NCBI GenBank assembly: GCA_040754455.1
Contig: JBFMCP010000001.1
Location: 96,001 to 160,000, forward strand
DNA from: Nitrospirota bacterium
Lineage (GTDB): Bacteria; Nitrospirota; Thermodesulfovibrionia; Thermodesulfovibrionales; Dissulfurispiraceae
Direction: 5' to 3'
Length of the DNA stretch: 64,000 nt
The notes beneath the pieces were generated by a model. The model made no database searches. It saw only the letters and a program-made list of their open reading frames with translations, and was not told the origin of the DNA. Made by a program: the position numbers and the translations under genes. Below are positions 1-64,000 of this stretch, piece after piece (the first letter of the stretch is position 1; each line of letters opens with the position of its first letter).

Positions 1-1017
1 GAAGACATTCTCGACAATCTTTTTATCCGCATCGCGAATGTCCTTCCGCACCTGCATGTGACCTTGTGTCGCTGCATAAGAACCGCCCTTAACTTCAGTG
101 GTGAGGTTCTGGCCGAGAATGGCAATGCTGATCTCAGTCTTGCATGAGCTGATCAGCCGGTCATAGATATCCGATGAGCCGGAGCCGCTTCCCGATCCCT
201 TGCCCGAGCCGCCGCCGATCTCGACGCTCGAATCATCCGGCACCACCGCAATTGCATCCTGCACCATGTTCTGCAGCATATCGGCGAGCGCGTCGTATTC
301 CTTTCGATCGAGGCCCCTGGGCAGCTTGCCGATAATGAAAGGCATGCCGAATTTCTCAATGAAGGTCACCCAGAACTTATAGCCGCCTTTCTTGAAGGTC
401 ACCGGCCAGAAGCACCGGGAGAGCAGAGGAAAACCGTAAGGGTTCTCATAGGTGGCCTCGTGCCTTGCGAGGAGGAAGCGCTTTGGGGGCAGCTTCTCGC
501 CATTGATGCAATTCTCCTTGGTCCGGAGGCGCAGCTCGTTCTCTTCGCTGAAGACAAACCAGCGCTGCGGCTTGCCGACAACATCACGAGGAAGCCAGTA
601 GCTACCCTTTTCCCACATGACTTCCAGCGGCTGATAACCGAAGAGCGGAGCATTCAGTATCTCGCCGATGATGCGGTCAATGTCGAGATTTTTGAATACA
701 TCGGTGATGAGCTTGCTGGTGCGGCTCTTTGATTTGCCCCGGTCGATCTCCCACTCCAGGGACTTCACCCCGCTCTTCCGGCTCGTTACGCAGCCGCCCA
801 GGTGGGCGTCGACGAGCAGCTCGTTATAGACGTCGATGTCCTTGCCCATCTTTTTTAGTACCGGGTCCGGGTTGGGCAGGTACATCCCCAAACTGTAGAA
901 GTCGATCGACCGCTTCCTGGTCGCAACTTCCACCCCAAGATCGGCCAGCGAGCCTGCCTGCTTCTCGCTGAAATGCATAAAAGTCGTCGGATTTATCCAC
1001 AAACCCCTTTTTGGCAT
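1..1017 (-). CDS. Portal protein, Mu gp29/DUF935-like (runs off window start)
   Basis: Read manually: ATG at 1017 after AAGGAGG, open to base 1. MPKRGLWINP...LPNPDPVLKKMG...ENPYGFPLLSRCFWP...EKFGMP...ILGQNLTTE. Absent from the ORF track because it has no stop in the window. Confidence 0.9.
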   Translation of the reverse strand, partial: MPKRGLWINPTTFMHFSEKQAGSLADLGVEVATRKRSIDFYSLGMYLPNPDPVLKKMGKDIDVYNELLVDAHLGGCVTSRKSGVKSLEWEIDRGKSKSRTSKLITDVFKNLDIDRIIGEILNAPLFGYQPLEVMWEKGSYWLPRDVVGKPQRWFVFSEENELRLRTKENCINGEKLPPKRFLLARHEATYENPYGFPLLSRCFWPVTFKKGGYKFWVTFIEKFGMPFIIGKLPRGLDRKEYDALADMLQNMVQDAIAVVPDDSSVEIGGGSGKGSGSGSGSSDIYDRLISSCKTEISIAILGQNLTTEVKGGSYAATQGHMQVRKDIRDADKKIVENVF

Positions 1018-1131
1018 GCGTACCCTCCTTGAAAGCCCGTTTCTAACCCCTCCAAATCTTTTAAATTTCGCTTATCTACCCTAAACAGCTACATGGGTAG
1101 CCCCGGAGGGGGTAAGGGGCCTTAAATCGCC

Positions 1132-1335
1132 TTAAATTTGGTCCAGCTTTCCGATGCTGCGGACAAAGTCTTTCCAGAACCTTCGCCGGGCTCCCCGGTT
1201 GTACCCCATGTGCCGGAGAGAGGAGTCGATGGTTTTGATGAACTTCTGCGCATTCTCGATCCTCCGCTTGAAAAGCCTGTTTCTCAATTTCTGAATGGGC
1301 TGTTTGAAAGCGTTAATAGCCTTTAAGAATTTCAT
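1132..1335 (-). CDS. Small basic hypothetical phage protein (67 aa)
   Basis: ATG 1335 after AAAGGAG, overlapping the TerL end; MKFLKAINAF... Confidence 0.55.
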   Translation of the reverse strand: MKFLKAINAFKQPIQKLRNRLFKRRIENAQKFIKTIDSSLRHMGYNRGARRRFWKDFVRSIGKLDQI

Positions 1336-2656
1336 GAGAATCTCTCCTTTTTCCTGAAGATATATGGATAGGCCCGGTAGATTTATCCGAGGCCGCGTGA
1401 TTTGCCAGAGCGCATGCCCAGAATCTATCAGCATGGCCCCTCGCCTCGGATGCAGCGACATCGAAACGTATATTGCCGGCAGCAGTGGTCACTTTGCGGA
1501 TTGCGTGGAAGTCCTCCCTTATCTCGAGATCAGCAGGAATATACAAAAGTCTGTCCTCGATCGAGTTTTTCAGGGCGTAGCCCATGTCTTCTTTGACGGT
1601 GTTCGTAAAAGTTACGGCTTCTACCTTGTATTTGCCGAATGCGTCCTGAGCCTCTTCGCTCAACTGCATGCCGATACCAGTTGCATCGATGCAGAACCGG
1701 CGCATCCTCGGGTGCTTCAGTATTTCAAAGAGGGCGTCACGTTGCATATGGAAGGGCGTCTTCTCCATGATCTTGACCTGCCGGGTATACTTCACTGCGC
1801 CGAGCCTTTCGAGCACCCAGATTACCGAGAGGTCTTTTTTTCTGCCTATGTCCATGCCTCCGTAGAGATCGCCTGTAACAAGCTCAAGCGGCACTATGAG
1901 ATCATCCCTCTCAACGGATGAAAGCATTTCGTAGGTCATAAACGCTGATGCCTCGTCAACAGGAATGCAGCAGTATTCTTGCAGCCATGTGTTTTCATCA
2001 AAGCAGCTTTCGCGCTGCTCTTTAAGCCACGCCTCTTTTTCCTCATCGGTTGCCTTGCGCCGGAGAATCTTATCAACAAGCCCTTCCGCTACTGCAAGGT
2101 TAATATCCGTAATATGATAAGACCAGTTGAGCTTGCCCTTTTTTACGCTTTCTATGAATTTGTAATACCGGCAGTTGGTGCCGTTATGGGTTGACAGTAT
2201 GCGGAGAGGGAATCCCCAGGTGATACAAGGCCTGGCTGCAGACCAGAGAGCCTCGGCGTCTTCATGCCATGCGAACTCATCGAGGATGACCTTGCCGCCC
2301 TTAGAGCGGAAAGCCTTTGGATTGGATGAGAGGGCGTTAATCCTTCTGCCATTTGCGAAGGTAACCACATAAGCCTTTATGTCTTTCTCGGAGTCCAGGA
2401 CAACGGATCCGAGATACTGAGCGGCTTTATCAAAGAGCTTGGCCCACTTGGCGCAGTAGAGGATATATTCCCGCGCAGCAGATTCGTCTGCAGAGGAAAA
2501 CCATATATCCCATTTATCTTGGGCGCATTCGCGCACATCTTCGTATGCCTGCACATAGGTGGCACCGATACGGCGGGATTTCTCCCATATCTTTATTGGG
2601 GATTGGTCTTTGAGCCAGCGGATTTGATAGGGCAGGAAATATCTGCTTTCATTCAT
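1313..2656 (-). CDS. Terminase large subunit, Mu gp28-like
   Basis: LPYQ Q-motif, EKSRRIGAT Walker A, VILDEFAW Walker B, GMDIGRKKD and HADRFWA nuclease motifs. Confidence 0.93.
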   Translation of the reverse strand: MNESRYFLPYQIRWLKDQSPIKIWEKSRRIGATYVQAYEDVRECAQDKWDIWFSSADESAAREYILYCAKWAKLFDKAAQYLGSVVLDSEKDIKAYVVTFANGRRINALSSNPKAFRSKGGKVILDEFAWHEDAEALWSAARPCITWGFPLRILSTHNGTNCRYYKFIESVKKGKLNWSYHITDINLAVAEGLVDKILRRKATDEEKEAWLKEQRESCFDENTWLQEYCCIPVDEASAFMTYEMLSSVERDDLIVPLELVTGDLYGGMDIGRKKDLSVIWVLERLGAVKYTRQVKIMEKTPFHMQRDALFEILKHPRMRRFCIDATGIGMQLSEEAQDAFGKYKVEAVTFTNTVKEDMGYALKNSIEDRLLYIPADLEIREDFHAIRKVTTAAGNIRFDVAASEARGHADRFWACALANHAASDKSTGPIHISSGKRRDSHEILKGY

Positions 2657-3048
2657 AATAACCCCAGTTCAGTCTCTATCTCTTTAACGGCGTCTTCGGT
2701 AAGACCCTTGCGCTCTTTGGGAGTGGTCTCGTCCTCAAGCACTTTCACACCCTGATATTGCTTGAGCGCGGCGATTGCCTTAGACATTGCGTATATGTTG
2801 TGAGGAGTCGGATTTGCCTTAGCTTCTTTGATTGTCAGCCGCGCTATCTCTATTATTTCCTCATACATATCCTTAGTCTGGTTAAGGTATTCCCTTCTCT
2901 TTTCATCCCACTGCCCTGCAATCTTCCAGTTGTAAAGGGTTTTCCTCGATACCTTGCCGCCAAGGATGCCGACGATCGCATCAAGTGATAATCCTTCCTG
3001 GACATAGAGCCGTTTTGCCTCATCGTTGTAAATCGCCAGTTTAGCCAT
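2653..3048 (-). CDS. Putative terminase small subunit (HTH, DUF1804-like)
   Basis: N-terminal HTH (AKRLYVQEGLSLDAI...VSRKTLYNWK...WDEKR), directly upstream of TerL. Confidence 0.75.
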   Translation of the reverse strand: MAKLAIYNDEAKRLYVQEGLSLDAIVGILGGKVSRKTLYNWKIAGQWDEKRREYLNQTKDMYEEIIEIARLTIKEAKANPTPHNIYAMSKAIAALKQYQGVKVLEDETTPKERKGLTEDAVKEIETELGLL

Positions 3049-3295
3049 TGAGGTCCTTCTCCATCCGGGCGATCTGAGCCTTCAGCTCCTTCGCTTCGGT
3101 CCAGAGTCGATTGAAGTCGTTGATGATCACTACAGCCCGGTCGATATCGAGCTGTGTGAAATCTTCGGTATAGGGGTCGAAGATGTCGCGCAGGATGATT
3201 ATGTAAGAGTCAGCCCTCATTGTCATCTCTTCGAGCTGTTTCTTTTTGTCGGTGAGGCGGGCCTTGCAGATAAGGATATCTTTTCCCAGGCTCAT
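3041..3295 (-). CDS. Hypothetical phage protein (coiled coil)
   Basis: 84-aa ORF overlapping both neighbours. Confidence 0.7.
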   Translation of the reverse strand: MSLGKDILICKARLTDKKKQLEEMTMRADSYIIILRDIFDPYTEDFTQLDIDRAVVIINDFNRLWTEAKELKAQIARMEKDLNG

Positions 3296-3615
3296 TCTTT
3301 CACCTCCAGCGTGAACTTCTTACCGGTCATAAGGATGGGGCATTGCGCGGGCGTATCGAGTTTTATGGATAGGCGGTCAAGAATGCCTGCGAGCTGCAGC
3401 TTGTAATCCTGCTCATCCTTGAGAAACTGCAAGAGCTGCTCATTCATCTTAGCGTTCTTGTCAAACGCCTCGGCACTTTGGGAAAGCGACTGTTGAAGAA
3501 ACGCCTCCGTCTGCTTACTCGACTTCGTAAAGGTGAAATACCAGATAATGAAAACGACTATGGCGACGCCGCCCTGGATGACAAACTGCAAGATTTCTTT
3601 CAGCCCCAGATCCAT
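3292..3615 (-). CDS. Single-TM phage membrane protein with coiled coil
   Basis: GGAGG upstream; hydrophobic GGVAIVVFIIWYFTF; first gene of the leftward unit. Confidence 0.7.
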   Translation of the reverse strand: MDLGLKEILQFVIQGGVAIVVFIIWYFTFTKSSKQTEAFLQQSLSQSAEAFDKNAKMNEQLLQFLKDEQDYKLQLAGILDRLSIKLDTPAQCPILMTGKKFTLEVKE

Positions 3616-3790
3616 CGAAAAACCTCCATCCGGTTTTTGAGTCCATCTTATCTTTTGATCTTCATTATTTAATATCGATTAAGTCGGTAACACTCCCCGA
3701 TATCGCTCCGGTAAACTGAAGCCAGATTGAAGAAAAAAAACGGGGTCCCCGGAAAGTCGCAGACTTTTGGGGGCTCAGAAAGGAGGTTAT

Positions 3791-4867
3791 ATGCCGAAGT
3801 GGATTGCGATCATGAGGACCGGCACCTTCACGGATTCAGAAGGCAAAGAGCATAACTTTACAGAAAAGGATCTCGATGCCATCGTCGCAAAGTATAACCC
3901 GAAATTCCATGAGGCTCCAGAGGTGATCGGGCATCCTAAAAGTAACAGCCCCGCCTATGGCTGGGTCAAGGCCCTGAAGCGCGAAGGCGACACGCTTTTC
4001 TATGAGCCCCGGGATCGTGTAGCCGAGTTCCAGGAGATGCTCGACAAAAAGATGTTCAAAAAGCGGTCGGTCCGGCTTAATTCCAAAATCGGCCTGGTGC
4101 ATGTCGGCTGGCTCGGCGCGATGCCGCCTGCGATCAAAGGGCTTCCGGATGTTGCTTTCAATGATGATGAGGACGGGATCACCTTCGAATTTGCTGAATA
4201 CCGCTTCCCGATGATCGGACGGATGTTCCAGAAGGTCAGGGAATTCATTATCGAAAAGTTTGGCACCGAGACAGCGGACAAGATCATTCCCAGTTGGGAG
4301 ATCGAAGACTTGCAGCGCATGGAGCCCGAAACGGTTTCATCTGCTGCATTCAGTGAACCATCAACAAAAGGAGGCGAAATGCCAACAGAAAGGGAAAAGC
4401 AACTGGAAGAGCAGCTCGCGGAGGAGCGGCGGAAAAGCGCCGATTTTTCCGAGCAGCTCAAAGCGGCTAACCAGAGGGCGGCTGCTCTTGAAGCTGAAAA
4501 CAGAAGGAGAGATTTTTCATCTTTCTGCGAAGGCCTCACCAAGGAAGGCAAGCTGCCTCCTGCGGTAGTGCCTGTAGTGCTCGACTTCATGGAGATCCTC
4601 TCCGGCGTCGAGACGTTCGACTTCGCTGAGGGCGAGGGCAAGAAGGCGGCCAAACCGGTCGATGTCTTCAAAACATTCCTCGGCGGCCTCGGCAAGGTCA
4701 TCGAATTCGGCGAGTACGCCACAAAGACCAAAACCGGCGACGCAGGAAATAAGGATCGTGAAGAGCTCATCAGCGACTTCATGGCTAAAAACAAGGACGC
4801 TTCCTACAAAGAGGCCGTGCTCGCGGTTTCGAAGGAGCATCCTGAATTATTCAAAGAGGAGGTATAA
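3791..4867 (+). CDS. Prohead protease/scaffold, Mu gpI-like
   Basis: ATG 3791 after AGGAGG; GHP...PAYGWV, KRSV, LVHVGWLGAMPPAIKGL protease motifs; helical C-terminal half. Confidence 0.9.
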   Translation: MPKWIAIMRTGTFTDSEGKEHNFTEKDLDAIVAKYNPKFHEAPEVIGHPKSNSPAYGWVKALKREGDTLFYEPRDRVAEFQEMLDKKMFKKRSVRLNSKIGLVHVGWLGAMPPAIKGLPDVAFNDDEDGITFEFAEYRFPMIGRMFQKVREFIIEKFGTETADKIIPSWEIEDLQRMEPETVSSAAFSEPSTKGGEMPTEREKQLEEQLAEERRKSADFSEQLKAANQRAAALEAENRRRDFSSFCEGLTKEGKLPPAVVPVVLDFMEILSGVETFDFAEGEGKKAAKPVDVFKTFLGGLGKVIEFGEYATKTKTGDAGNKDREELISDFMAKNKDASYKEAVLAVSKEHPELFKEEV

Positions 4868-4873
4868 CGCGAT

Positions 4874-5254
4874 ATGATGGGGCAAACATCAGGTATCGAG
4901 AAGTCTGCCAAGTGTACAGCGGCGGTGACGGCGTTCACCATTGCCAAGTTCGGCGCCGATGATGACACCTTGTCGGCAGCCACAGCCTCGACGGAGAATC
5001 TTATAGGTATCTTCCAGCACGACACAGCAGCTGCCGGCGACGAGGTGAGGGTAATGCTGACCGGCGTCAGCAAGGTCGTGCTCGGCGGAACGGTCGCGAG
5101 AGGCGACTGGCTCACCTCTGATGCCAATGCTCATGCGGTCGCTATCGGAGCAGTGGCAGGCACTAACTACAACTCAATCGGCCGTGCGCTTGCCTCGGGT
5201 GTGGCGGGAGACATCATCCCCGTGCTGCTCGCACCCGGCAGGCCGCAGGGATAA
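4874..5254 (+). CDS. Capsid decoration/cement protein (DUF2190-like)
   Basis: Gly/Ala-rich 126 aa ending GRALASGVAGDIIPVLL; lies between protease and capsid genes. Confidence 0.78.
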   Translation: MMGQTSGIEKSAKCTAAVTAFTIAKFGADDDTLSAATASTENLIGIFQHDTAAAGDEVRVMLTGVSKVVLGGTVARGDWLTSDANAHAVAIGAVAGTNYNSIGRALASGVAGDIIPVLLAPGRPQG

Positions 5255-5275
5255 TCCAAAAGGAGGGATACCGTA

Positions 5276-6214
5276 ATGCCGGAACCAAGAACGCTGCATA
5301 TAGACAGCACACTTTCAAGCCTCTCGTTGAAATACCGCAACGAGCAAATGATCTGGCCGCTCGTCTTGCCTATAGTCAAGGTGAACAAGCGGTCGGACAA
5401 ATTCATGGTGTACAACAAAGCGGACAGCTACAAGCTGGTCGATGACAAGATCGGTCCGAAGTCTTTGCCGAATGAAGTCGACTGGGGTGTAACAACCAGC
5501 AATTACTCGGTGAAGGATCACGCCCTGGGCGACTGGCTGCCGCAGGAGGATATCGACAATGCGGACAATCCGCTCCAGCCTGAAGTCGATACCAATGACT
5601 TTCTCAATTTGCTCCTCGACATCGCGCAGGAGCAAAGAGTAGCGTCCCTGGTGTTCAACGCCGCCAATTATCCCACCGGCAACAAGGTGACTCTTTCGGG
5701 TACGGGGCAGTGGGGCCAGTCGGCGGACGATCCAATCGGAAACCTCATTACCGCGATCGAGTCGTGTTTCGTTCGCGCAAACACACTCGTCATAGGGGCA
5801 GACGCCTGGATGGTGCTCCGCAAGCTTCCTGAGATGCTCGATGCCGTGAAAGGGTCTTCGCGCTACCAGGGATCTCCCGGAGGCCTTGTAACACCTTCCG
5901 AGCTGGCCGGCCTGCTCGAAATCGACAATGTCCTCATCGGCAGAGGGCGGTACATTTCCTCGAAAGAGGGTCAGACGCCGACCTATACCCGCCTCTGGGG
6001 CAAACATGCAGCTGCGCTCTATGTGGAGAAAAATCCCGGAGTCAAGTCGATCACCTTCGGCGTAACCTTTAGCGAGATGCTCAGACAGACATCGCGGGAG
6101 TTCGATGTAAAACGCGGCGTGAAAGGTGCGCACTACATCAAATGCGCATGGAACTCCGACGAGAAGATCGTAGCCCCGGACCTGGGCTACATGATCGAAA
6201 ATGCAGTGCCGTAA
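5276..6214 (+). CDS. Major capsid protein
   Basis: 312 aa, strong RBS, position in the head module, HK97/lambda-E-like sequence character. Confidence 0.82.
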   Translation: MPEPRTLHIDSTLSSLSLKYRNEQMIWPLVLPIVKVNKRSDKFMVYNKADSYKLVDDKIGPKSLPNEVDWGVTTSNYSVKDHALGDWLPQEDIDNADNPLQPEVDTNDFLNLLLDIAQEQRVASLVFNAANYPTGNKVTLSGTGQWGQSADDPIGNLITAIESCFVRANTLVIGADAWMVLRKLPEMLDAVKGSSRYQGSPGGLVTPSELAGLLEIDNVLIGRGRYISSKEGQTPTYTRLWGKHAAALYVEKNPGVKSITFGVTFSEMLRQTSREFDVKRGVKGAHYIKCAWNSDEKIVAPDLGYMIENAVP

Positions 6215-6236
6215 GAAATCGTTAAATCTTAATTGA

Positions 6237-6259
6237 GGGGGCGGTACATAGCCGCCCCC
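6237..6259 (+). other. GC stem-loop after the capsid gene (mRNA stabiliser or partial terminator)
   Basis: GGGGGCGG-tacatag-CCGCCCCC with no U-tract. Confidence 0.55.
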
Positions 6260-6283
6260 ATCATAAACATTGAGGGAGGAACA

Positions 6284-6454
6284 ATGCCGAAGTACATAGT
6301 CGAAGATACGCATATCATGCACGGCTCCAAGGGTGCCAAAGAAGCAAAGATGTATGCGCCCGGAGATGAAATCGAGCTGACTGAGGAAGAGGCCGCAGCG
6401 CTCGGATCGCGTGTCAAGCCTGCTCCTGAGCCTGAGAAGAAGGAAAAGAAGTAA
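6284..6454 (+). CDS. Small head-associated protein (Mu gp35 position)
   Basis: ATG 6284 after GGAGG; YAPGDEIELTEEEAAAL; stop overlaps the next ATG. Confidence 0.7.
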   Translation: MPKYIVEDTHIMHGSKGAKEAKMYAPGDEIELTEEEAAALGSRVKPAPEPEKKEKK

Positions 6455-6882
6455 TGCCTTACTGCACGCTTGACGACATCAAGAAGGCTATCCCCGAGAG
6501 CAACATCATCCAGCTCACGGATGATAACGGCCTCGGGGCGGTCGATCAGGCCAAGGTCGACGATGCCATTGCTTATGCGGACCAGATCATTGACGGCTAT
6601 CTGAGGGGGAGATATACGCTCCCCCTCTCCTCAGTACCCGGCCTCATAGGCAAGCTGTCGGTCGACCTGGCCATCTTCCATCTCTACGGAAGGAAGTTCG
6701 AGATGGAGCTGCCCGAGGGCATCATGGCGCGCTACAAGAACGCGATCAAGCTCCTGGAGCAAATACAGAAGGGGCTGCTGTCCCTGGGTATAGAGTCATC
6801 GAGCACCGAAGCCGGTCACTACAAGACCAACAAAACATCAGAAGACAGGACCTTCAGTAAAGATGTCCTGGATGCCTACTGA
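6454..6882 (+). CDS. Head-tail adaptor, Mu gp36/DUF1320-like
   Basis: MPYCTLDD...IDGYLRGRYTLPL...DLAIFHLY...RYKNAIKLLEQIQKG. Confidence 0.9.
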   Translation: MPYCTLDDIKKAIPESNIIQLTDDNGLGAVDQAKVDDAIAYADQIIDGYLRGRYTLPLSSVPGLIGKLSVDLAIFHLYGRKFEMELPEGIMARYKNAIKLLEQIQKGLLSLGIESSSTEAGHYKTNKTSEDRTFSKDVLDAY

Positions 6883-6896
6883 ACAGGAGGGATATC

Positions 6897-7379
6897 ATGG
6901 CCAGCAGGCGGATAGACGATCTTCACCCCTCAGTGCAGAAAAGGGCGGTCTTGCTGCTCGACAGGTGTGCTGAGCAGGGCATACAGGTAATCCTTATCTG
7001 CACCCAGCGGGACATGAAAGAGCAAGCCGCATTGTACGCACAGGGGCGGGAAGAGATAGCAAAGGTCAATGCACTCAGGGCAGTTGCCGGAATGGCCCCT
7101 CTCAAGAGCATTACAGAGAACAGGATCGTCACTAATGCAAAGCCGGGCGATTCACTCCACAATTACGGCCTTGCCTTCGACGTTGTCCCTCTGGAGGCAG
7201 GAAAGCCCATATGGGATTCAGGGCACCCCGTATGGCAGACCATCGGCAAGATAGGGAAAGAGTGCGGGCTTGAATGGGCGGGAGACTGGAAGAGGTTTAA
7301 AGAGTTTCCGCATTTCCAGTATACGGGCGGTCTTTCGCTCGCCCAGGTCAGACAGGGGCAGAGGCCCGAAAACGCATAG
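6897..7379 (+). CDS. Endolysin, M15 family (L-Ala-D-Glu-type) peptidase
   Basis: R..EQAALYAQGR, SLHNYGLAFD, WAGDW...EFPHFQ. Confidence 0.9.
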   Translation: MASRRIDDLHPSVQKRAVLLLDRCAEQGIQVILICTQRDMKEQAALYAQGREEIAKVNALRAVAGMAPLKSITENRIVTNAKPGDSLHNYGLAFDVVPLEAGKPIWDSGHPVWQTIGKIGKECGLEWAGDWKRFKEFPHFQYTGGLSLAQVRQGQRPENA

Positions 7380-7390
7380 GGGGGGGAACT

Positions 7391-7846
7391 ATGAGCTTAT
7401 TGAGTGCGATACCGGTGATAGGCGGACTTGTTGAGAAGGCATTCGGCATTATCGACAAGGCCGTCGAGGATAAGGACCTTGCAAACAAGATCAAGCAGGA
7501 AATCCAGATGACGGCCATGAATCACGACTACAGCGCATACGAAAAAGAGCTGGAGGCGAAAGCAGCAGCCCTCGTTGGTGAGATCAAGGGGCAGTCATGG
7601 CTTCAGAGAAACTGGAGGCCAGTGCTCATGCTCACCTTCACCTACATTATCGCCCACAATTACATACTTGCGCCGATCATCAGGATGTTCAGCTTCGGCG
7701 CCGGTATGCCGGTCCTTGAGATTCCTCCTGACATGTGGGACCTGCTGAAGCTTGGCATAGGCGGATATATTGTGGGCAGGTCGGCGGAAAAGATTGTCAA
7801 AGACTATCGAGGGCAGGGGGTGAGTCATGATTCAAGCAGGCGATAA
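7391..7846 (+). CDS. Holin, GTA/3TM type
   Basis: SWLQRNWRP, LLKLGIGGYIVGRSAEK; follows the endolysin. Confidence 0.85.
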   Translation: MSLLSAIPVIGGLVEKAFGIIDKAVEDKDLANKIKQEIQMTAMNHDYSAYEKELEAKAAALVGEIKGQSWLQRNWRPVLMLTFTYIIAHNYILAPIIRMFSFGAGMPVLEIPPDMWDLLKLGIGGYIVGRSAEKIVKDYRGQGVSHDSSRR

Positions 7847-8348
7847 GATTCTGGTTAAACCGCTCAGGAACATCATATCGGAGATCATCTCCGGCAAGGT
7901 GAATTCGCTCTACTCTCATGTAGAGCCGATCGTTGATAGCAGGGGGGGCGCTCTCGATTGCACATTTCCCAGAAACCGCATCAAGAGCATCTCTCAATAT
8001 TTTCACGGGAAGCACAGAGTACTCATCATCAGACCAGCGAAGCCGTACACCGCTGAGGAGTTGCTCGCCTGGACTGCAAAGGCGCTTGAAAAGGATGGCA
8101 CGTTCTATGATCTCTTCCGCCTCTGCTCTGCGCTCAATAACAAGCGCTGGAAAATGCGCCGGAATATGTGGGCCTGCGATACCGCCACCATGGATTGCGA
8201 TAAAGCAATCGGGCGGCATACCTGGGCGGAGTTCCCGTTTGTGAGTTATGAGATGTACCATATCCTCGCCCGTGAGGGCATCTATAAGATCGTGTATCAG
8301 GCCGAGCGTCCGACGATGGGCGATTTCCAGAAACTGGTGAGGGGGTAA
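7827..8348 (+). CDS. Permuted papain-like (YiiX/YebB NlpC/P60) protein
   Basis: GDKILV...YSHV (His precedes Cys), GTFYD, WACD. Confidence 0.65.
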   Translation: MIQAGDKILVKPLRNIISEIISGKVNSLYSHVEPIVDSRGGALDCTFPRNRIKSISQYFHGKHRVLIIRPAKPYTAEELLAWTAKALEKDGTFYDLFRLCSALNNKRWKMRRNMWACDTATMDCDKAIGRHTWAEFPFVSYEMYHILAREGIYKIVYQAERPTMGDFQKLVRG

Positions 8349-8350
8349 GT

Positions 8351-8827
8351 ATGGCACGGGTGCTGACAAAGTTCGGATTCAGGCGGCTTTTCACCATCGA
8401 GGAGCGGGCAGGCATCACCGCGGCCGCGGCGAGCGATGTGGTGCTCAAGACCATTATGGATGACCTGGCCTTTTCCGACGAGGTGGACCTCGACGATCCT
8501 GCAACGATCGAAGGCGTGAATTATCTCGTTGCCGGCGGGCTCATCACCGCAGAGCGGGCAGCAGCGATCCTTGCCACGCCTGCACCGGCAGCGCTCGAAC
8601 CGGTGATCAATTACACGGTAACCGTCAAGGCCCAGGCCGATATTACGCTGCAAAACAAATGGGGCGCTGTCGAGCGTCCCTGGGGATATGAAGTAAGGGC
8701 GGATTTCCGCAACGAGGCAACCGGCGAGGTGATCAATGAAGTGATAACCTTCCCTGCAGTTCCTACGGATGCAGAAGTAAACACAAAGATCACTGAAATC
8801 ATTAATCGTCTGAGGACCAATGGCTAA
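8351..8827 (+). CDS. Hypothetical virion-associated protein
   Basis: 158-aa ORF coupled to the next gene. Confidence 0.7.
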   Translation: MARVLTKFGFRRLFTIEERAGITAAAASDVVLKTIMDDLAFSDEVDLDDPATIEGVNYLVAGGLITAERAAAILATPAPAALEPVINYTVTVKAQADITLQNKWGAVERPWGYEVRADFRNEATGEVINEVITFPAVPTDAEVNTKITEIINRLRTNG

Positions 8828-10715
8828 CTACGTCAGCACACAGAGCGGCGACTGGAACAACCCAGCTACCTGGGGCGGCAGTGGTTACCCGCAGCTCGCC
8901 GGCGACACCTGCACGATCTCTGCGGGGCATACGGTTACGTATAACGTGCAGTCCGCAGTCGAGCTCGGACAGATCACTGTCAACGGTATTCTCAAGGCGA
9001 GCCGGGCAGTGAGTACAAAGCTCACGCTCGGGCATGCTGAGATTCTCATCAATAATGGCGGCGAGATGGACTGGGGGAAAGTTACTGACAAAATACCTAC
9101 CAGCGTTGTCGCAGAAATACTATGGAACACCACTGGAGACAATAGCAAGGGGATTAATGTCGCAGATGGGGGGAAGCTCAGCATTTACGGGGATCCTGCC
9201 TATTACGGCAGCACCAGGCGCACAGTATTGTATGCAGACTGGACGAGCGGGCAGAGCTTTCAGGTTGTAGGCGATCTGACAGGCAAATGGGCTGCAGGGC
9301 ATATCATTTATGTCCACAAAGGGGCGGCATATGCGTCTTCGACTACTGATATCACCAACCCGCTCACGATCAATACCGTCACTTACGACGGCACGAAGTC
9401 TACCGTCACAATCAATGAGGCTTTTCCGGGCGATACCTACAGAGCCGGCGGCATAGTGCTCAATGTGTCACGGAATGTAAAGCTCGGCAAGCTTAATCCG
9501 CAGACGAATATTGGGCAGACCAACAGCAACCGTCCGAGGATTAACGATGGAAATACTGACATTAATCACAATAATGTGAACATCTATGAAGCTTTGTTGA
9601 CCGGTTTCCATTCTCTGGTGCATACCTATAATTTAAAATTCAATGCAGTGATGCGGAATGGCGGATATGCACTTGCTAATTTTTCTATTGACGCCAGGAA
9701 TGCGTCGATTGACGGTATTTTTATATCCAACAGTTTTGGAGTCTACATTCATAATACATCTACCATTTCCGGTATTTTTGTATCGCACGTAAGGTCTCTC
9801 GACAACCTGCAGAACTGTATTATTCAGAATGCCGAAGTCCTGAGCAGCTCAACGGGAGCTCTCGGCTGGTACACGATCAATAATAAGATCATCGACTCGT
9901 ATTTTTACGCCAACTATGCTGCTTATCCATCGGTTTCCTCGTTCAATTATATGAAAGGCGGAGCGCTCGGCTACTCTCCTGAAGGGTTCTCCATGCCGAA
10001 CACGTACGACTCGAATTTCCAGCAACAGACGAAGCATTTCTTGAGCAACGTCAAGCTGCCTGCTGCGGGGCTGTCGCTCAATTTCAGAAATAATTCCGGA
10101 TTGAAAGCGCGGGTATTCTCCGAGCATCACAATCAGGTGAAGGACGCTGTGTATCAGTATGACGCTTTTGCCGATCTCATCAAAAACACCTCTACGCTCC
10201 GCACCGGCGGCGCGTCTTCATCGATCGAAGCTGTGCCGCTCTCAAACTGCTCAACGATCAATGATGTGATGCTCTTCGAATGGTACGAGGAGAACGTGCC
10301 GGCAATGCAGCATACGCGCTCGATCTACATGAAGGGCGAGGGCTGGTCCGGCTTCCCGCTGCATACCGAGCTGTACTTCGAGGCGGAGTACCTCGACCAG
10401 GCCTCTGGTGTGCATACGGCAAAGGCGCAATCAACGACTGTGCTCGCCAACAATATCGACTGGACAGAGTTTCCTGTCACCTTTACCCCTGCGCAGAGCG
10501 GGTGCGTGATATACCGAGCATATCTGAAAAAGTATCAGGCAGCCGCAAAGGTCTATGTTGATACACAGCTCAATAGATTGGGGATGCCTGCCAAACGCGC
10601 GGTGTGGTCACAAGGCGAGTGCAGGTTGATGGTTTCGAATTATGATGATGTCGGCTTCAACATGCCTCTTGAGACAGTGGATATTTCTTCGCAATACGAG
10701 GTGATCGAGTTATGA
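8820..10715 (+). CDS. Large fibre/appendage-like protein (G8-like N-terminus, beta-helix centre, CBM-like C-terminus)
   Basis: SGDWNNPATWGG...AGDTCTISAGHTVTY; Asn/Ile-rich repeats; WTEFPVTFTP. Domain calls are by eye. Confidence 0.65.
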   Translation: MANYVSTQSGDWNNPATWGGSGYPQLAGDTCTISAGHTVTYNVQSAVELGQITVNGILKASRAVSTKLTLGHAEILINNGGEMDWGKVTDKIPTSVVAEILWNTTGDNSKGINVADGGKLSIYGDPAYYGSTRRTVLYADWTSGQSFQVVGDLTGKWAAGHIIYVHKGAAYASSTTDITNPLTINTVTYDGTKSTVTINEAFPGDTYRAGGIVLNVSRNVKLGKLNPQTNIGQTNSNRPRINDGNTDINHNNVNIYEALLTGFHSLVHTYNLKFNAVMRNGGYALANFSIDARNASIDGIFISNSFGVYIHNTSTISGIFVSHVRSLDNLQNCIIQNAEVLSSSTGALGWYTINNKIIDSYFYANYAAYPSVSSFNYMKGGALGYSPEGFSMPNTYDSNFQQQTKHFLSNVKLPAAGLSLNFRNNSGLKARVFSEHHNQVKDAVYQYDAFADLIKNTSTLRTGGASSSIEAVPLSNCSTINDVMLFEWYEENVPAMQHTRSIYMKGEGWSGFPLHTELYFEAEYLDQASGVHTAKAQSTTVLANNIDWTEFPVTFTPAQSGCVIYRAYLKKYQAAAKVYVDTQLNRLGMPAKRAVWSQGECRLMVSNYDDVGFNMPLETVDISSQYEVIEL

Positions 10716-11044
10716 AAGCCATAAAGCTGGTGAAGGGCGAAAAAAGGGATTTGAAATATCAGCTCAAGGAGAACGGCGCGGTGAAAGACATCACCGGCAT
10801 GACCTTCAAGTTCGCTGCGAAAGCCACTCGGACAAGCGCGACGTATCAGATCAATCCTATAGCGGCTGCGCTCGATGATCCGCTGAATGGAAAGTTTTCC
10901 TTTACGCTTACGGCTGCGAACGCTACGGGAGCGGTCTTCAAGGGAGTCTATGAAATCTCCATGTATGATGCCGGGTCGAACAAGACCGTGCTTACTACAC
11001 CGGGCGGCGATCCGATCGAGATCGTCGAGGACATTGTGGATTAA
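10712..11044 (+). CDS. BppU N-terminal-like adaptor protein
   Basis: KGEKRDLKYQL...DITGMT...DPLNGKFSFTLT...YEISM. Confidence 0.55.
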   Translation: MKAIKLVKGEKRDLKYQLKENGAVKDITGMTFKFAAKATRTSATYQINPIAAALDDPLNGKFSFTLTAANATGAVFKGVYEISMYDAGSNKTVLTTPGGDPIEIVEDIVD

Positions 11045-11482
11045 ATGGATATCGCAGTTCTGGAAGATAAGCTTATCGAGACGCTCAAGCAAGGGATGAC
11101 GTATCTCAAGTACGCCGACACCTACCAGGGTGAACTCGACGAGAAGAGCATTGCCCAGTTCGCCATGAACTTCCCGGCGCTGCTCATCTATATGGAGGAT
11201 ACGACGTACACGAACAGATCATACCCTATGATGTGGCAGAATGCGCAGTTTACGATCCTTCTGTGCGACCGGAACCTGCGCGGCAACAAGAACGCCAGGC
11301 GCGGGGACCTGTCGAATCCGGGTACATATAAAATGCTGGCCGATGTTTATTCGTTGCTGCATGACAAGACGCTCGATCTGCTCACGTATCCGCTCGTGGC
11401 CGTCTCCGAGCATGCGCTGATCAATAGTAGACAATTGTCGGTCTATGCAGCTGTATACAAGACTAAGCAACCTAAGAATTAA
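11045..11482 (+). CDS. Tail terminator/completion protein, Mu gp37/DUF1834-like
   Basis: LEDKLIETLK...DTYQGEL...FPALLIY...GTYKML; lies upstream of the tube gene. Confidence 0.78.
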   Translation: MDIAVLEDKLIETLKQGMTYLKYADTYQGELDEKSIAQFAMNFPALLIYMEDTTYTNRSYPMMWQNAQFTILLCDRNLRGNKNARRGDLSNPGTYKMLADVYSLLHDKTLDLLTYPLVAVSEHALINSRQLSVYAAVYKTKQPKN

Positions 11483-11493
11483 AAGGAGGAGTT

Positions 11494-11667
11494 ATGGAAG
11501 ACGAGAGGAAGCCGGGAGCATATGTGATCGGTCCGGACGGCGAAGCGGTACCTGATCTCATGGATGAAGCTATGAAAAAGAGAAAAGAGCTTACTGAGGA
11601 ACCGTTCCCCGCATCAAGCGGAGGGAAAAAAGGCAAGACCAAGGAGGAGGTAAAAGAGAATGCTTGA
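11494..11667 (+). CDS. Small hypothetical protein (57 aa, below the ORF-track cutoff)
   Basis: AAGGAGGAG RBS; MEDERKPGAYVIGPDGEAVPD...ENA*. Confidence 0.7.
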   Translation: MEDERKPGAYVIGPDGEAVPDLMDEAMKKRKELTEEPFPASSGGKKGKTKEEVKENA

Positions 11668-12601
11668 TGCAAAGGCATTGATACTCGCAAAAGTAGAGGC
11701 CACCTACGGCGTCGATGCGGTGCCGGCAGCGGCAAATGATGCCATTGTCACTGGCCCGGTGAAGTTCGAGGTGATCGAGGAGAGCAAGGAGCGCGCCGTG
11801 GTGCTCCCTTATTTCGGCAAGCTGAACGCGATCAAGATCGGCACCGGCGTGAAGCTCTCATTCGGCACCGAGCTGCGGCCCTCCGGAGCTGCAGGCACGG
11901 CACCGCGCCTGGGCGTGCTCTTCAGGATCTGCAATTTCTCCCAGACGATCACACCGGGCGTCAAGGTCGACTACGATCCTGTTACTGCGCAGGACGGCGA
12001 GTCGGCGAGCATCTATTTCTACAACGACGGCTTTCTATACAAGGTCCTGGGCTGTGTCGGGAATTCACTGAAGCTCAGCGGCAAGACGAACGAGATCGGC
12101 ACGATCGATTGGGAGATCACCGGCCTCTGGGGAGGTCCCGCATCTATCACTGAAGTCGCATTCCCCACGCCGACCTACGGAGAAGTGGATCCGCAGCTCT
12201 TCAGGAGCGCCAATTTCACCATTGACGCCTATGCGGGAATCATTGATGCGTGCGAAGTGTCCGTATCGAATTCGGTGATCCTGAGGAAGGATGCCAATGC
12301 CGCCAACGGCATCAAGCGTTACTCGACGAACGGCAGAGAGGTGAGCTTCAGCTGCGATCCCGAAGTGGTCCCGCTGGCAACGTACAACCCCTGGTCCTTG
12401 TGGGACGCGAACACTCCCGGTGCGGCCAATGTTACGTTCGGTCAGACAGCAGGCAAGAAGTGCGTTGTCTCGCTGCCGAATGTCCTCAAGGACGTGCCCA
12501 AGCTCGGAGAGCGGGAGGGGATCAAGAAATATGATCTTACCGGCAAGGCGAATCCGACACTGACAGCAGGCAATAACGAAGTGAAATTTTCGTTCCAATA
12601 A
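11660..12601 (+). CDS. Major tail tube protein (siphovirus type)
   Basis: LILAKVEATYGVD..., ends GNNEVKFSFQ; precedes the chaperone and tape measure genes. Confidence 0.8.
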   Translation: MLDAKALILAKVEATYGVDAVPAAANDAIVTGPVKFEVIEESKERAVVLPYFGKLNAIKIGTGVKLSFGTELRPSGAAGTAPRLGVLFRICNFSQTITPGVKVDYDPVTAQDGESASIYFYNDGFLYKVLGCVGNSLKLSGKTNEIGTIDWEITGLWGGPASITEVAFPTPTYGEVDPQLFRSANFTIDAYAGIIDACEVSVSNSVILRKDANAANGIKRYSTNGREVSFSCDPEVVPLATYNPWSLWDANTPGAANVTFGQTAGKKCVVSLPNVLKDVPKLGEREGIKKYDLTGKANPTLTAGNNEVKFSFQ

Positions 12602-12628
12602 AAAACGTTTAAGGAGGTTTTAAACAGT

Positions 12629-13051
12629 ATGAGGGACCTTGGAAAAGCGGACAACAAAGTCACATTCAGGGACGGTATATCGGGCTCAAAGATAACCCTG
12701 TTCTACCGCACGCCCACGACAGAGGAGCTGCAGGAGTACTACTCCAATTCGATGATCAGGAAGCAGGGCAAGACCATTGCCAATGCAGTCAATGCACGGG
12801 TCGACTTTGCAGAGAAGATACTCACTGGCATCGGAGAAGGCTGCTTCGGTATCAATAAAAAGCCGATCTCATCTAATCCCGAATCTCCGGATTATAAGGA
12901 GAACTGGAAGGCCCTGGTAAAGGAGAGCGCCCCTGATATTCTGGACACGTTCATCATCATGACCTTTGAGCGGAGCAGCATCCAGGCTGTTCTTACTGAA
13001 GGGGACGGAGGAGAGGAAGAGCTCCCTTTGTCGAAGAGCTCAGAAGGCTAA
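12629..13051 (+). CDS. Tail assembly chaperone (gpG analogue)
   Basis: Position between tube and tape measure genes; slippery heptamer near the 3' end. Confidence 0.8.
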   Translation: MRDLGKADNKVTFRDGISGSKITLFYRTPTTEELQEYYSNSMIRKQGKTIANAVNARVDFAEKILTGIGEGCFGINKKPISSNPESPDYKENWKALVKESAPDILDTFIIMTFERSSIQAVLTEGDGGEEELPLSKSSEG

Positions 13052-13308
13052 ACGACAGATGCACACCGGCAAAAAAAAAGGAGTGTGCCAAGAACTCGGG
13101 ACCTGGCCTGCCGATCGTCTGCAGCACCTGTGCGGCCAGGGAGCCCTATGAGCCTTCTGAGTGGTTCAACCATGTGTGGTTTTTATACGAGCTGCAGCGG
13201 GGAGGTTATCCGTTCCAGAAAAATGACCTCTCCCTCGAAGAGTGGATTGCAATAGGAGTGTTGAAGGAAGAGATAGATGCCATGAAAATGGGGCTGATGA
13301 TTAAATGA
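13024..13308 (+). CDS. -1 frameshift extension of the tail chaperone (gpGT analogue)
   Basis: C CCT TTG at 13024-13030. The -1 frame stays open (PFVEELRRLNDRC...GGYPFQKNDLSLEEWIAIG...) to TGA 13306-13308, which overlaps the tape measure ATG. Confidence 0.82.
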   Translation, partial: PFVEELRRLNDRCTPAKKKECAKNSGPGLPIVCSTCAAREPYEPSEWFNHVWFLYELQRGGYPFQKNDLSLEEWIAIGVLKEEIDAMKMGLMIK

Positions 13309-15431
13309 ACGAGATCGAGCTGATAATTACTATGGACAATTCCGGACTGGTCACCGGGGTGAGGACCGCAAGCGGTGAGATTGTGCAGTTCGGGAAATCT
13401 GCCGCTGAAGCATCTGATAAAGCGAGTGCGGGTTTCGGTGTGCTGCAAAAATCGTTGCAGGAGATGGCGATCCAGGCAGCCGGTTTTTTTGCCGCATTCA
13501 AAGCCGGTGACTGGGCGAAGGATATCATCAAGGACTCTACGCTCCTTGCCGCTCGTGTTGAGACTTTGGGCGTCGTGATGAATGTCGTTGGCCGTAACGC
13601 CGGGTATTCGTCGCAGGAAATGAAGATGTATGCCGACAGCGTCAAGGCCATGGGCATTACCACGCAAGAAAGTATGCAGACGGTCATCCGAATGGCGCAA
13701 GCGAACCTCGACCTTGCCAAATCCTCGCAACTGGCCCGTGTCGCACAGGACGCCGCGGTCATCGGCAATGTGAATTCCTCAGAGGCATTGGGCAGGCTCT
13801 TGCACGGCATCACTACCCTGCAGCCCGAAATCCTCAGAACCATCGGCATCACCGTCACCTTTGAGGAGGAATACAAGAAGTTCGCATCTACAGCTGGCAG
13901 GACTGTCGACTCCCTCTCTCAGCAGGAAAAACAGCAGATCGCCTTGAATGCGGTGCTCAGAGAAGGAGAGAAAATAGCGGGTACCTATGAGGGCGCCATG
14001 GGCACTGCTGGGAAGCAGATCACCTCCATATCGCGCTACGCCGAAGAGGCCAAGGTGAAATTCGGCCAGTTGTTCACTCCTGCCCTGAACGATTCAGTCA
14101 AGCTCCTGTCGAGTGGGCTCAGTTTCTTGAATGATCAGCTCGAACGACTGGTTGCCGGGCTCGGCAGGGCCGACCGGATGTCGAACCTGTACTCCCAGCT
14201 TGCAAGGATCGACGAGGAGATCGCACAGCGCGAGAAGGGATTTTTCGGGATAACTCCGCGCGCCGGGAGCCTGGCTGAAAGGCAGTTGGAGTGGTATAAA
14301 AGGAAAAGGCTGGAGATTGCCCAGGAGTTGCTGGACTTGCAGACGCCTGACAGAGTTGATGCTCCTGCAGGGGCTGCAGGGTCTGCAGGGGCTGCAGGGG
14401 CTGCAGTCGACAAATACAATGAAGACAATGATCCCAAGATTATTGCCCTGCGGGCTCGAGTCAGAGGCGTCGGCGAGTTGGCTAAAAAAGAAATCGAGCT
14501 TCAAAAAGAAAAGGAAGCCAAAATCGCCGAAATCAGTAAGCGCTACCTCAAAGAAAAGGAAGATGCTGACCGGGATTATGCCGAATGGTACGAGCGCATG
14601 TATGAATTCAGACTGCAGAGGGAACAGGAGATGTTGGATCGTTCTGCAGCACTGAATCGGCAGCGACTGGAAATGCAGCGGCAGGAATATGAGGAGTACT
14701 GGTCCATGGTTATGGGCAACGCGAACATGGTCGGCGGTGAGATGGGCAAAGGCCTGGGCATGATGGCCGCAGGCATGAAGGGGATCACCGACGTTCAGAT
14801 GGGCGTCGACCCTTATTCCGAAAGGCTGGAAAGACTGCGTGAATATTACAACGCAGAAATAACGCTATTGCAGGATGCGCGCGCGACGCAAACGACTATC
14901 GAGCAAGCTTTTGCGCAGTACCAGATTGAGAGCGATCAGATCACCGCACAGCAACGCATTGCTACTGCCCAGAACCTTGCAGGCATGCTGGCCGGGATTA
15001 TGTACTCGATGTACGTGGCAACCGGGAAGCACAACAATGCAATGTTTGTCATGTACAAAGCTTTTGCCGCGACCGAAGCGCTGATCTCCACCTATGCGGG
15101 AGCAGCGCGGGCCTTGAAGGATTTCAAATTTCCTTACAATATTGCAGTGGCCGCAATTATCACCGCAGCGGGCCTGGCCAGGGTTGCAGCAATCGTCTCA
15201 CAGAAACCGGGCTCTGCAGCCCCTGTTGCAGCGGTTCCGGCAGGGGGCGGCTATGGCTATAAGGATCCGAATCAGCCCGCGTTCGAGCCGACTCAGGCAG
15301 CAGCTCAGGAAACTCCCCGGCCGATGACAGTCACAATTTATAACTACGGCATTCTCGGGACCGATCAGGACAAGATCGCCCGCGATCTGGTCCCTGCGCT
15401 GCAGAAAGCAATGGATGACGGAGCGCACTAA
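13305..15431 (+). CDS. Tape measure protein
   Basis: 708 aa, Ala-rich helical sequence with hydrophobic C-terminal segments; canonical position. Confidence 0.88.
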   Translation: MNEIELIITMDNSGLVTGVRTASGEIVQFGKSAAEASDKASAGFGVLQKSLQEMAIQAAGFFAAFKAGDWAKDIIKDSTLLAARVETLGVVMNVVGRNAGYSSQEMKMYADSVKAMGITTQESMQTVIRMAQANLDLAKSSQLARVAQDAAVIGNVNSSEALGRLLHGITTLQPEILRTIGITVTFEEEYKKFASTAGRTVDSLSQQEKQQIALNAVLREGEKIAGTYEGAMGTAGKQITSISRYAEEAKVKFGQLFTPALNDSVKLLSSGLSFLNDQLERLVAGLGRADRMSNLYSQLARIDEEIAQREKGFFGITPRAGSLAERQLEWYKRKRLEIAQELLDLQTPDRVDAPAGAAGSAGAAGAAVDKYNEDNDPKIIALRARVRGVGELAKKEIELQKEKEAKIAEISKRYLKEKEDADRDYAEWYERMYEFRLQREQEMLDRSAALNRQRLEMQRQEYEEYWSMVMGNANMVGGEMGKGLGMMAAGMKGITDVQMGVDPYSERLERLREYYNAEITLLQDARATQTTIEQAFAQYQIESDQITAQQRIATAQNLAGMLAGIMYSMYVATGKHNNAMFVMYKAFAATEALISTYAGAARALKDFKFPYNIAVAAIITAAGLARVAAIVSQKPGSAAPVAAVPAGGGYGYKDPNQPAFEPTQAAAQETPRPMTVTIYNYGILGTDQDKIARDLVPALQKAMDDGAH
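14365..14406 (+). repeat. 9-bp tandem repeat (CTGCAGGGG x ~4.7) in the tape measure gene
   Basis: ctgcagggg ctgcagggt ctgcagggg ctgcagggg ctgcag. Confidence 0.9.
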
Positions 15432-16204
15432 TGAACCCGATCATTCTCTACGACAATAGGTTCAATGATGCCATCCCCACGGCAACGGATACCGCCGCAG
15501 GCTATGACGTGCTGAATATCAGAGATCTGAGGACCTACACCTTCCATAAGTTCACCGGCAGCGGGACGAAGTATTATTACATCAACTGCGGGTCAGGAAA
15601 AACGGCCGACTGTCTGGCGATCATATCTCATAACCTGGGGACAGCGGGCGCAACGGTGTCGGTCGAGAGCTCCGCGACCGGTGCATGGACAGGCGAGCAG
15701 GTAGAGCGCCTGGCCGGGTTCGTGCCCACAAGCGACAAGGCGCTGCTCAAAACATTCAATTCCGCTACCGCTCAATTTTGGCGCGTAAAGATTGTGACGG
15801 CTGCAGTGGCCGCGCAGGTCGGCGTGCTCATGCTCGGCACAAAGCTGCTCTTCCCCTATCCTCCGGACACGCCATACAGGCCATACTCAGAACGCATCGA
15901 GGCCAATACGTCTCTCAGCAAGACGGGCAATATACTGGGCTCTACGATCAGGTATTACCCGATTGACGTTGTCGCTCCCTTCTCAAACCTCACACGAACC
16001 TGGGTGCTCGATAATTTCAAACCCTTCTGGATCAATCACGGCCGAAAGCTCAATCCGTTCTTCTACGCCTGGGACCTCGATGTCTATCCGGATGACGTCC
16101 TCTTCCTGGCCTGCTCGCCTGATATGGTCTACGAGCTGCCGGTGAGCGTGCTTGCATACATTGACAGCATCATCCTCCGGATGCAGGGAGTCAGTGAGGT
16201 ATGA
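15431..16204 (+). CDS. Tail protein (distal-tail position)
   Basis: 257 aa, coupled to the tape measure stop. Confidence 0.7.
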   Translation: MNPIILYDNRFNDAIPTATDTAAGYDVLNIRDLRTYTFHKFTGSGTKYYYINCGSGKTADCLAIISHNLGTAGATVSVESSATGAWTGEQVERLAGFVPTSDKALLKTFNSATAQFWRVKIVTAAVAAQVGVLMLGTKLLFPYPPDTPYRPYSERIEANTSLSKTGNILGSTIRYYPIDVVAPFSNLTRTWVLDNFKPFWINHGRKLNPFFYAWDLDVYPDDVLFLACSPDMVYELPVSVLAYIDSIILRMQGVSEV

Positions 16205-17919
16205 CGTACGCCGACGAATTAGGTAAGATTACACGCATACCGGTCACCCTTGTGGTGATCACGCTCGATTACTGCGGCAGGACCTTCGGCGTCGATCCAT
16301 GTCTGGCAACCGGCTCCAAGTGCTGGAACACCTTCAAGACCTGCAAATACAAGACTGCTTATCTGAAACAGAGCAAAGACTACAAGATCACCTCTGCCGA
16401 TGCGCCTCTGCCGTTTAAGACCGGCGAGCGGCCGTATCTGCAGCGTGTGAAATATCTCCCGACTGAGATCAAGGATAGTTTTACGGTGAATGCCAGGGTC
16501 ACCATAGAATGCTATGACGTGCCTGATACCGATGTGGGCATAGATCCCTATGTCACCACGCGCAGCGCCTTTCCCAACATTCCGGGGACATTTTGGAAAA
16601 AGCTCATCACCCGCAACAAAAACTACAAAGGCCGCACGGTGAAGATCTACGAGGGCTTCCTGGGGCTCGCAGAGAACGAATTCGAACAGAAGTTCGTCGG
16701 GACCATCGACAACATTACCCTGGGGGAGGGAGAGGTAAAGATCGAGGTTGTGGACCTCCTGAAGTCGCTCTCAAATGTGGAGATTCCGCCCAAGGTCGAT
16801 ATCAAGCTGGTATCGGATACAGCGATCGACGCAGCAACGATCACGCTGACGACGCTTACGGGCCTCTATGCGGCTCCGGCCTACATCCGCATCAAGGATG
16901 ACATTATTTACTACACCGGCACCGCAGGGGGCAACCAGATCACCGGATGCATCTGGGGCCAGTTCGGCAGTACGAAGGAAGCCCACAAGGCGAAAGATAA
17001 GGTGCAGCCGGTCCGTTACATCCCGCCGACGGACGGCTTCGACATCATGAAAACACTGCTCACGACCGATTCGGGGATCGATGCATCATATGTAGATACC
17101 GCTGCCTTTGATTACTGGAAAGCGTGGCCTGAGACGGATATGAACTTCTCGGCCATCATCTCCGAGCCGACCAAGGCGGATAAGCTCTACTTCGAGCTGG
17201 TGGATCTCCTCGACTGCAAATCATGGGTGGCCGAGGACCTCAAGATCACCATCAAGCGCAATGTGCCCAACGAGCCCGGCAGGGGATACAAGACTATCAC
17301 CGATGCGGCGAATATCATCCACGATTCGGCAAGCGTAGACCTCAATGAAAAGTCGCGCATCACCCGGATGCTGCTCTATTGGGACAGGATAGCGATCGGC
17401 AAGGTGGACGATGTGAACGCCTACAACCGCCTCGATATCGGCCTCGACAGCGATGCAGAGGGCGACAATGACTATAACGACATCGTCGAGAAAAAGGTCT
17501 TCTGCCGGTGGATCCGGAGCGGGTACGAAACCGAGGAGACGGTCAACAATTTCATCAAGGACCTCCTCGCCCGGCAGGTATGGCGGCAGCGCGACGCCAT
17601 GCCCATTCTACAGTGCTCGCTTGAGCTGAAGGACAGCGACATCAAGACCGGCCAGTTTACCAAGGTCAGCACCGACGAACTCCTGCAGCCTGACGGCAAC
17701 CCGATCGACAAGGTCATCATGCAGGTGATCAGGAGGGAAATGCAGGACCGCCTGGTGAAGGTAAAGCTCCTGCAGCTGACCCCGAGGCGGCTTGCCTATA
17801 TAGCGGCAGACGATACGCCTGATTATGCAAGCGCCTCTGATGCGCAGAAAGAGTATGGCTTTATAACTGACGATGAGGCCCTGATGCCGGACGGCACTGA
17901 GGGCTACTACACATATTAA
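16201..17919 (+). CDS. Tail tip/hub protein
   Basis: 572 aa; N-terminal Cys cluster (YCGRTFGVDPCLATGSKCWNTFKTC) as seen in siphophage tail-tip proteins. Confidence 0.72.
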   Translation: MTYADELGKITRIPVTLVVITLDYCGRTFGVDPCLATGSKCWNTFKTCKYKTAYLKQSKDYKITSADAPLPFKTGERPYLQRVKYLPTEIKDSFTVNARVTIECYDVPDTDVGIDPYVTTRSAFPNIPGTFWKKLITRNKNYKGRTVKIYEGFLGLAENEFEQKFVGTIDNITLGEGEVKIEVVDLLKSLSNVEIPPKVDIKLVSDTAIDAATITLTTLTGLYAAPAYIRIKDDIIYYTGTAGGNQITGCIWGQFGSTKEAHKAKDKVQPVRYIPPTDGFDIMKTLLTTDSGIDASYVDTAAFDYWKAWPETDMNFSAIISEPTKADKLYFELVDLLDCKSWVAEDLKITIKRNVPNEPGRGYKTITDAANIIHDSASVDLNEKSRITRMLLYWDRIAIGKVDDVNAYNRLDIGLDSDAEGDNDYNDIVEKKVFCRWIRSGYETEETVNNFIKDLLARQVWRQRDAMPILQCSLELKDSDIKTGQFTKVSTDELLQPDGNPIDKVIMQVIRREMQDRLVKVKLLQLTPRRLAYIAADDTPDYASASDAQKEYGFITDDEALMPDGTEGYYTY

Positions 17920-17931
17920 CGAGGTGAGAAT

Positions 17932-18912
17932 ATGGCCTGGAATCCTTTAAACGATACCGAAATCCAAGTGGGAAAGCCTGTAAAAAGGACCTTGTGGCAG
18001 AAGATCAAAGATAGTCTCGAATACCTCTACGGCCAGCTGGCCCCTTCCGGAGCCGACAGCGGCGTGCCGAACGGCTCTTTCGAAGTAGACTCCGACAGCG
18101 ATGGCATCCCTGACCGGTGGACGCGCACCCTTTACGCAGGCGGTTCCGGATCATTCGAAACCGGCTCACCGGCCCACGGCGCAAAGGCATGGAAGTTCGT
18201 GCACCCCGGAGGAGTAGGCAACGGCGGAGGCTACCTGGACTCTGACTATATAGAGATATCCCAGCTCAAGACCTACGTGCTTGGATACACCACATGGGCC
18301 TCTGCAGCGGGTATGCGCAACTTGGTGCAGCTGCTCTATTACAACACTTCGAAGGTCTATCTCAGCACTACGACGCTCTATGATTCCCAGGCAAACCCTG
18401 CAACGCCGACCACATATCTTTCGCAGTATACCCCACCGGCGAATTCACGATTTATCAAGATACGACTCATCGGCGGCAACAGTGATGTGAATGTGGCCGG
18501 TACGGCGTATTTCGATGACATCAAGAATCAAGAGGCTGTGGCGACCGCGCATATGCTCAACAGCAGCGTGACCACTGCGAAGATCGCGGACAGCAACGTG
18601 ACCACTGCGAAGATCGCGGATGACAACGTGACGAATGCGAAGATGAGAAAGACGTTTTCAGAGAGTAATAGCGGATATATTTCTTCTGGAGCATATTGGT
18701 ATCCGACTGCCGGATACTATTCATGGTTTTATCCAGAGGGAACTGGATGGGAGTATGAGGTCTATGTTAGTGGTGCTGGTACTTGGAAGTATGGAGTTGC
18801 GTGTGATGCTTTTGCGGCTCAACTTTTCGGCTCTATGGTGGACGGAAGTAATTATAGGTTTCATAACACGAATATATCATCTCAGATAATAAGATATAGA
18901 AAATTAGATTAA
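17932..18912 (+). CDS. Tail fibre/receptor-binding protein with CBM-like domain
   Basis: NGSFE...PDRW...AYFDDI carbohydrate-binding pattern; VTTAKIAD repeats; aromatic-rich tip. Confidence 0.75.
   Translation: MAWNPLNDTEIQVGKPVKRTLWQKIKDSLEYLYGQLAPSGADSGVPNGSFEVDSDSDGIPDRWTRTLYAGGSGSFETGSPAHGAKAWKFVHPGGVGNGGGYLDSDYIEISQLKTYVLGYTTWASAAGMRNLVQLLYYNTSKVYLSTTTLYDSQANPATPTTYLSQYTPPANSRFIKIRLIGGNSDVNVAGTAYFDDIKNQEAVATAHMLNSSVTTAKIADSNVTTAKIADDNVTNAKMRKTFSESNSGYISSGAYWYPTAGYYSWFYPEGTGWEYEVYVSGAGTWKYGVACDAFAAQLFGSMVDGSNYRFHNTNISSQIIRYRKLD
18561..18645 (+). repeat. 30-bp tandem repeat x ~3 (SVTTAKIADS-type)
   Basis: cagcagcgtgaccactgcgaagatcgcgga / cagcaacgtgaccactgcgaagatcgcgga / tgacaacgtgacgaatgcgaagatg. 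Confidence 0.9.
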
Positions 18913-18928
18913 GGAGAAATGTAAGAGC

Positions 18929-19165
18929 ATGCTCAATTTGGCTGCAATAAAAGAGAAGTATAAGATCGATACAACACAGGAAGCCTTTCAGCAATTCCCG
19001 GCTGTTATGAACGGGCAGATACTTTTGGAGTCAAACGAACGGGGGACTGTCACCATTGACGAAGCGACGTTCGTCGCGATCTATGGGGACCCGCTGCATG
19101 ACTTTGTTGCCTCGGGCCATGAAAAGTATCGACAGAAGTTTATAGCCGAAGGGCTTGTCGTATAG
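18929..19165 (+). CDS. Hypothetical protein (possible fibre chaperone)
   Basis: 78-aa ORF directly after the fibre gene, AAGGAG upstream. Confidence 0.6.
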   Translation: MLNLAAIKEKYKIDTTQEAFQQFPAVMNGQILLESNERGTVTIDEATFVAIYGDPLHDFVASGHEKYRQKFIAEGLVV

Positions 19166-19193
19166 AGGAAGGAGCAGCAGCTATGAAGTGATG

Positions 19194-19340
19194 TATAATA
19201 ATGCCGTTCGGACGTGAGCAACTCCGCTAACCGGAGCGCTGGCTTAACCCGTAACCTTAATGCTTCGCAGGATAGTATCCAACTCCCTCGTTGGGAGACC
19301 TGGACAACCCGCCCGGCCATAGGTTTCGGGTTATTTTTTT
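19194..19340 (+). ncRNA. Candidate structured leader/sRNA with -10 box and terminator
   Basis: TATAAT at 19194-19199; hairpins 19222-19236 and 19283-19297; stem 19306-19332 followed by A-T7. Confidence 0.5.
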
Positions 19341-19353
19341 CGGGAGGCGGCAG

Positions 19354-19512
19354 ATGGCTGATACGGAGAAAACAAAGGCGTGGAAGAAAAAGCTCGCTGA
19401 GGTCCTGAAAGAGCATCCGGAAGTGGGACCAAAGTTCACCGGCAGGATAGAGGTCAACTTCAACGAAGGAGGAGTCACCAAGGTTTACATAAAGGACAAA
19501 GAATTGAAGTAA
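19354..19512 (+). CDS. 52-aa basic micro-protein, YezD/DUF2292-like
   Basis: GGAGG RBS; MADTEKTKAWKKKLAEVL...FTGRIEVNFNEGGVTKVYIKDKELK. Confidence 0.65.
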   Translation: MADTEKTKAWKKKLAEVLKEHPEVGPKFTGRIEVNFNEGGVTKVYIKDKELK

Positions 19513-19553
19513 GAGCGGACAGGTAATAACTCAGATTTTCGGAGAGCTATGAG

Positions 19554-19591
19554 GCCCGGAGCATGATAACTCTGGGCTTTTCTTTTTTTTT
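19554..19591 (+). terminator. Intrinsic terminator directly upstream of the methylase gene
   Basis: GCCCGGAG-catgataa-CTCTGGGC then a long T-rich tract. Confidence 0.75.
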
Positions 19592-19607
19592 GCAGGGAGG
19601 CTGTTAT

Positions 19608-20378
19608 ATGAATAGAAAGAGTTTCCTGTCGTACCTCGGCGGCAAATCACTGCTGGCCAATAAGATCATCCCACTTATCCCTTCTCATTAGTGCTACTGC
19701 GAGGTGTTCGCCGGGGCGGCCTGGCTATTATTCAAAAAGAACGAATCGGAGGTGGAGATCATCAATGACATCAACACAGATCTGGTGACGCTCTACCGGG
19801 TCGTCAAGCATCACCTCGACGAGTTCATCCGCTATTTCCGCTGGATACTTGTAGCCAGGGAAGAGTTTGAAAGATTCAAAGCGGAGAACCCTGGAACACT
19901 CACCGATATCCAGCGGGCCGTCAGGTTTTACTACCTGCTCAAGAACGGCTATACAGCGCGGGTCCGCAATCCCTCATTCGGCATAAATGCTACACGGCCG
20001 TCGAGCTTCAACCTCCTCCGGATCGAGGAGGACCTTTCAGCCGCGCATCTGAGACTTGCCAGGGTCTTCATCGAGAACCGCCCCTACCAAGCCCTCCTGG
20101 AGCGCTTTGACAAGCCGGGGACGTTCTTCTATATCGACCCTCCGTACTGGGGATGCGAGGACGACTATGGCAAGGGGATATTCTGCAGGGACGATTTCAA
20201 ACACCTGAAGACGATCCTGGAGAGGCTCCAGGGCAAGTTTATCCTGTCCTTAAACGATCGGAAAGAGGTCCGTGACCTGTTCAAAGGTTTCAAGATCCGT
20301 GAGGTCTCCACCTCCTACAGCGCAGCCGGAGGAAACAACCTGAAGCGGGTCACCGAGCTGCTGATCATGAACTATTGA
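19608..20378 (+). pseudogene. DNA adenine methyltransferase (D12/Dam family) with in-frame TAG at codon 28
   Basis: GGGAGG RBS; MNRKSFLSYLGGKSLLANKIIPLIPSH*CYCEVFAGAA...NDIN...YIDPPY; TAG at 19689-19691. Confidence 0.85.
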
Positions 20379-20438
20379 GAGGTTTTAGAAAGGGAATTTA
20401 GAAGCCGGTTAAACGGCCTCAAAAGGGCCGTTTCCGGC

Positions 20439-20482
20439 GATTTCTCATTTTGCCTGTTAAGATTTCTCATTTTGGCTGTTAA
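20439..20482 (+). repeat. Tandem 22-bp repeats, putative transposase-binding sites at the prophage right end
   Basis: GATTTCTCATTTTGCCTGTTAA / GATTTCTCATTTTGGCTGTTAA (1 mismatch). Confidence 0.8.
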
Positions 20483-20541
20483 GTTATAGCAAGCAATCCT
20501 TACAGTTCTCCTGACAGGAAAGCAGTACAGCAGAATAAGGC

Positions 20542-20633
20542 TACATATTTGTTGCAATTTACAAAATTGTAGTATATGCTCTGTCACTGTTTCCCTTTAA
20601 ATCAAGGACTTCACTCCTGGCACGTTTTTCGCT
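20542..20633 (+). promoter_or_regulatory. Sigma54 promoter with two upstream palindromic sites and an IHF-like site
   Basis: TGGCACGTTTTTCGCT at 20618-20633 (GG-N10-GC); TACATATTTGTT 20542; TACAAAATTGTA 20560; AATCAAGGACTT between the sites and the promoter. Confidence 0.78.
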
Positions 20634-20678
20634 TTCTTTTTTGTACAACCATGCACTATACACCTGACGAGGTGACTC

Positions 20679-20870
20679 ATGAGTACATTGAAGGACAAAG
20701 TGAAGGAGATGGAGCGTGAGGAGATTCTCCACGCACTCCGGGAGAGCGACTGGGTGATGGCGAAGGCGGCCCGAAAGCTTGGTATCACCGAACGGATGAT
20801 CGGCTACAAGATCAAGAAATACGGGATACGAAAGGAGGAAGACAGGGAGCCATCATTGAACAGCCACTGA
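20679..20870 (+). CDS. Stand-alone Fis-type HTH resembling the NifA C-terminal DNA-binding domain
   Basis: GAGGTG RBS; EREEILHALRESDWVMAKAARKLGITERMIGYKIKKYGI. Confidence 0.82.
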   Translation: MSTLKDKVKEMEREEILHALRESDWVMAKAARKLGITERMIGYKIKKYGIRKEEDREPSLNSH

Positions 20871-20947
20871 GCAGGAAATAAATAGATATTACTACAGAGC
20901 GGGCGTTGTCCGCGTAATGAATAATTACAAATTGGTTGGAGGAAGTT

Positions 20948-21853
20948 ATGAGAGTCATGAGGAATATTAGGAGTCTTATTGCAGTAATGGCGTTAGTGCT
21001 GGCAATTTTGGTAACCGGCCTGTATGCCGAGGAAGTGAAGAAGGTGGACGGCAAGGAAGTCCACGAGGTTGGTACCGAGAAAGGGGCGACCCTGGCGCAT
21101 ACGGTGGAGCCGGCAACAGCACCGGTATCAGGCAGCGCATCGGTGGGCATTTTCAATAGGTACATCTTCAGGGGCTATGAGCTGAGCAACAAGAGCATCG
21201 TGATCCAACCTGCTCTTTCGGTATCCTACAAGGGCTTCTCTGCTACACTCTGGAGCACTATCGACAGCGATGAGCATGCAACGCAGTCCTTTGCGCCTGA
21301 CAGACCGGGACAGAAGAGCTTCAATGAGACCGATCTCACGCTGAGCTGTACCTATGTTCTGGGCAAGCTCAGCCTCACCGGCGGTTACATCTACTACGGC
21401 ACCAAGTATGCGGATGAGACAGAGGAGCTGTTCGTCACTGCAAGCTATGATATGCTGCTGAAGCCTACGCTGTCGGTGTACCGTGACATCAATGAGTATC
21501 CCGGCACGTACATCAACCTCGCAATAGCCCACTCGTTGCCGGTCTATAAAGAGATCACCCTTGATCTGGGGGCATCGGCAGGATACTTTGTAGGAGACGG
21601 CAGCTACTGGAAGACCTTTGAGTCATCGACTGGTGATTACACGGGCAAGAAGTACAGCGCATTTCATGACGGCATGGTAAAGGCCGGTCTGACCATTCCT
21701 GTGGCAAAGAACATATCGGTGCAGCCCACCGTGCAGTACTGGTTCCCGCTTTCGAGCAAGGCGAAGAAGACAGTTGATGGGAACTCATACAATCGCAATG
21801 GAAAGCTCGATGAGACCTTTGTGTACGGCCTGGCGGCGACATTGAGCTTCTAA
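20948..21853 (+). CDS. Outer-membrane beta-barrel (TorF/TIGR02001-like putative porin)
   Basis: Signal peptide; NRYIFRG...QP; ETDLTL; C-terminal Phe. Confidence 0.72.
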   Translation: MRVMRNIRSLIAVMALVLAILVTGLYAEEVKKVDGKEVHEVGTEKGATLAHTVEPATAPVSGSASVGIFNRYIFRGYELSNKSIVIQPALSVSYKGFSATLWSTIDSDEHATQSFAPDRPGQKSFNETDLTLSCTYVLGKLSLTGGYIYYGTKYADETEELFVTASYDMLLKPTLSVYRDINEYPGTYINLAIAHSLPVYKEITLDLGASAGYFVGDGSYWKTFESSTGDYTGKKYSAFHDGMVKAGLTIPVAKNISVQPTVQYWFPLSSKAKKTVDGNSYNRNGKLDETFVYGLAATLSF

Positions 21854-21868
21854 ATAAAGGAGATAATT

Positions 21869-23233
21869 ATGAAACGGTTATTGAGCATATTACTCATACT
21901 AGGATTATTGGGAATCGCAGGAGTTGTGTTTGCAGAAGAGCAGGCACCAACTAACCCTCCTACCCCCGCCGTGGCTGCGGCTGAGCTGGCCCCCCCTGCT
22001 CAGCCCGCTCCGGCCCCCAAGCTGGACACCGGGGACACGGCATGGATGATTGTTGCTACAGCGCTGGTCATGCTGATGACCGTACCCGGACTGGCACTAT
22101 TCTACGGCGGCCTTTCGAAACGTAAAGATACCCTCAACACTATTGCCATGTCCTTTGTGACCTTCTGCATCGTGAGCGTTCTCTGGGTCCTCTATGGATT
22201 CACCTTCAGCTTCAGCGGTGATATCAGCGGCTTTATCGGCGATGGTGCAAAGCTTTTCCTTAAAGGCGTGGGGCCAAACAGCATCAACGACCTTGCCAAG
22301 ACCATACCCGAAAATATCTTCATCGTCTATCAGCTTACGTTTGCGGCAATCACGGTAGCGCTGGCGAGCGGTGCCTATATCGAGAGGATGAAGTTTTCGG
22401 CGTGGGTGCTCTTTTCAGTGCTCTGGATGACCTTTGCCTATGTCCCGGTGGCGCACTGGGTGTGGGGCGGCGGCTTCCTCGCCAAGCTCGGGGCTCTGGA
22501 CTTTGCAGGTGGTACGGTGGTGCATATCAACGCAGGTATTGCCGCACTGGTCGGCGCTCTCATGTTGGGCAAGAGACGTGAGCGTGCCCTTATTCCCAAT
22601 AACCTCACCCTGGTGGTCACGGGTGCAGGGCTGCTGTGGTTCGGCTGGTTCGGCTTTAACGCCGGTTCTGCCCTTGGAGCAAGCGGCCTTGCCGGAGCAG
22701 CGTTCATCAATACCAATACGGCAACCGCTATTGCAGCAGTAGCGTGGATGCTCGTGGAGTGGATGCACTCGAAGAAGCCGACCGTTTTGGGTCTTGCCTC
22801 CGGCGCGGTGGCTGGCCTCGTCGCCATCACCCCGGCTGCAGGATTTGTGAACATCAGCGGCGCCCTGATCATCGGCGCAGCAGCCGGTATTGTGTCCTTC
22901 TTCTCGGTAGCGGTAATGAAGTCCAAGCTCGGCTATGATGATACGCTCGATGCCTTCGGCATTCACGGCGTAGCAGGTACACTCGGAGCGATTCTCACCG
23001 GAGTATTTGCCGATCCGTCGGTGAACGAGCTGGGCAAGGGTCTGCTCTACGGCAATCCGGGACAGCTCATGACCCAGATTATTGCTGCCGGCGTAACCAT
23101 CGTCTATACCGGCGTGGTCACCTTCGTCATCTTCATGATCATCAAGGCAGTGGTCGGACTGAGGGTCGATGCAGAAGCCGAAATAGCGGGCCTCGATGAA
23201 AGTGAACACGGAGAAAAGGCGTACAATTTATAA
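21869..23233 (+). CDS. amtB: Ammonium transporter
   Basis: GDTAW, AHWVW, DFAGGTVVH, LWFGWFGFNAGS, DDTLDAFGIHG, EHGEKAY. Confidence 0.96.
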   Translation: MKRLLSILLILGLLGIAGVVFAEEQAPTNPPTPAVAAAELAPPAQPAPAPKLDTGDTAWMIVATALVMLMTVPGLALFYGGLSKRKDTLNTIAMSFVTFCIVSVLWVLYGFTFSFSGDISGFIGDGAKLFLKGVGPNSINDLAKTIPENIFIVYQLTFAAITVALASGAYIERMKFSAWVLFSVLWMTFAYVPVAHWVWGGGFLAKLGALDFAGGTVVHINAGIAALVGALMLGKRRERALIPNNLTLVVTGAGLLWFGWFGFNAGSALGASGLAGAAFINTNTATAIAAVAWMLVEWMHSKKPTVLGLASGAVAGLVAITPAAGFVNISGALIIGAAAGIVSFFSVAVMKSKLGYDDTLDAFGIHGVAGTLGAILTGVFADPSVNELGKGLLYGNPGQLMTQIIAAGVTIVYTGVVTFVIFMIIKAVVGLRVDAEAEIAGLDESEHGEKAYNL

Positions 23234-23240
23234 TCGTTAA

Positions 23241-23651
<411 letters not shown>

Positions 23652-23730
23652 CCCGTCTTACAAAAATGTAGCTCATACATAATTGTAGGGAACAATATAT
23701 CCTTTTGTTTTGTTAAACAAATACCCTCTT

Positions 23731-23772
23731 ACGGCGATGGGAAACTACAAAATTGTAGTTTCCCATCGCCGT
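23731..23772. terminator. Perfect 20-bp inverted repeat (terminator-like) centred on TACAAAATTGTA
   Basis: ACGGCGATGGGAAACTACAA-aa-TTGTAGTTTCCCATCGCCGT then TTCTTTTT. Confidence 0.75.
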
Positions 23773-23814
23773 TTCTTTTTGCATTTTCAATTTTAAATCA
23801 AAGAAGACCAGCAT

Positions 23815-23830
23815 TGGCATAGTTCTGGCT
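23815..23830 (+). promoter_or_regulatory. Sigma54 promoter of the second amtB
   Basis: TGGCATAGTTCTGGCT (GG-N10-GC); TACA-N4-TGTA sites at 23659, 23676 and 23746. Confidence 0.68.
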
Positions 23831-23869
23831 CTTTCTATGCTCACGCAAATCTCTGCCAAGGAGCCGCAT

Positions 23870-25171
23870 ATGAATATCAAAAACGTTGCAGTACTGGCTT
23901 CGCTAAGCATAATACTTACTCCTCTTCCGGCACACGCCGAGCAAGCTCATAAGATAGATGCCGGCGACACCGCCTTTGTCCTTATATCAGCAGCGCTGGT
24001 CATGCTTATGACCCCCGGCCTCGCCATGTTCTACGGCGGCATGGTGAGGAGGAAGAATGTCCTCGGTACGATTATGCAGAGTTTTGTCGCCATAGCAATC
24101 GTCAGTGTGCAGTGGGTCCTCTTCGGCTACAGTCTTTCGTTCGGCCCCGACATAAACGGCATTATCGGCAGTCTTGACTGGGCAGGGTTACGGGGCGTCG
24201 GCATTGAGCCGAACCCTGATTATGCGCCGACCGTTCCCCACATCGCCTTTATGATCTACCAGGCCATGTTCGCGGTCATCACGCCTGCCCTGATTACCGG
24301 TGCTTTTGCGGAACGTATGAAGTTCTCCGCTTTTTTCCTCTTCACGATTATCTGGACAACAATTGTCTATAACCCTGTTGCCCACTGGATATGGGGCACT
24401 GGGGGATGGCTCAAAAGCATGGGAGTGCTCGATTTCGCCGGCGGTATCGTTGTGCACGTTACCTCAGGCATCTCGGCCCTTGCCGCAGCGCTTATTATAG
24501 GGAGACGGAACGGCCACTCCCACGACTTTACCCCGCATAATCTCCCGATGACAGTCCTCGGCGCCGGTGTACTGTGGTTCGGCTGGTTCGGCTTCAACGC
24601 TGGCAGCGCCCTTTCTTCAGGGGCACTGAGCGCCATGACCTTTGTGGTAACCCATATATCCGCAGTAGGCGCAACACTAATCTGGATCATCATCGAGTGG
24701 GTCCACCGCGGAAAGCCCACCATGTTCGGCGCTGCCACCGGCTCGATCGCAGGACTCGCTACCATAACTCCTGCATCTGGATTTGTCGGCGCCATGTCCG
24801 CCTTGCTTATCGGACTTGCCGCCGGTTCGGTATGCTATATTGCGCTGAACCTCAAGGGTCACCTCGGCTATGATGATTCGCTCGATGCCTTCGGTGTCCA
24901 CGGCGTCGGCGGTATTCTCGGTACGCTGGCTACCGGACTTCTTGCCCAGAAACTGATTAATCCCGGGGGTGCAGACGGCCTGTTCTTCGGCAATGCACAT
25001 TTGTTTACCGCCCAGCTTATCGGCATAGCGGTCACCGCTCTCTATTCCTTCGTAGTAACCGCAGTTATCCTGAAAGTGCTCGATACGACGGTCGGGTTGA
25101 GGGTCGACGGTGAATCCGAAATCGTCGGGCTCGATATTACCCAGCACGGAGAGAGCGGCTACACGCTCTAA
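23870..25171 (+). CDS. amtB: Ammonium transporter (second paralog)
   Basis: AAGGAG RBS; GDTAF, AHWIW, DFAGGIVVH, WFGWFGFNAGS, DDSLDAFGVHG. Confidence 0.95.
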   Translation: MNIKNVAVLASLSIILTPLPAHAEQAHKIDAGDTAFVLISAALVMLMTPGLAMFYGGMVRRKNVLGTIMQSFVAIAIVSVQWVLFGYSLSFGPDINGIIGSLDWAGLRGVGIEPNPDYAPTVPHIAFMIYQAMFAVITPALITGAFAERMKFSAFFLFTIIWTTIVYNPVAHWIWGTGGWLKSMGVLDFAGGIVVHVTSGISALAAALIIGRRNGHSHDFTPHNLPMTVLGAGVLWFGWFGFNAGSALSSGALSAMTFVVTHISAVGATLIWIIIEWVHRGKPTMFGAATGSIAGLATITPASGFVGAMSALLIGLAAGSVCYIALNLKGHLGYDDSLDAFGVHGVGGILGTLATGLLAQKLINPGGADGLFFGNAHLFTAQLIGIAVTALYSFVVTAVILKVLDTTVGLRVDGESEIVGLDITQHGESGYTL

Positions 25172-25182
25172 GCACAAGGTGA

Positions 25183-25288
25183 TGCCCAAAAAATAGGCAC
25201 TGCCTGCCTCTCTTTTAGGCATATATACGGTGATGTTTAAAAAATTCCTTTGTGTTTCAACCACACCATTCCTGGTATGCCGTTTGCT
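25183..25288 (+). promoter_or_regulatory. Two NtrC-like 17-bp boxes and a sigma54 promoter for GATase-glnB-glnA
   Basis: TGCCCAAAAAATAGGCA 25183; TGCCTCTCTTTTAGGCA 25205; TGGTATGCCGTTTGCT 25273-25288. Confidence 0.7.
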
Positions 25289-25300
25289 ATTACTCTTTAT

Positions 25301-25996
25301 ATGTCTGTCCTTATATGTAAGAACATAAGCATCGAGGGGCCCGGTACTATCGAAGACTTTCTTAACGAAAACGGTATCCCCTCCACGATCGTGGATCTGT
25401 CTCGAGGAGAAGCTATCACCGACACGGACCGGTTTACCACGCTTGTCATGATGGGCGGCCCCATGAGCGTGAATGAGGACGACCGGTATCCCTACATCAA
25501 AAAAGAAGAAGAGCTGGTGCGGGATTTCGCAGCAAAAGACAAACGAATCCTCGGCATCTGTCTCGGGGCGCAGATCATGGCCAAGGCGTTTGGCTCGAAG
25601 GTCTACAAAGGTGCTGAAAAGGAGATCGGCTGGTACGATATAGAGCTCACCGAGGAGGGGATACGGGATGCGCTCATGAGAAAGCTCTCGATACATCCCC
25701 AGGCCGGGGATGTGTGGCGAAAGTTCAAAGTATTCCACTGGCACGGCGAGACGTTCGATATCCCTTCAGGTGCGGTAAGGCTCGCCGGTTCGGCGCTCTT
25801 CCCGAACCAGGCATTCAGATATGGGACAAAGGCCTATGCCTTCCAGTTTCACATCGAAGTAACAAAGGATATGGTGTATGATTGGCTTAAAGATGAAAAC
25901 ATCGACCTTACAAAATTGAAGACAGAGACCGAACGGCTCTATGACGTTTATCACGGCAGGGCGCAACAGTTTTACAGAGCGTTCTTTCAAAAATAA
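25301..25996 (+). CDS. Type 1 glutamine amidotransferase-like protein
   Basis: GGPMSVN, LGICLGAQ, WHGETF, FQFHIE (Cys-His-Glu triad). Confidence 0.9.
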   Translation: MSVLICKNISIEGPGTIEDFLNENGIPSTIVDLSRGEAITDTDRFTTLVMMGGPMSVNEDDRYPYIKKEEELVRDFAAKDKRILGICLGAQIMAKAFGSKVYKGAEKEIGWYDIELTEEGIRDALMRKLSIHPQAGDVWRKFKVFHWHGETFDIPSGAVRLAGSALFPNQAFRYGTKAYAFQFHIEVTKDMVYDWLKDENIDLTKLKTETERLYDVYHGRAQQFYRAFFQK

Positions 25997-26101
25997 TCTC
26001 TAAACCCGAAGCACTAAATCCCAAACAGGATAAGAGCCAAATGTATTTAGGATTTAGATATTAGGATTTCGAATTTGATGATTCTGATGATGAGGAGGTG
26101 A

Positions 26102-26443
<342 letters not shown>

Positions 26444-26536
26444 CTAACGACAAGGAAGAAGGGAGAAGTGAAGCAAGTTGCGAGTTCCTACTTCATATTT
26501 CCCGCTTCCAACTTAATTTAAATCAGGAGGAAAGGT

Positions 26537-27949
26537 ATGACACCCAAAGACGTACTCAAGATGGCCCAAGAAAACAAGGCCGTCATGGCGAATTTCAAGT
26601 TTCTCGATTACCCCGGCATCTGGCAGCACTTTGCAGTGCCGATCTCTGAATTGACCGAGGGCGTGTTTGAAGAAGGGCTCGGTTTCGACGGCTCTTCGAT
26701 CAGGGGATGGCAGGCGATCAACACCTCGGACATGCTGATCGTTCCCGATCCGACCACCGCGTTTATGGATCCCTTCATGGAGTATCCGACCATCAGTCTC
26801 ATTTGCAATATCGTCGACCCTATCACCAAGGAATTCTACACGAGGGATCCCCGTTATATTGCACAGAAGGCTGAAGCATATCTCAAGTCCACCGGCGTCG
26901 GAGACACCGCGTACTTCGGCCCTGAAGCGGAGTTCTTCATCTTCGATGATGTCATGTTCGATCAGAATGCCCACAGCGGCTACTATTTCATCGACTCCGT
27001 CGAGGGCATCTGGAACTCTGGCCGCGACGAGAAGCCGAATCTCGGGTACAAGCCGAGACACAAAGAAGGATACTTCCCTGTACCGCCCACCGACAGTCAG
27101 GTAAATCTCAGAACCGAAATGGTCATGGAGATGCTCAAGGTCGGCATCTATGTGGAGAGAGAGCACCATGAAGTCGCCACTGCGGGCCAGGCGGAGATCG
27201 ATATGCGGTTCGATTCCCTGGTCAAGATGGCTGACAAGAATATGCTCTTCAAATACATCATCAAGAATGTGGCAAGGAGGCACGGCAAAACCGTCACCTT
27301 CATGCCGAAACCGCTCTTCGGCGACAACGGCTCCGGTATGCATGTTCACCAGAGCATCTGGAAAGGCGGGAAACCCCTCTTCGCCGGCAACGGCTATGCA
27401 GGCCTGAGCGAGATGGCGCTCTATTACATCGGCGGTATCCTGAAGCATGCGAAGTCCCTTGCAGCGCTCACCAACCCGACCACCAACTCCTACAAGAGAC
27501 TGACCCCGGGCTTCGAGGCACCGGTCAACCTTGCGTACTCCGCAAGAAACCGTTCCGCTTCCATCAGAATCCCGACCTACTCGGCGAGCCCGAAGGCAAA
27601 GAGAGTCGAAGTAAGATTCCCCGACCCCTCATGCAACACCTATCTTGCCTTCTCTGCAATGCTGATGGCAGGACTCGACGGTATCGAGAACAAGATACAT
27701 CCGGGTGAGCCGCTCGACAAGGATATTTACGAGCTCGGCCCTGAAGAGCTTGCTTCGGTCCCGACCATGCCGGGCAGCCTTGATGAGGCGCTCAATCACC
27801 TCGAGGAAGACCATGAGTATCTCATGAAGGGCAATGTCTTTACCCAGGACGCCATCGAGACCTGGATCAACTACAAGAGGACAAGGGAGGTCGATCAGCT
27901 CAGGTTGAGGCCGCACCCCTACGAGTTCTTCCTCTACTACGACATCTAG
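26537..27949 (+). CDS. glnA: Glutamine synthetase type I
   Basis: [28 protein letters not shown], adenylylation-site DIYEL. Confidence 0.97.
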
Positions 27950-27966
27950 GCCGTACATCTGTGATA

Positions 27967-28003
27967 CTACAAGAGGGGATGCACAACGCATCCCCTCTTG
28001 TAG
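27967..28003. terminator. Hairpin between convergent glnA and cheW
   Basis: CTACAAGAGGGGATGC-acaac-GCATCCCCTCTTGTAG. Confidence 0.75.
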
Positions 28004-28030
28004 GTGAATCCATTCCCGTCTATCCAGCTG

Positions 28031-28561
28031 CTATTTATTTTCTATCGCCTTCGTCGTCTCGATCATGGCAGAATCGCCAGCCTTGCCCAGCAAACGATCC
28101 ATATCGAGGAGGATAATGAGCCGTTCCTCGAGCTTCGCTATCCCCTTAATGAACTCGGTGCTTATATTCGATGCCATAGGAGGGGTCGGCTCGACCGTAT
28201 CAATAGGTATCCTCAACACCTCCGAAACCGCATCCACCACAAGCCCCATCGTAATGCCCTGAATGTCCATAATCATGATGCGTGCCTGTCCGTCATCCTC
28301 CCTTTCGGGCAGGCCGAACTTCTTCCTGAGGTTTACCACAGGGATGACCTTTCCCCTGAGATTGATGACCCCCTCGACATAGGCCGGCGAGTTGGGAACC
28401 CTGGTAATCTCTTTCATGCGGTTGATTTCCTGCACCTTCAGAATGTCGACCGCGTATTCCTCACTGCCGAGATTAAAAGTGACCAACTGCAGGATATCGG
28501 CGGTTACCGCTGCCGCTTTCATTTCATTGATCATGCTGTTCGTCTGAAGAATTGCGTTCAT
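28031..28561 (-). CDS. cheW: Chemotaxis coupling protein CheW
   Basis: QLVTF, ITRVPN, GVINLRG, GLVVDAV. Confidence 0.93.
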   Translation of the reverse strand: MNAILQTNSMINEMKAAAVTADILQLVTFNLGSEEYAVDILKVQEINRMKEITRVPNSPAYVEGVINLRGKVIPVVNLRKKFGLPEREDDGQARIMIMDIQGITMGLVVDAVSEVLRIPIDTVEPTPPMASNISTEFIKGIAKLEERLIILLDMDRLLGKAGDSAMIETTKAIENK

Positions 28562-28666
28562 CGTGCTACCTCCCGTCCTTGAAATTCTAAATTCTAAATC
28601 CTAAATCCTAAACCTGAGAGGCATATTACACAAACCGTTTAAAATTTAGATATTAGGATTCGGAGT

Positions 28667-30259
28667 TTATACCTTAAACCAGCTGATGCTCCGGTCCAGT
28701 TCCTGTTCCTGGATATGCAACCGGTCCATCGTCTGCCGCGCCTCAGCGATCATCTGACTCGTGGCATTGACCAGCTGCGTGATGTTTTCCATATTCCGGG
28801 CGATCTCTTCAGAGGCCGACGACTGCTCCTCGGTAGCCGTAGCGATCCTCTGGATCATATCCATCGCCTTATCGGTCGCCCCGACGATCTCTTCGAGTGC
28901 CTTCAGTGCCTCATCGGCAAGGCTGACGCCGCTTTCAGCATCCTGGGTACTCTTTACCATCGCCTCGACAGAGGCCTGAGATTGCACCTGTATGGCGTTT
29001 ATTTTTTCCGCTATCTCTCCGGTTGCCTTCGACGTGCGCTCCGCGAGCTTCCGCACCTCGTCCGCCACAACAGCAAACCCCCTTCCCTGTTCCCCCGCAC
29101 GTGCTGCTTCGATGGCGGCATTGAGGGCAAGGAGATTGGTCTGGTCGGCGATATCATTGATCACCGCAACGATCTCCCCGATCTCCTTCGAGCTGTTGCC
29201 GAGCTCCTCGATGGTGTGCGACGAATTTCTCACCGATTCAGCAATGCCGGTGATCGCATCAGCCGCCTTCTTGACCGTATCTTTCCCCTTCTGGGCGATA
29301 GCGGCAGCCTCCCTCGCCCCTTCCGAAGCAGAGGAAGCGTTCTTTGCCACATCAATAATGGTCTGCGACATCTCTGCAGTCGCCGAAGCGATATGGTCTA
29401 CCTGTGAGAGTTGTTCCTTCGCACTTCCTTCTATCTTGTCCACTTTTTCCTTGAGAATGCCTACATCCTGCTTCACCGTGCTGGAAACCGTGCTGATCTT
29501 GACGACGGTGTCACGTAGCGTCGAAAGTATCTTGTTATAGACATCCTTAAGAAAATTGCCGGTATCACTGATTTTATTCTCTTCCTTCAATTCGCCGCGC
29601 TCGAGGGTGTTGAAGCACGCGAGGGCCTGTGCCATGTTTTTCTGGATCGTTTTGTTGATGATGAAGAGAAGTCCTGAGAAGCCCAGGAGTGAGATCACAA
29701 TGACGACAACCAGTATCGCTGTGCCGCGCTTATCAGCCTTGTTTCCCTCCTCTTCGCTCCGTTTAAAGGTGTTTTCCTGTTCTTTCGTAAGCTGAACAAT
29801 GGACGCTTTGATCTCCCTCCACTTCGGCGTCTCCTTTTGTACCAGCATGCTCACTGCCTCATCCTTCTTCCCGGAAACAGCGAGGTCCTGCACATCCATC
29901 TTCAGTTTATGTGCCTCATTCCATCCTTCCCTTACTGCTTTGAGCTGCTCCTGCATCTTTCCGGTCGCCAATTTGATAGCATTTTCGTTTTCTTTTATAA
30001 ACTCCTCGTGCGCCTTCCTGTAGGTTTCCTTTGCCGTTTCGTCATTCGGATTGATGAGCACATTCCTTGTCGCCTGCTCCGTCTGGATGCCGTCGATGTG
30101 CATCTCGTTCAGGCTCAGGAGTAGTGCCTGATCGACAGCGAGCATCTTCTCCAGCCGCTTATGGGCCTTTCCATTGTGAACGATAAAAAGAGCAAGAATA
30201 ATCCCCAGAACCACCGCATTTACAACACCGACGATCATCAGAAGTCTTTTAATGCTCAT
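28667..30259 (-). CDS. Methyl-accepting chemotaxis protein with four-helix-type sensor
   Basis: Two TM segments; [37 protein letters not shown]. Confidence 0.93.
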
Positions 30260-30326
30260 GTCCCTTTCCCTCTCAAATGAAAAATAATCATGATACGGCA
30301 TCTCTCTGCCTAGAAAACAACGCATC

Positions 30327-33146
30327 CTATGCTTCGGAGACAACTATCTTATTCCAGAAGGCGCTGACCCACTCCCGCTCGGCTTCAAGAGCACCAAGAA
30401 AATCCTGCTCGCTCATGTCGAGGATGCCGGCAATACTTCTGAGTGAAGCGCTCTCTTTCTTCAACACGGTTTCATTGCGCAACCGCAGCACTGTTTCGAT
30501 GGTCCTGAAGAAGAGGTATATTTCGCCCAGCTGTGCCGCATCACCGGGTCCCGTAACTCTGGCGGTGCCGAGCCGATGGAGGGCAGGGAGCGTCCCCTGG
30601 ACAAGGAGACGGGGATGGGTCCGGCAGTGCCTGAGCTGGAGATATTGGACAAGGAATTCAAGTTCTTCGAGACCGCCTTTTCCGAGCTTTATATCGTAGG
30701 TCCCGGTACTCACCGAATCCTTCGAGAGTTCTCTCGAAATCCTCTCTCTCATCCTTCTGATATCACCCGCCGTCACTTCACCGCCCCGCTGCACCAACAC
30801 CGCTTCTCTCATTTCCATAAAGCGCCTGGCTATATATTTATCGCCCGAAAGAGGCCGTGCCTTTAACAAAGCCTGTAATTCCCAGGCCTGGGCATGGTTG
30901 AGGTAATAATCGGTGAGGCCCTTCATCGAGCTGATGAGAGGGCCTTTGCTGCCTTCGGGACGGAGGCGGGTATCCACTTTATATGCAATGCCGTCTTTTG
31001 TATAAGAGGTTGAAATCCTGAGCAGTTTCTCGGCAGCCCGCACATGGGTCTCCTCAGGTTCGTCTAGAGATATAAATATCAGATCAAGATCGGAATTAAA
31101 GGTAATCTCGCGCCCCCCGAGCTTTCCAAACCCTGCCATCCCCAATCCAGCTGAGGAGCCCCCCTCTTGCCCTTTCAGCAGGAGGGCCATAACCAGCTCG
31201 GCATCACTGCTCAGGTTGCGCATGAGCTCTATAACGCTCATGTCCTTATTGAGGAAGAGTATTCCCAAGCGGATCTCTTCCAGCCGCCTGAAAAGCCGTA
31301 TAGCCGCTGATTCGCCGTACTGGTCAGCCAGCACCCTCAGCTCGCGCTCCCGCTGCGCCAGCCTCTTCTTCCTCACGTCCCCCTCAAAAAGGGAACCTAT
31401 ATACTGGGGATTGCTCATGAAGATCTTCGAGAGATATTCGCTGTGGGAGAAGACAAAGGTGAGCGTGTCGATGATTTCTCCTCTCCCGGTGATGGCCTCC
31501 AGGTACGATTCATTGGTAGCAATAAGAGAAGAGAAATCGACGAGCTGCAGTAGCGCTGTATCGGGATCAGGGCTCTTGAGCGCCGCCTCGACAAAGAGAG
31601 GAATGACCTCTTCCAAACGGCGCCTCCCCCTCAGCGTCTGGAAAGAATGTATGGTATTCCTGATCTTTGTCAGATAATGTACTGCCTTGCGGGTGTCCTT
31701 GATCCCCGCTTTCGAGAGCTCTCCGGAGAGGAGATGTTCGGCAGGGGTCTCCATGTCCCAGAAGATGTCACTGAGCAGCCCCTCGGAAGACACTACCGAT
31801 TTTTCTGCGCCCCGGCTCTTCACTTCGAGGAGTGAGTCGTAGATCGTCCTCACCATGCGCCGCCGCGCATCGAGTACAGATAAAAAGCTTTCTCTGTCGT
31901 TGAATCCCATTTTTCTCGCCAGTACGGCAAGCTCGCCATCGCCCGAGGGCAATGCATGGGTCTGGATATCGTTCAACTGCTGGAGCCGGTGCTCGAGGGT
32001 CCTGAGAAAAACATAGTTATCTGCGAGATAGCGGTAATCATCGTGCCCTATGAACCCTTTCTGGAGCACCATATACAATGATTTCAGCGTACTTCTCTCT
32101 CTCAGGAGGGGCTCTCTCCCACCGTACAGCAGCTGAAAGATCTGAATGAAGAATTCGATCTCCCGTATGCCGCCGTAGCCCCGCTTTATATCCCTGCTCA
32201 ACGTCACCGGTTTTATCTGCTCCACCTGGGATTTCATCCTCCGGATTTCATCAATGGCATCAAAGCCGAGATACTTTCGATAGACAAAGGGCGCGACCAT
32301 TTTCAGGAATTCGTTTCCAAGGGTCTGATCACCCGCAACCGTTCTTGTCCTGAGCAGCGCCGCCCGCTCCCAGATCTGCCCCCAGGATTCATAGTATTCT
32401 TCATATCCCCGCAATGAGAGGGCAAGGCTCCCCCACTGTCCCTGCGGACGCAGCCGCAGATCAACCCGGTAGGCAAAGCCGTCACCGGTATTAGAGGAGA
32501 GGAATTTCGTATATTCCTCGACCAGCTTCGTGTAATACTCAAGCACGGAAATCCTGTTCATAGTGACGCCCTGCACCGTCGGCACGCCGCTGGTTTCCCC
32601 CTCATCCCGATAGACAAAGATGATATCCACATCGGAGCTGTAGTTGAGCTCCTGCGCTCCCAATTTACCGAGTCCCATGACCGCCAGCGCATTGTCCACC
32701 GGTACGCCGAAGCGCTGCCTGAGATGCGTATCGACAAAGGTGAGCGACTCTTCAAGAATGGCGTCGGCGAGCGTACTCAGGTCCAGCACCAGCTCCTGGA
32801 ACTCTGCTTTCTTGAGGATATCCTTAAGGGTGGTGATCAGGAGCTTCTCCTTCTTGAACAGGCGGACAGCCTTCATCCCTTCAGCAAGCGTACTGCAGGA
32901 CTGAAAGGAAAGCCGTAGTTCTTTGCAGAGCACTTCATAGTCAAAAGGCGCTCCCATCGCTTCCAGTGCGTGAAACAATGACTCAGGGTGATAAATACAA
33001 TAATTTGCAAGGAACTGGCTGTGAGAAAAAAGCAACGCGCTCTGCTCGAGAGCACTTTTAAGTTTTTCAGCGTAGCCGGGATTTTCGGTGAGAAAGGCTT
33101 CTATGTTCCTTTGAGCCCGCTCGGGGTCAGGACAAAAAGAGAACAC
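30327..33146 (-). CDS. glnE: Glutamine synthetase adenylyltransferase (start uncertain)
   Basis: Two nucleotidyltransferase domains: [15 protein letters not shown] and [19 protein letters not shown] motifs. Confidence 0.93.
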
Positions 33147-33152
33147 TTTTCC

Positions 33153-33995
33153 TTATCTCTCACTCTGCCATAGACGTGGATCAAGGGCATCTCTCAAACC
33201 CTCTCCCACCAGATTATAACTCAGCACAGTGACCAGAATGGCAAGGCCGGGGAAGAGCGAGAGCCACCAGGCAACGGTGATGTTGTCTTTGCCCGCAGTG
33301 AGAATATTCCCCCAGCTGGGTTCGGGGGGTTGTACACCGAGCCCGAGAAATGACAATCCTGATTCGGTAAGGATCGCTCCGGCAATACCAAAGGTGGCCG
33401 CTACAAACACGGGAGAAAGCGCATTCGGAATGATATGCCGCACCATAATGCGAAAATCTCCGGCGCCGATTGCCCTGGCTGCCAGAACAAAATCGCGCTC
33501 CTTCAAGGTAAGGAATTCAGCACGTACGAGTCGGGAAACATCCATCCAGCCGGTGAGACCAATGACGATCATAATCGTCGAGATGCTCGGCTCGACAACA
33601 GCGATCACGGCGAGGATTAAAAAGAAGGTCGGAAAAGCGAGCATAATATCGACAAAACGCATAAGCAGTGCATCGATCTTTCCTCCGTAGTAACCGGCGA
33701 GGGCCCCGAGCATAGTGCCGATGGAAATGGCAATGCCGACCGCGATAAAGCCCACTTTGAGCGATGCGCGGCTGCCCCAGATCATGCGAGAAAGCACATC
33801 CCTCCCCAGCTCGTCCGTACCGAAGAGGTGGGAGGCACTGGGAGGAGAGAGGACATTATAGACATTAATCGCTGTCGGCGTATAAGGTGCAATAATCGGC
33901 GCAAGGAGGGCAATTGAGGCAAGCACCAGAATAATCACAAGCCCCGCTACTGCAAGTGAATTTTTTTTGAACCGTTTCCAGATTAAATGCAGCAT
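33153..33995 (-). CDS. Peptide/nickel ABC transporter permease, OppC/DppC-like
   Basis: FGTDELGRD, LSFLGLG, GEGLRDALDPR. Confidence 0.93.
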   Translation of the reverse strand: MLHLIWKRFKKNSLAVAGLVIILVLASIALLAPIIAPYTPTAINVYNVLSPPSASHLFGTDELGRDVLSRMIWGSRASLKVGFIAVGIAISIGTMLGALAGYYGGKIDALLMRFVDIMLAFPTFFLILAVIAVVEPSISTIMIVIGLTGWMDVSRLVRAEFLTLKERDFVLAARAIGAGDFRIMVRHIIPNALSPVFVAATFGIAGAILTESGLSFLGLGVQPPEPSWGNILTAGKDNITVAWWLSLFPGLAILVTVLSYNLVGEGLRDALDPRLWQSER

Positions 33996-34970
33996 CTACT
34001 TCCTCACCCTTATCCTCGGATCGACCAACGCATACGATACATCAGCAATGAGATTGCCGATCAGCGTCAATATCGCTCCGATCACCAGTATTCCCATGAT
34101 GGTAGGATAATCCCTCGACATGGTAGATGCATAAAAGAGCTGTCCCATGCCCGGTATGGCAAAGATGGTCTCAAAGATGACCGCGCCGCCGATAAGCCCT
34201 GGGACAGCGAGACCGAGAATCGTGACAATGGGGAGGAGGGCATTCCTCACGGCATGGTGGATAATGACATCCGATTCTTTGAGCCCTTTAGCCCGCGCTG
34301 TCCGTATATAATCCTGCCTGATCACCTCGAGCATACTCGAACGGCTGTATCTGCTGAAGCCGGCGATGCCGCCGAAGGCGCTCAGCCCCACCGGCAAAAC
34401 AAGATGTTTTGCCCAGTCGAGCACCCGCTCAAAAAAACTCATGCCCGACACATCGATGCTCTGTATTCCTGAGATGGGGAGCACCCCGAGGGTAACGCCG
34501 AAGATGATCATCATAATGAGGGCGAGCCAGAAGGTCGGCGTCGAAAATCCGAGGAAGACAAAAATGGTAGTAAGCTTATCAAAGAGCGAGTATTGCCGCG
34601 TCGCCGAGAGCACGCCGATCGGGATCGCGATGCTCATGATCAGCAGCAATGACAGGACATTGATCGTAAGGGTGATCGGAATTCTCTCCTTGATCTTGTC
34701 GACCACCTTCTTACCATCGACAAAGGAAGTCCCAAAATCGAGCTTTACAAACCGCTTGAGCCAATCGAAATACTGCACATGAAGCGGCTTGTCGAGGCCA
34801 TAGAGCTTTTTGAGGTTCTCCCGTGCCTGCGCCGAAGCCTTGAGGGACATCTCGGTCTCGACCTCCACCGGTCCGCCGGGGGCGAGATGGATGACGGTAA
34901 AGGTGATAAGGGTGATACCAAAGATGAGAGGGACCATTAACAAGAGACGTTTAATGATATATGCGATCAT
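33996..34970 (-). CDS. Peptide/nickel ABC transporter permease, OppB/DppB-like
   Basis: [24 protein letters not shown]. Confidence 0.93.
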
Positions 34971-35214
34971 ATTTATATAATAACAAAACTGGACGGAATA
35001 ATAAGAAATCGAACCATGAGGAAACTTTGATAACAAACAAAGGCAGGGAGGGGTGCGGAAAGGAGCTTTCTCGCGCTTCCTTAGCTTCCACTAAGGATTC
35101 ACATTCTTGATAACTGTTCTTTGAGGCACATCTATTCCAATAAATTGCGCATGAGAAAGCTCCTTGGAGTGCCCCTCCCTGCCTTCACCATATATGCCAT
35201 GATTGAAAATACCT

Positions 35215-36000
35215 TCAGCAGCTATATAGCTCCTGCATCTCTTCCGTATAGCTGCCGTTCTCGTTGTAGATCAGCAATGGCTTTTCCACAACAAGCCCCA
35301 GGCGCGCGCCCTTCACCGCTTCAACGAGGACCATCTTTGCCTCTGTATCCGCTTTGGAATGAACAAATCGCAGGCGCTTCGGTTCCATACCATTGCCCTG
35401 CAGAGCGCCCATGATCTCGGTCAGCCGTTCGGGGAGATGGACCATGACGAACCTTCCGTTATGTTTGAGGAGCAACGAGGCGGCCTTCGTAAGTTCCGGC
35501 AACGGCAGCCTGACCTCGTGCCGGGCAATCGCCCTCTCGTCACCGGGACTGATCTTTCCTGACGATGCCTTCCGGTAGGGAGGGTTTGAAACAACGAGAT
35601 CGTACGTACCAACTAATGCGCCGTAGTCATGGGCTGCCTCTCCCTTGGGAACCTCGTGGATCCCCTTTGATTGCAGATCCATTGCCACTGCATGCCATGC
35701 AAACAATTCCTTTATATCGGCGTTGATGACCTTTACCCTGTCTTCAAGCTTATTGATAGCGACATTCTTCTCAGCAAGCCTGGCAAGCCCCTCCTGCAGT
35801 TCGATCAGGACAACCTTCGACTCAGAATATTTTCTTGCGAGGAGAAGCCCTATAACACCGGAACCGGCACCAAGATCAGCAATCCTTTTGGCGTGGGGAA
35901 GATTAACAAAGGAGTAAACAAGCAGCGCATCTACCGAAAACCGGTAGCCGCCTTTGTACTGATAGATATGTACGTCTCTTAAAAAATCAAGCGTTGTCAT
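35215..36000 (-). CDS. tRNA1(Val) A37 N6-methyltransferase family (YfiC/YabB-like)
   Basis: YRFSVDA, DLGAGSG, SNPPY, IARHE. Confidence 0.85.
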   Translation of the reverse strand: MTTLDFLRDVHIYQYKGGYRFSVDALLVYSFVNLPHAKRIADLGAGSGVIGLLLARKYSESKVVLIELQEGLARLAEKNVAINKLEDRVKVINADIKELFAWHAVAMDLQSKGIHEVPKGEAAHDYGALVGTYDLVVSNPPYRKASSGKISPGDERAIARHEVRLPLPELTKAASLLLKHNGRFVMVHLPERLTEIMGALQGNGMEPKRLRFVHSKADTEAKMVLVEAVKGARLGLVVEKPLLIYNENGSYTEEMQELYSC

Positions 36001-36280
36001 ATCTTACAGAATGCAGGACAGATATTCCAAAAAAGTTTTAGCACTGCCAGCAATTCTGATTAAAACATACATGTTGTTTACAAAACAACCATTCAGCGTC
36101 ATTTTGAAATATACGCTGGGTAATCGAAGGCAGGGAGAGGTGCTTCGAAGAGACTCTCCAGTATTACCTGAGGACATTAACCACAGCTATAGTTTTATCG
36201 AATGCCACTTTGATATGTAAATAAAACTGAGGTAACCAGTGCTTTGAAAAATCTCTGAGAGGCATCTACCCTGTGATGAT

Positions 36281-37333
36281 CTACGATTCCTTTATCAACG
36301 TCATCAATGCTTCGAGCAGTTCTTCCTCTTTCACCTGCTTCACCACTTCGCCCTTCCTGAAGACAAGCCCCATCCCCTTGCCGCCGGCGATGCCGAAATC
36401 AGCCTCACGTGCTTCGCCTGGCCCGTTCACCACGCATCCCATGACGGCAACGGTGATAGGCTCTTTCATGTCTTTGAGCGCGCTCTCTACCTTCTGCGCA
36501 AGCGGTCTCAGATCGATGCAGCATCTGCCGCAGGTGGGACAGGAAACGATCTCAGGCCCTCTCTGCCTCAGGCTGAGCGACTTCAGGATTTCATAGGCAA
36601 CCCGCACCTCTTCCTCCGGCTCTGCGGAGAGGGAGACGCGCATGGTATCGCCGATGCCTTCCGAGAGCAGGATGCCGAGGCCGACCGAGCTCTTGATTAT
36701 GCCGGTAAACGAAGGGCCCGCCTCGGAGATGCCGATATGGAGTGGATAATCATACCGTTCAGAAAAGATACGGTACGCCTCGATAGTCTTAACAACATTC
36801 GATGCTTTGAGCGATACTTTGATATGGGAGTAACCCAGTTCTTCGAGAATCCGTATATGACCTTCGGCGCTCTCCACCAATGCCTCTGGTGTAGGATGAC
36901 CGTATTTCTCGAGCAGCTCTTTTTCGAGAGAGCCGGCATTGACTCCGATCCTGATTGGCAGGCTGCGTTCTTTTGCCGCAACCACCACCTCTTTCACCTT
37001 CCACTGCGCGCCGATATTTCCCGGATTGAGCCTCAGGCCGTCGATACCCTGAGTGATCGCCTCGAGCGCCAGCCGCCAGTCGAAATGGATGTCGGCGATC
37101 ATCGGGATGCTTACCTCTTTTTTGATCGCCCCGAGGCTTTTTGCCGCATCCATATCAGGCACTGCAAGTCGTATAATCTCACACCCTGCAGATTCGAGAG
37201 AACGGATCTGCGCAACCGTCGATGGCACATCCCTTGTATCGGTCTTGGTCATTGATTGGACCGAGATCGGATTGCCGCCGCCGATGGCCACACTTCCGAC
37301 GTGCAGTGTTCTTGTTGTCCTTCTCTTGATCAT
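36281..37333 (-). CDS. ispG: HMBPP synthase
   Basis: VQSMT, ADIHF, RLNPGN, SCPTCGR, MGCVVNGPGEA. Confidence 0.96.
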   Translation of the reverse strand: MIKRRTTRTLHVGSVAIGGGNPISVQSMTKTDTRDVPSTVAQIRSLESAGCEIIRLAVPDMDAAKSLGAIKKEVSIPMIADIHFDWRLALEAITQGIDGLRLNPGNIGAQWKVKEVVVAAKERSLPIRIGVNAGSLEKELLEKYGHPTPEALVESAEGHIRILEELGYSHIKVSLKASNVVKTIEAYRIFSERYDYPLHIGISEAGPSFTGIIKSSVGLGILLSEGIGDTMRVSLSAEPEEEVRVAYEILKSLSLRQRGPEIVSCPTCGRCCIDLRPLAQKVESALKDMKEPITVAVMGCVVNGPGEAREADFGIAGGKGMGLVFRKGEVVKQVKEEELLEALMTLIKES

Positions 37334-37339
37334 TGATGC

Positions 37340-38416
37340 TTACTTCTTTTCATTCTGGGCTACTGCAGGAGCGGCAAAGATATTTGCTCCGGATTGGGCT
37401 GCTGCTGCCTGGATGGCCCTGAATCGCTTGACCGCCTCAGCGTGCTCTTTCCAATCCCTCGAGAAATAGTGGGTACCGTTCCCCTGGGAAACAAAATAGA
37501 GGTACGGTACATTTGCAGGGTACAACGCAGCAATAATGGACTTCAGCCCCGGCGATGCAATGGGCCCCGGCGGCAATCCCTGTATCACATAGGTATTATA
37601 ATCGGTTTTGCGTTTGAGATCGTTTATCGTAATTTTCTCCTTCGAGCTTTTCACACCGTAAATTGCCGTGGGGTCTGCCTGGAGCGGCATGCGTTTCTTG
37701 ATCCTGTTGTGGTAGACCGCCGAGATGATGGGCCGCTCTTCATCGACAATAGCCTCTTTCTCGATGATCGATGCCATGGTGAGCACTTCCCGTTCACTCC
37801 ATCCCATCTTCTTTGCACGATCCTTCATTTTCGCCGTATAACTCTCTCGCAGGGTACTCACCATCATTCTCACCACCGCCTTCAGTGAAGCGCCTTTCGG
37901 AACCTTGTAGGTTTGGGGAAAGAGATATCCCTCGAGACTGGGGGCGTCGATCCCGAGCTGGCTAAGGAACGCCTGATCTTTCACAAGATCATTAAAATCA
38001 TCAACAGACCCTATCTTGTATGCAGCGAGCTTCCGGCCTATCTCCAGCAGGGTGTCTCCCTCGACGATGGTAATCTCATATTCGATAATCTTGCCCGAGA
38101 CCAACCGTTTGAAGACCTGGAAAGGGCTCATCTTTCCCAGAAAAGAGTAATAACCAGCCCGTATCTTTCTATCCAGCCCCGTGATTTTCCCTATAACAAT
38201 AAACAGCATCCTGTCACGTATAAGATTTTGCTGCTTGAGAATAGAGAGCGCCTGTTTCAAAGTCGTACCTTCGGGGATCTGCACTTCGACCTGCGGACTC
38301 CCGATGCTGCCGATATCGGAGGGCACAAAAAGCTGAACCCCGATATAGATTACGAAGATGGCAAAGATAGCCGTTACGAGTATTTTGGCGTTATTTTTAA
38401 CGGTTATTTTTTTCAT
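37340..38416 (-). CDS. mltG: Endolytic transglycosylase
   Basis: LEGYLFP.TY, ASIIEKE, LQADPT, GLPPGPI. Confidence 0.94.
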   Translation of the reverse strand: MKKITVKNNAKILVTAIFAIFVIYIGVQLFVPSDIGSIGSPQVEVQIPEGTTLKQALSILKQQNLIRDRMLFIVIGKITGLDRKIRAGYYSFLGKMSPFQVFKRLVSGKIIEYEITIVEGDTLLEIGRKLAAYKIGSVDDFNDLVKDQAFLSQLGIDAPSLEGYLFPQTYKVPKGASLKAVVRMMVSTLRESYTAKMKDRAKKMGWSEREVLTMASIIEKEAIVDEERPIISAVYHNRIKKRMPLQADPTAIYGVKSSKEKITINDLKRKTDYNTYVIQGLPPGPIASPGLKSIIAALYPANVPYLYFVSQGNGTHYFSRDWKEHAEAVKRFRAIQAAAAQSGANIFAAPAVAQNEKK

Positions 38417-38520
38417 GGTCTCTTTACGTTATCGGAAAGGGGGTTGCAAAATTGAGCGAGGGCTCTTTTTTCTAATGTTAACAAATCCTTCCCTTAAACT
38501 ACAAATGCAAAGCTCCTTAT

Positions 38521-38553
38521 AAAAAAGGGGGCGATCGGATCAACCGCCCCCTT
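38521..38553 (-). terminator. Intrinsic terminator after groEL
   Basis: AAGGGGGCG...CGCCCCCTT stem with an A-run on the + strand. Confidence 0.7.
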
Positions 38554-38602
38554 CCTCATTTTCATTCTGTATTCTTTATTCTGAATGCTGGCTTCTGCCT
38601 TT

Positions 38603-40237
38603 TTAGTACATGCCTTCCATGCCGCCGTGCGGCATAGCGGGCATCTTCTTCTCCTCTTCCGGCAGCTCGGTGATCATGACCTCGGTGGTAAGCATGAGGC
38701 CTGCAACGGATGCCGCATTCTGGAGCGCCGACCTCGTGACCTTGGTCGGATCAATGATGCCGGCCTTCAGCATATCGGTGAATTCCTCTTTGTAGGCATC
38801 GTAACCGTAATTAGCCTCTTTGGATGCCTTTACCTTCTCGACGATGATCGCGCTCTCGATGCCCGCATTCTGAATGATCTGCTTGATCGGCTCCTCAAGC
38901 GCCTTCTTCACAATCGCAACGCCGAGCTGCTGATCATGGTGATCGAGCTTCATCTTATCAATAGCCTTGATACACCTGAGGAGAGCCACACCTCCGCCCG
39001 GAACGATGCCCTCTTCGACCGCTGCTCTCGTTGCGTGGAGCGCATCTTCAACTCTCGCCTTCTTCTCTTTCATCTCTGCCTCGGTGGCTGCGCCGACGTT
39101 GATCACGGCAACACCGCCGACCAGCTTTGCGAGCCGTTCCTGGAGCTTCTCCCTGTCGTAATCAGAGGTGGTCTCTTCGATCTGGGCCTTGATCTGCTTT
39201 ACCCTGCCCTGTATCTTCGCGGAGTCTCCTGCACCCTCGACGATGGTGGTGTTCTCCTTATCGATGGTGATCTTCCGCGCCCTCCCGAGATCCTGGAGCT
39301 TTACATTCTCGAGCTTGAGCCCCAGGTCTTCGGAGATAACCGTACCACCAGTAAGGATGGCGATGTCCTCGAGCATTGCCTTCCTTCTGTCACCAAAGCC
39401 CGGTGCCTTGACTGCAGCAACCTGAAGGGTACCACGGAGCTTGTTCACGACGAGGGTAGCGAGCGCCTCACCTTCAACTTCCTCGGAGATGATAAGAAGG
39501 GGTTTGCCCATCTTTGCAACCTGCTCGAGAATCGGCAGGAGGTCCTTCATGCTCGATATCTTCTTATCATGAAGGAGAATGAACGCATCGTCGAGCACGC
39601 ACTCCATCCGGTCGGGGTCGGTGATGAAGTAAGGGGAGATATAGCCTCTGTCGAACTGCATACCCTCGACCACATCAAGGGTGGTAGCCATGCCCTTTGC
39701 CTCTTCAACCGTGATAACGCCGTCCTTGCCGACCTTGTCCATCGCATCAGCAATCAATTCGCCGATCGTGGGATCACTGTTGGCGGAAATGGTGCCGACC
39801 TGGGCGATCTCCTTCTTGTCAGCAACCTGCTTGCTCATTGCCTTCAATTCGGCAATGACGCTTTCTACTGCCTTGTCGATGCCTCTCTTGAGGTCAATGG
39901 CATTGGCACCGGCGGTAACGTGCTTCATACCTTCTTTATAAATTGCATAGGCGAGAACAGTTGCCGTGGTGGTGCCGTCACCGGCAACATCGGAGGTCTT
40001 TGAAGCGACCTCTCTGAGGAGCTGCGCGCCCATGTTCTCGTAGGGGTCTTTGAGCTCGATCTCCTTTGCAACAGTAACGCCGTCCTTGGTGATATTCGGC
40101 GCACCGAATTTCCTGTCAATGATAACGTTTCTGCCGCGGGGGCCGAGGGTTGCCTTGACCGCATCGGTCAGGAGAGTAATACCTTTCAACATCGATTGCC
40201 GTGCCGTTTCATCGAATAAGAGCTGCTTTGCTGCCAT
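38603..40237 (-). CDS. groL: Chaperonin GroEL
   Basis: [31 protein letters not shown]. Confidence 0.98.
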
Positions 40238-40278
40238 ATTGTGCGATCCTCCTTTTTTCCTTTTCCGTTATCCGGTAA

Positions 40279-40542
40279 TTACTCGATAACACCTAAAACA
40301 TCTTCTTCCTTCATAATTAAATATTCCGTACCATTGAGCTTTATCTTGGAGCCCGAATATTTATCGAAGAGCACCTGATTGCCTGCCTTCAGCTCCTTCA
40401 CCTCAGATCCGACTGCCTCTACCGTGCCTTTCTGGGGTTTTTCCTTTGCCACATCCGGCACATAGAGACCGCCGGCAGTCTTCTCCGCTTCCTCTTCCAA
40501 ATACTTGATAACAACCCTGTCCTTAAGCGGTTTAATCTTCAT
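40279..40542 (-). CDS. groS: Co-chaperonin GroES
   Basis: KPLKDRV, AKEKPQ. Confidence 0.96.
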
Positions 40543-40636
40543 ACCGTAACAACCTCCTTATAATTTATGATGGTGTATTATTTTTTCAGCCCTCCTCGAA
40601 AATCGATTCCAGGCTGATATCCAGAAGGGCAGTTTG

Positions 40637-40663
40637 TTAGCACTCAATGCCGTTGAGTGCTAA
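40637..40663. promoter_or_regulatory. CIRCE element (HrcA operator)
   Basis: TTAGCACTC-N9-GAGTGCTAA, exact consensus, upstream of groES. Confidence 0.96.
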
Positions 40664-40761
40664 TATAACCTGAAAGGGAGGGCAGTGGCAAGGCTTTCTT
40701 GAGATGGATAAGGTCGATTATTGCTGATTATCGAAGCTTTTTGGCATTTTTTTGCGATTTT

Positions 40762-41439
40762 TCATAAAAATCGCGCTCTTTTTCTTCGGGGGCGCCAGAG
40801 CTTGATCGTGAGGATTCCTGCCAGAAAGCCCCCTACATGGGCAAACCAGGCAACACCCCCCTGCTGCAAGACCCCTGCACCGAGGATACCGTTGAGGAGC
40901 TGGAGCACAATCCAGAAGCCGAGCACGATAAGAGCGGGGATGCGCACAACCTGCACGAAAAAGCCGAAAAAGATAAGCGTATGGACTCTGGCATGAGGAA
41001 AGAGCAGGAGATAGGCCCCCAGTATCCCCGAAACCGCACCGCTGGCGCCGATCATGGGGATCGTTGATTGGGGATCGGTCAAGGCATGGCCATAGGCAGC
41101 CACAACGCCGGAAAAGAGATAGAACAAAAGGAACTTGAAATGACCGAGGGAATCCTCGATATTATTGCCGAATATCCAGAGGTAGAGCATATTGCCGGCG
41201 ACATGGAGAATGCCTCCGTGAAGAAACATGGAGGTAAAGATGCTCAGCACCGGGGGAATAGGCTGTGCACCCTGAAACGTAATAATATTGTGCGGGATAG
41301 CGCCATAATAAAAAGCGATCTGTTCCGCTGCCGAAGGCGTTATGGCCTCCCAGATAAAAACAAGTATATTTATTATTATCAACCCTACGGTAATGACCGG
41401 AAATGTCTCGGTCGGATTGTCGTCCTTAAAGGGAATCAT
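40762..41439 (-). CDS. Rhomboid intramembrane serine protease
   Basis: FLHGG..H..GNM, GASGA, AHVGG. Confidence 0.93.
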   Translation of the reverse strand: MIPFKDDNPTETFPVITVGLIIINILVFIWEAITPSAAEQIAFYYGAIPHNIITFQGAQPIPPVLSIFTSMFLHGGILHVAGNMLYLWIFGNNIEDSLGHFKFLLFYLFSGVVAAYGHALTDPQSTIPMIGASGAVSGILGAYLLLFPHARVHTLIFFGFFVQVVRIPALIVLGFWIVLQLLNGILGAGVLQQGGVAWFAHVGGFLAGILTIKLWRPRRKRARFL

Positions 41440-41578
41440 GCCGTCTCCTTATGCAACTCGTCTTGCCGGGCGTGTATGCAGCATGCACCTGCTGCAGTTG
41501 AAGTCTGCGCTATATATATTACACATAAATCGGTTCCATATAATAGTATAATAGAAGATTATTCTTGGGAGGCGTTGC

Positions 41579-42361
41579 ATGATTCCCTATCCTCGGATAG
41601 ACCCTGAGATCATACGAATCGGCCCGGTTGCGGTCCGATGGTACGGCCTGATGTACCTCCTCGGCTTTGCTGCATCCTATCTCCTGGTGAAATATCAGAT
41701 CAGGAAAAAGGGGTTGCAACTCGGCAAAGACGCGGTGGAGTCTCTTTATTCATATCTCATCCTCGGCCTCCTGATCGGAGCCCGGCTCGGTTATGTGGTG
41801 TTCTATAATCTTTCTTACTATGCTCACCATCCACTGGAGATATTTGCAGTCTGGCAAGGGGGCATGTCCTTCCACGGAGGGCTGATAGGGAGCGTGCTTG
41901 CAGGATTCCTGTTCTGCAAAAAATACCGCTTCGACTTCTGGCAGCTTGCCGACCTTGTCATCGTTACTGCCCCTATCGGACTCGGCTTCGGCAGGATCGC
42001 CAACTTTATCAATGCGGAACTCTACGGCCGGCCTGCCGATGTGCCCTGGGCCATGGTCTTCCCCGGTGGCGGACCGCTCCCGCGCCACCCCTCGCAGCTC
42101 TATGAGTTTTTCCTCGAAGGCGTTGTCCTCTTTGCAATCCTCTGGATCGCGAAAGATAAGATAGCGAGGACAGGGATTCTCACAGGGCTTTTCCTTTTAT
42201 GCTATGGCATCTTCAGATTCTTCGTTGAGTTTTTCAGAGAGCCGGATCCACAGTTGGGCTTTGTGCTCGGCATGTTTACCATGGGACAGATATTGAGCTG
42301 GTTTATGGTATTCGTCGGGTTGGGGATTATCTCTATCCGCAGAAAGAGGCAGGCAGGGTAG
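41579..42361 (+). CDS. lgt: Prolipoprotein diacylglyceryl transferase
   Basis: RWYG, GGMSFHGG, GRIANFINAELYGR, HPSQLYE. Confidence 0.96.
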   Translation: MIPYPRIDPEIIRIGPVAVRWYGLMYLLGFAASYLLVKYQIRKKGLQLGKDAVESLYSYLILGLLIGARLGYVVFYNLSYYAHHPLEIFAVWQGGMSFHGGLIGSVLAGFLFCKKYRFDFWQLADLVIVTAPIGLGFGRIANFINAELYGRPADVPWAMVFPGGGPLPRHPSQLYEFFLEGVVLFAILWIAKDKIARTGILTGLFLLCYGIFRFFVEFFREPDPQLGFVLGMFTMGQILSWFMVFVGLGIISIRRKRQAG

Positions 42362-42405
42362 GGGTTCAACGGCAGAAAGGAGCTTTATTGCTTCTTCTTA
42401 TCCTT

Positions 42406-43347
42406 TCACAATTCCTTCCCCTCTTTAAAAATCGTCTCGATCCGCCTCGCTGTTATAAAATCCTCTTTGACCACCAGATAATTTCCTTTTTCAACCTCCT
42501 CTTTGCCCATGCATGCGGCGGAAAGGATCTGTTCCAGAGCAAGCCCTGCCTTCTGAAGTAACTGCAGTTCGTCGAAAAACGATGCCCCGTGGCTCACTCC
42601 CTTCGAGCCGCTGTCGGTGCCGACACGGAGCACGACACCGATCGAGGCGGCATACGTGATTGATTGGAGATGGCTTTCGATGATTTTTTCTATATTCTTT
42701 TTTTCGGCAGGTGCGCTCGCCGCAGAAAGGCTCAGCAGTGCAATGATCGTCGGCACCCAGGAGACCTTTTTTTCGGCCATGACATGGAGCGTCTCCGGTG
42801 AGATGAAAAAGCCGTGTTCGATCGAGGCAACGCCTGCATCGACAGCAGCGCGAATCGCCCTATCAGAATTGGCATGACAGATGACAGAAAGATGATGCTC
42901 CCGGGCCGCTTCGATAAGGGCGACCAACTCTTCCGTTGAGAATCCCCCCTCGGTCACGAGCCCCACTCCCCGTATATCGACCATACCCGAATTGATGATC
43001 TTCAGAAAATCGGCACCGCTTGCAGCGATCTCATCCACAGCGTCCCTGAGTTCCTCTTTGCCCGAAACCGGTCTTCCCAGAAACGAGCCGTAGGTTCCTC
43101 TCCTGTAGAGTGCATACCCTGCCGACTGCACCTCCAGTGCTGCACCGAAAATCCTCTTTGCCTCCAAGCCGATACCGCTCTTGTGGCCCATGTCGCATAC
43201 CGCAAAGATGCCATTGCGCAGATAACAATCCCCGATGTTGCCGAGCCGGTCTTCTGCTATCGGTCTTCCGTCGATCAAAAAATGCATATGTCCATCCCTG
43301 AAAGGAGGAATGGTGAGAACCCTGCGTTCATCTACATTACCCATCAT
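42406..43347 (-). CDS. Amidohydrolase superfamily protein
   Basis: DGHMH, CHAN, SIEHG, GTDSG. Confidence 0.85.
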   Translation of the reverse strand: MMGNVDERRVLTIPPFRDGHMHFLIDGRPIAEDRLGNIGDCYLRNGIFAVCDMGHKSGIGLEAKRIFGAALEVQSAGYALYRRGTYGSFLGRPVSGKEELRDAVDEIAASGADFLKIINSGMVDIRGVGLVTEGGFSTEELVALIEAAREHHLSVICHANSDRAIRAAVDAGVASIEHGFFISPETLHVMAEKKVSWVPTIIALLSLSAASAPAEKKNIEKIIESHLQSITYAASIGVVLRVGTDSGSKGVSHGASFFDELQLLQKAGLALEQILSAACMGKEEVEKGNYLVVKEDFITARRIETIFKEGKEL

Positions 43348-43626
43348 GTGTGATATTATAATTTAATACAGCAAAGTACGTACTCATAAGGGGAGGGGAG
43401 AGATGGCACGAAGCCTTTATCAGCGACACCTTAGAAAATTTTCATACCACCTCATTGTAATCATGACGAGGATTATACTTCAGGTGAACCTTTCCATTTC
43501 CCCATTGAACACGGTATCCTGTCGCTTTTAAAGGCTTTGGGGTAGCTCTCCCCTCCCCTTCTATGCTACGCTGATAGATACTGTTATTGTCTTATTCTTT
43601 AGAAAAGAAAGGTTGCATCATTCACT

Positions 43627-44091
43627 ATGGATGTCCAGGAGAGTTTAAATAACTTAAAAAAACATGTTTTTTTCGAGCTCCTGCAGCTCGCCGGACGTGC
43701 CTTTGTCCTTGTCAGGTTCTCTGAAGATGTCGTTCTGGGGAAGCGCGGGTTTACCGCTGAAGAAAAGGAAAACGGCATTATTCTTGTCTTCAACTCAAAA
43801 ATGAACTTCACCTGGGACGATTACGGCATAACGGCAACACTGGTCTTTGGCACTACCCCGCAGAAGTGCTTCATACCGACCGATGACATCGTGGCGGTCT
43901 ATTCCTCCGAGCTCAATGCCCAGTTCATCACCTCTTTTCAATCGACAGCCTTCCTCAACAAAAAGAACGACGGGAGCGGAAAGCGCGAAGAGAATGTATC
44001 AGAGAAACAGGACCCCGGCACCCGTCCGCAAGAAGAAGCAATGCCTTCATCCAATGTCATCAACGTCGATTTCACGAAAAAAAGAAAATAG
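43627..44091 (+). CDS. SspB-like protein (ClpXP adaptor family)
   Basis: DDYGITATLVFG...CFIP...AVYS; C-terminal NVINVDF. Confidence 0.65.
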   Translation: MDVQESLNNLKKHVFFELLQLAGRAFVLVRFSEDVVLGKRGFTAEEKENGIILVFNSKMNFTWDDYGITATLVFGTTPQKCFIPTDDIVAVYSSELNAQFITSFQSTAFLNKKNDGSGKREENVSEKQDPGTRPQEEAMPSSNVINVDFTKKRK

Positions 44092-44135
44092 GGCTCTTCA
44101 CTTTTTCGACCACTTGGTATAAGATAGAGGCGGCC

Positions 44136-44468
44136 ATGAACGAGAAGCTCGTACACGATTTAATCATCGATCATCTCAAGCAGCGTCTGAAAAGGGAATA
44201 CGGCGAGATCAATATCAACCCCTCAGGCCATCCTGATTTGACCCTTGCCAACCACGGCCTCGTCCTTGCCGTTGTAGAAGTGGAAACCGAGGGCAGCATA
44301 ACGCCTGAAAGCGCCGAAGCATGGAAGAGCCTGGCCCAACCGGGGACAAAGGTGATCCTCATGGTGCCCAAGAATGCACGGGTGAAGGCAATGGAGCTCC
44401 TTTGGCAGAAGGGAATCGCCGACCGGGTGAGTGTCGGCACCTATGAAATCAGCATCACCATGCCATGA
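44136..44468 (+). CDS. Hypothetical protein, possible PD-(D/E)xK-like fold
   Basis: HPDL...VEVETE; overlaps the next gene. Confidence 0.6.
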   Translation: MNEKLVHDLIIDHLKQRLKREYGEININPSGHPDLTLANHGLVLAVVEVETEGSITPESAEAWKSLAQPGTKVILMVPKNARVKAMELLWQKGIADRVSVGTYEISITMP

Positions 44469-45829
44469 ACAAAATCCTCGTTATCGACGACGACAGGACG
44501 ATACGGCTTACCCTCAGCCAGATTCTGAATGACAGCGGCTTTATTCCCCTCGAGGCGGCCAGCGGCAGCGAGGCGATCGAGATTATAAAATATCAAGACA
44601 TCTCGGCCATTCTCCTCGACCTGAAAATGCCCGGCATGGACGGCATCACGACGATGCAGGAGCTCAAGAAAGCCAATCCCGATATCCCGGTTATTATCAT
44701 AACCGGATATGGTGATATTGAAACCGCTGTCGAAGCGATCAAGCTCGGGGCATACGATTTTATCCTCAAGCCGCCCAAGTTCGATCGCCTCATCTTCACT
44801 CTTGAAAGGGCCATCGAGAAACTGGAACTGGAGCGGGCCGTGAAACGGCTCAACACCGTTGTGGGAGTTTCACTCGAATGGCTGCTGGGCACCGGCGACC
44901 TCATAAAGAGGGTTATTGACCAGATCCATCAGGTCGCGTGGAGCGATTTCTCGGTAGTGATCCAGGGGGAGACCGGAACCGGTAAATCCACCGTCGCACG
45001 AGCCATCCATAACCTGAGTAAGAGAGCAAAAGGCCCTTTTGTCACGGTCGATATGGGCGCAATTCCGGAGTCCCTTGTCGAGAGTGAACTCTTTGGGTAT
45101 GAGAAGGGCGCCTTTACCGGGGCTGAAAAAAAAAGAAAAGGTTTTTTCGAGATATCGAACAGCGGCACCATCCTCATCGACGAGCTGGAGAACATGTCTC
45201 CCTATGTACAGAGCAAGCTCCTCAGGGCAGTTGAGGAGAGGAGGATTCTCCCGCTCGGCAGCACACAACCCGTTGATATCGATGTTCGCATTATCGCTGC
45301 AACCAATACCGATATACGCCAGGCGGTGAAGGAGAAGAAATTCCGTGAGGATCTCTTCTTTCGCCTCGGAGAATTCATTATCAATCTGCCGCCGCTCAGA
45401 GAGCGGGGCGAAGACATCCCCTTCCTTGCACAAAAGTTCTTCCGGGAGGCCGCAGCAGAGCTGAATAAACAGATGAGGGAGATCGCCGATGACGCACTCG
45501 GTATCCTCGTACGTTATCCCTGGCCCGGTAATGTCAGGGAGCTTAAAAATGTGATCAGAAGGGCGGTGCTCCTCTGCAACGGCGATACCATCAGACCCGA
45601 GCATCTGGACTTCCTCGTCGGCGACAAGTCCCCGGAACGCGCTTCCCTTCCCTTGCTGCCGCTCAAAGAGCTTTCGGCCATGGCTGTCAGGGATGTAGAG
45701 CAAAAGGCGATCAAACAAGTCCTTGAACTTACCAGCGGCAACAAGACCAGGGCAGCTTCCATGCTTCAGGTTGATTACAAAACTCTCCTTACCAAAATAA
45801 AAGAATACCAGCTCAACAGCACAAAGTAA
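44465..45829 (+). CDS. Sigma54-dependent response regulator (NtrC/AtoC family)
   Basis: REC domain, GETGTGKS, GAFTGA, WPGNVREL, C-terminal HTH. Confidence 0.95.
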   Translation: MNKILVIDDDRTIRLTLSQILNDSGFIPLEAASGSEAIEIIKYQDISAILLDLKMPGMDGITTMQELKKANPDIPVIIITGYGDIETAVEAIKLGAYDFILKPPKFDRLIFTLERAIEKLELERAVKRLNTVVGVSLEWLLGTGDLIKRVIDQIHQVAWSDFSVVIQGETGTGKSTVARAIHNLSKRAKGPFVTVDMGAIPESLVESELFGYEKGAFTGAEKKRKGFFEISNSGTILIDELENMSPYVQSKLLRAVEERRILPLGSTQPVDIDVRIIAATNTDIRQAVKEKKFREDLFFRLGEFIINLPPLRERGEDIPFLAQKFFREAAAELNKQMREIADDALGILVRYPWPGNVRELKNVIRRAVLLCNGDTIRPEHLDFLVGDKSPERASLPLLPLKELSAMAVRDVEQKAIKQVLELTSGNKTRAASMLQVDYKTLLTKIKEYQLNSTK

Positions 45830-45842
45830 CTACTGAAAAATC

Positions 45843-45945
45843 TGGTACGAATTCCATAATTATGGAACCGTTTCCAGACCCACAGCCTTTTTTTTGAAGA
45901 AAAAGCCTTATAATTCAAAGGTTCACTTCTGGCATCCCTTTTGAT
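45843..45945 (+). promoter_or_regulatory. Putative enhancer pair and sigma54-like promoter of the che operon
   Basis: TGG-N8-CCA at 45843 and 45863; TGGCATCCCTTTTGAT at 45930 (GA instead of GC at -12). Confidence 0.5.
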
Positions 45946-46054
45946 AGAAGACTCCTCGGCTCTTCATTAATAAATATTTTATCCTTGGGAATTTCCAAGG
46001 CCGGCTTGACGGTATGGAGCGTTCACCCGAGGACATTGGAGCAAGGAGGACGTC

Positions 46055-46309
46055 ATGACAGAACGCATCGTTTTAGATGAGACCTTTACTATTCATGATC
46101 TCGGGCAACGTGTCCACTCTTTCAGGGATGCGGTAAGGAGCTGCTACGAGATGGTGATCGACGGCACCAGGGTGCGGGAGATCGATACTGCAGCACTGCA
46201 GATGCTCGTGGCGATCAAGAAAGAGTGCATTGAACAGGGAAGACAGTGGGTGTTTACCCCATCGGATGCTATGAAGACACTGCAATCAGTAGTGGGAATC
46301 GAGCTGTAA
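46055..46309 (+). CDS. STAS domain protein
   Basis: IDGTRVREIDTAALQML. Confidence 0.82.
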   Translation: MTERIVLDETFTIHDLGQRVHSFRDAVRSCYEMVIDGTRVREIDTAALQMLVAIKKECIEQGRQWVFTPSDAMKTLQSVVGIEL

Positions 46310-46373
46310 TGAGCAATGCCCTCACGGTAAACGAGGCAGTGCGACAGCGGATTATGCATAACAGGAGCAGGTC

Positions 46374-46739
46374 ATGTCAAAAATGGTATTGATTGTCGAT
46401 GATTCAGCTTCGATGCGCCAGCTCGTCTCATTTGCGTTGAAAGACGCCGGATACGAGGTCATTGAAGCAGCGAATGGAAAGGATGCGATCAGCAAGCTTG
46501 GCAGCGCAAAGGTGGAAATGGTGATCACCGACCTGAACATGCCCGAAATGGACGGGATATCCTTCATCAAGCAGCTGCGGAACACACCGGGGTGCAAGTT
46601 CACCCCTGTCCTTATGCTGACCACCGAATCGCAGGAATCAAAAAAACAAGAAGGCAAACAGGCAGGCGCCAGCGGATGGCTCGTGAAGCCCTTCACCCCT
46701 GAGCAGCTCGTCGAGACGGTCCGGAAGTTTGTCAAATAG
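46374..46739 (+). CDS. cheY: Chemotaxis response regulator
   Basis: VDDS, TDLNMPEMDG, LTTES, WLVKPF. Confidence 0.92.
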   Translation: MSKMVLIVDDSASMRQLVSFALKDAGYEVIEAANGKDAISKLGSAKVEMVITDLNMPEMDGISFIKQLRNTPGCKFTPVLMLTTESQESKKQEGKQAGASGWLVKPFTPEQLVETVRKFVK

Positions 46740-46801
46740 GGCGTGCGGATTACGGCAACATGCAGGATGAGCGATCAAAAGATTTTTAAAAAGGACAAGC
46801 G

Positions 46802-48901
46802 ATGGTAGATTTCAGAAAACTCTACAGTATTTTTGTTGATGAGGCAGCGGAAAAAATCGCCGAACTCGAAAGCGGACTGCTCCAGCTCGAGAAGTCCCCT
46901 GATGACAAAGAGCTCCTCAATACCATCTTCAGGGCCGCCCATACGATCAAGGGTTCCAGCGGGACGATCGGCCTGAAGGATATCTCTCATTTCACTCATG
47001 GTATGGAAGAGATCCTGGATCTCATGCGCCAAGACCGGCTCACCCCCGACAACGAGCTGGTCTCGGTGCTCCTCGAAGCTGCCGACCTTATCAGAGAGAT
47101 GGTTGAATGCGTCGCCTCTGAAGCTGCCTTTGAGTTCTCCCGCTGCGAAGCGGTAACGCAGCGCATGGAGGCGGTGAAAAAACACAGGAGCGAAGCAGTT
47201 CCCGCAGCCGGGCCGGACCAGGTCAAAAAAGAATCTCAAGATACTGCCGCAGATCTCCGCCACGTTATGATTAAGTTTGTGCCGAATGCGGACCTCTTCA
47301 AACGCGGCATCGATCCCGCCATCATCCTCAACGATATAAGGGGACTCGGCGAAGTCGTTACAATACATGCCTTCACCGACACCGTCCCCCCGCTCTCTGA
47401 TATCAATCCTGAAAACCTTTATATGCGGTGGGACATACACCTTAAAACCTCAAAGTCCGATGCAGAAATACGGAAGGTCTTCGAATTCGTCGAGGAGGGA
47501 AGTGATATAAAAATACTTCCCATTGCAGTAGCATCGGCGACCGACCTCCCCTTTATAGGGCAGCTGCTCGTGGGGGAGGGCTCGGTAAAAGCGGAAGATG
47601 TGGAGGACGCGTTAAAGAGCCAGAAGCGGTTAGGAGAGATCCTCCTCGAAAAGGGAAAGATAACCTCCAAGGACCTCGAGAAAGCGGTCGAAAAGCAGAA
47701 CCAGAAGAAGACCGAATCGCTGCGGAACGCCATCTCATCGACCATCCGGGTCGACCTCAAGAAGCTCGATCATCTCATCAACACCGTCGGAGAGATGGTC
47801 ATCATTCATTCCATGTTCCAGCAGCTGCTCCAGAACGGCTCCGAAAGGACAGCAGAGGGCATAGAGGCGCTTTTTTCCCAGCTCCAGAGGATCGGCAGGG
47901 ATATACAGGAGAGCGCTATGGCGCTGAGAATGCTCCCGGTGGGAGAAGTGTTTCACCGGTTTACCCGACTGGTAAGGGAGCTCTCGATCAGTAAGGGCAA
48001 AAACATCGAACTGGTCATCAGCGGCGAGGACACAGAGCTCGACAAAGGGGTGCTCGAAAAGATCACCGACCCTCTCGTGCATCTCATCAGAAACGCCATT
48101 GACCACGGGATCGAAACACCCGATGAAAGGGCTGCTCAGGGGAAGCCCCCGCAGGGGACCATCCACCTCAGCGCCTATCAGATGGGTGACGCCGTCTATA
48201 TAGAGATAGAGGACGACGGCAAAGGGCTCAGCAAAGAAAGGATACTCAAAAAGGCGCAGGTCATGGGAATGCTCGGGAACGACACCGACCTGACGGACGA
48301 GCAGATATATAACCTCATTTTTCTCCCGGGCCTTTCCACTGCCGACCAGGTGACCGATATCTCCGGCCGCGGTGTCGGCATGGATGTCGTCAAGAAGAAC
48401 ATCGAGAGCCTCAATGGAAAAGTGCAGATCCGCTCAAAACCGGGTATGGGGACCACCATCTCCATCAAACTCCCTCTCACCCTTGCCATTATCGACGGCC
48501 TTACGGTGCTCATCGGTAATGAGCCGTTCATCATCCCCATTACCATGGTCATCGAATCGCTCCGCCCCGAACAGAAGGATATCAAAACCCTCAACGAACG
48601 GGGAGAGGTCATCAATATCAGAGGGGAATACATTCCGCTGGTGCGCCTCTACCGGCTGCTCGGTCTGATGCCGCAGCAGGAGAATCCCTGGGAGGCGATT
48701 GTCATCGTCACGACGTATGAGGGAAGAAAATACGGTCTTCTCGTCGATGAGTTGATCGGGCAGCAGCAAATTGTCATCAAACATCTCGGCACCGCCATGC
48801 CGCGGGTCAGGGATATCGCCGGCGGCACCATTCTGGGCAACGGAAAGGTGGCGCTGGTCCTCGATATCCCCGGAATCGTTGAGCTCAGCAGGCAGCAATA
48901 A
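46802..48901 (+). CDS. cheA: Chemotaxis histidine kinase
   Basis: FRAAHTIKG, HLIRNAIDHG, SGRGVGMDVV, C-terminal CheW-like domain. Confidence 0.96.
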   Translation: MVDFRKLYSIFVDEAAEKIAELESGLLQLEKSPDDKELLNTIFRAAHTIKGSSGTIGLKDISHFTHGMEEILDLMRQDRLTPDNELVSVLLEAADLIREMVECVASEAAFEFSRCEAVTQRMEAVKKHRSEAVPAAGPDQVKKESQDTAADLRHVMIKFVPNADLFKRGIDPAIILNDIRGLGEVVTIHAFTDTVPPLSDINPENLYMRWDIHLKTSKSDAEIRKVFEFVEEGSDIKILPIAVASATDLPFIGQLLVGEGSVKAEDVEDALKSQKRLGEILLEKGKITSKDLEKAVEKQNQKKTESLRNAISSTIRVDLKKLDHLINTVGEMVIIHSMFQQLLQNGSERTAEGIEALFSQLQRIGRDIQESAMALRMLPVGEVFHRFTRLVRELSISKGKNIELVISGEDTELDKGVLEKITDPLVHLIRNAIDHGIETPDERAAQGKPPQGTIHLSAYQMGDAVYIEIEDDGKGLSKERILKKAQVMGMLGNDTDLTDEQIYNLIFLPGLSTADQVTDISGRGVGMDVVKKNIESLNGKVQIRSKPGMGTTISIKLPLTLAIIDGLTVLIGNEPFIIPITMVIESLRPEQKDIKTLNERGEVINIRGEYIPLVRLYRLLGLMPQQENPWEAIVIVTTYEGRKYGLLVDELIGQQQIVIKHLGTAMPRVRDIAGGTILGNGKVALVLDIPGIVELSRQQ

Positions 48902-48994
48902 GCAGAGGAACAGAGCAGATTTTCATAGAGAACGTCTCATTCACGAGTGAAGGAAAACAGCGCTCATCGTGCAAATGAGCAGAAGGAGGTACGC

Positions 48995-49525
48995 GTGACT
49001 GAAGCAGCAGCGGTTAAAAGGGTTGAGGAGCAGATGGAAGGAGGCCGGCAGTATGTTACTTTTTGCCTCAACGAGGAGCTCTATGCGATTGAAGCCCTGG
49101 TCGTCCAGGAGATCATCGAGCTTGGAGCTATCACCAAAGTCCCCCATCTGCCCGACTTCTTCAAAGGCGTGATCAATCTCAGAGGCACGATCATCCCTGT
49201 TGTTGATTTGAAGATGAAATTCGCCATGCACTCCGGGGAATATAAAAAACATACCTGCGTCATTGTGACGGAGTTCTCCGGCGGCACGATCGGCCTTATC
49301 GTTGATGCGGTATCGGATGTGCTCTCACTTGCCAACGAGGACATTTCGGATACTCCTTCCTTCGGAGCGCATATCACGACCGATTTCATGAAGGGGATGT
49401 CGAGAATGGACGGGAACCTTGCCATTATTCTCGATATCGAGAAGGTCTTGTCAGAGGCCGACACCGCCTCTCTGAGCGCAATAAGGAATATGGACAATAT
49501 CAAAGCAGCCGAACCGGCAAGATAA
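48995..49525 (+). CDS. cheW: Chemotaxis coupling protein CheW
   Basis: GTG after AAGGAGG; GVINLRG, GLIVDAV. Confidence 0.9.
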
Positions 49526-49568
49526 TAATGCACACGCACGTTTCGTACGGCAGTCATACCATGGAGGC

Positions 49569-51731
49569 ATGTCATTAATGAAGAAACAGCTTAATGATTA
49601 TTCAATTGCAGTCAAGCTCTCACTCATACTCTTTCTGATTGTTTTCACCATACTGGGGCTGTTTACCCTCTTTGCAAGCGTATTCACCACCCGGTCGCTC
49701 GACGAAAAGAGCCTTGATGACCTCAGGTCCAAAACAAAGCTGATCACCGATATGGTAGAGGTCTACGACAGCAGTCTGCGGCAGAATGCAGAGAAACTGA
49801 GCAACATCTTCGTCTCCTATTTCCCCGGTACGTTCGCGCTCGACCCTGCTGCCGTCGTCAAGATCGGAGATACCGACACCCCTGTGCTCAAGGCGGGAGG
49901 GACCGCGTTAAACCTCAATTTCTCCCTTCCCGACCGGTTCACCGGAGTAACCGGGGGGGTCGCGACGGTCTTTGCGAAGAAAGGAGACGACTTCGTGCGG
50001 ATCACGACCTCTCTGAAGAAAGAGGACGGTACCAGGGCCATCGGCACCCTGCTCGACAGGGCGCACCCTGCCTACCCTCTCCTGCTCAAGGGAGAGCCTT
50101 ACGTGGGAAAGGCAACCCTCTTCGGAAGGGAGTACATGACGAAGTACGTTCCAATAAAGGATAACGGAGGAAGGATCGTGGGATCGCTCTTCATCGGGCT
50201 CGATTTCACCGAGGGACTGAAAGCATTAAAGAGCAAGATCAAGTCGATCAAGGTAGGCGAGACAGGGTATGTTTATGTGCTCGATGCAAAGGAGGGGCCG
50301 ACGTACGGGACCCTTGTCGTCCATCCCGCTCAGGAAGGAAAGAATATCCTCGCTGCAAAGGACGGCAGCGGCAGGGAGTTCATCAAGGATATCCTCGAGA
50401 AAAAGGAAGGCGTTATCCGCTATCCCTGGATCAACAAGGAGCTGGGAGAGACCAGCGCGCGTGAAAAAATCGTGGTCTTTTCCTTCTACAAGAACTGGAA
50501 TTGGGTGATCGGCGCCGGTAGTTATACCAATGAGTTTCACAAGGCGAGTACTATACTGCGACGGTATTTAATCACGGTGAGCATCATAGCAGTCGTTGTG
50601 CTGGCGGCATTGCTCTACAGCGCGGTCATCAAGTTCGTTTCCCGCCCTCTCAAGGATTCCGTTGCGGTCGCACAACAGATTGCGCAGGGAGATCTAACCG
50701 TTACCGTTGCCGACAGACCCAAAGATGAGATCGGCCAGCTCTTTGCCGCAATGAGAAACATGGTCAATGATCTGAAGAGGATCGTACGGCAGACGAAGGA
50801 GGCATCGGGGCAGGTGTCGGCGGCAGCGGACCAGATCGCCGAAGCCAACCAGAGCTTCTCGCAGAGGATCACCGAGCAGGCGGCATCGGTGGAGGAGACC
50901 TCGGCCACCATGGAAGAGATGGCGGCCTCAATCCGGCATACCGCGGAAAACGCACGGGAGGCCAACAAGCTCGCCCAGGGCACCAAGACCATTGCCGAAT
51001 CGGGCAGTGTGGTCATGAACGATACGATCAAGGCAATGGACGAGATCAACAAGTCCTCATCGAAGATCGCCAACATCTCCAATGTAATCGAGGAGATCGC
51101 CTTTCAGACCAACCTTCTTGCCTTAAATGCAGCGGTTGAGGCGGCCAGGGCAGGAGAGCACGGCAAGGGCTTTGCCGTTGTGGCCTCGGAGATACGGAAC
51201 CTCGCGCAGCGGACGGCGCAGTCTGCCAAAGAGATCACGGGGCTGATCGAGGACAGTACGGAGAAGACCTCCCGTGGCGTACAGCTCGCCCAGGAGCTGA
51301 GCGGCAAGCTGGGCGAGATCGAGGTGAGTGTGAAGAAAGTAGTCGACCTTATGGACGAGGTGGCAGCAGCGGCCGGGGAGCAGGCGTCGGGCATCAACCA
51401 GGTCAATACGGCAATGGTGCAGATCGACCAGGCGACCCAGCAGAATGCCTCCTTCGTGGAGGAAGCAGCAGCAACCGCAGAAGAGCTTGCAGCGCAGGCG
51501 AAGGAGCTGACGGACCTTATTGCCTTTTTTAAATCTAACGATGACATGACAGCTCATCGCGCCGAGAGGCGGGAGCATTCCGGCGCTGCACATCAGTGGA
51601 GCTCAAAGAGCACACTGAAAGCATCGGCTCCAGAAAGCACACTACCGCGCCCCGCCGCCGTCACGCTCATCTATGGAAACGGAAGCACTGCTCAGCACAA
51701 GGAAGGTAAGAATGGATTCGAAGAATTCTAA
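49569..51731 (+). CDS. MCP with Cache-type sensor, HAMP domain and C-terminal pentapeptide
   Basis: [39 protein letters not shown]; ends GFEEF. Confidence 0.94.
50781..51470 (+). repeat. ~690-bp direct repeat, copy 1 (MCP signalling domain)
   Basis: Appears identical to 52551-53240 (offset 1770). Confidence 0.9.
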
Positions 51732-51794
51732 GCACCGGAGCACGGCACAAAGAAACAACGATCTTCATTTAAATGACAGAAGGGGGGAACTACA

Positions 51795-53483
51795 ATGATG
51801 AGAATGACCATCGCGAAAAAGCTGTACATCGGCATCGGGATCCTCGTTGCAGTGCTCATAGGACTCACGGTCTTCTTCCAGACCACTATCAGGAGTACAA
51901 AGGCCGACCTTGAGATGCTTCAGAAGTATAGAGAGCTCCAGGGACTCATGGCGCCGCGGATCATCGATCATCTGAAGTGGGCGGAAAATCTCGCCGTCGG
52001 TACGATCATGTTCGGAAAAGATTTTACGGGGCAGCTCGACCATACCCAATGCAACCTCGGCAAGTGGTACTATGATTTCAAGCCGCCGCAAGAGGTCTCG
52101 GAAGAATTCAAGAAGATCGACGAGCCGCACCGGAGGGTCCATGCTTCGGCACCCAAGATCCTGGCCGCATTAAAGGAAGGAAAGCTCGACCTGGCAAAAA
52201 AGATCTACCTTGAGGAGACCACTCCCGCGCTCCTGATGACACAGGAGGCGCTCACCGAGATGAGGAACGCAGTGAAAAAGATGGTCGACCGGGAGGTGCA
52301 GAAGGCGGCAGTAAAACAGGACAGAATCGGGCACATCTCGTTGGGCGTTTATGTCGTTACAATAGCGGGGGTGCTGCTGGTAACGATCTTTTTCGTCTAT
52401 AAGCCATTCAGAAATGAAATTACCGGCATCTCTGATTGGGCGAATAAAGTGAAGACAGGCGATCTTACGCAGAACCCCGATACCAGCACCGGAACCGAGA
52501 TCGCCGCCCTCGCTTCGAGTCTTCAGATAATGCTTGGACGAGTAAAGGACATCGTACGGCAGACGAAGGAGGCATCGGGGCAGGTGTCGGCGGCAGCGGA
52601 CCAGATCGCCGAAGCCAACCAGAGCTTCTCGCAGAGGATCACCGAGCAGGCGGCATCGGTGGAGGAGACCTCGGCCACCATGGAAGAGATGGCGGCCTCA
52701 ATCCGGCATACCGCGGAAAACGCACGGGAGGCCAACAAGCTCGCCCAGGGCACCAAGACCATTGCCGAATCGGGCAGTGTGGTCATGAACGATACGATCA
52801 AGGCAATGGACGAGATCAACAAGTCCTCATCGAAGATCGCCAACATCTCCAATGTAATCGAGGAGATCGCCTTTCAGACCAACCTTCTTGCCTTAAATGC
52901 AGCGGTTGAGGCGGCCAGGGCAGGAGAGCACGGCAAGGGCTTTGCCGTTGTGGCCTCGGAGATACGGAACCTCGCGCAGCGGACGGCGCAGTCTGCCAAA
53001 GAGATCACGGGGCTGATCGAGGACAGTACGGAGAAGACCTCCCGTGGCGTACAGCTCGCCCAGGAGCTGAGCGGCAAGCTGGGCGAGATCGAGGTGAGTG
53101 TGAAGAAAGTAGTCGACCTTATGGACGAGGTGGCAGCAGCGGCCGGGGAGCAGGCGTCGGGCATCAACCAGGTCAATACGGCAATGGTGCAGATCGACCA
53201 GGCGACCCAGCAGAATGCCTCCTTCGTGGAGGAAGCAGCATCGGCTGCAGAAGAGCTTGCAGCGCAGGCGAAGGAATTGATGAGCGTTATCTCTTTCTTC
53301 AAAGTGGATGATACAGCTGCGTCCCAGGGAAACGGCACTAAGGGGATTACCTTTGCTGCAGACAGACACAGAGCCCCTGTCCTCCCTGCAGCGACACCGG
53401 TAAAAGCCCTTGCCGCCAAGCACGAGGTGCCTACGATACAGGGACAGGAAGGAAACGGGAATGGGGGATTTGAAGAGTTTTAG
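51795..53483 (+). CDS. MCP with a CZB zinc-binding domain between two TM helices
   Basis: DHLKW...[11 protein letters not shown]...HRRVH; ends GFEEF. Confidence 0.92.
52551..53240 (+). repeat. ~690-bp direct repeat, copy 2
   Basis: Appears identical to 50781-51470. Confidence 0.9.
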
Positions 53484-54360
53484 TCTCGAAGGACATACGG
53501 TTCCTGCTTGCACTTCAGCCCCCCCCTTCCCTGAGCACCTGAGCGATGAGGAGTTCTCCCTCTTCGCCGATCTCATCTACAGTGTTTCAGGCATCTGGCT
53601 GAGCAGCAGCAAGAAGGGACTGCTCATTTCGAGACTTTCAAAGCGGCTCAAATGCAGCGGGTGCAAAAGCTTTTATGAGTACTATCAGAACATAAAACAT
53701 GACAATAAAGAATTGATCGAAATGCTCAACTGCATTTCGACCAATACGACGAAGTTCTTCCGGGAAAACTACCACTTTGAGTACCTGAAAAAGACGGTTA
53801 TCCCTTGGCTCATCAGCGATAAAGCCGCTGAAAAACGTATCAGGATCTGGAGCGCCGGCTGCTCCACCGGGGAAGAGCCGTACTCCATTGCCATCACCGT
53901 ACTCGAGGCCTTCAGGGCCGGTGCAGCCGATCCGGCCTCCTGGGATATCAAGGTGCTCGCCACCGACATATCGACGAGAGTGCTGGAGACGGCCCAGGCC
54001 GGCATATACGAATGCGAGCAGCTTCCCGAAGACATTCAGTCCGACATGGTAAGCAGATATTTCCTGAAAGGAACGGGAGAGTATACGGGGAAGATAAAGG
54101 TGAAGGAGTGCGTCAGGGAGCTGATACGTTTCAGAAGGCTCAACCTTAAAGACGAGCGTTATCCCTTTCAGAGTCCCTTTGACGTTATCTTTTGCAGAAA
54201 TGTCATGATCTATTTTGATGAGGGAATGAGGAGGCACGTACTCTCGCGGTTCCATGCGCATTTGATAAAGAACGGTTACCTTTTTCTCGGCCATTCAGAG
54301 GCGATGTTTGATAAAGAGCAATTCACTCCCGTCCACATCACGGTGTACCGAAAAAATTGA
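53461..54360 (+). CDS. cheR: Chemotaxis methyltransferase (start uncertain)
   Basis: [36 protein letters not shown]. Confidence 0.93.
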
Positions 54361-54812
54361 GAAAGATTGTTCTGCAGCCCGGCGATATTATCGTGTCCAA
54401 GGAGCCCGCGGTGCTCGAAACAATTCTCGGCTCCTGTGTTTCCGTATGCCTGTGGGATGACTCCATAAGAGCGGGCGGGATGAACCATTTCGTATTACCC
54501 GAATGCGCAGAGGGCTCCAAAGACTCCTCTTCCCGCTTCGGACGCGAATCCATCGAGCGGCTCATCAGCGATTGCTGCGGCATCGGCATGGAGATGCACA
54601 GGGTAAAGGCAAAGATCTTCGGCGGCGGCAGGGTTATTGAACCGTTCTCCTCTGCCTTTGATATAGGTGAAAAGAATATTATGATAGCACGAAAGGTTCT
54701 GCGGCACTACAATATACCGATCATCAAAGAATTTACCGGGCCCGATCATGGGTTAAAGATCGTATTCTATACGGCAACGGGAAAGGCCTTTGTCAAAAAA
54801 TTAGGGGAGTAA
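54357..54812 (+). CDS. cheD: Chemoreceptor glutamine deamidase
   Basis: TILGSCVSVC, GGMNHF, AKIFGG. Confidence 0.92.
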   Translation: MRKIVLQPGDIIVSKEPAVLETILGSCVSVCLWDDSIRAGGMNHFVLPECAEGSKDSSSRFGRESIERLISDCCGIGMEMHRVKAKIFGGGRVIEPFSSAFDIGEKNIMIARKVLRHYNIPIIKEFTGPDHGLKIVFYTATGKAFVKKLGE

Positions 54813-54817
54813 CAACC

Positions 54818-55903
54818 ATGACGCATAATAAAATCAAGGTTCTGATCATCGATGATTCCGCGGTACTACGGCACCTCCTCGCTGAGATACTCAGTCAAAC
54901 CGATGATATCGAGGTGGTGGGCACCGCGCAGGATCCCCTTTTTGCCATGAGCAAGATCACCAGCCTCGAGCCGGATGTCATCACCCTTGATGTTGAGATG
55001 CCGAGAATGGACGGCCTCTCCTTTCTGGAGCAGCTGATGAGGACCCATCCTGTTCCCGTCATTATGATAAGTGCCCTCACGCAAAGAGGGGGAGAAACGA
55101 CCCTTAAAGCGCTTGAGCTGGGGGCGGTCGATTATGTGACGAAGCCCGGGATTGGCATTGCCGACGGCATTGCACGGCTCGGCGAAGAGATCGTCCATAA
55201 GATAAGGATTGCGGCACGCGCAAAAGTAAAAAGGAGGCCCTTCCGCTCCCCCACAGGTCAGCATGAGCAGCCCCCTCCGGCGCCCTTGCGCCCTGAACGG
55301 CCCTCCGCATTCGATACCCGATGTATGGCGACCACGGACCGTATCATTGCCATAGGCGCCTCAACCGGAGGAACACAGGCCATCACCGAGATCATCACCG
55401 AACTGCCGGAAGACATCCCGGGCATTGTGATCGTTCAGCACATGCCGCCCCTCTTTACTCGTTCTTTTGCCGAACGGCTCAATACGCTGTCGCGGCTCGA
55501 TGTGAGGGAGGCAAAGAGCGGCGACAGGATTTTACGCGGTGCGGTATTGATTGCGCCCGGAAACAAGCATATGACGATTCAGCGTGACGGTGCCCTGTAC
55601 TATGTGGAAGTGACCGACGGCCCCATGGTGAATTTCGTACGCCCCTCGGTGGATGTACTCTTCAGGTCAGTGGCCCGATATGCGGGCAAAAATGCGATTG
55701 GTGTCATACTGACCGGGATGGGAGAGGACGGTGCGCGGGGCCTGCTCGAGATGCAGCGTGCAGGAGCGTTGACGATTGCCCAGGATGAAAGCTCCTCGAC
55801 CGTCTTTGGCATGCCGAAAAGGGCCATCGAGATGCACGCGGTCGATAGGATCACACCGCTCCATGAGATAGCATCACTCCTGGCAGGCAGCAGCAGGCAC
55901 TAA
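54818..55903 (+). CDS. cheB: Chemotaxis methylesterase
   Basis: REC domain, GASTGG, QHMP, LTGMGEDG. Confidence 0.95.
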   Translation: MTHNKIKVLIIDDSAVLRHLLAEILSQTDDIEVVGTAQDPLFAMSKITSLEPDVITLDVEMPRMDGLSFLEQLMRTHPVPVIMISALTQRGGETTLKALELGAVDYVTKPGIGIADGIARLGEEIVHKIRIAARAKVKRRPFRSPTGQHEQPPPAPLRPERPSAFDTRCMATTDRIIAIGASTGGTQAITEIITELPEDIPGIVIVQHMPPLFTRSFAERLNTLSRLDVREAKSGDRILRGAVLIAPGNKHMTIQRDGALYYVEVTDGPMVNFVRPSVDVLFRSVARYAGKNAIGVILTGMGEDGARGLLEMQRAGALTIAQDESSSTVFGMPKRAIEMHAVDRITPLHEIASLLAGSSRH

Positions 55904-55943
55904 ACAGCAAGAACCTTTACGGCACGTACCTTATTTATACTTA

Positions 55944-56612
55944 TTATTTGCCCTCCTGAGGAAAGGCCATGTGCCGTATGATCTTGCCCGCAACGAGATA
56001 GATCACCATCTCGGCGATATTGGTGGCGTGGTCGGCAATGCGCTCAAGATACTGTGCGACAAAACTTATCTTCATCGCCCTCGATGCCGTGGTCGGATCC
56101 TGCACCATAAAGAACAGCAGTTCCCTCAGGACCTCGTGCTTCAGATCGTCCACTTCATCGTCTCTCATGATGACATCTATCGCCAGCTTCTTGTCTCTCT
56201 TAACAAAGGCATCGAGGGCATCGCGTGTCATTCCCTGCGCAAGCTGGCTCATTCTCGGGATATCGATATAGGGCTTGAGGATCGGCTCCTCGTTAAGTTC
56301 CAGTGCGCGTTCGGCGATGTTCACCGCGAGGTCGCCCATTCGTTCGAGGTCGGTCGTTATCTTCATTGCCGTAGTGATAAAGCGCAGGTCGCCTGCCTTG
56401 GGCTGCCGGAGCGCGATGAGCTTGATGGACTCATCGTCGATCTCCACGTCGAGCGCATTGATCTGGTGGTCATGTTCGATCACCTTTCTGGCGAGCTCAT
56501 TGTTCCTGTCCACGAGGGAATGCACCGAATCCCTGATGGCGACCTCGACCATTGCCCCCATCTTGAGGACCTTTCCTTTAAGCTGCATCAACTCTTCATC
56601 AAAGACCGACAT
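55944..56612 (-). CDS. phoU: Phosphate signalling protein
   Basis: QPKAGDLR, LERMGD, LERIADHATNIAE. Confidence 0.95.
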   Translation of the reverse strand: MSVFDEELMQLKGKVLKMGAMVEVAIRDSVHSLVDRNNELARKVIEHDHQINALDVEIDDESIKLIALRQPKAGDLRFITTAMKITTDLERMGDLAVNIAERALELNEEPILKPYIDIPRMSQLAQGMTRDALDAFVKRDKKLAIDVIMRDDEVDDLKHEVLRELLFFMVQDPTTASRAMKISFVAQYLERIADHATNIAEMVIYLVAGKIIRHMAFPQEGK

Positions 56613-57376
56613 TATCCGAACCTCCCCGTGATGTAGTCCTCTGTCAGCTTCTCTGAGGGGGCCGTGAATATCCTATCCGTTTTATCGAATTCGATCAGCT
56701 CCCCGAGCATCATGAAACCTGTCCAGTCTGATATGCGTGCTGCCTGCTGCATGTTATGAGTGACGATGAGGATGGTCACATTGTTCTTCAGTTGCACAAT
56801 GAGCTCTTCAATCTTCCCCGTCGATATCGGATCGAGCGCGGACGTTGGCTCATCAAAAAGCAGCACGTGGGGCTCGACAGCGAGTGCCCGCGCAATAACC
56901 AGCCGTTGCTGCTGCCCGCCCGAGAGCTCGTAGGCGCTGACATTGAGTTTGTCCTTGACCTCGTCCCAGAGCGCCGCATTCTTGAGCGCCCGCTCCACCC
57001 TCTCAGCAAGCTCCGACCTCTTCTTGATGCCCTTCAACCTGAGGCCGTAGGCAATATTGTCGAAGATGGTCATAGGGAACGGCGTCGGCTTCTGAAAGAC
57101 CATGCCGATGCTGCTCCTCAGCCGTATGAGATCAATGTCATGGGAGAGAATGTTCTTCCCCTCAAAAAGAATTTCTCCCTCATACCTGTTTTTCGGATAG
57201 AGATCGTGCATCCGGTTAAAACACCTGAGCAGCGTCGTCTTCCCGCAGCCCGACGGGCCGATCAGTGCGGTGACGCTTTTTTCAAAGGCAGAAAAATTGA
57301 TCCGCTTGAGGGCATGGACATTCCCTGCATAGTAAAAGTCCAGGTTCTTTGCCTCAAGCTCCACTGCTCCGGCCAC
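56612..57376 (-). CDS. pstB: Phosphate ABC transporter ATPase
   Basis: [23 protein letters not shown]. Confidence 0.96.
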
Positions 57377-58215
57377 TACTTATACCTCCACTTGATGATA
57401 AGTCTCCCCAGTATGGTAATTAATAATATTACCACGGTAATCATAAATGATGCAGCCCATGCCTGCACATGCCACTCATCGTAGGGTCCCATAGCATATT
57501 GAAAGATAGTAACGGTCAGCGAGGATATGGGGCCCTTCATGTCCATTGAGAAAAAGGCATTGTTGAAAGAGGTAAACAGAAGCGGCGCCGTCTCACCGGC
57601 AACACGGGCAATGGAAAGCAGAATACCCGTAAAAATTCCCGCAGCTGCACCTCGATACACCACCTGTATGATCACCTTGTAGTAAGGGGCGCCAAGGGCG
57701 AATGCCGCCTCCCGTAATGTCCAGGGGACAAGCGAGAGCATATCCTCGGTCGTTCTCAGCACGACGGGGATCATGATCACGGCGAGGGCGACGGCACCAG
57801 CCCAGCCGCTGAAATGTCCGAGGGGTCTTACCAGCAATGCGTAGATGAACGTGCCGATGACAATAGACGGCACACTGACCATAATATCGGCAAGAATGCT
57901 TATGCTGCGGGCGACCTTTGTCCCTCGTGCATATTCGGCGAGAAATGTCCCTCCGAGGATGCCGACAGGAACACCGATGAGAGTGGCAAAAACAGTAATG
58001 AGCACCTGTCCGACAAAGGCGTTTCTCAGCCCCCCTCCGCTTACCCCGGGAGGGGCAGGATCATTGAGGAACAAGCCGGGGTGCAGGGCACCGATGCCGT
58101 GAATGAGAACATCGCCGAGAATAAAAACCAGCCAGAAAAGACCAAACACCGCGGCGAGCGTGCTCAGCAGGAGCGCAATGGAGCTCTCGAGCTTTCTCTT
58201 CTTTTCGACATTCAT
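57376..58215 (-). CDS. pstA: Phosphate ABC transporter permease
   Basis: [19 protein letters not shown]. Confidence 0.94.
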
Positions 58216-59153
58216 CGCGAATACCTCCGTTCAGCCTTGAGAAGAAAGAACTTTGCTATAGCAAGGACGACAAAGCTCAAGGCAAAGAGTACCAGCGCCA
58301 GGTTGAAAAGGGACGAGAGATACATATCGGTGTCGGCCTCGGTAAACTCGTTGGCGAGGGTCACGGTAATCGTCGCTGCAGCATCAAAAAGCGATGAGGT
58401 GATCTGGTGGTTGTTGCCCAGGACAAAGGCCACCGCCATGGTCTCGCCAAGCGCCCTTCCCAGGGAGAGCGCGATGCCGCCGAAAACGCCGAGTTTCGAA
58501 TAGGGCAGTACAACATCCTTAATCACTTCCCACTTCGTTGCGCCTACCGCATAGGCCGATTCCTTTACTATCCCCGGCGTTAAGTTAAAGGAGTCTCTCG
58601 AGATACTCGCGGTAAACGGAATAATCATGATGCTCAAGATGACACTCGCCGTGAAAAGGTCTATTCCCATAGGCGTCCCCTGAAACAGCGCTCCGACCAC
58701 AGGGAGTTTTCCTACACTTTTCTGGAGCGCCGGCTCGACATATCTGGCCATCAGAGGGGCGAGAGTGAAAAGCCCCCACATGCCATAGATGATGCTGGGG
58801 ATTGCGGCAAGCAGCTCAATGGCGATCCCGATGGGCCCTTTCAGAAAATCCGGCGCGATCTCGGTGACGAACACTGCGATACCGATCGCCACGGGAATTG
58901 CAATGATAAGAGCAATGCAGGTAGTAACAAACGTGCCGTACACCGCAGTTGCGGCACCGAATTCGTTGTTAACAGGATTCCATTCAGTTGACAGCAGAAA
59001 ATCGAAAAGACCGAACTTGCCTATCGCGAGCGACGACTCCCGTAACAGCACGATAAAAATACCGCCCACCAGAAATAGTATGGTGAGCGCCGCGAGGGCG
59101 GTAACCAGCGAGAACGAAAAATCAACCGGATTTTTTCTCTTTAGTATCGGCAA
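58212..59153 (-). CDS. pstC: Phosphate ABC transporter permease (TTG start, uncertain)
   Basis: LAAIPSIIYG, GRALGETMAV. Confidence 0.93.
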   Translation of the reverse strand: MPILKRKNPVDFSFSLVTALAALTILFLVGGIFIVLLRESSLAIGKFGLFDFLLSTEWNPVNNEFGAATAVYGTFVTTCIALIIAIPVAIGIAVFVTEIAPDFLKGPIGIAIELLAAIPSIIYGMWGLFTLAPLMARYVEPALQKSVGKLPVVGALFQGTPMGIDLFTASVILSIMIIPFTASISRDSFNLTPGIVKESAYAVGATKWEVIKDVVLPYSKLGVFGGIALSLGRALGETMAVAFVLGNNHQITSSLFDAAATITVTLANEFTEADTDMYLSSLFNLALVLFALSFVVLAIAKFFLLKAERRYSR

Positions 59154-59213
59154 TCGATCCTCTCATATTTGAAGGCCGGACATAGGGAATGTCGAGGAAC
59201 CTAACCCCGACGA

Positions 59214-60224
59214 TCAGTAGACTCCATTCGTCTTCCAGTACGCCCTTACCTTATCCTTCAGAGTCGTGGGAAGTGGAACATAGGTAAGGCTTTTGGCCGT
59301 CGTATCCCCGTTTTTGAAGGCCCAGTCAAAAAACTTAACTGTTTTTATATTCGCATCCTTTTTGTCCTTTGCAAGGAGGATGAAAGTAGCGCCGGCTATC
59401 GGCCAGGAGTTTTTGCCGGGGGTATTGGTTAGCCATGTAGAGAAATCCTTTTTAGGATCAAAATCGCCTGCCGCAGCGGCGTCCTCAAAGGAATCGAACC
59501 CGGGCTCGACAAAGTTGCCCGCCTTATTCTTGAGCTGCGTATGGGCAAGCTTGCTCTGCTTTGCATACGCAAACTCAACGTAGCCGATGGAGTGGGGTGT
59601 TCTTTTTACGTAATTGGCAACGCCTTCGTTCCCTTTCCCTCCGATGCCGACAGGCCATTTGACCGCCTTGCCCTCTCCTACCTTCGACTTCCACACAGGA
59701 CATGTTGCACTGAGATAATTCGTAAAGAGCGCGGTCGTTCCCGATCCGTCGGAGCGGTGGACAACCGTAATTTCATTATGCGGAAGCTTGGCCTGGGTGT
59801 TGAGCCCTTTGATTTTGGCATCGTCCCAGTACTTGATCTCACCGAGAAATATCTTGCAGAGCGCTTCAGCATCGAGCTTGAGCTCACCTGCTTTCATTCC
59901 GGGGACATTGACGATAGGGACGACACCGCCGATAACAGCCGGGAATTGGAGGAGATTGTCTTTCTTGAGCTGTTCCGGCTTTATCGGATCGTCGGAAGCA
60001 CCGAAATCCACCGTCCTGCTGACAATCTGACGGACGCCTCCTCCAGAACCGATAGACTGATAGTTAAGCCGCGCACCGGTCGCCTTGTTATATTCGTATG
60101 CCCATGCCTGGTACACCGGAGCAGGGAACGAGGCACCCGCACCGTTCAGTATCTCCTCTGCCATTGCGTGGGAAGACAGCGCAGCAAGTGTCGCTATAGC
60201 CAATATAAGTATTATTTTTTTCAT
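59214..60224 (-). CDS. pstS: Phosphate-binding protein
   Basis: GAGASFP, GSGGG, RSDGSGTT. Confidence 0.96.
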   Translation of the reverse strand: MKKIILILAIATLAALSSHAMAEEILNGAGASFPAPVYQAWAYEYNKATGARLNYQSIGSGGGVRQIVSRTVDFGASDDPIKPEQLKKDNLLQFPAVIGGVVPIVNVPGMKAGELKLDAEALCKIFLGEIKYWDDAKIKGLNTQAKLPHNEITVVHRSDGSGTTALFTNYLSATCPVWKSKVGEGKAVKWPVGIGGKGNEGVANYVKRTPHSIGYVEFAYAKQSKLAHTQLKNKAGNFVEPGFDSFEDAAAAGDFDPKKDFSTWLTNTPGKNSWPIAGATFILLAKDKKDANIKTVKFFDWAFKNGDTTAKSLTYVPLPTTLKDKVRAYWKTNGVY

Positions 60225-60258
60225 TGTTTACCTCCTTCTACCGTTTTTCATAGCATAT

Positions 60259-60432
60259 GATACAAATGTTACAACAGTATTACAGGTGCCTTACATCTTT
60301 ATGACAACCACCTCCTTTACCCGGGGATACGGCGGCATTGAGATGCGTTCCGGTACTCCAGTGCTGCAGTTTAAAACAGAGATAGTTACCGGAATATGAA
60401 CGGAGGGTTACATTTCGATTACGGAGATGACA
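60259..60432 (-). promoter_or_regulatory. Two arrays of PHO-box-like 11-bp-period repeats upstream of pstS
   Basis: Minus strand TGTCAT-N5-TGTAAG-N5-TGTAAT-N5-TGTAAC (60268-60306); second array with units at 60385, 60396, 60407, 60418. Confidence 0.75.
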
Positions 60433-60478
60433 TCAGTAAAGCGAGACAAGGAGCGACTTAGAACAGCGATAAAGCGGG

Positions 60479-61471
60479 CTATGAAAAACGTAAGGCAGTC
60501 TTACAGATCACCCAGGCAAGAACGCCACAGGAGGGGATCGTCAGAATCCACGCCAGAATAATATTCCCTCCTACTCCCCACCGTACTGCCGAGAGTCGTT
60601 TCGATGCGCCGACCCCCATAATGGTCGAAGAGATAACATGCGTCGTCGACAGAGGGAGTCCTATCCTCGAAGCGATTTCGATGAGGGTTGCCGCAGACGT
60701 CTCGGCGGCAAACCCGTGTATAGGGCGGAGATGGACAAGACGGACTCCCAATGTCTTAATAATTCGCCATCCGCCTGCAGCAGTTCCAAAGGCCATGGCA
60801 GTAGCGCAGAGGACGACAACCCACAGAGGAACATGGAAGTCAGGAAGTTTGTAATAACTTACCAGTGCCATAGTGATAATGCCCATCGTCTTCTGTGCAT
60901 CGTTGTTACCATGGCTGAAGGCCATGTAGGCAGCCGATACGACCTGGAGCTTGTTGAAGAGAACGTTAACCGTCGCGGGTGCCGTGTTTCTGAATATCCG
61001 TACGAGGATCACCATGAAAAGGTAGCCGAGGAGCAGGGCAAGCACAGGGGAGAGGAACAAGCCAAGGAGGACCTTATACACTCCTTTTGAGATAATAACG
61101 TCCGCTCCCGCAGTCGCGATCGCCGCCCCGACAATGCTCGATATAAGCGCATGGCTCGAGGAAGTAGGGAGTCCGAAATACCAGGTAATGATATCCCAAA
61201 CAATAGCGGCAATAAGGGCGGAAATGATAGTGATTTGCGTAACACTGTAGGCTTCTACAATGCCCGCTCCGATCGTCTTGGCAACGGCGGTGCCCGAGAG
61301 CGCTCCGAGCATATTGAGCACTGCCGCCATCAGCACTGCCGCTTTCGGTGATACGACCCTCGTCGATACCGAAGTGGCTATTGCATTGGCGGTATCGTGA
61401 AAGCCGTTGATGAAATCGAAGATGACAGCAAGGACTATAACCGCAACAAGCAGAACGTAAGTCTCATGCAT
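60479..61471 (-). CDS. pit: Inorganic phosphate transporter, PiT family
   Basis: GFHDTANAIAT, HGNNDAQK, PLSTTH. Confidence 0.94.
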   Translation of the reverse strand: MHETYVLLVAVIVLAVIFDFINGFHDTANAIATSVSTRVVSPKAAVLMAAVLNMLGALSGTAVAKTIGAGIVEAYSVTQITIISALIAAIVWDIITWYFGLPTSSSHALISSIVGAAIATAGADVIISKGVYKVLLGLFLSPVLALLLGYLFMVILVRIFRNTAPATVNVLFNKLQVVSAAYMAFSHGNNDAQKTMGIITMALVSYYKLPDFHVPLWVVVLCATAMAFGTAAGGWRIIKTLGVRLVHLRPIHGFAAETSAATLIEIASRIGLPLSTTHVISSTIMGVGASKRLSAVRWGVGGNIILAWILTIPSCGVLAWVICKTALRFS

Positions 61472-62087
61472 GTTTGAGGACTATGGCTTCCAGAATATTT
61501 GCAACATCTTCGCAGCGGTCGGAGGCATCCTCAAGATGCTCGTAAATCTCTTTCCACTTAATGATGAGGATCGGATCTTTCACCTCGTCAAAGAGTTTCC
61601 CCAGAGCATCCCTGAAGTCACGGTCGATCCTGTTCTCAAGCCTGTTGATCTCGATGCAGAACTCCTGCACATGGGGGTAGTTCTTCTCCTTGAGCTTCCG
61701 TATGGTTTTGTGGATCACCTCGGTAATCATGAGGAGGTCCTTTGACATGGAGATCGCTTCCTTTGTGGTTTTCTTTATTCTAAAAACGACTATCCTGTCC
61801 ACAGCGCTCCAGATGAGGTCGATGACATCATCCAGGCGCGAGGCAAGCGCGTAGAGGTCTTCCCTGTCGATAGGGGTAATGAAGGTCTTGTTCAGCTTCT
61901 TGATAATATCATGGGTCAGCAGGTCCCCTTCCTGCTCGACCTCATAAATTTCCTTGGAGCGGACCTCGACATTATCGAAGTTTTCCATAAGGGCAACAAG
62001 GAGGGATGCACCTTTGGCAACATTCGCAGCAGCATTATCGAACAGCTCGAAGAAATCTGTTTCTTTGGGGAATAACTTTCTGATCAT
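61464..62087 (-). CDS. Pit accessory protein, DUF47 family
   Basis: FITPIDRED, KWKEIYEHLE..SDRCEDVAN. Confidence 0.9.
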   Translation of the reverse strand: MIRKLFPKETDFFELFDNAAANVAKGASLLVALMENFDNVEVRSKEIYEVEQEGDLLTHDIIKKLNKTFITPIDREDLYALASRLDDVIDLIWSAVDRIVVFRIKKTTKEAISMSKDLLMITEVIHKTIRKLKEKNYPHVQEFCIEINRLENRIDRDFRDALGKLFDEVKDPILIIKWKEIYEHLEDASDRCEDVANILEAIVLKHA

Positions 62088-62189
62088 ACGTTCCGCCGGA
62101 TAGAATATAAAAAGTAAGAGCGCGATGTCAAATACCACGAGAGGACTGTTTACCGTGACCCATCGAACGCAAACGTGGTATAGTTTCAC

Positions 62190-62993
62190 ATGATCGCATG
62201 CAGACCGTTTATCTCCCTGTTCCGAAGGATTTTCCGGTTATCTGCCTTCATCCTACTCACTACATTCTTCCTCTTTTTAGGCTCCTTCTTGAGGATATAC
62301 CCCTTTGATAACGCCAAGAGCTTGCGCCTGAGGGCGCGGTGTGCCCAGTGGTGGGCTGGGTTAAGCTGCTCTCTTCTCGGGATACATTGCACCTCTACCG
62401 GATCCTTTGAGCACGGTACGGCTTATTTTATGGTGAGCAATCACTGCAGCTATCTCGATATTCTCGTTATCGGCTGTTGTTCGCCTTCGGTCTTTATTTC
62501 CAAAAAAGAAGTTGCCTCATGGCCGCTCTTCGGATGGCTTACCAGGTTGGGGGGAACGGTCTTTGTCGACAGAGCCTCCAAAGTTGCATCGGTCAAATCA
62601 TTTCAGGAGATCAAAAAGAGGCTTAACAACAACATCAGCGTCGTTCTCTTTCCGGAGGGGACCACCAATGACGGGATCACCGTTATGGATTTTAAAAGCG
62701 CCTTTTTCAATGTGCCGATCGAAACCGCCACTCCCATCCTGCCGATCAGCCTCAGCTACTCCCATATCAACCGCGAGCCGGTGACACCGGATACCATTGA
62801 TACGATTGCATGGCACGGCGAAATGCCGCTTCTGCCGCATTTCTGGAACCTCCTCGGCCTGAAAAGGATTGACGTAAGTGTTCATTTTCATCCTGCCCTC
62901 ACGGATGTTATTCAAGACAGGAAAGAGCTCTCTTGGATAACCTGCAAAACGGTCAGGGCAGGATGTCTGTCGCTAAGGAGCAAGATACCATAG
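62190..62993 (+). CDS. Lysolipid acyltransferase (PlsC/OlsA family)
   Basis: SNHCSYLD, FPEGT, FKSAFF. Confidence 0.88.
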   Translation: MIACRPFISLFRRIFRLSAFILLTTFFLFLGSFLRIYPFDNAKSLRLRARCAQWWAGLSCSLLGIHCTSTGSFEHGTAYFMVSNHCSYLDILVIGCCSPSVFISKKEVASWPLFGWLTRLGGTVFVDRASKVASVKSFQEIKKRLNNNISVVLFPEGTTNDGITVMDFKSAFFNVPIETATPILPISLSYSHINREPVTPDTIDTIAWHGEMPLLPHFWNLLGLKRIDVSVHFHPALTDVIQDRKELSWITCKTVRAGCLSLRSKIP

Positions 62994-63055
62994 AATTGAG
63001 CGAGGAGTATGCAGGAGAAAAGGCCCCCTCACCATATACGGCTCAGGAGCTATGC

Positions 63056-63277
63056 TCAACAATCCGTTTTTTCCAGATGAGCTTCAGCAGGCTTTGACCT
63101 TTTCGTCAACGCTAATAAACCGCAAAGATAGAGGGGGCACGACTCATAATGCCTGCTCATGCATATCTTGATATCGGTATCTTTATGGTCCTTGATAAAG
63201 CCGTTTGCCATGTTGCACTGCGCTCCCTCCGCGCTCCCTTTGAGATTCGGACACACGATAATATGGTATGAAGCCAT
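63056..63277 (-). CDS. Small Cys-rich hypothetical protein
   Basis: AAGGAGG RBS; VCP-...-C-...-CMSRHYESCPLY. Confidence 0.72.
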   Translation of the reverse strand: MASYHIIVCPNLKGSAEGAQCNMANGFIKDHKDTDIKICMSRHYESCPLYLCGLLALTKRSKPAEAHLEKTDC

Positions 63278-63313
63278 GGTACCCTCCTTTTGCCATTACC
63301 ATAGCATCCAGCA

Positions 63314-63352
63314 GTTACACCAGTATTAAAGAATTGTTACATGAATGTTACA
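63314..63352 (-). promoter_or_regulatory. PHO-box-like array upstream of the Cys-rich ORF
   Basis: GTTACA/ATTAAA/GTTACA/GTTACA at 63314, 63325, 63336, 63347 (11-bp period). Confidence 0.7.
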
Positions 63353-63502
63353 GCCTTTGTGCAACAACAGTAGCATTGATGCAATAAAAATTGTTTTCAT
63401 TGGTAATTTTTGATCGCCATTATATTCCCCCATAGCGCTATAAGAAATTATGATAGAGAATTTTTCTTCATCGCGCTTGCACAACAGCAGTGTACCGCAG
63501 AA

Positions 63503-64000
63503 TCAAAGAGAAGCAGCGTTTTGGTAAAGGCTGCGCCGGGCATTCCGGAACATTTCGGCAAGGGCCTCAAAACGCTTGTCGGAGAGGATCTGCTCGAGTG
63601 AGAGCGGCGTCTTCTGCATCCAGTTGGGATACTCATCGGTCGTACCCGGCAGGTTCTGCTGGTCCATGGTGCCGATGATATCGTCAAGGCTTACCGCAAT
63701 CAGCTTGCAGGGGGTAGCGGCGAGATAACGGTAGATGGCGAGGCACAGCTCCTCGGTCATTGCACGGATCATGTCCGGGCTTACGGGAAAACTCTCAGGA
63801 AGAATACCCCTGGATTTGAGCGCATTCAGAAGGAGGCCCCTGTCCCTTTCCCGATCATGCACATACCGTTGCCACTGCTCATCATCCCTAAACAGGTTGA
63901 GCTGCTTTTTTACTGCAAGGTCCCTGCCTGCCCAATAACCATAAAGAGTCGGCAGGTCATGCGTCGTCACTGCACAGAGGGCGATATCGGGATAGTGCTC
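63503..64000 (-). CDS. malQ: 4-alpha-glucanotransferase, C-terminal part (start lies outside the window)
   Basis: TTHDLPTL.G.W, QQNLPGTTDEYPNW. Confidence 0.9.
   Translation of the reverse strand, partial: EHYPDIALCAVTTHDLPTLYGYWAGRDLAVKKQLNLFRDDEQWQRYVHDRERDRGLLLNALKSRGILPESFPVSPDMIRAMTEELCLAIYRYLAATPCKLIAVSLDDIIGTMDQQNLPGTTDEYPNWMQKTPLSLEQILSDKRFEALAEMFRNARRSLYQNAASL

Follow-up and report, generated by a model that had tools for sequence, protein, structure and literature searches.

A candidate antitermination cassette, built from a small phage protein and a repeated RNA module, upstream of a prophage DNA methylase gene

What is the function of the DNA that precedes a methylase gene in a prophage of a Nitrospirota bacterium, at positions 19166-19610 of the window (the whole stretch of 64,000 nucleotides analysed here)? 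The sequence-only reading described it as a leader RNA, a DUF2292-like micro-protein and two terminators gating the methylase, a possible analogue of the com/mom system. All the elements which it listed were found in place. The present analysis suggests, with an even chance in our estimate, that the segment is a portable phage regulatory cassette, in which a dimeric protein would bind RNA modules and suppress terminators, and by which the DNA methylase would be gated. The cassette measures about 450 bp, including one 52-aa protein.

Layout and conservation of the locus

All features lie on the + strand. The conserved block opens with AGGAG...ATGAAGTGA (19166..19193), the point at which the homology of the relatives begins. 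This element is probably a remnant of the 3' end of an ORF that once lay upstream, and may be an activator site: at locus L009 the same ATGAAGTAG forms the end of a 191-aa ORF, and direct reading of the sequences showed similar in-frame peptides in the window, G001 and G025. A functional two-codon mini-ORF at ATGAAGTGA was rejected on the strength of the relatives and of L009. The block is followed by a candidate -10 element, TATAAT (19194..19199), which is identical across four close relatives; a perfect TATAAT occurs 7-75 nt upstream of the first RNA module in seven of the eight known leaders and CATAAT in the eighth. The element is taken to lack an acceptable -35 because the promoter scan flagged no site at 19194-19199, and transcription may be activator-dependent or arrive by read-in.

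The comparison of genomes showed that positions 19169-19581 are 85-90% identical in two others, with different flanks on both sides, and the leader, the micro-protein gene and both terminators do form one conserved unit, as had been proposed. Taken from the window alone, the fold of the leader is not beyond chance (z -1.51, 15 of 200 shuffles equally stable), nor is that of the spacer after the 52-aa ORF (z -1.05 and -0.95), and the terminator scan of the window found two sites against 2.2 expected. The cassette is considered to exceed chance because the block is kept in relatives, its helices covary and a long-range helix is found in all eight leaders. Four of these leaders are close relatives (73-90% identity), and the set therefore amounts to about five independent lineages. 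A hidden coding region in the leader was dropped, the indels between relatives not being multiples of three. The prophage of the window has Mu-type portal and Gp36 genes and appears rearranged.

The RNA module and the terminators

The leader and the spacer after the 52-aa ORF contain three copies of one RNA module, having the architecture GG-WYAG, P1 (5 bp), AA, P2 hairpin, ANCU, P1', A-CCCG. Covariance-model matches were obtained for R1 (19206..19251, 29.9 bits), R2 (19267..19311, 36.3 bits) and R3 (19514..19558, 31.8 bits), which are the only matches in the 64-kb window. R1 and R3 each stand immediately upstream of an intrinsic terminator and R2 within the first one. The P2 hairpin of R1 pairs 19222-19226 with 19232-19236; that of R3 is mismatched at 19533, which is A in this assembly and C in the contig of run X2.

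In the alignment of 24 modules P2 is paired in 95.8% and P1 in 81.7%, with changes on both sides in four of the five P1 pairs; P1 was absent from the search model that produced the alignment. The covariation score of the module was 0.44; shuffled alignments gave 0.19 (none of 500 reached the observed value) and slid partners no more than 0.17. The many G-U pairs fit an RNA transcribed from the + strand. Variation at unpaired positions is minimal: C40 and U41 are kept in all 24 modules, A16 in 23 and A15 in 22. A conserved motif upstream of each terminator, for which the sequence-only reading had proposed to look, is borne out by covariance-model matches and covariation. An outer pairing P0 (CGG with CCG), paired in 76%, scarcely varies and is without covariation support; this putative helix would compete with the terminator. 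The 5-bp P1 helix is flanked by 4x2 and 2x4 internal loops and therefore the module would be quasi-twofold symmetric. A search of Rfam release 15 over positions 18800-20000 gave best matches at E 1.1-9.9, far under the gathering threshold, and none reached the gathering score in the window and eight related loci.

Three other explanations of the repeats were dropped. Double-stranded DNA operators or Mu-type transposase sites do not fit a P2 inter-arm region of 2-12 nt, asymmetric loops and many G-U pairs; a metabolite riboswitch is at odds with the absence of any conserved core outside the repeated module, which moreover also occurs 3' of the gene; and ribosome-coupled attenuation is incompatible with a distance from stop codon to module that ranges from 0 to about 150 nt.

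Terminator T1 (19246..19340) consists, in the minimum-energy fold, of a long-range helix in which AACCCGTAACCT (19246-19257) pairs with AGGTTTCGGGTT (19321-19332) over 11 of 12 bp, with R2 at its apex, followed by A and T7 (19333-19340). The duplex energy is -16.7 kcal/mol; shuffled arms gave -4.8 (sd 2.5), and none of 500 was as good. All eight leaders have a corresponding helix, of 10-14 bp and -16.7 to -22.4 kcal/mol, which 0-1 of 500 shuffles equalled; in G300, L059 and C2b it is built from altered arm sequences. R1 ends in the AACCCG that opens the T1 stem, and the AACCCG of R2 (19306-19311) can serve instead as a short 5' partner of the T1 3' arm. The 12-bp long-range pairing is the conserved terminator stem and the 6-bp local hairpin the weaker alternative. 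The sequence-only reading had given this 3' arm three mutually exclusive partners; all three are present in the window, and the third, GAGACCT (19295-19301), is not conserved in relatives. The switch it envisaged, a competition of three partners for one arm, gives way to a repeated RNA module of a size to be bound by a protein.

Terminator T2 (19551..19591), located by the terminator scan and by folds, has a stem at 19551-19580 (11 pairs, six of them G-C), then TCTTTTTTTT, with a T-run to 19591; the last nucleotides of R3 are shared with the 5' arm of this stem. Judged by sequence, both T1 and T2 have the features that define an intrinsic (Rho-independent) terminator and are predicted as such. 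Strong terminators follow R3 in L003, L029, L014, L024, L011 and L059 (z -2.9 to -4.3). The predicted terminators are much more stable than any alternative fold, and in the minimum-energy folds modules and terminators form together without conflict. A DNA pattern for the long-range helix had no match in viral contigs; in genome contigs it matched nine loci, of which only two (L029 and L031) are cassettes, the other seven being chance matches in simple repeats.

The 52-aa protein and its association with the module

The 52-aa ORF (ATG 19354, TAA 19510-19512; 19342..19512 with its RBS GGGAGG at 19342-19347) is, by the criteria of sequence comparison, a real gene, whose product is a member of a family of small proteins conserved among phages. 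A phmmer search against 1.84 billion representatives gave 19 matches at E<=1e-3, 15 of them of 49-77 aa, and a family profile search collected 45 small proteins that all lack Pfam domains; two loci from the metagenome protein scan, L035 and L036, were not confirmed as members by the family profile. The protein itself matched no Pfam, NCBIfam or annotated PHROG family. Its proposed assignment to DUF2292/YezD did not hold, as neither the ORF nor 17 family members nor seven relatives matched PF10055 at E up to 10, and searching the genome of the window in six frames with this profile gave no match either. The 17 members likewise gave no Pfam match to the CAT RNA-binding domain at E up to 10, and no similarity to the N and Q antiterminator families was found. 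The sequence lacks cysteine and has no Pfam family over threshold, which excludes a zinc finger of the Com type; its net positive charge is only modest and no RNA-binding domain is recognisable.

The predicted fold comprises one helix and a beta-hairpin. As a monomer the protein is poorly modelled (pLDDT 57.9 and 60.9, below use for a fold search). As a homodimer, which is the predicted form, it gave an ipSAE of 0.60 against 0.00 for the best of three controls; among proteins of solved structure, 20 of 30 known as pairs attained the mark, as did 1 of 23 known as single chains. The dimer runs concur in at least 96% of contacts, with a partner pLDDT of at least 77. The profile search of solved structures yielded a single, meaningless match (E 1.2), and the closest clusters in a protein atlas are unnamed viral proteins (best score 0.87), which can be taken as a lead only.

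The occurrence of the module follows that of the protein. All 21 module matches in four genomes fall within cassettes: nine in the window's own 3.27-Mb genome, distributed over three cassettes each with a family member, six in G025, and three each in G001 and G300. In a sample of 151 genomes of the class only three have a module match, and all three encode a protein of the 52-aa family; within this sample the module never occurred without the protein gene. In homologues at 30-45% identity a hairpin and a terminator still directly follow the stop codon; in L011 and L038 the terminator is strong and the next gene begins 0-45 nt further. Covariance models found no significant module beside distant homologues (best L037, E 0.17), and at these loci the link to the module rests on folds and inspection.

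These observations bear on an unlikely alternative, the least improbable of those considered, according to which the modules are recognised by RNA polymerase, a host factor or another phage antiterminator and the 52-aa protein is merely linked to them. It would account for a protein without a match to any RNA-binding domain, and small phage antiterminators such as Xp10 p7 and P23-45 gp39 are known to act on RNA polymerase without an RNA site. Furthermore, the third module does not lie between protein gene and cargo in two cases: in C2b the protein gene abuts a reverse-transcriptase gene with no T2 between them and the module is located after the latter, without a terminator, and the G001 cassette has a host response-regulator gene downstream and no cargo. 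The exclusive co-occurrence in the sampled genomes, and the hairpin and terminator kept by the distant homologues, speak against it. We infer that the 52-aa protein binds the RNA, and likewise the direction of its effect.

One of the closest known systems is that of BglG, SacY and LicT, in which a dimeric RNA-binding unit of about 55 aa recognises the quasi-symmetric RAT hairpin, with two asymmetric internal loops, overlapping the 5' arm of a terminator. The predicted dimer, the 4x2 and 2x4 loops around P1 and a module ending in the CCCG that opens the terminator are comparable. The cassette differs from it in that its protein has no CAT match, a different predicted fold and no PRD sensor domains, and in that there are three modules per cassette, phage-borne, with an overlap pairing P0 that is putative. 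With the N/nut and Q-type late antitermination of phage lambda it shares a small phage protein and a cis RNA hairpin with conserved flanks, and it would share the passing of terminators and a temporal delay. In contrast to lambda, a separate module stands 0-3 nt before each terminator of the cassette, an arrangement that points to a local rather than a processive action.

Cargo genes and the proposed switch

Downstream of T2 lies a gene for a D12-class N6-adenine DNA methylase (19595..20378, with RBS GGGAGG at 19595-19600 and ATG 19608), matching PF02086 at 7.4e-30 and phrog_56 at 1.2e-86 and containing IDPPYWG, the DPPY motif. The sequence-only reading had correctly placed a methylase here and had overlooked an in-frame TAG at 19689-19691 (codon 28) that breaks the frame. 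In contigs of runs X3 and X4, from two other samples, 19690 is C (TCG, Ser) and the methylase is intact. Only two variants were found over 1301 bases in four runs, and both hit functional elements: 19533 is in the P2 stem of R3 and 19690 in codon 28 of the methylase.

The methylase RBS begins 4 nt past the T-run of T2. Between T-run and cargo start there are 16 nt in the window, about 18 nt in L024, about 10 nt in L059 and 0 nt in L014, and the cargo genes in general begin 1-20 nt past the second terminator. Such distances are too short for a promoter, and therefore transcription of the cargo must read through T2. Of the eight leader-bearing cassettes, five precede DNA-modifying genes and a sixth the reverse transcriptase of a diversity-generating retroelement (DGR). 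The cargo is a Dam-like D12 methylase in the window and L029, a DAM-like/GNAT enzyme (PF22555+PF22559) in two cassettes, that of L024 and its L014/L071 homologue, the latter read from sequence and not by profile scan, ParB_N with a DNA glycosyltransferase (ParB_N+TAGT) in L059, and the reverse transcriptase in L025.

The following course of events would be consistent with these elements. The leader RNA would be transcribed from a weak or activator-dependent promoter, or by read-in from the tail operon, and would present R1 and then the long, branched T1 with R2 at the tip. The 52-aa protein would be encoded only by transcripts extending beyond T1, and the methylase would be reached only by those that also pass R3 and T2. 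Binding of the homodimer to the modules would sequester the CCCG at the start of each terminator stem, so that the terminator could not form and the polymerase would continue. In the leader both 5' arms, after R1 and after R2, would have to be held, and this requirement could produce a delayed, steep and self-reinforcing switch, with the DNA-modifying enzyme off in the lysogen and on late. It is tempting to speculate, more tentatively, that a two-part antitermination switch made of a dimer of about 50 aa and a quasi-symmetric hairpin serves diverse phages as a movable gate before DNA-rewriting enzymes (methylases, hypermodification enzymes, a DGR reverse transcriptase) and in head operons, and that it responds in an all-or-none manner once both leader sites are filled.

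A second alternative, also improbable, is that there is no switch, T1 closing the tail operon, T2 closing the small gene and the hairpins stabilising 3' ends, with the methylase expressed by leak-through or not at all. Both methylase copies are indeed damaged, that of the window by the TAG and that of L029 by an internal deletion that removes the DPPY motif, and the apparent rearrangement of the prophage and the cargo-less G001 cassette would also agree with it. Against this stand the two modules in a 5' leader, which make no sense for a 3'-end stabiliser, the invariance of unpaired module bases, the repetition of the design before intact cargo genes in L024, L014 and L059, and the intact methylase in the contigs of two other runs.

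The sign of the effect can be approached through the distant family members, which lie in head operons, between portal and scaffold or head-protease genes; the unit is hence not specific to methylases. A terminator inside a head operon must be overcome in lytic growth, and this favours antitermination. According to the reverse reading, for which we see little probability, the same protein would stabilise termination and repress itself, a negative feedback as with TRAP and PyrR, and the cargo would be made in a short pulse. The co-occurrence and the anatomy would be identical, and modules and terminators that are compatible in minimum-energy folds suit it. The relatives directly before scaffold or head-protease genes, with no promoter room, do not, as a stronger terminator there would cut off genes needed in bulk. 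It is very improbable that the leader is mainly a small RNA of about 135 nt, running from the TATAAT promoter to T1 and acting in trans or titrating the protein: the -10 element, stable structure and terminator are all there and Shiga-toxin phages provide a precedent in a constitutively terminated phage leader that acts as a small RNA (PMC7547250), yet the third module lies outside it, it has no known target, and in G300, where the module begins 5 nt past the Mor stop codon, the RNA could be no more than the tail of a Mor transcript; such an RNA would in any case be compatible with the proposed antitermination.

In the com-mom operon of phage Mu, a hairpin masks the RBS and start of the modification gene until Com, a small protein with a four-cysteine zinc finger, opens it, and the late promoter depends on Mor/C. 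The candidate antitermination cassette resembles com-mom and the Com-methylase operons of Mu-like prophages (FluMu, Pnm1, B3) in that a harmful DNA-modifying gene is placed at a prophage end and preceded by a small regulatory gene; in the cassette, too, its expression would be strictly confined to late times. The analogy is supported by the DNA-modifying cargo of most leader-bearing cassettes, by the Mu-type head genes of the window's prophage and by Mor/C-family activator genes upstream of the cassette in L059, L071 and L024 (26.5-34.1 bits, cut-off 24.9); the contig of the window yielded no Mor gene. It fails in the protein, which has no match to Com, and in the mechanism, as two intrinsic terminators and a repeated RNA module take the place of the opening of an RBS hairpin: the GGGAGG of the methylase is past the T-run, no translational hairpin covers it, and the sole strong structure nearby is T2. 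The phages related through the cassette also differ from Mu in having tyrosine integrases. In Mu-like prophages an adenine methylase can replace mom (PMC3299994).

Protein-controlled terminators are a known form of regulation; in this cassette both the protein family and the RNA motif are undescribed. The pair would explain the silence of DNA-modifying enzymes in lysogens of temperate phages outside the enterobacteria, as well as the silencing of the reverse transcriptase of a retroelement, and the small, apparently modular cassette could serve as a compact genetic switch. We know of no small-protein/terminator cassette in the described layout of DGRs, for the control of whose activity it represents a concrete candidate. 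Whereas the cassette of the window is not adjacent to a DGR, that of L025 is located between the template repeat and the reverse-transcriptase gene of a DGR that also comprises a bAvd gene and a variable protein of the FGE type.

A repeated RNA module and its small protein

When 61 related genomes were searched at the DNA level, the segment at 19169-19581 of the window was found at 90% identity in one genome (G001) and at 85% in a second (G025), both flanks being unrelated. A second locus of G025 keeps the leader, ORF and methylase at 73% identity. More distant cassettes, two of them on contig C2 of the window's own genome, were obtained from viral contigs and by searching 401 genomes with a profile, which matched in 12. 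Alignment of the leaders and of the spacers following the ORF revealed a unit of about 45 nt in three copies per cassette, in the window R1 (19206-19251), R2 (19267-19311) and, after the 52-aa ORF (19354-19512), R3 (19514-19558). The order of its elements is GG, WYAG, P1 (5 bp), AA, P2 (4-6 bp, with a variable loop), ANCU, P1', A and CCCG, and the unpaired bases are nearly invariant.

A covariance model with four P2 pairs only was used to realign 24 modules. P2 was paired in 95.8% of cases and P1, though absent from the alignment model, in 81.7%, with double changes in four of its five pairs. The helices covary among relatives, the check which the sequence-only reading had proposed, the score being 0.44, against 0.19 for shuffled controls, of which none in 500 reached it, and no more than 0.17 for slid partners. 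The frequent G-U pairs are as expected for RNA of this strand, but not for a DNA palindrome. These data show that the modules are structured RNA; Rfam contained no corresponding family.

The three module matches in the 64-kb window all lie in this cassette, and the nine in the whole genome (3.27 Mb) fall in three cassettes, each with a member of the small-protein family. Matches were likewise confined to cassettes in G001 (three), in G025 (six, in its two cassettes) and in a third genome, G300 (three), and were absent from G368 and G277. Among 151 genomes sampled from the class, 3 contained module matches, and the protein was present in all three. The counts show that modules and small protein co-occur, the independent lineages numbering only about five.

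The 52-aa ORF is a gene. A phmmer search of 1.84 billion representatives gave 19 matches at E<=1e-3, 15 of them proteins of 49-77 aa; the remaining four, all long proteins, are probably spurious. A profile search of a 5.8-billion-protein collection yielded 45 small proteins, none with a Pfam domain and all but one, where the source gave a name, called 'hypothetical protein'. Positions W10, K11, L18, T29, G30, G39 and G40 are nearly invariant. The earlier label of DUF2292-like had to be abandoned, as the family had no match in Pfam, NCBIfam or PHROG and a six-frame search of the window's own genome with PF10055 was empty. No RNA-binding domain was recognisable. The AlphaFold monomer is a helix plus beta-hairpin of low confidence (pLDDT 58-61). 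The two-copy model, run with controls, reached an ipSAE of 0.60 compared to 0.00 for the best of three controls, with contact agreement of at least 96% between runs and a partner pLDDT of at least 77; the mark for a dimer was reached by 20 of 30 proteins whose solved structures are pairs and by 1 of 23 whose structures are single chains. These models support, without proving, a dimer with a predicted interface of strand 29-37 and the helix.

Two terminators and their conservation

The window's own structures were no better than shuffles; it is the comparison with relatives that carries the case. A strong hairpin with a U-run follows R3 by 0-3 nt, with z-scores of -2.9 to -4.3 in six relatives; that of the window (T2, 19551-19591) is weaker. 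In the leader, the CCCG closing R1 begins a 10-14 bp helix whose other arm lies immediately 5' of the U-run, and R2 is enclosed at the apex (T1, 19246-19340). This long-range helix is the minimum-energy fold in all eight leaders (-16.7 to -22.4 kcal/mol) and was equalled by 0-1 of 500 shuffled arms; its arms are altered on both sides in G300, at locus L059 and in C2b, a cassette on C2. The AACCCG closing R2 is able to pair with the same T1 3' arm, giving the short hairpin of the sequence-only reading, while GAGACCT, put forward there as a third partner, is not conserved in relatives. Every element named in that reading was found in its place. The arrangement shows that the small gene can be transcribed only via T1 and the cargo only via T2.

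Distant members share a local design of gene, hairpin and strong terminator, the last beginning with A(A/G)CCC. They are beyond the reach of the covariance models, and the case for them therefore rests on folds and inspection. The family profile confirmed 22 loci on viral contigs beyond L059; the 12 inspected comprised 11 distinct downstream sequences, all with a long terminator stem and U-run and most with a short hairpin 5' of it, clear by eye. The same design occurs in other bacteria (L015, L016, L017 and L020). The small-protein gene stands between portal and scaffold-like genes at L011, and the next downstream gene at L038 encodes a head protease. At L011 (827-2992) two adjacent ORFs, both PF16510, make up a split P22-type portal gene; the small-protein gene, its terminator, and scaffold-like and capsid genes follow.

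Proposed mechanism and known systems

The cassette would be a case of protein-controlled termination, a known principle, in which neither the protein family nor the RNA motif has been described; keyword searches of open-access text found no account of it. A protein dimer would bind the module, in which 4x2 and 2x4 internal loops may flank P1 in a pseudo-twofold manner. The bound module would hold the CCCG segment via P0 pairing (CGG with CCG), and with CCCG held the terminator would not form. Both of the leader's 5' arms would need holding, and a steep, self-reinforcing response is therefore proposed. Terminators lying 5' of scaffold and protease genes speak for antitermination rather than for enhanced termination. 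Against the mechanism, P0 has no covariation support, the protein shows no recognisable RNA-binding domain, and the predicted terminators are far more stable than any alternative fold. Moreover, in C2b the protein gene and the RT gene are not separated by a T2 and the third module has no terminator, and the G001 cassette is without cargo.

The LicT/RAT principle resembles the proposed mechanism, with a different protein. The closest known mechanism is that of BglG/LicT-RAT, or of lambda N with nut, and none of the tests for membership of these families gave a positive result. Among known arrangements the nearest is Mu com-mom, along with the Com-plus-methylase operons of Mu-like prophages (PMC3299994). 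The earlier analogy to com/mom holds for logic and position but not for the protein or the point of control.

Cargo genes and prophage setting

The gene 3' of the cassette varies by locus, its start codon lying 0-20 nt past the U-run. In the window it is a D12 methylase (19608-20378; PF02086 at 7.4e-30, DPPY motif present). Two features had been overlooked: its ribosome-binding site starts 4 nt past the T-run of T2, leaving no space for a promoter of its own, and codon 28 is an in-frame TAG (19689-19691). The homologous methylase of L029 (596-1222, minus strand) has an internal deletion and a frameshift and has lost the DPPY region; thus both D12 copies adjoining this cassette are damaged.

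Contigs of four sequencing runs (X1-X4, X1 and X2 being possible source runs of the window DNA), in which rare variants are hidden, differed from window 19100-20400 at 19690 and 19533 only. Position 19690 is C in X3 and X4, giving TCG (Ser) as in L029, so that the methylase is intact there and the samples are polymorphic for the nonsense allele. The A at 19533 of the window assembly breaks a P2 base pair of R3, which the C of the X2 contig restores, as in G001. In each of the three runs covering both sites, one lesion or both are present (X1 both, X2 the TAG, X3 the P2 mismatch).

Elsewhere the cargo is a PF22555 DAM-like plus PF22559 GNAT-like protein (L024, by Pfam scan; L014, with the L014/L071 homologue recognised by sequence reading), a ParB_N protein followed by a TET-associated glycosyltransferase (phrog_842; L059) or a DGR reverse transcriptase (L025). 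In G001 (L003) there is no phage cargo and a host response-regulator gene comes next; at L031 the contig ends after the cassette. L059, L071 and L024 have upstream Mor-family genes, each scoring over the Pfam cut-off, with adjoining tyrosine integrases; the contig of the window yielded no Mor gene. In L024, the own genome's second cassette, a Lar-like/Ogr-Delta-like zinc-ribbon ORF (964-1239) stands immediately upstream, downstream of the Mor-family gene.

L025 (G000:C2:110869-114033) is a DGR with an FGE-type variable protein, bAvd and a template-repeat-like ORF; next comes the cassette, made up of two modules, a terminator and the gene of a 61-aa family member, immediately 5' of the reverse-transcriptase gene. 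A third module past that gene (2793-2837) has no terminator and runs directly into the start of a response-regulator gene. The response-regulator gene found here and after the G001 cassette may indicate the end of a prophage or an attachment site.

The window cassette occupies the right end of a prophage, preceded by a 78-aa ORF without family (18929-19165) and, before it, tape-measure and tail-fibre genes (13305-18912); Portal_Mu and Mu Gp36 matches and a terminase gene occur further left. The Mu-type portal and terminase genes (1-3048) are on the minus strand and diverge from the protease, capsid, lysis and tail genes (3767-18912) on the plus strand, a layout which is that of an unusual or rearranged prophage. 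Between the lysis and tail genes, a 631-aa ORF (8820-10712) has a G8 domain and no PHROG match. To the right of the prophage, 20679-23651 is host DNA, with a 63-aa Fis-type HTH ORF, a Gcw_chp-family protein and genes that, from the look of the sequence, resemble those of an ammonium transporter and PII.
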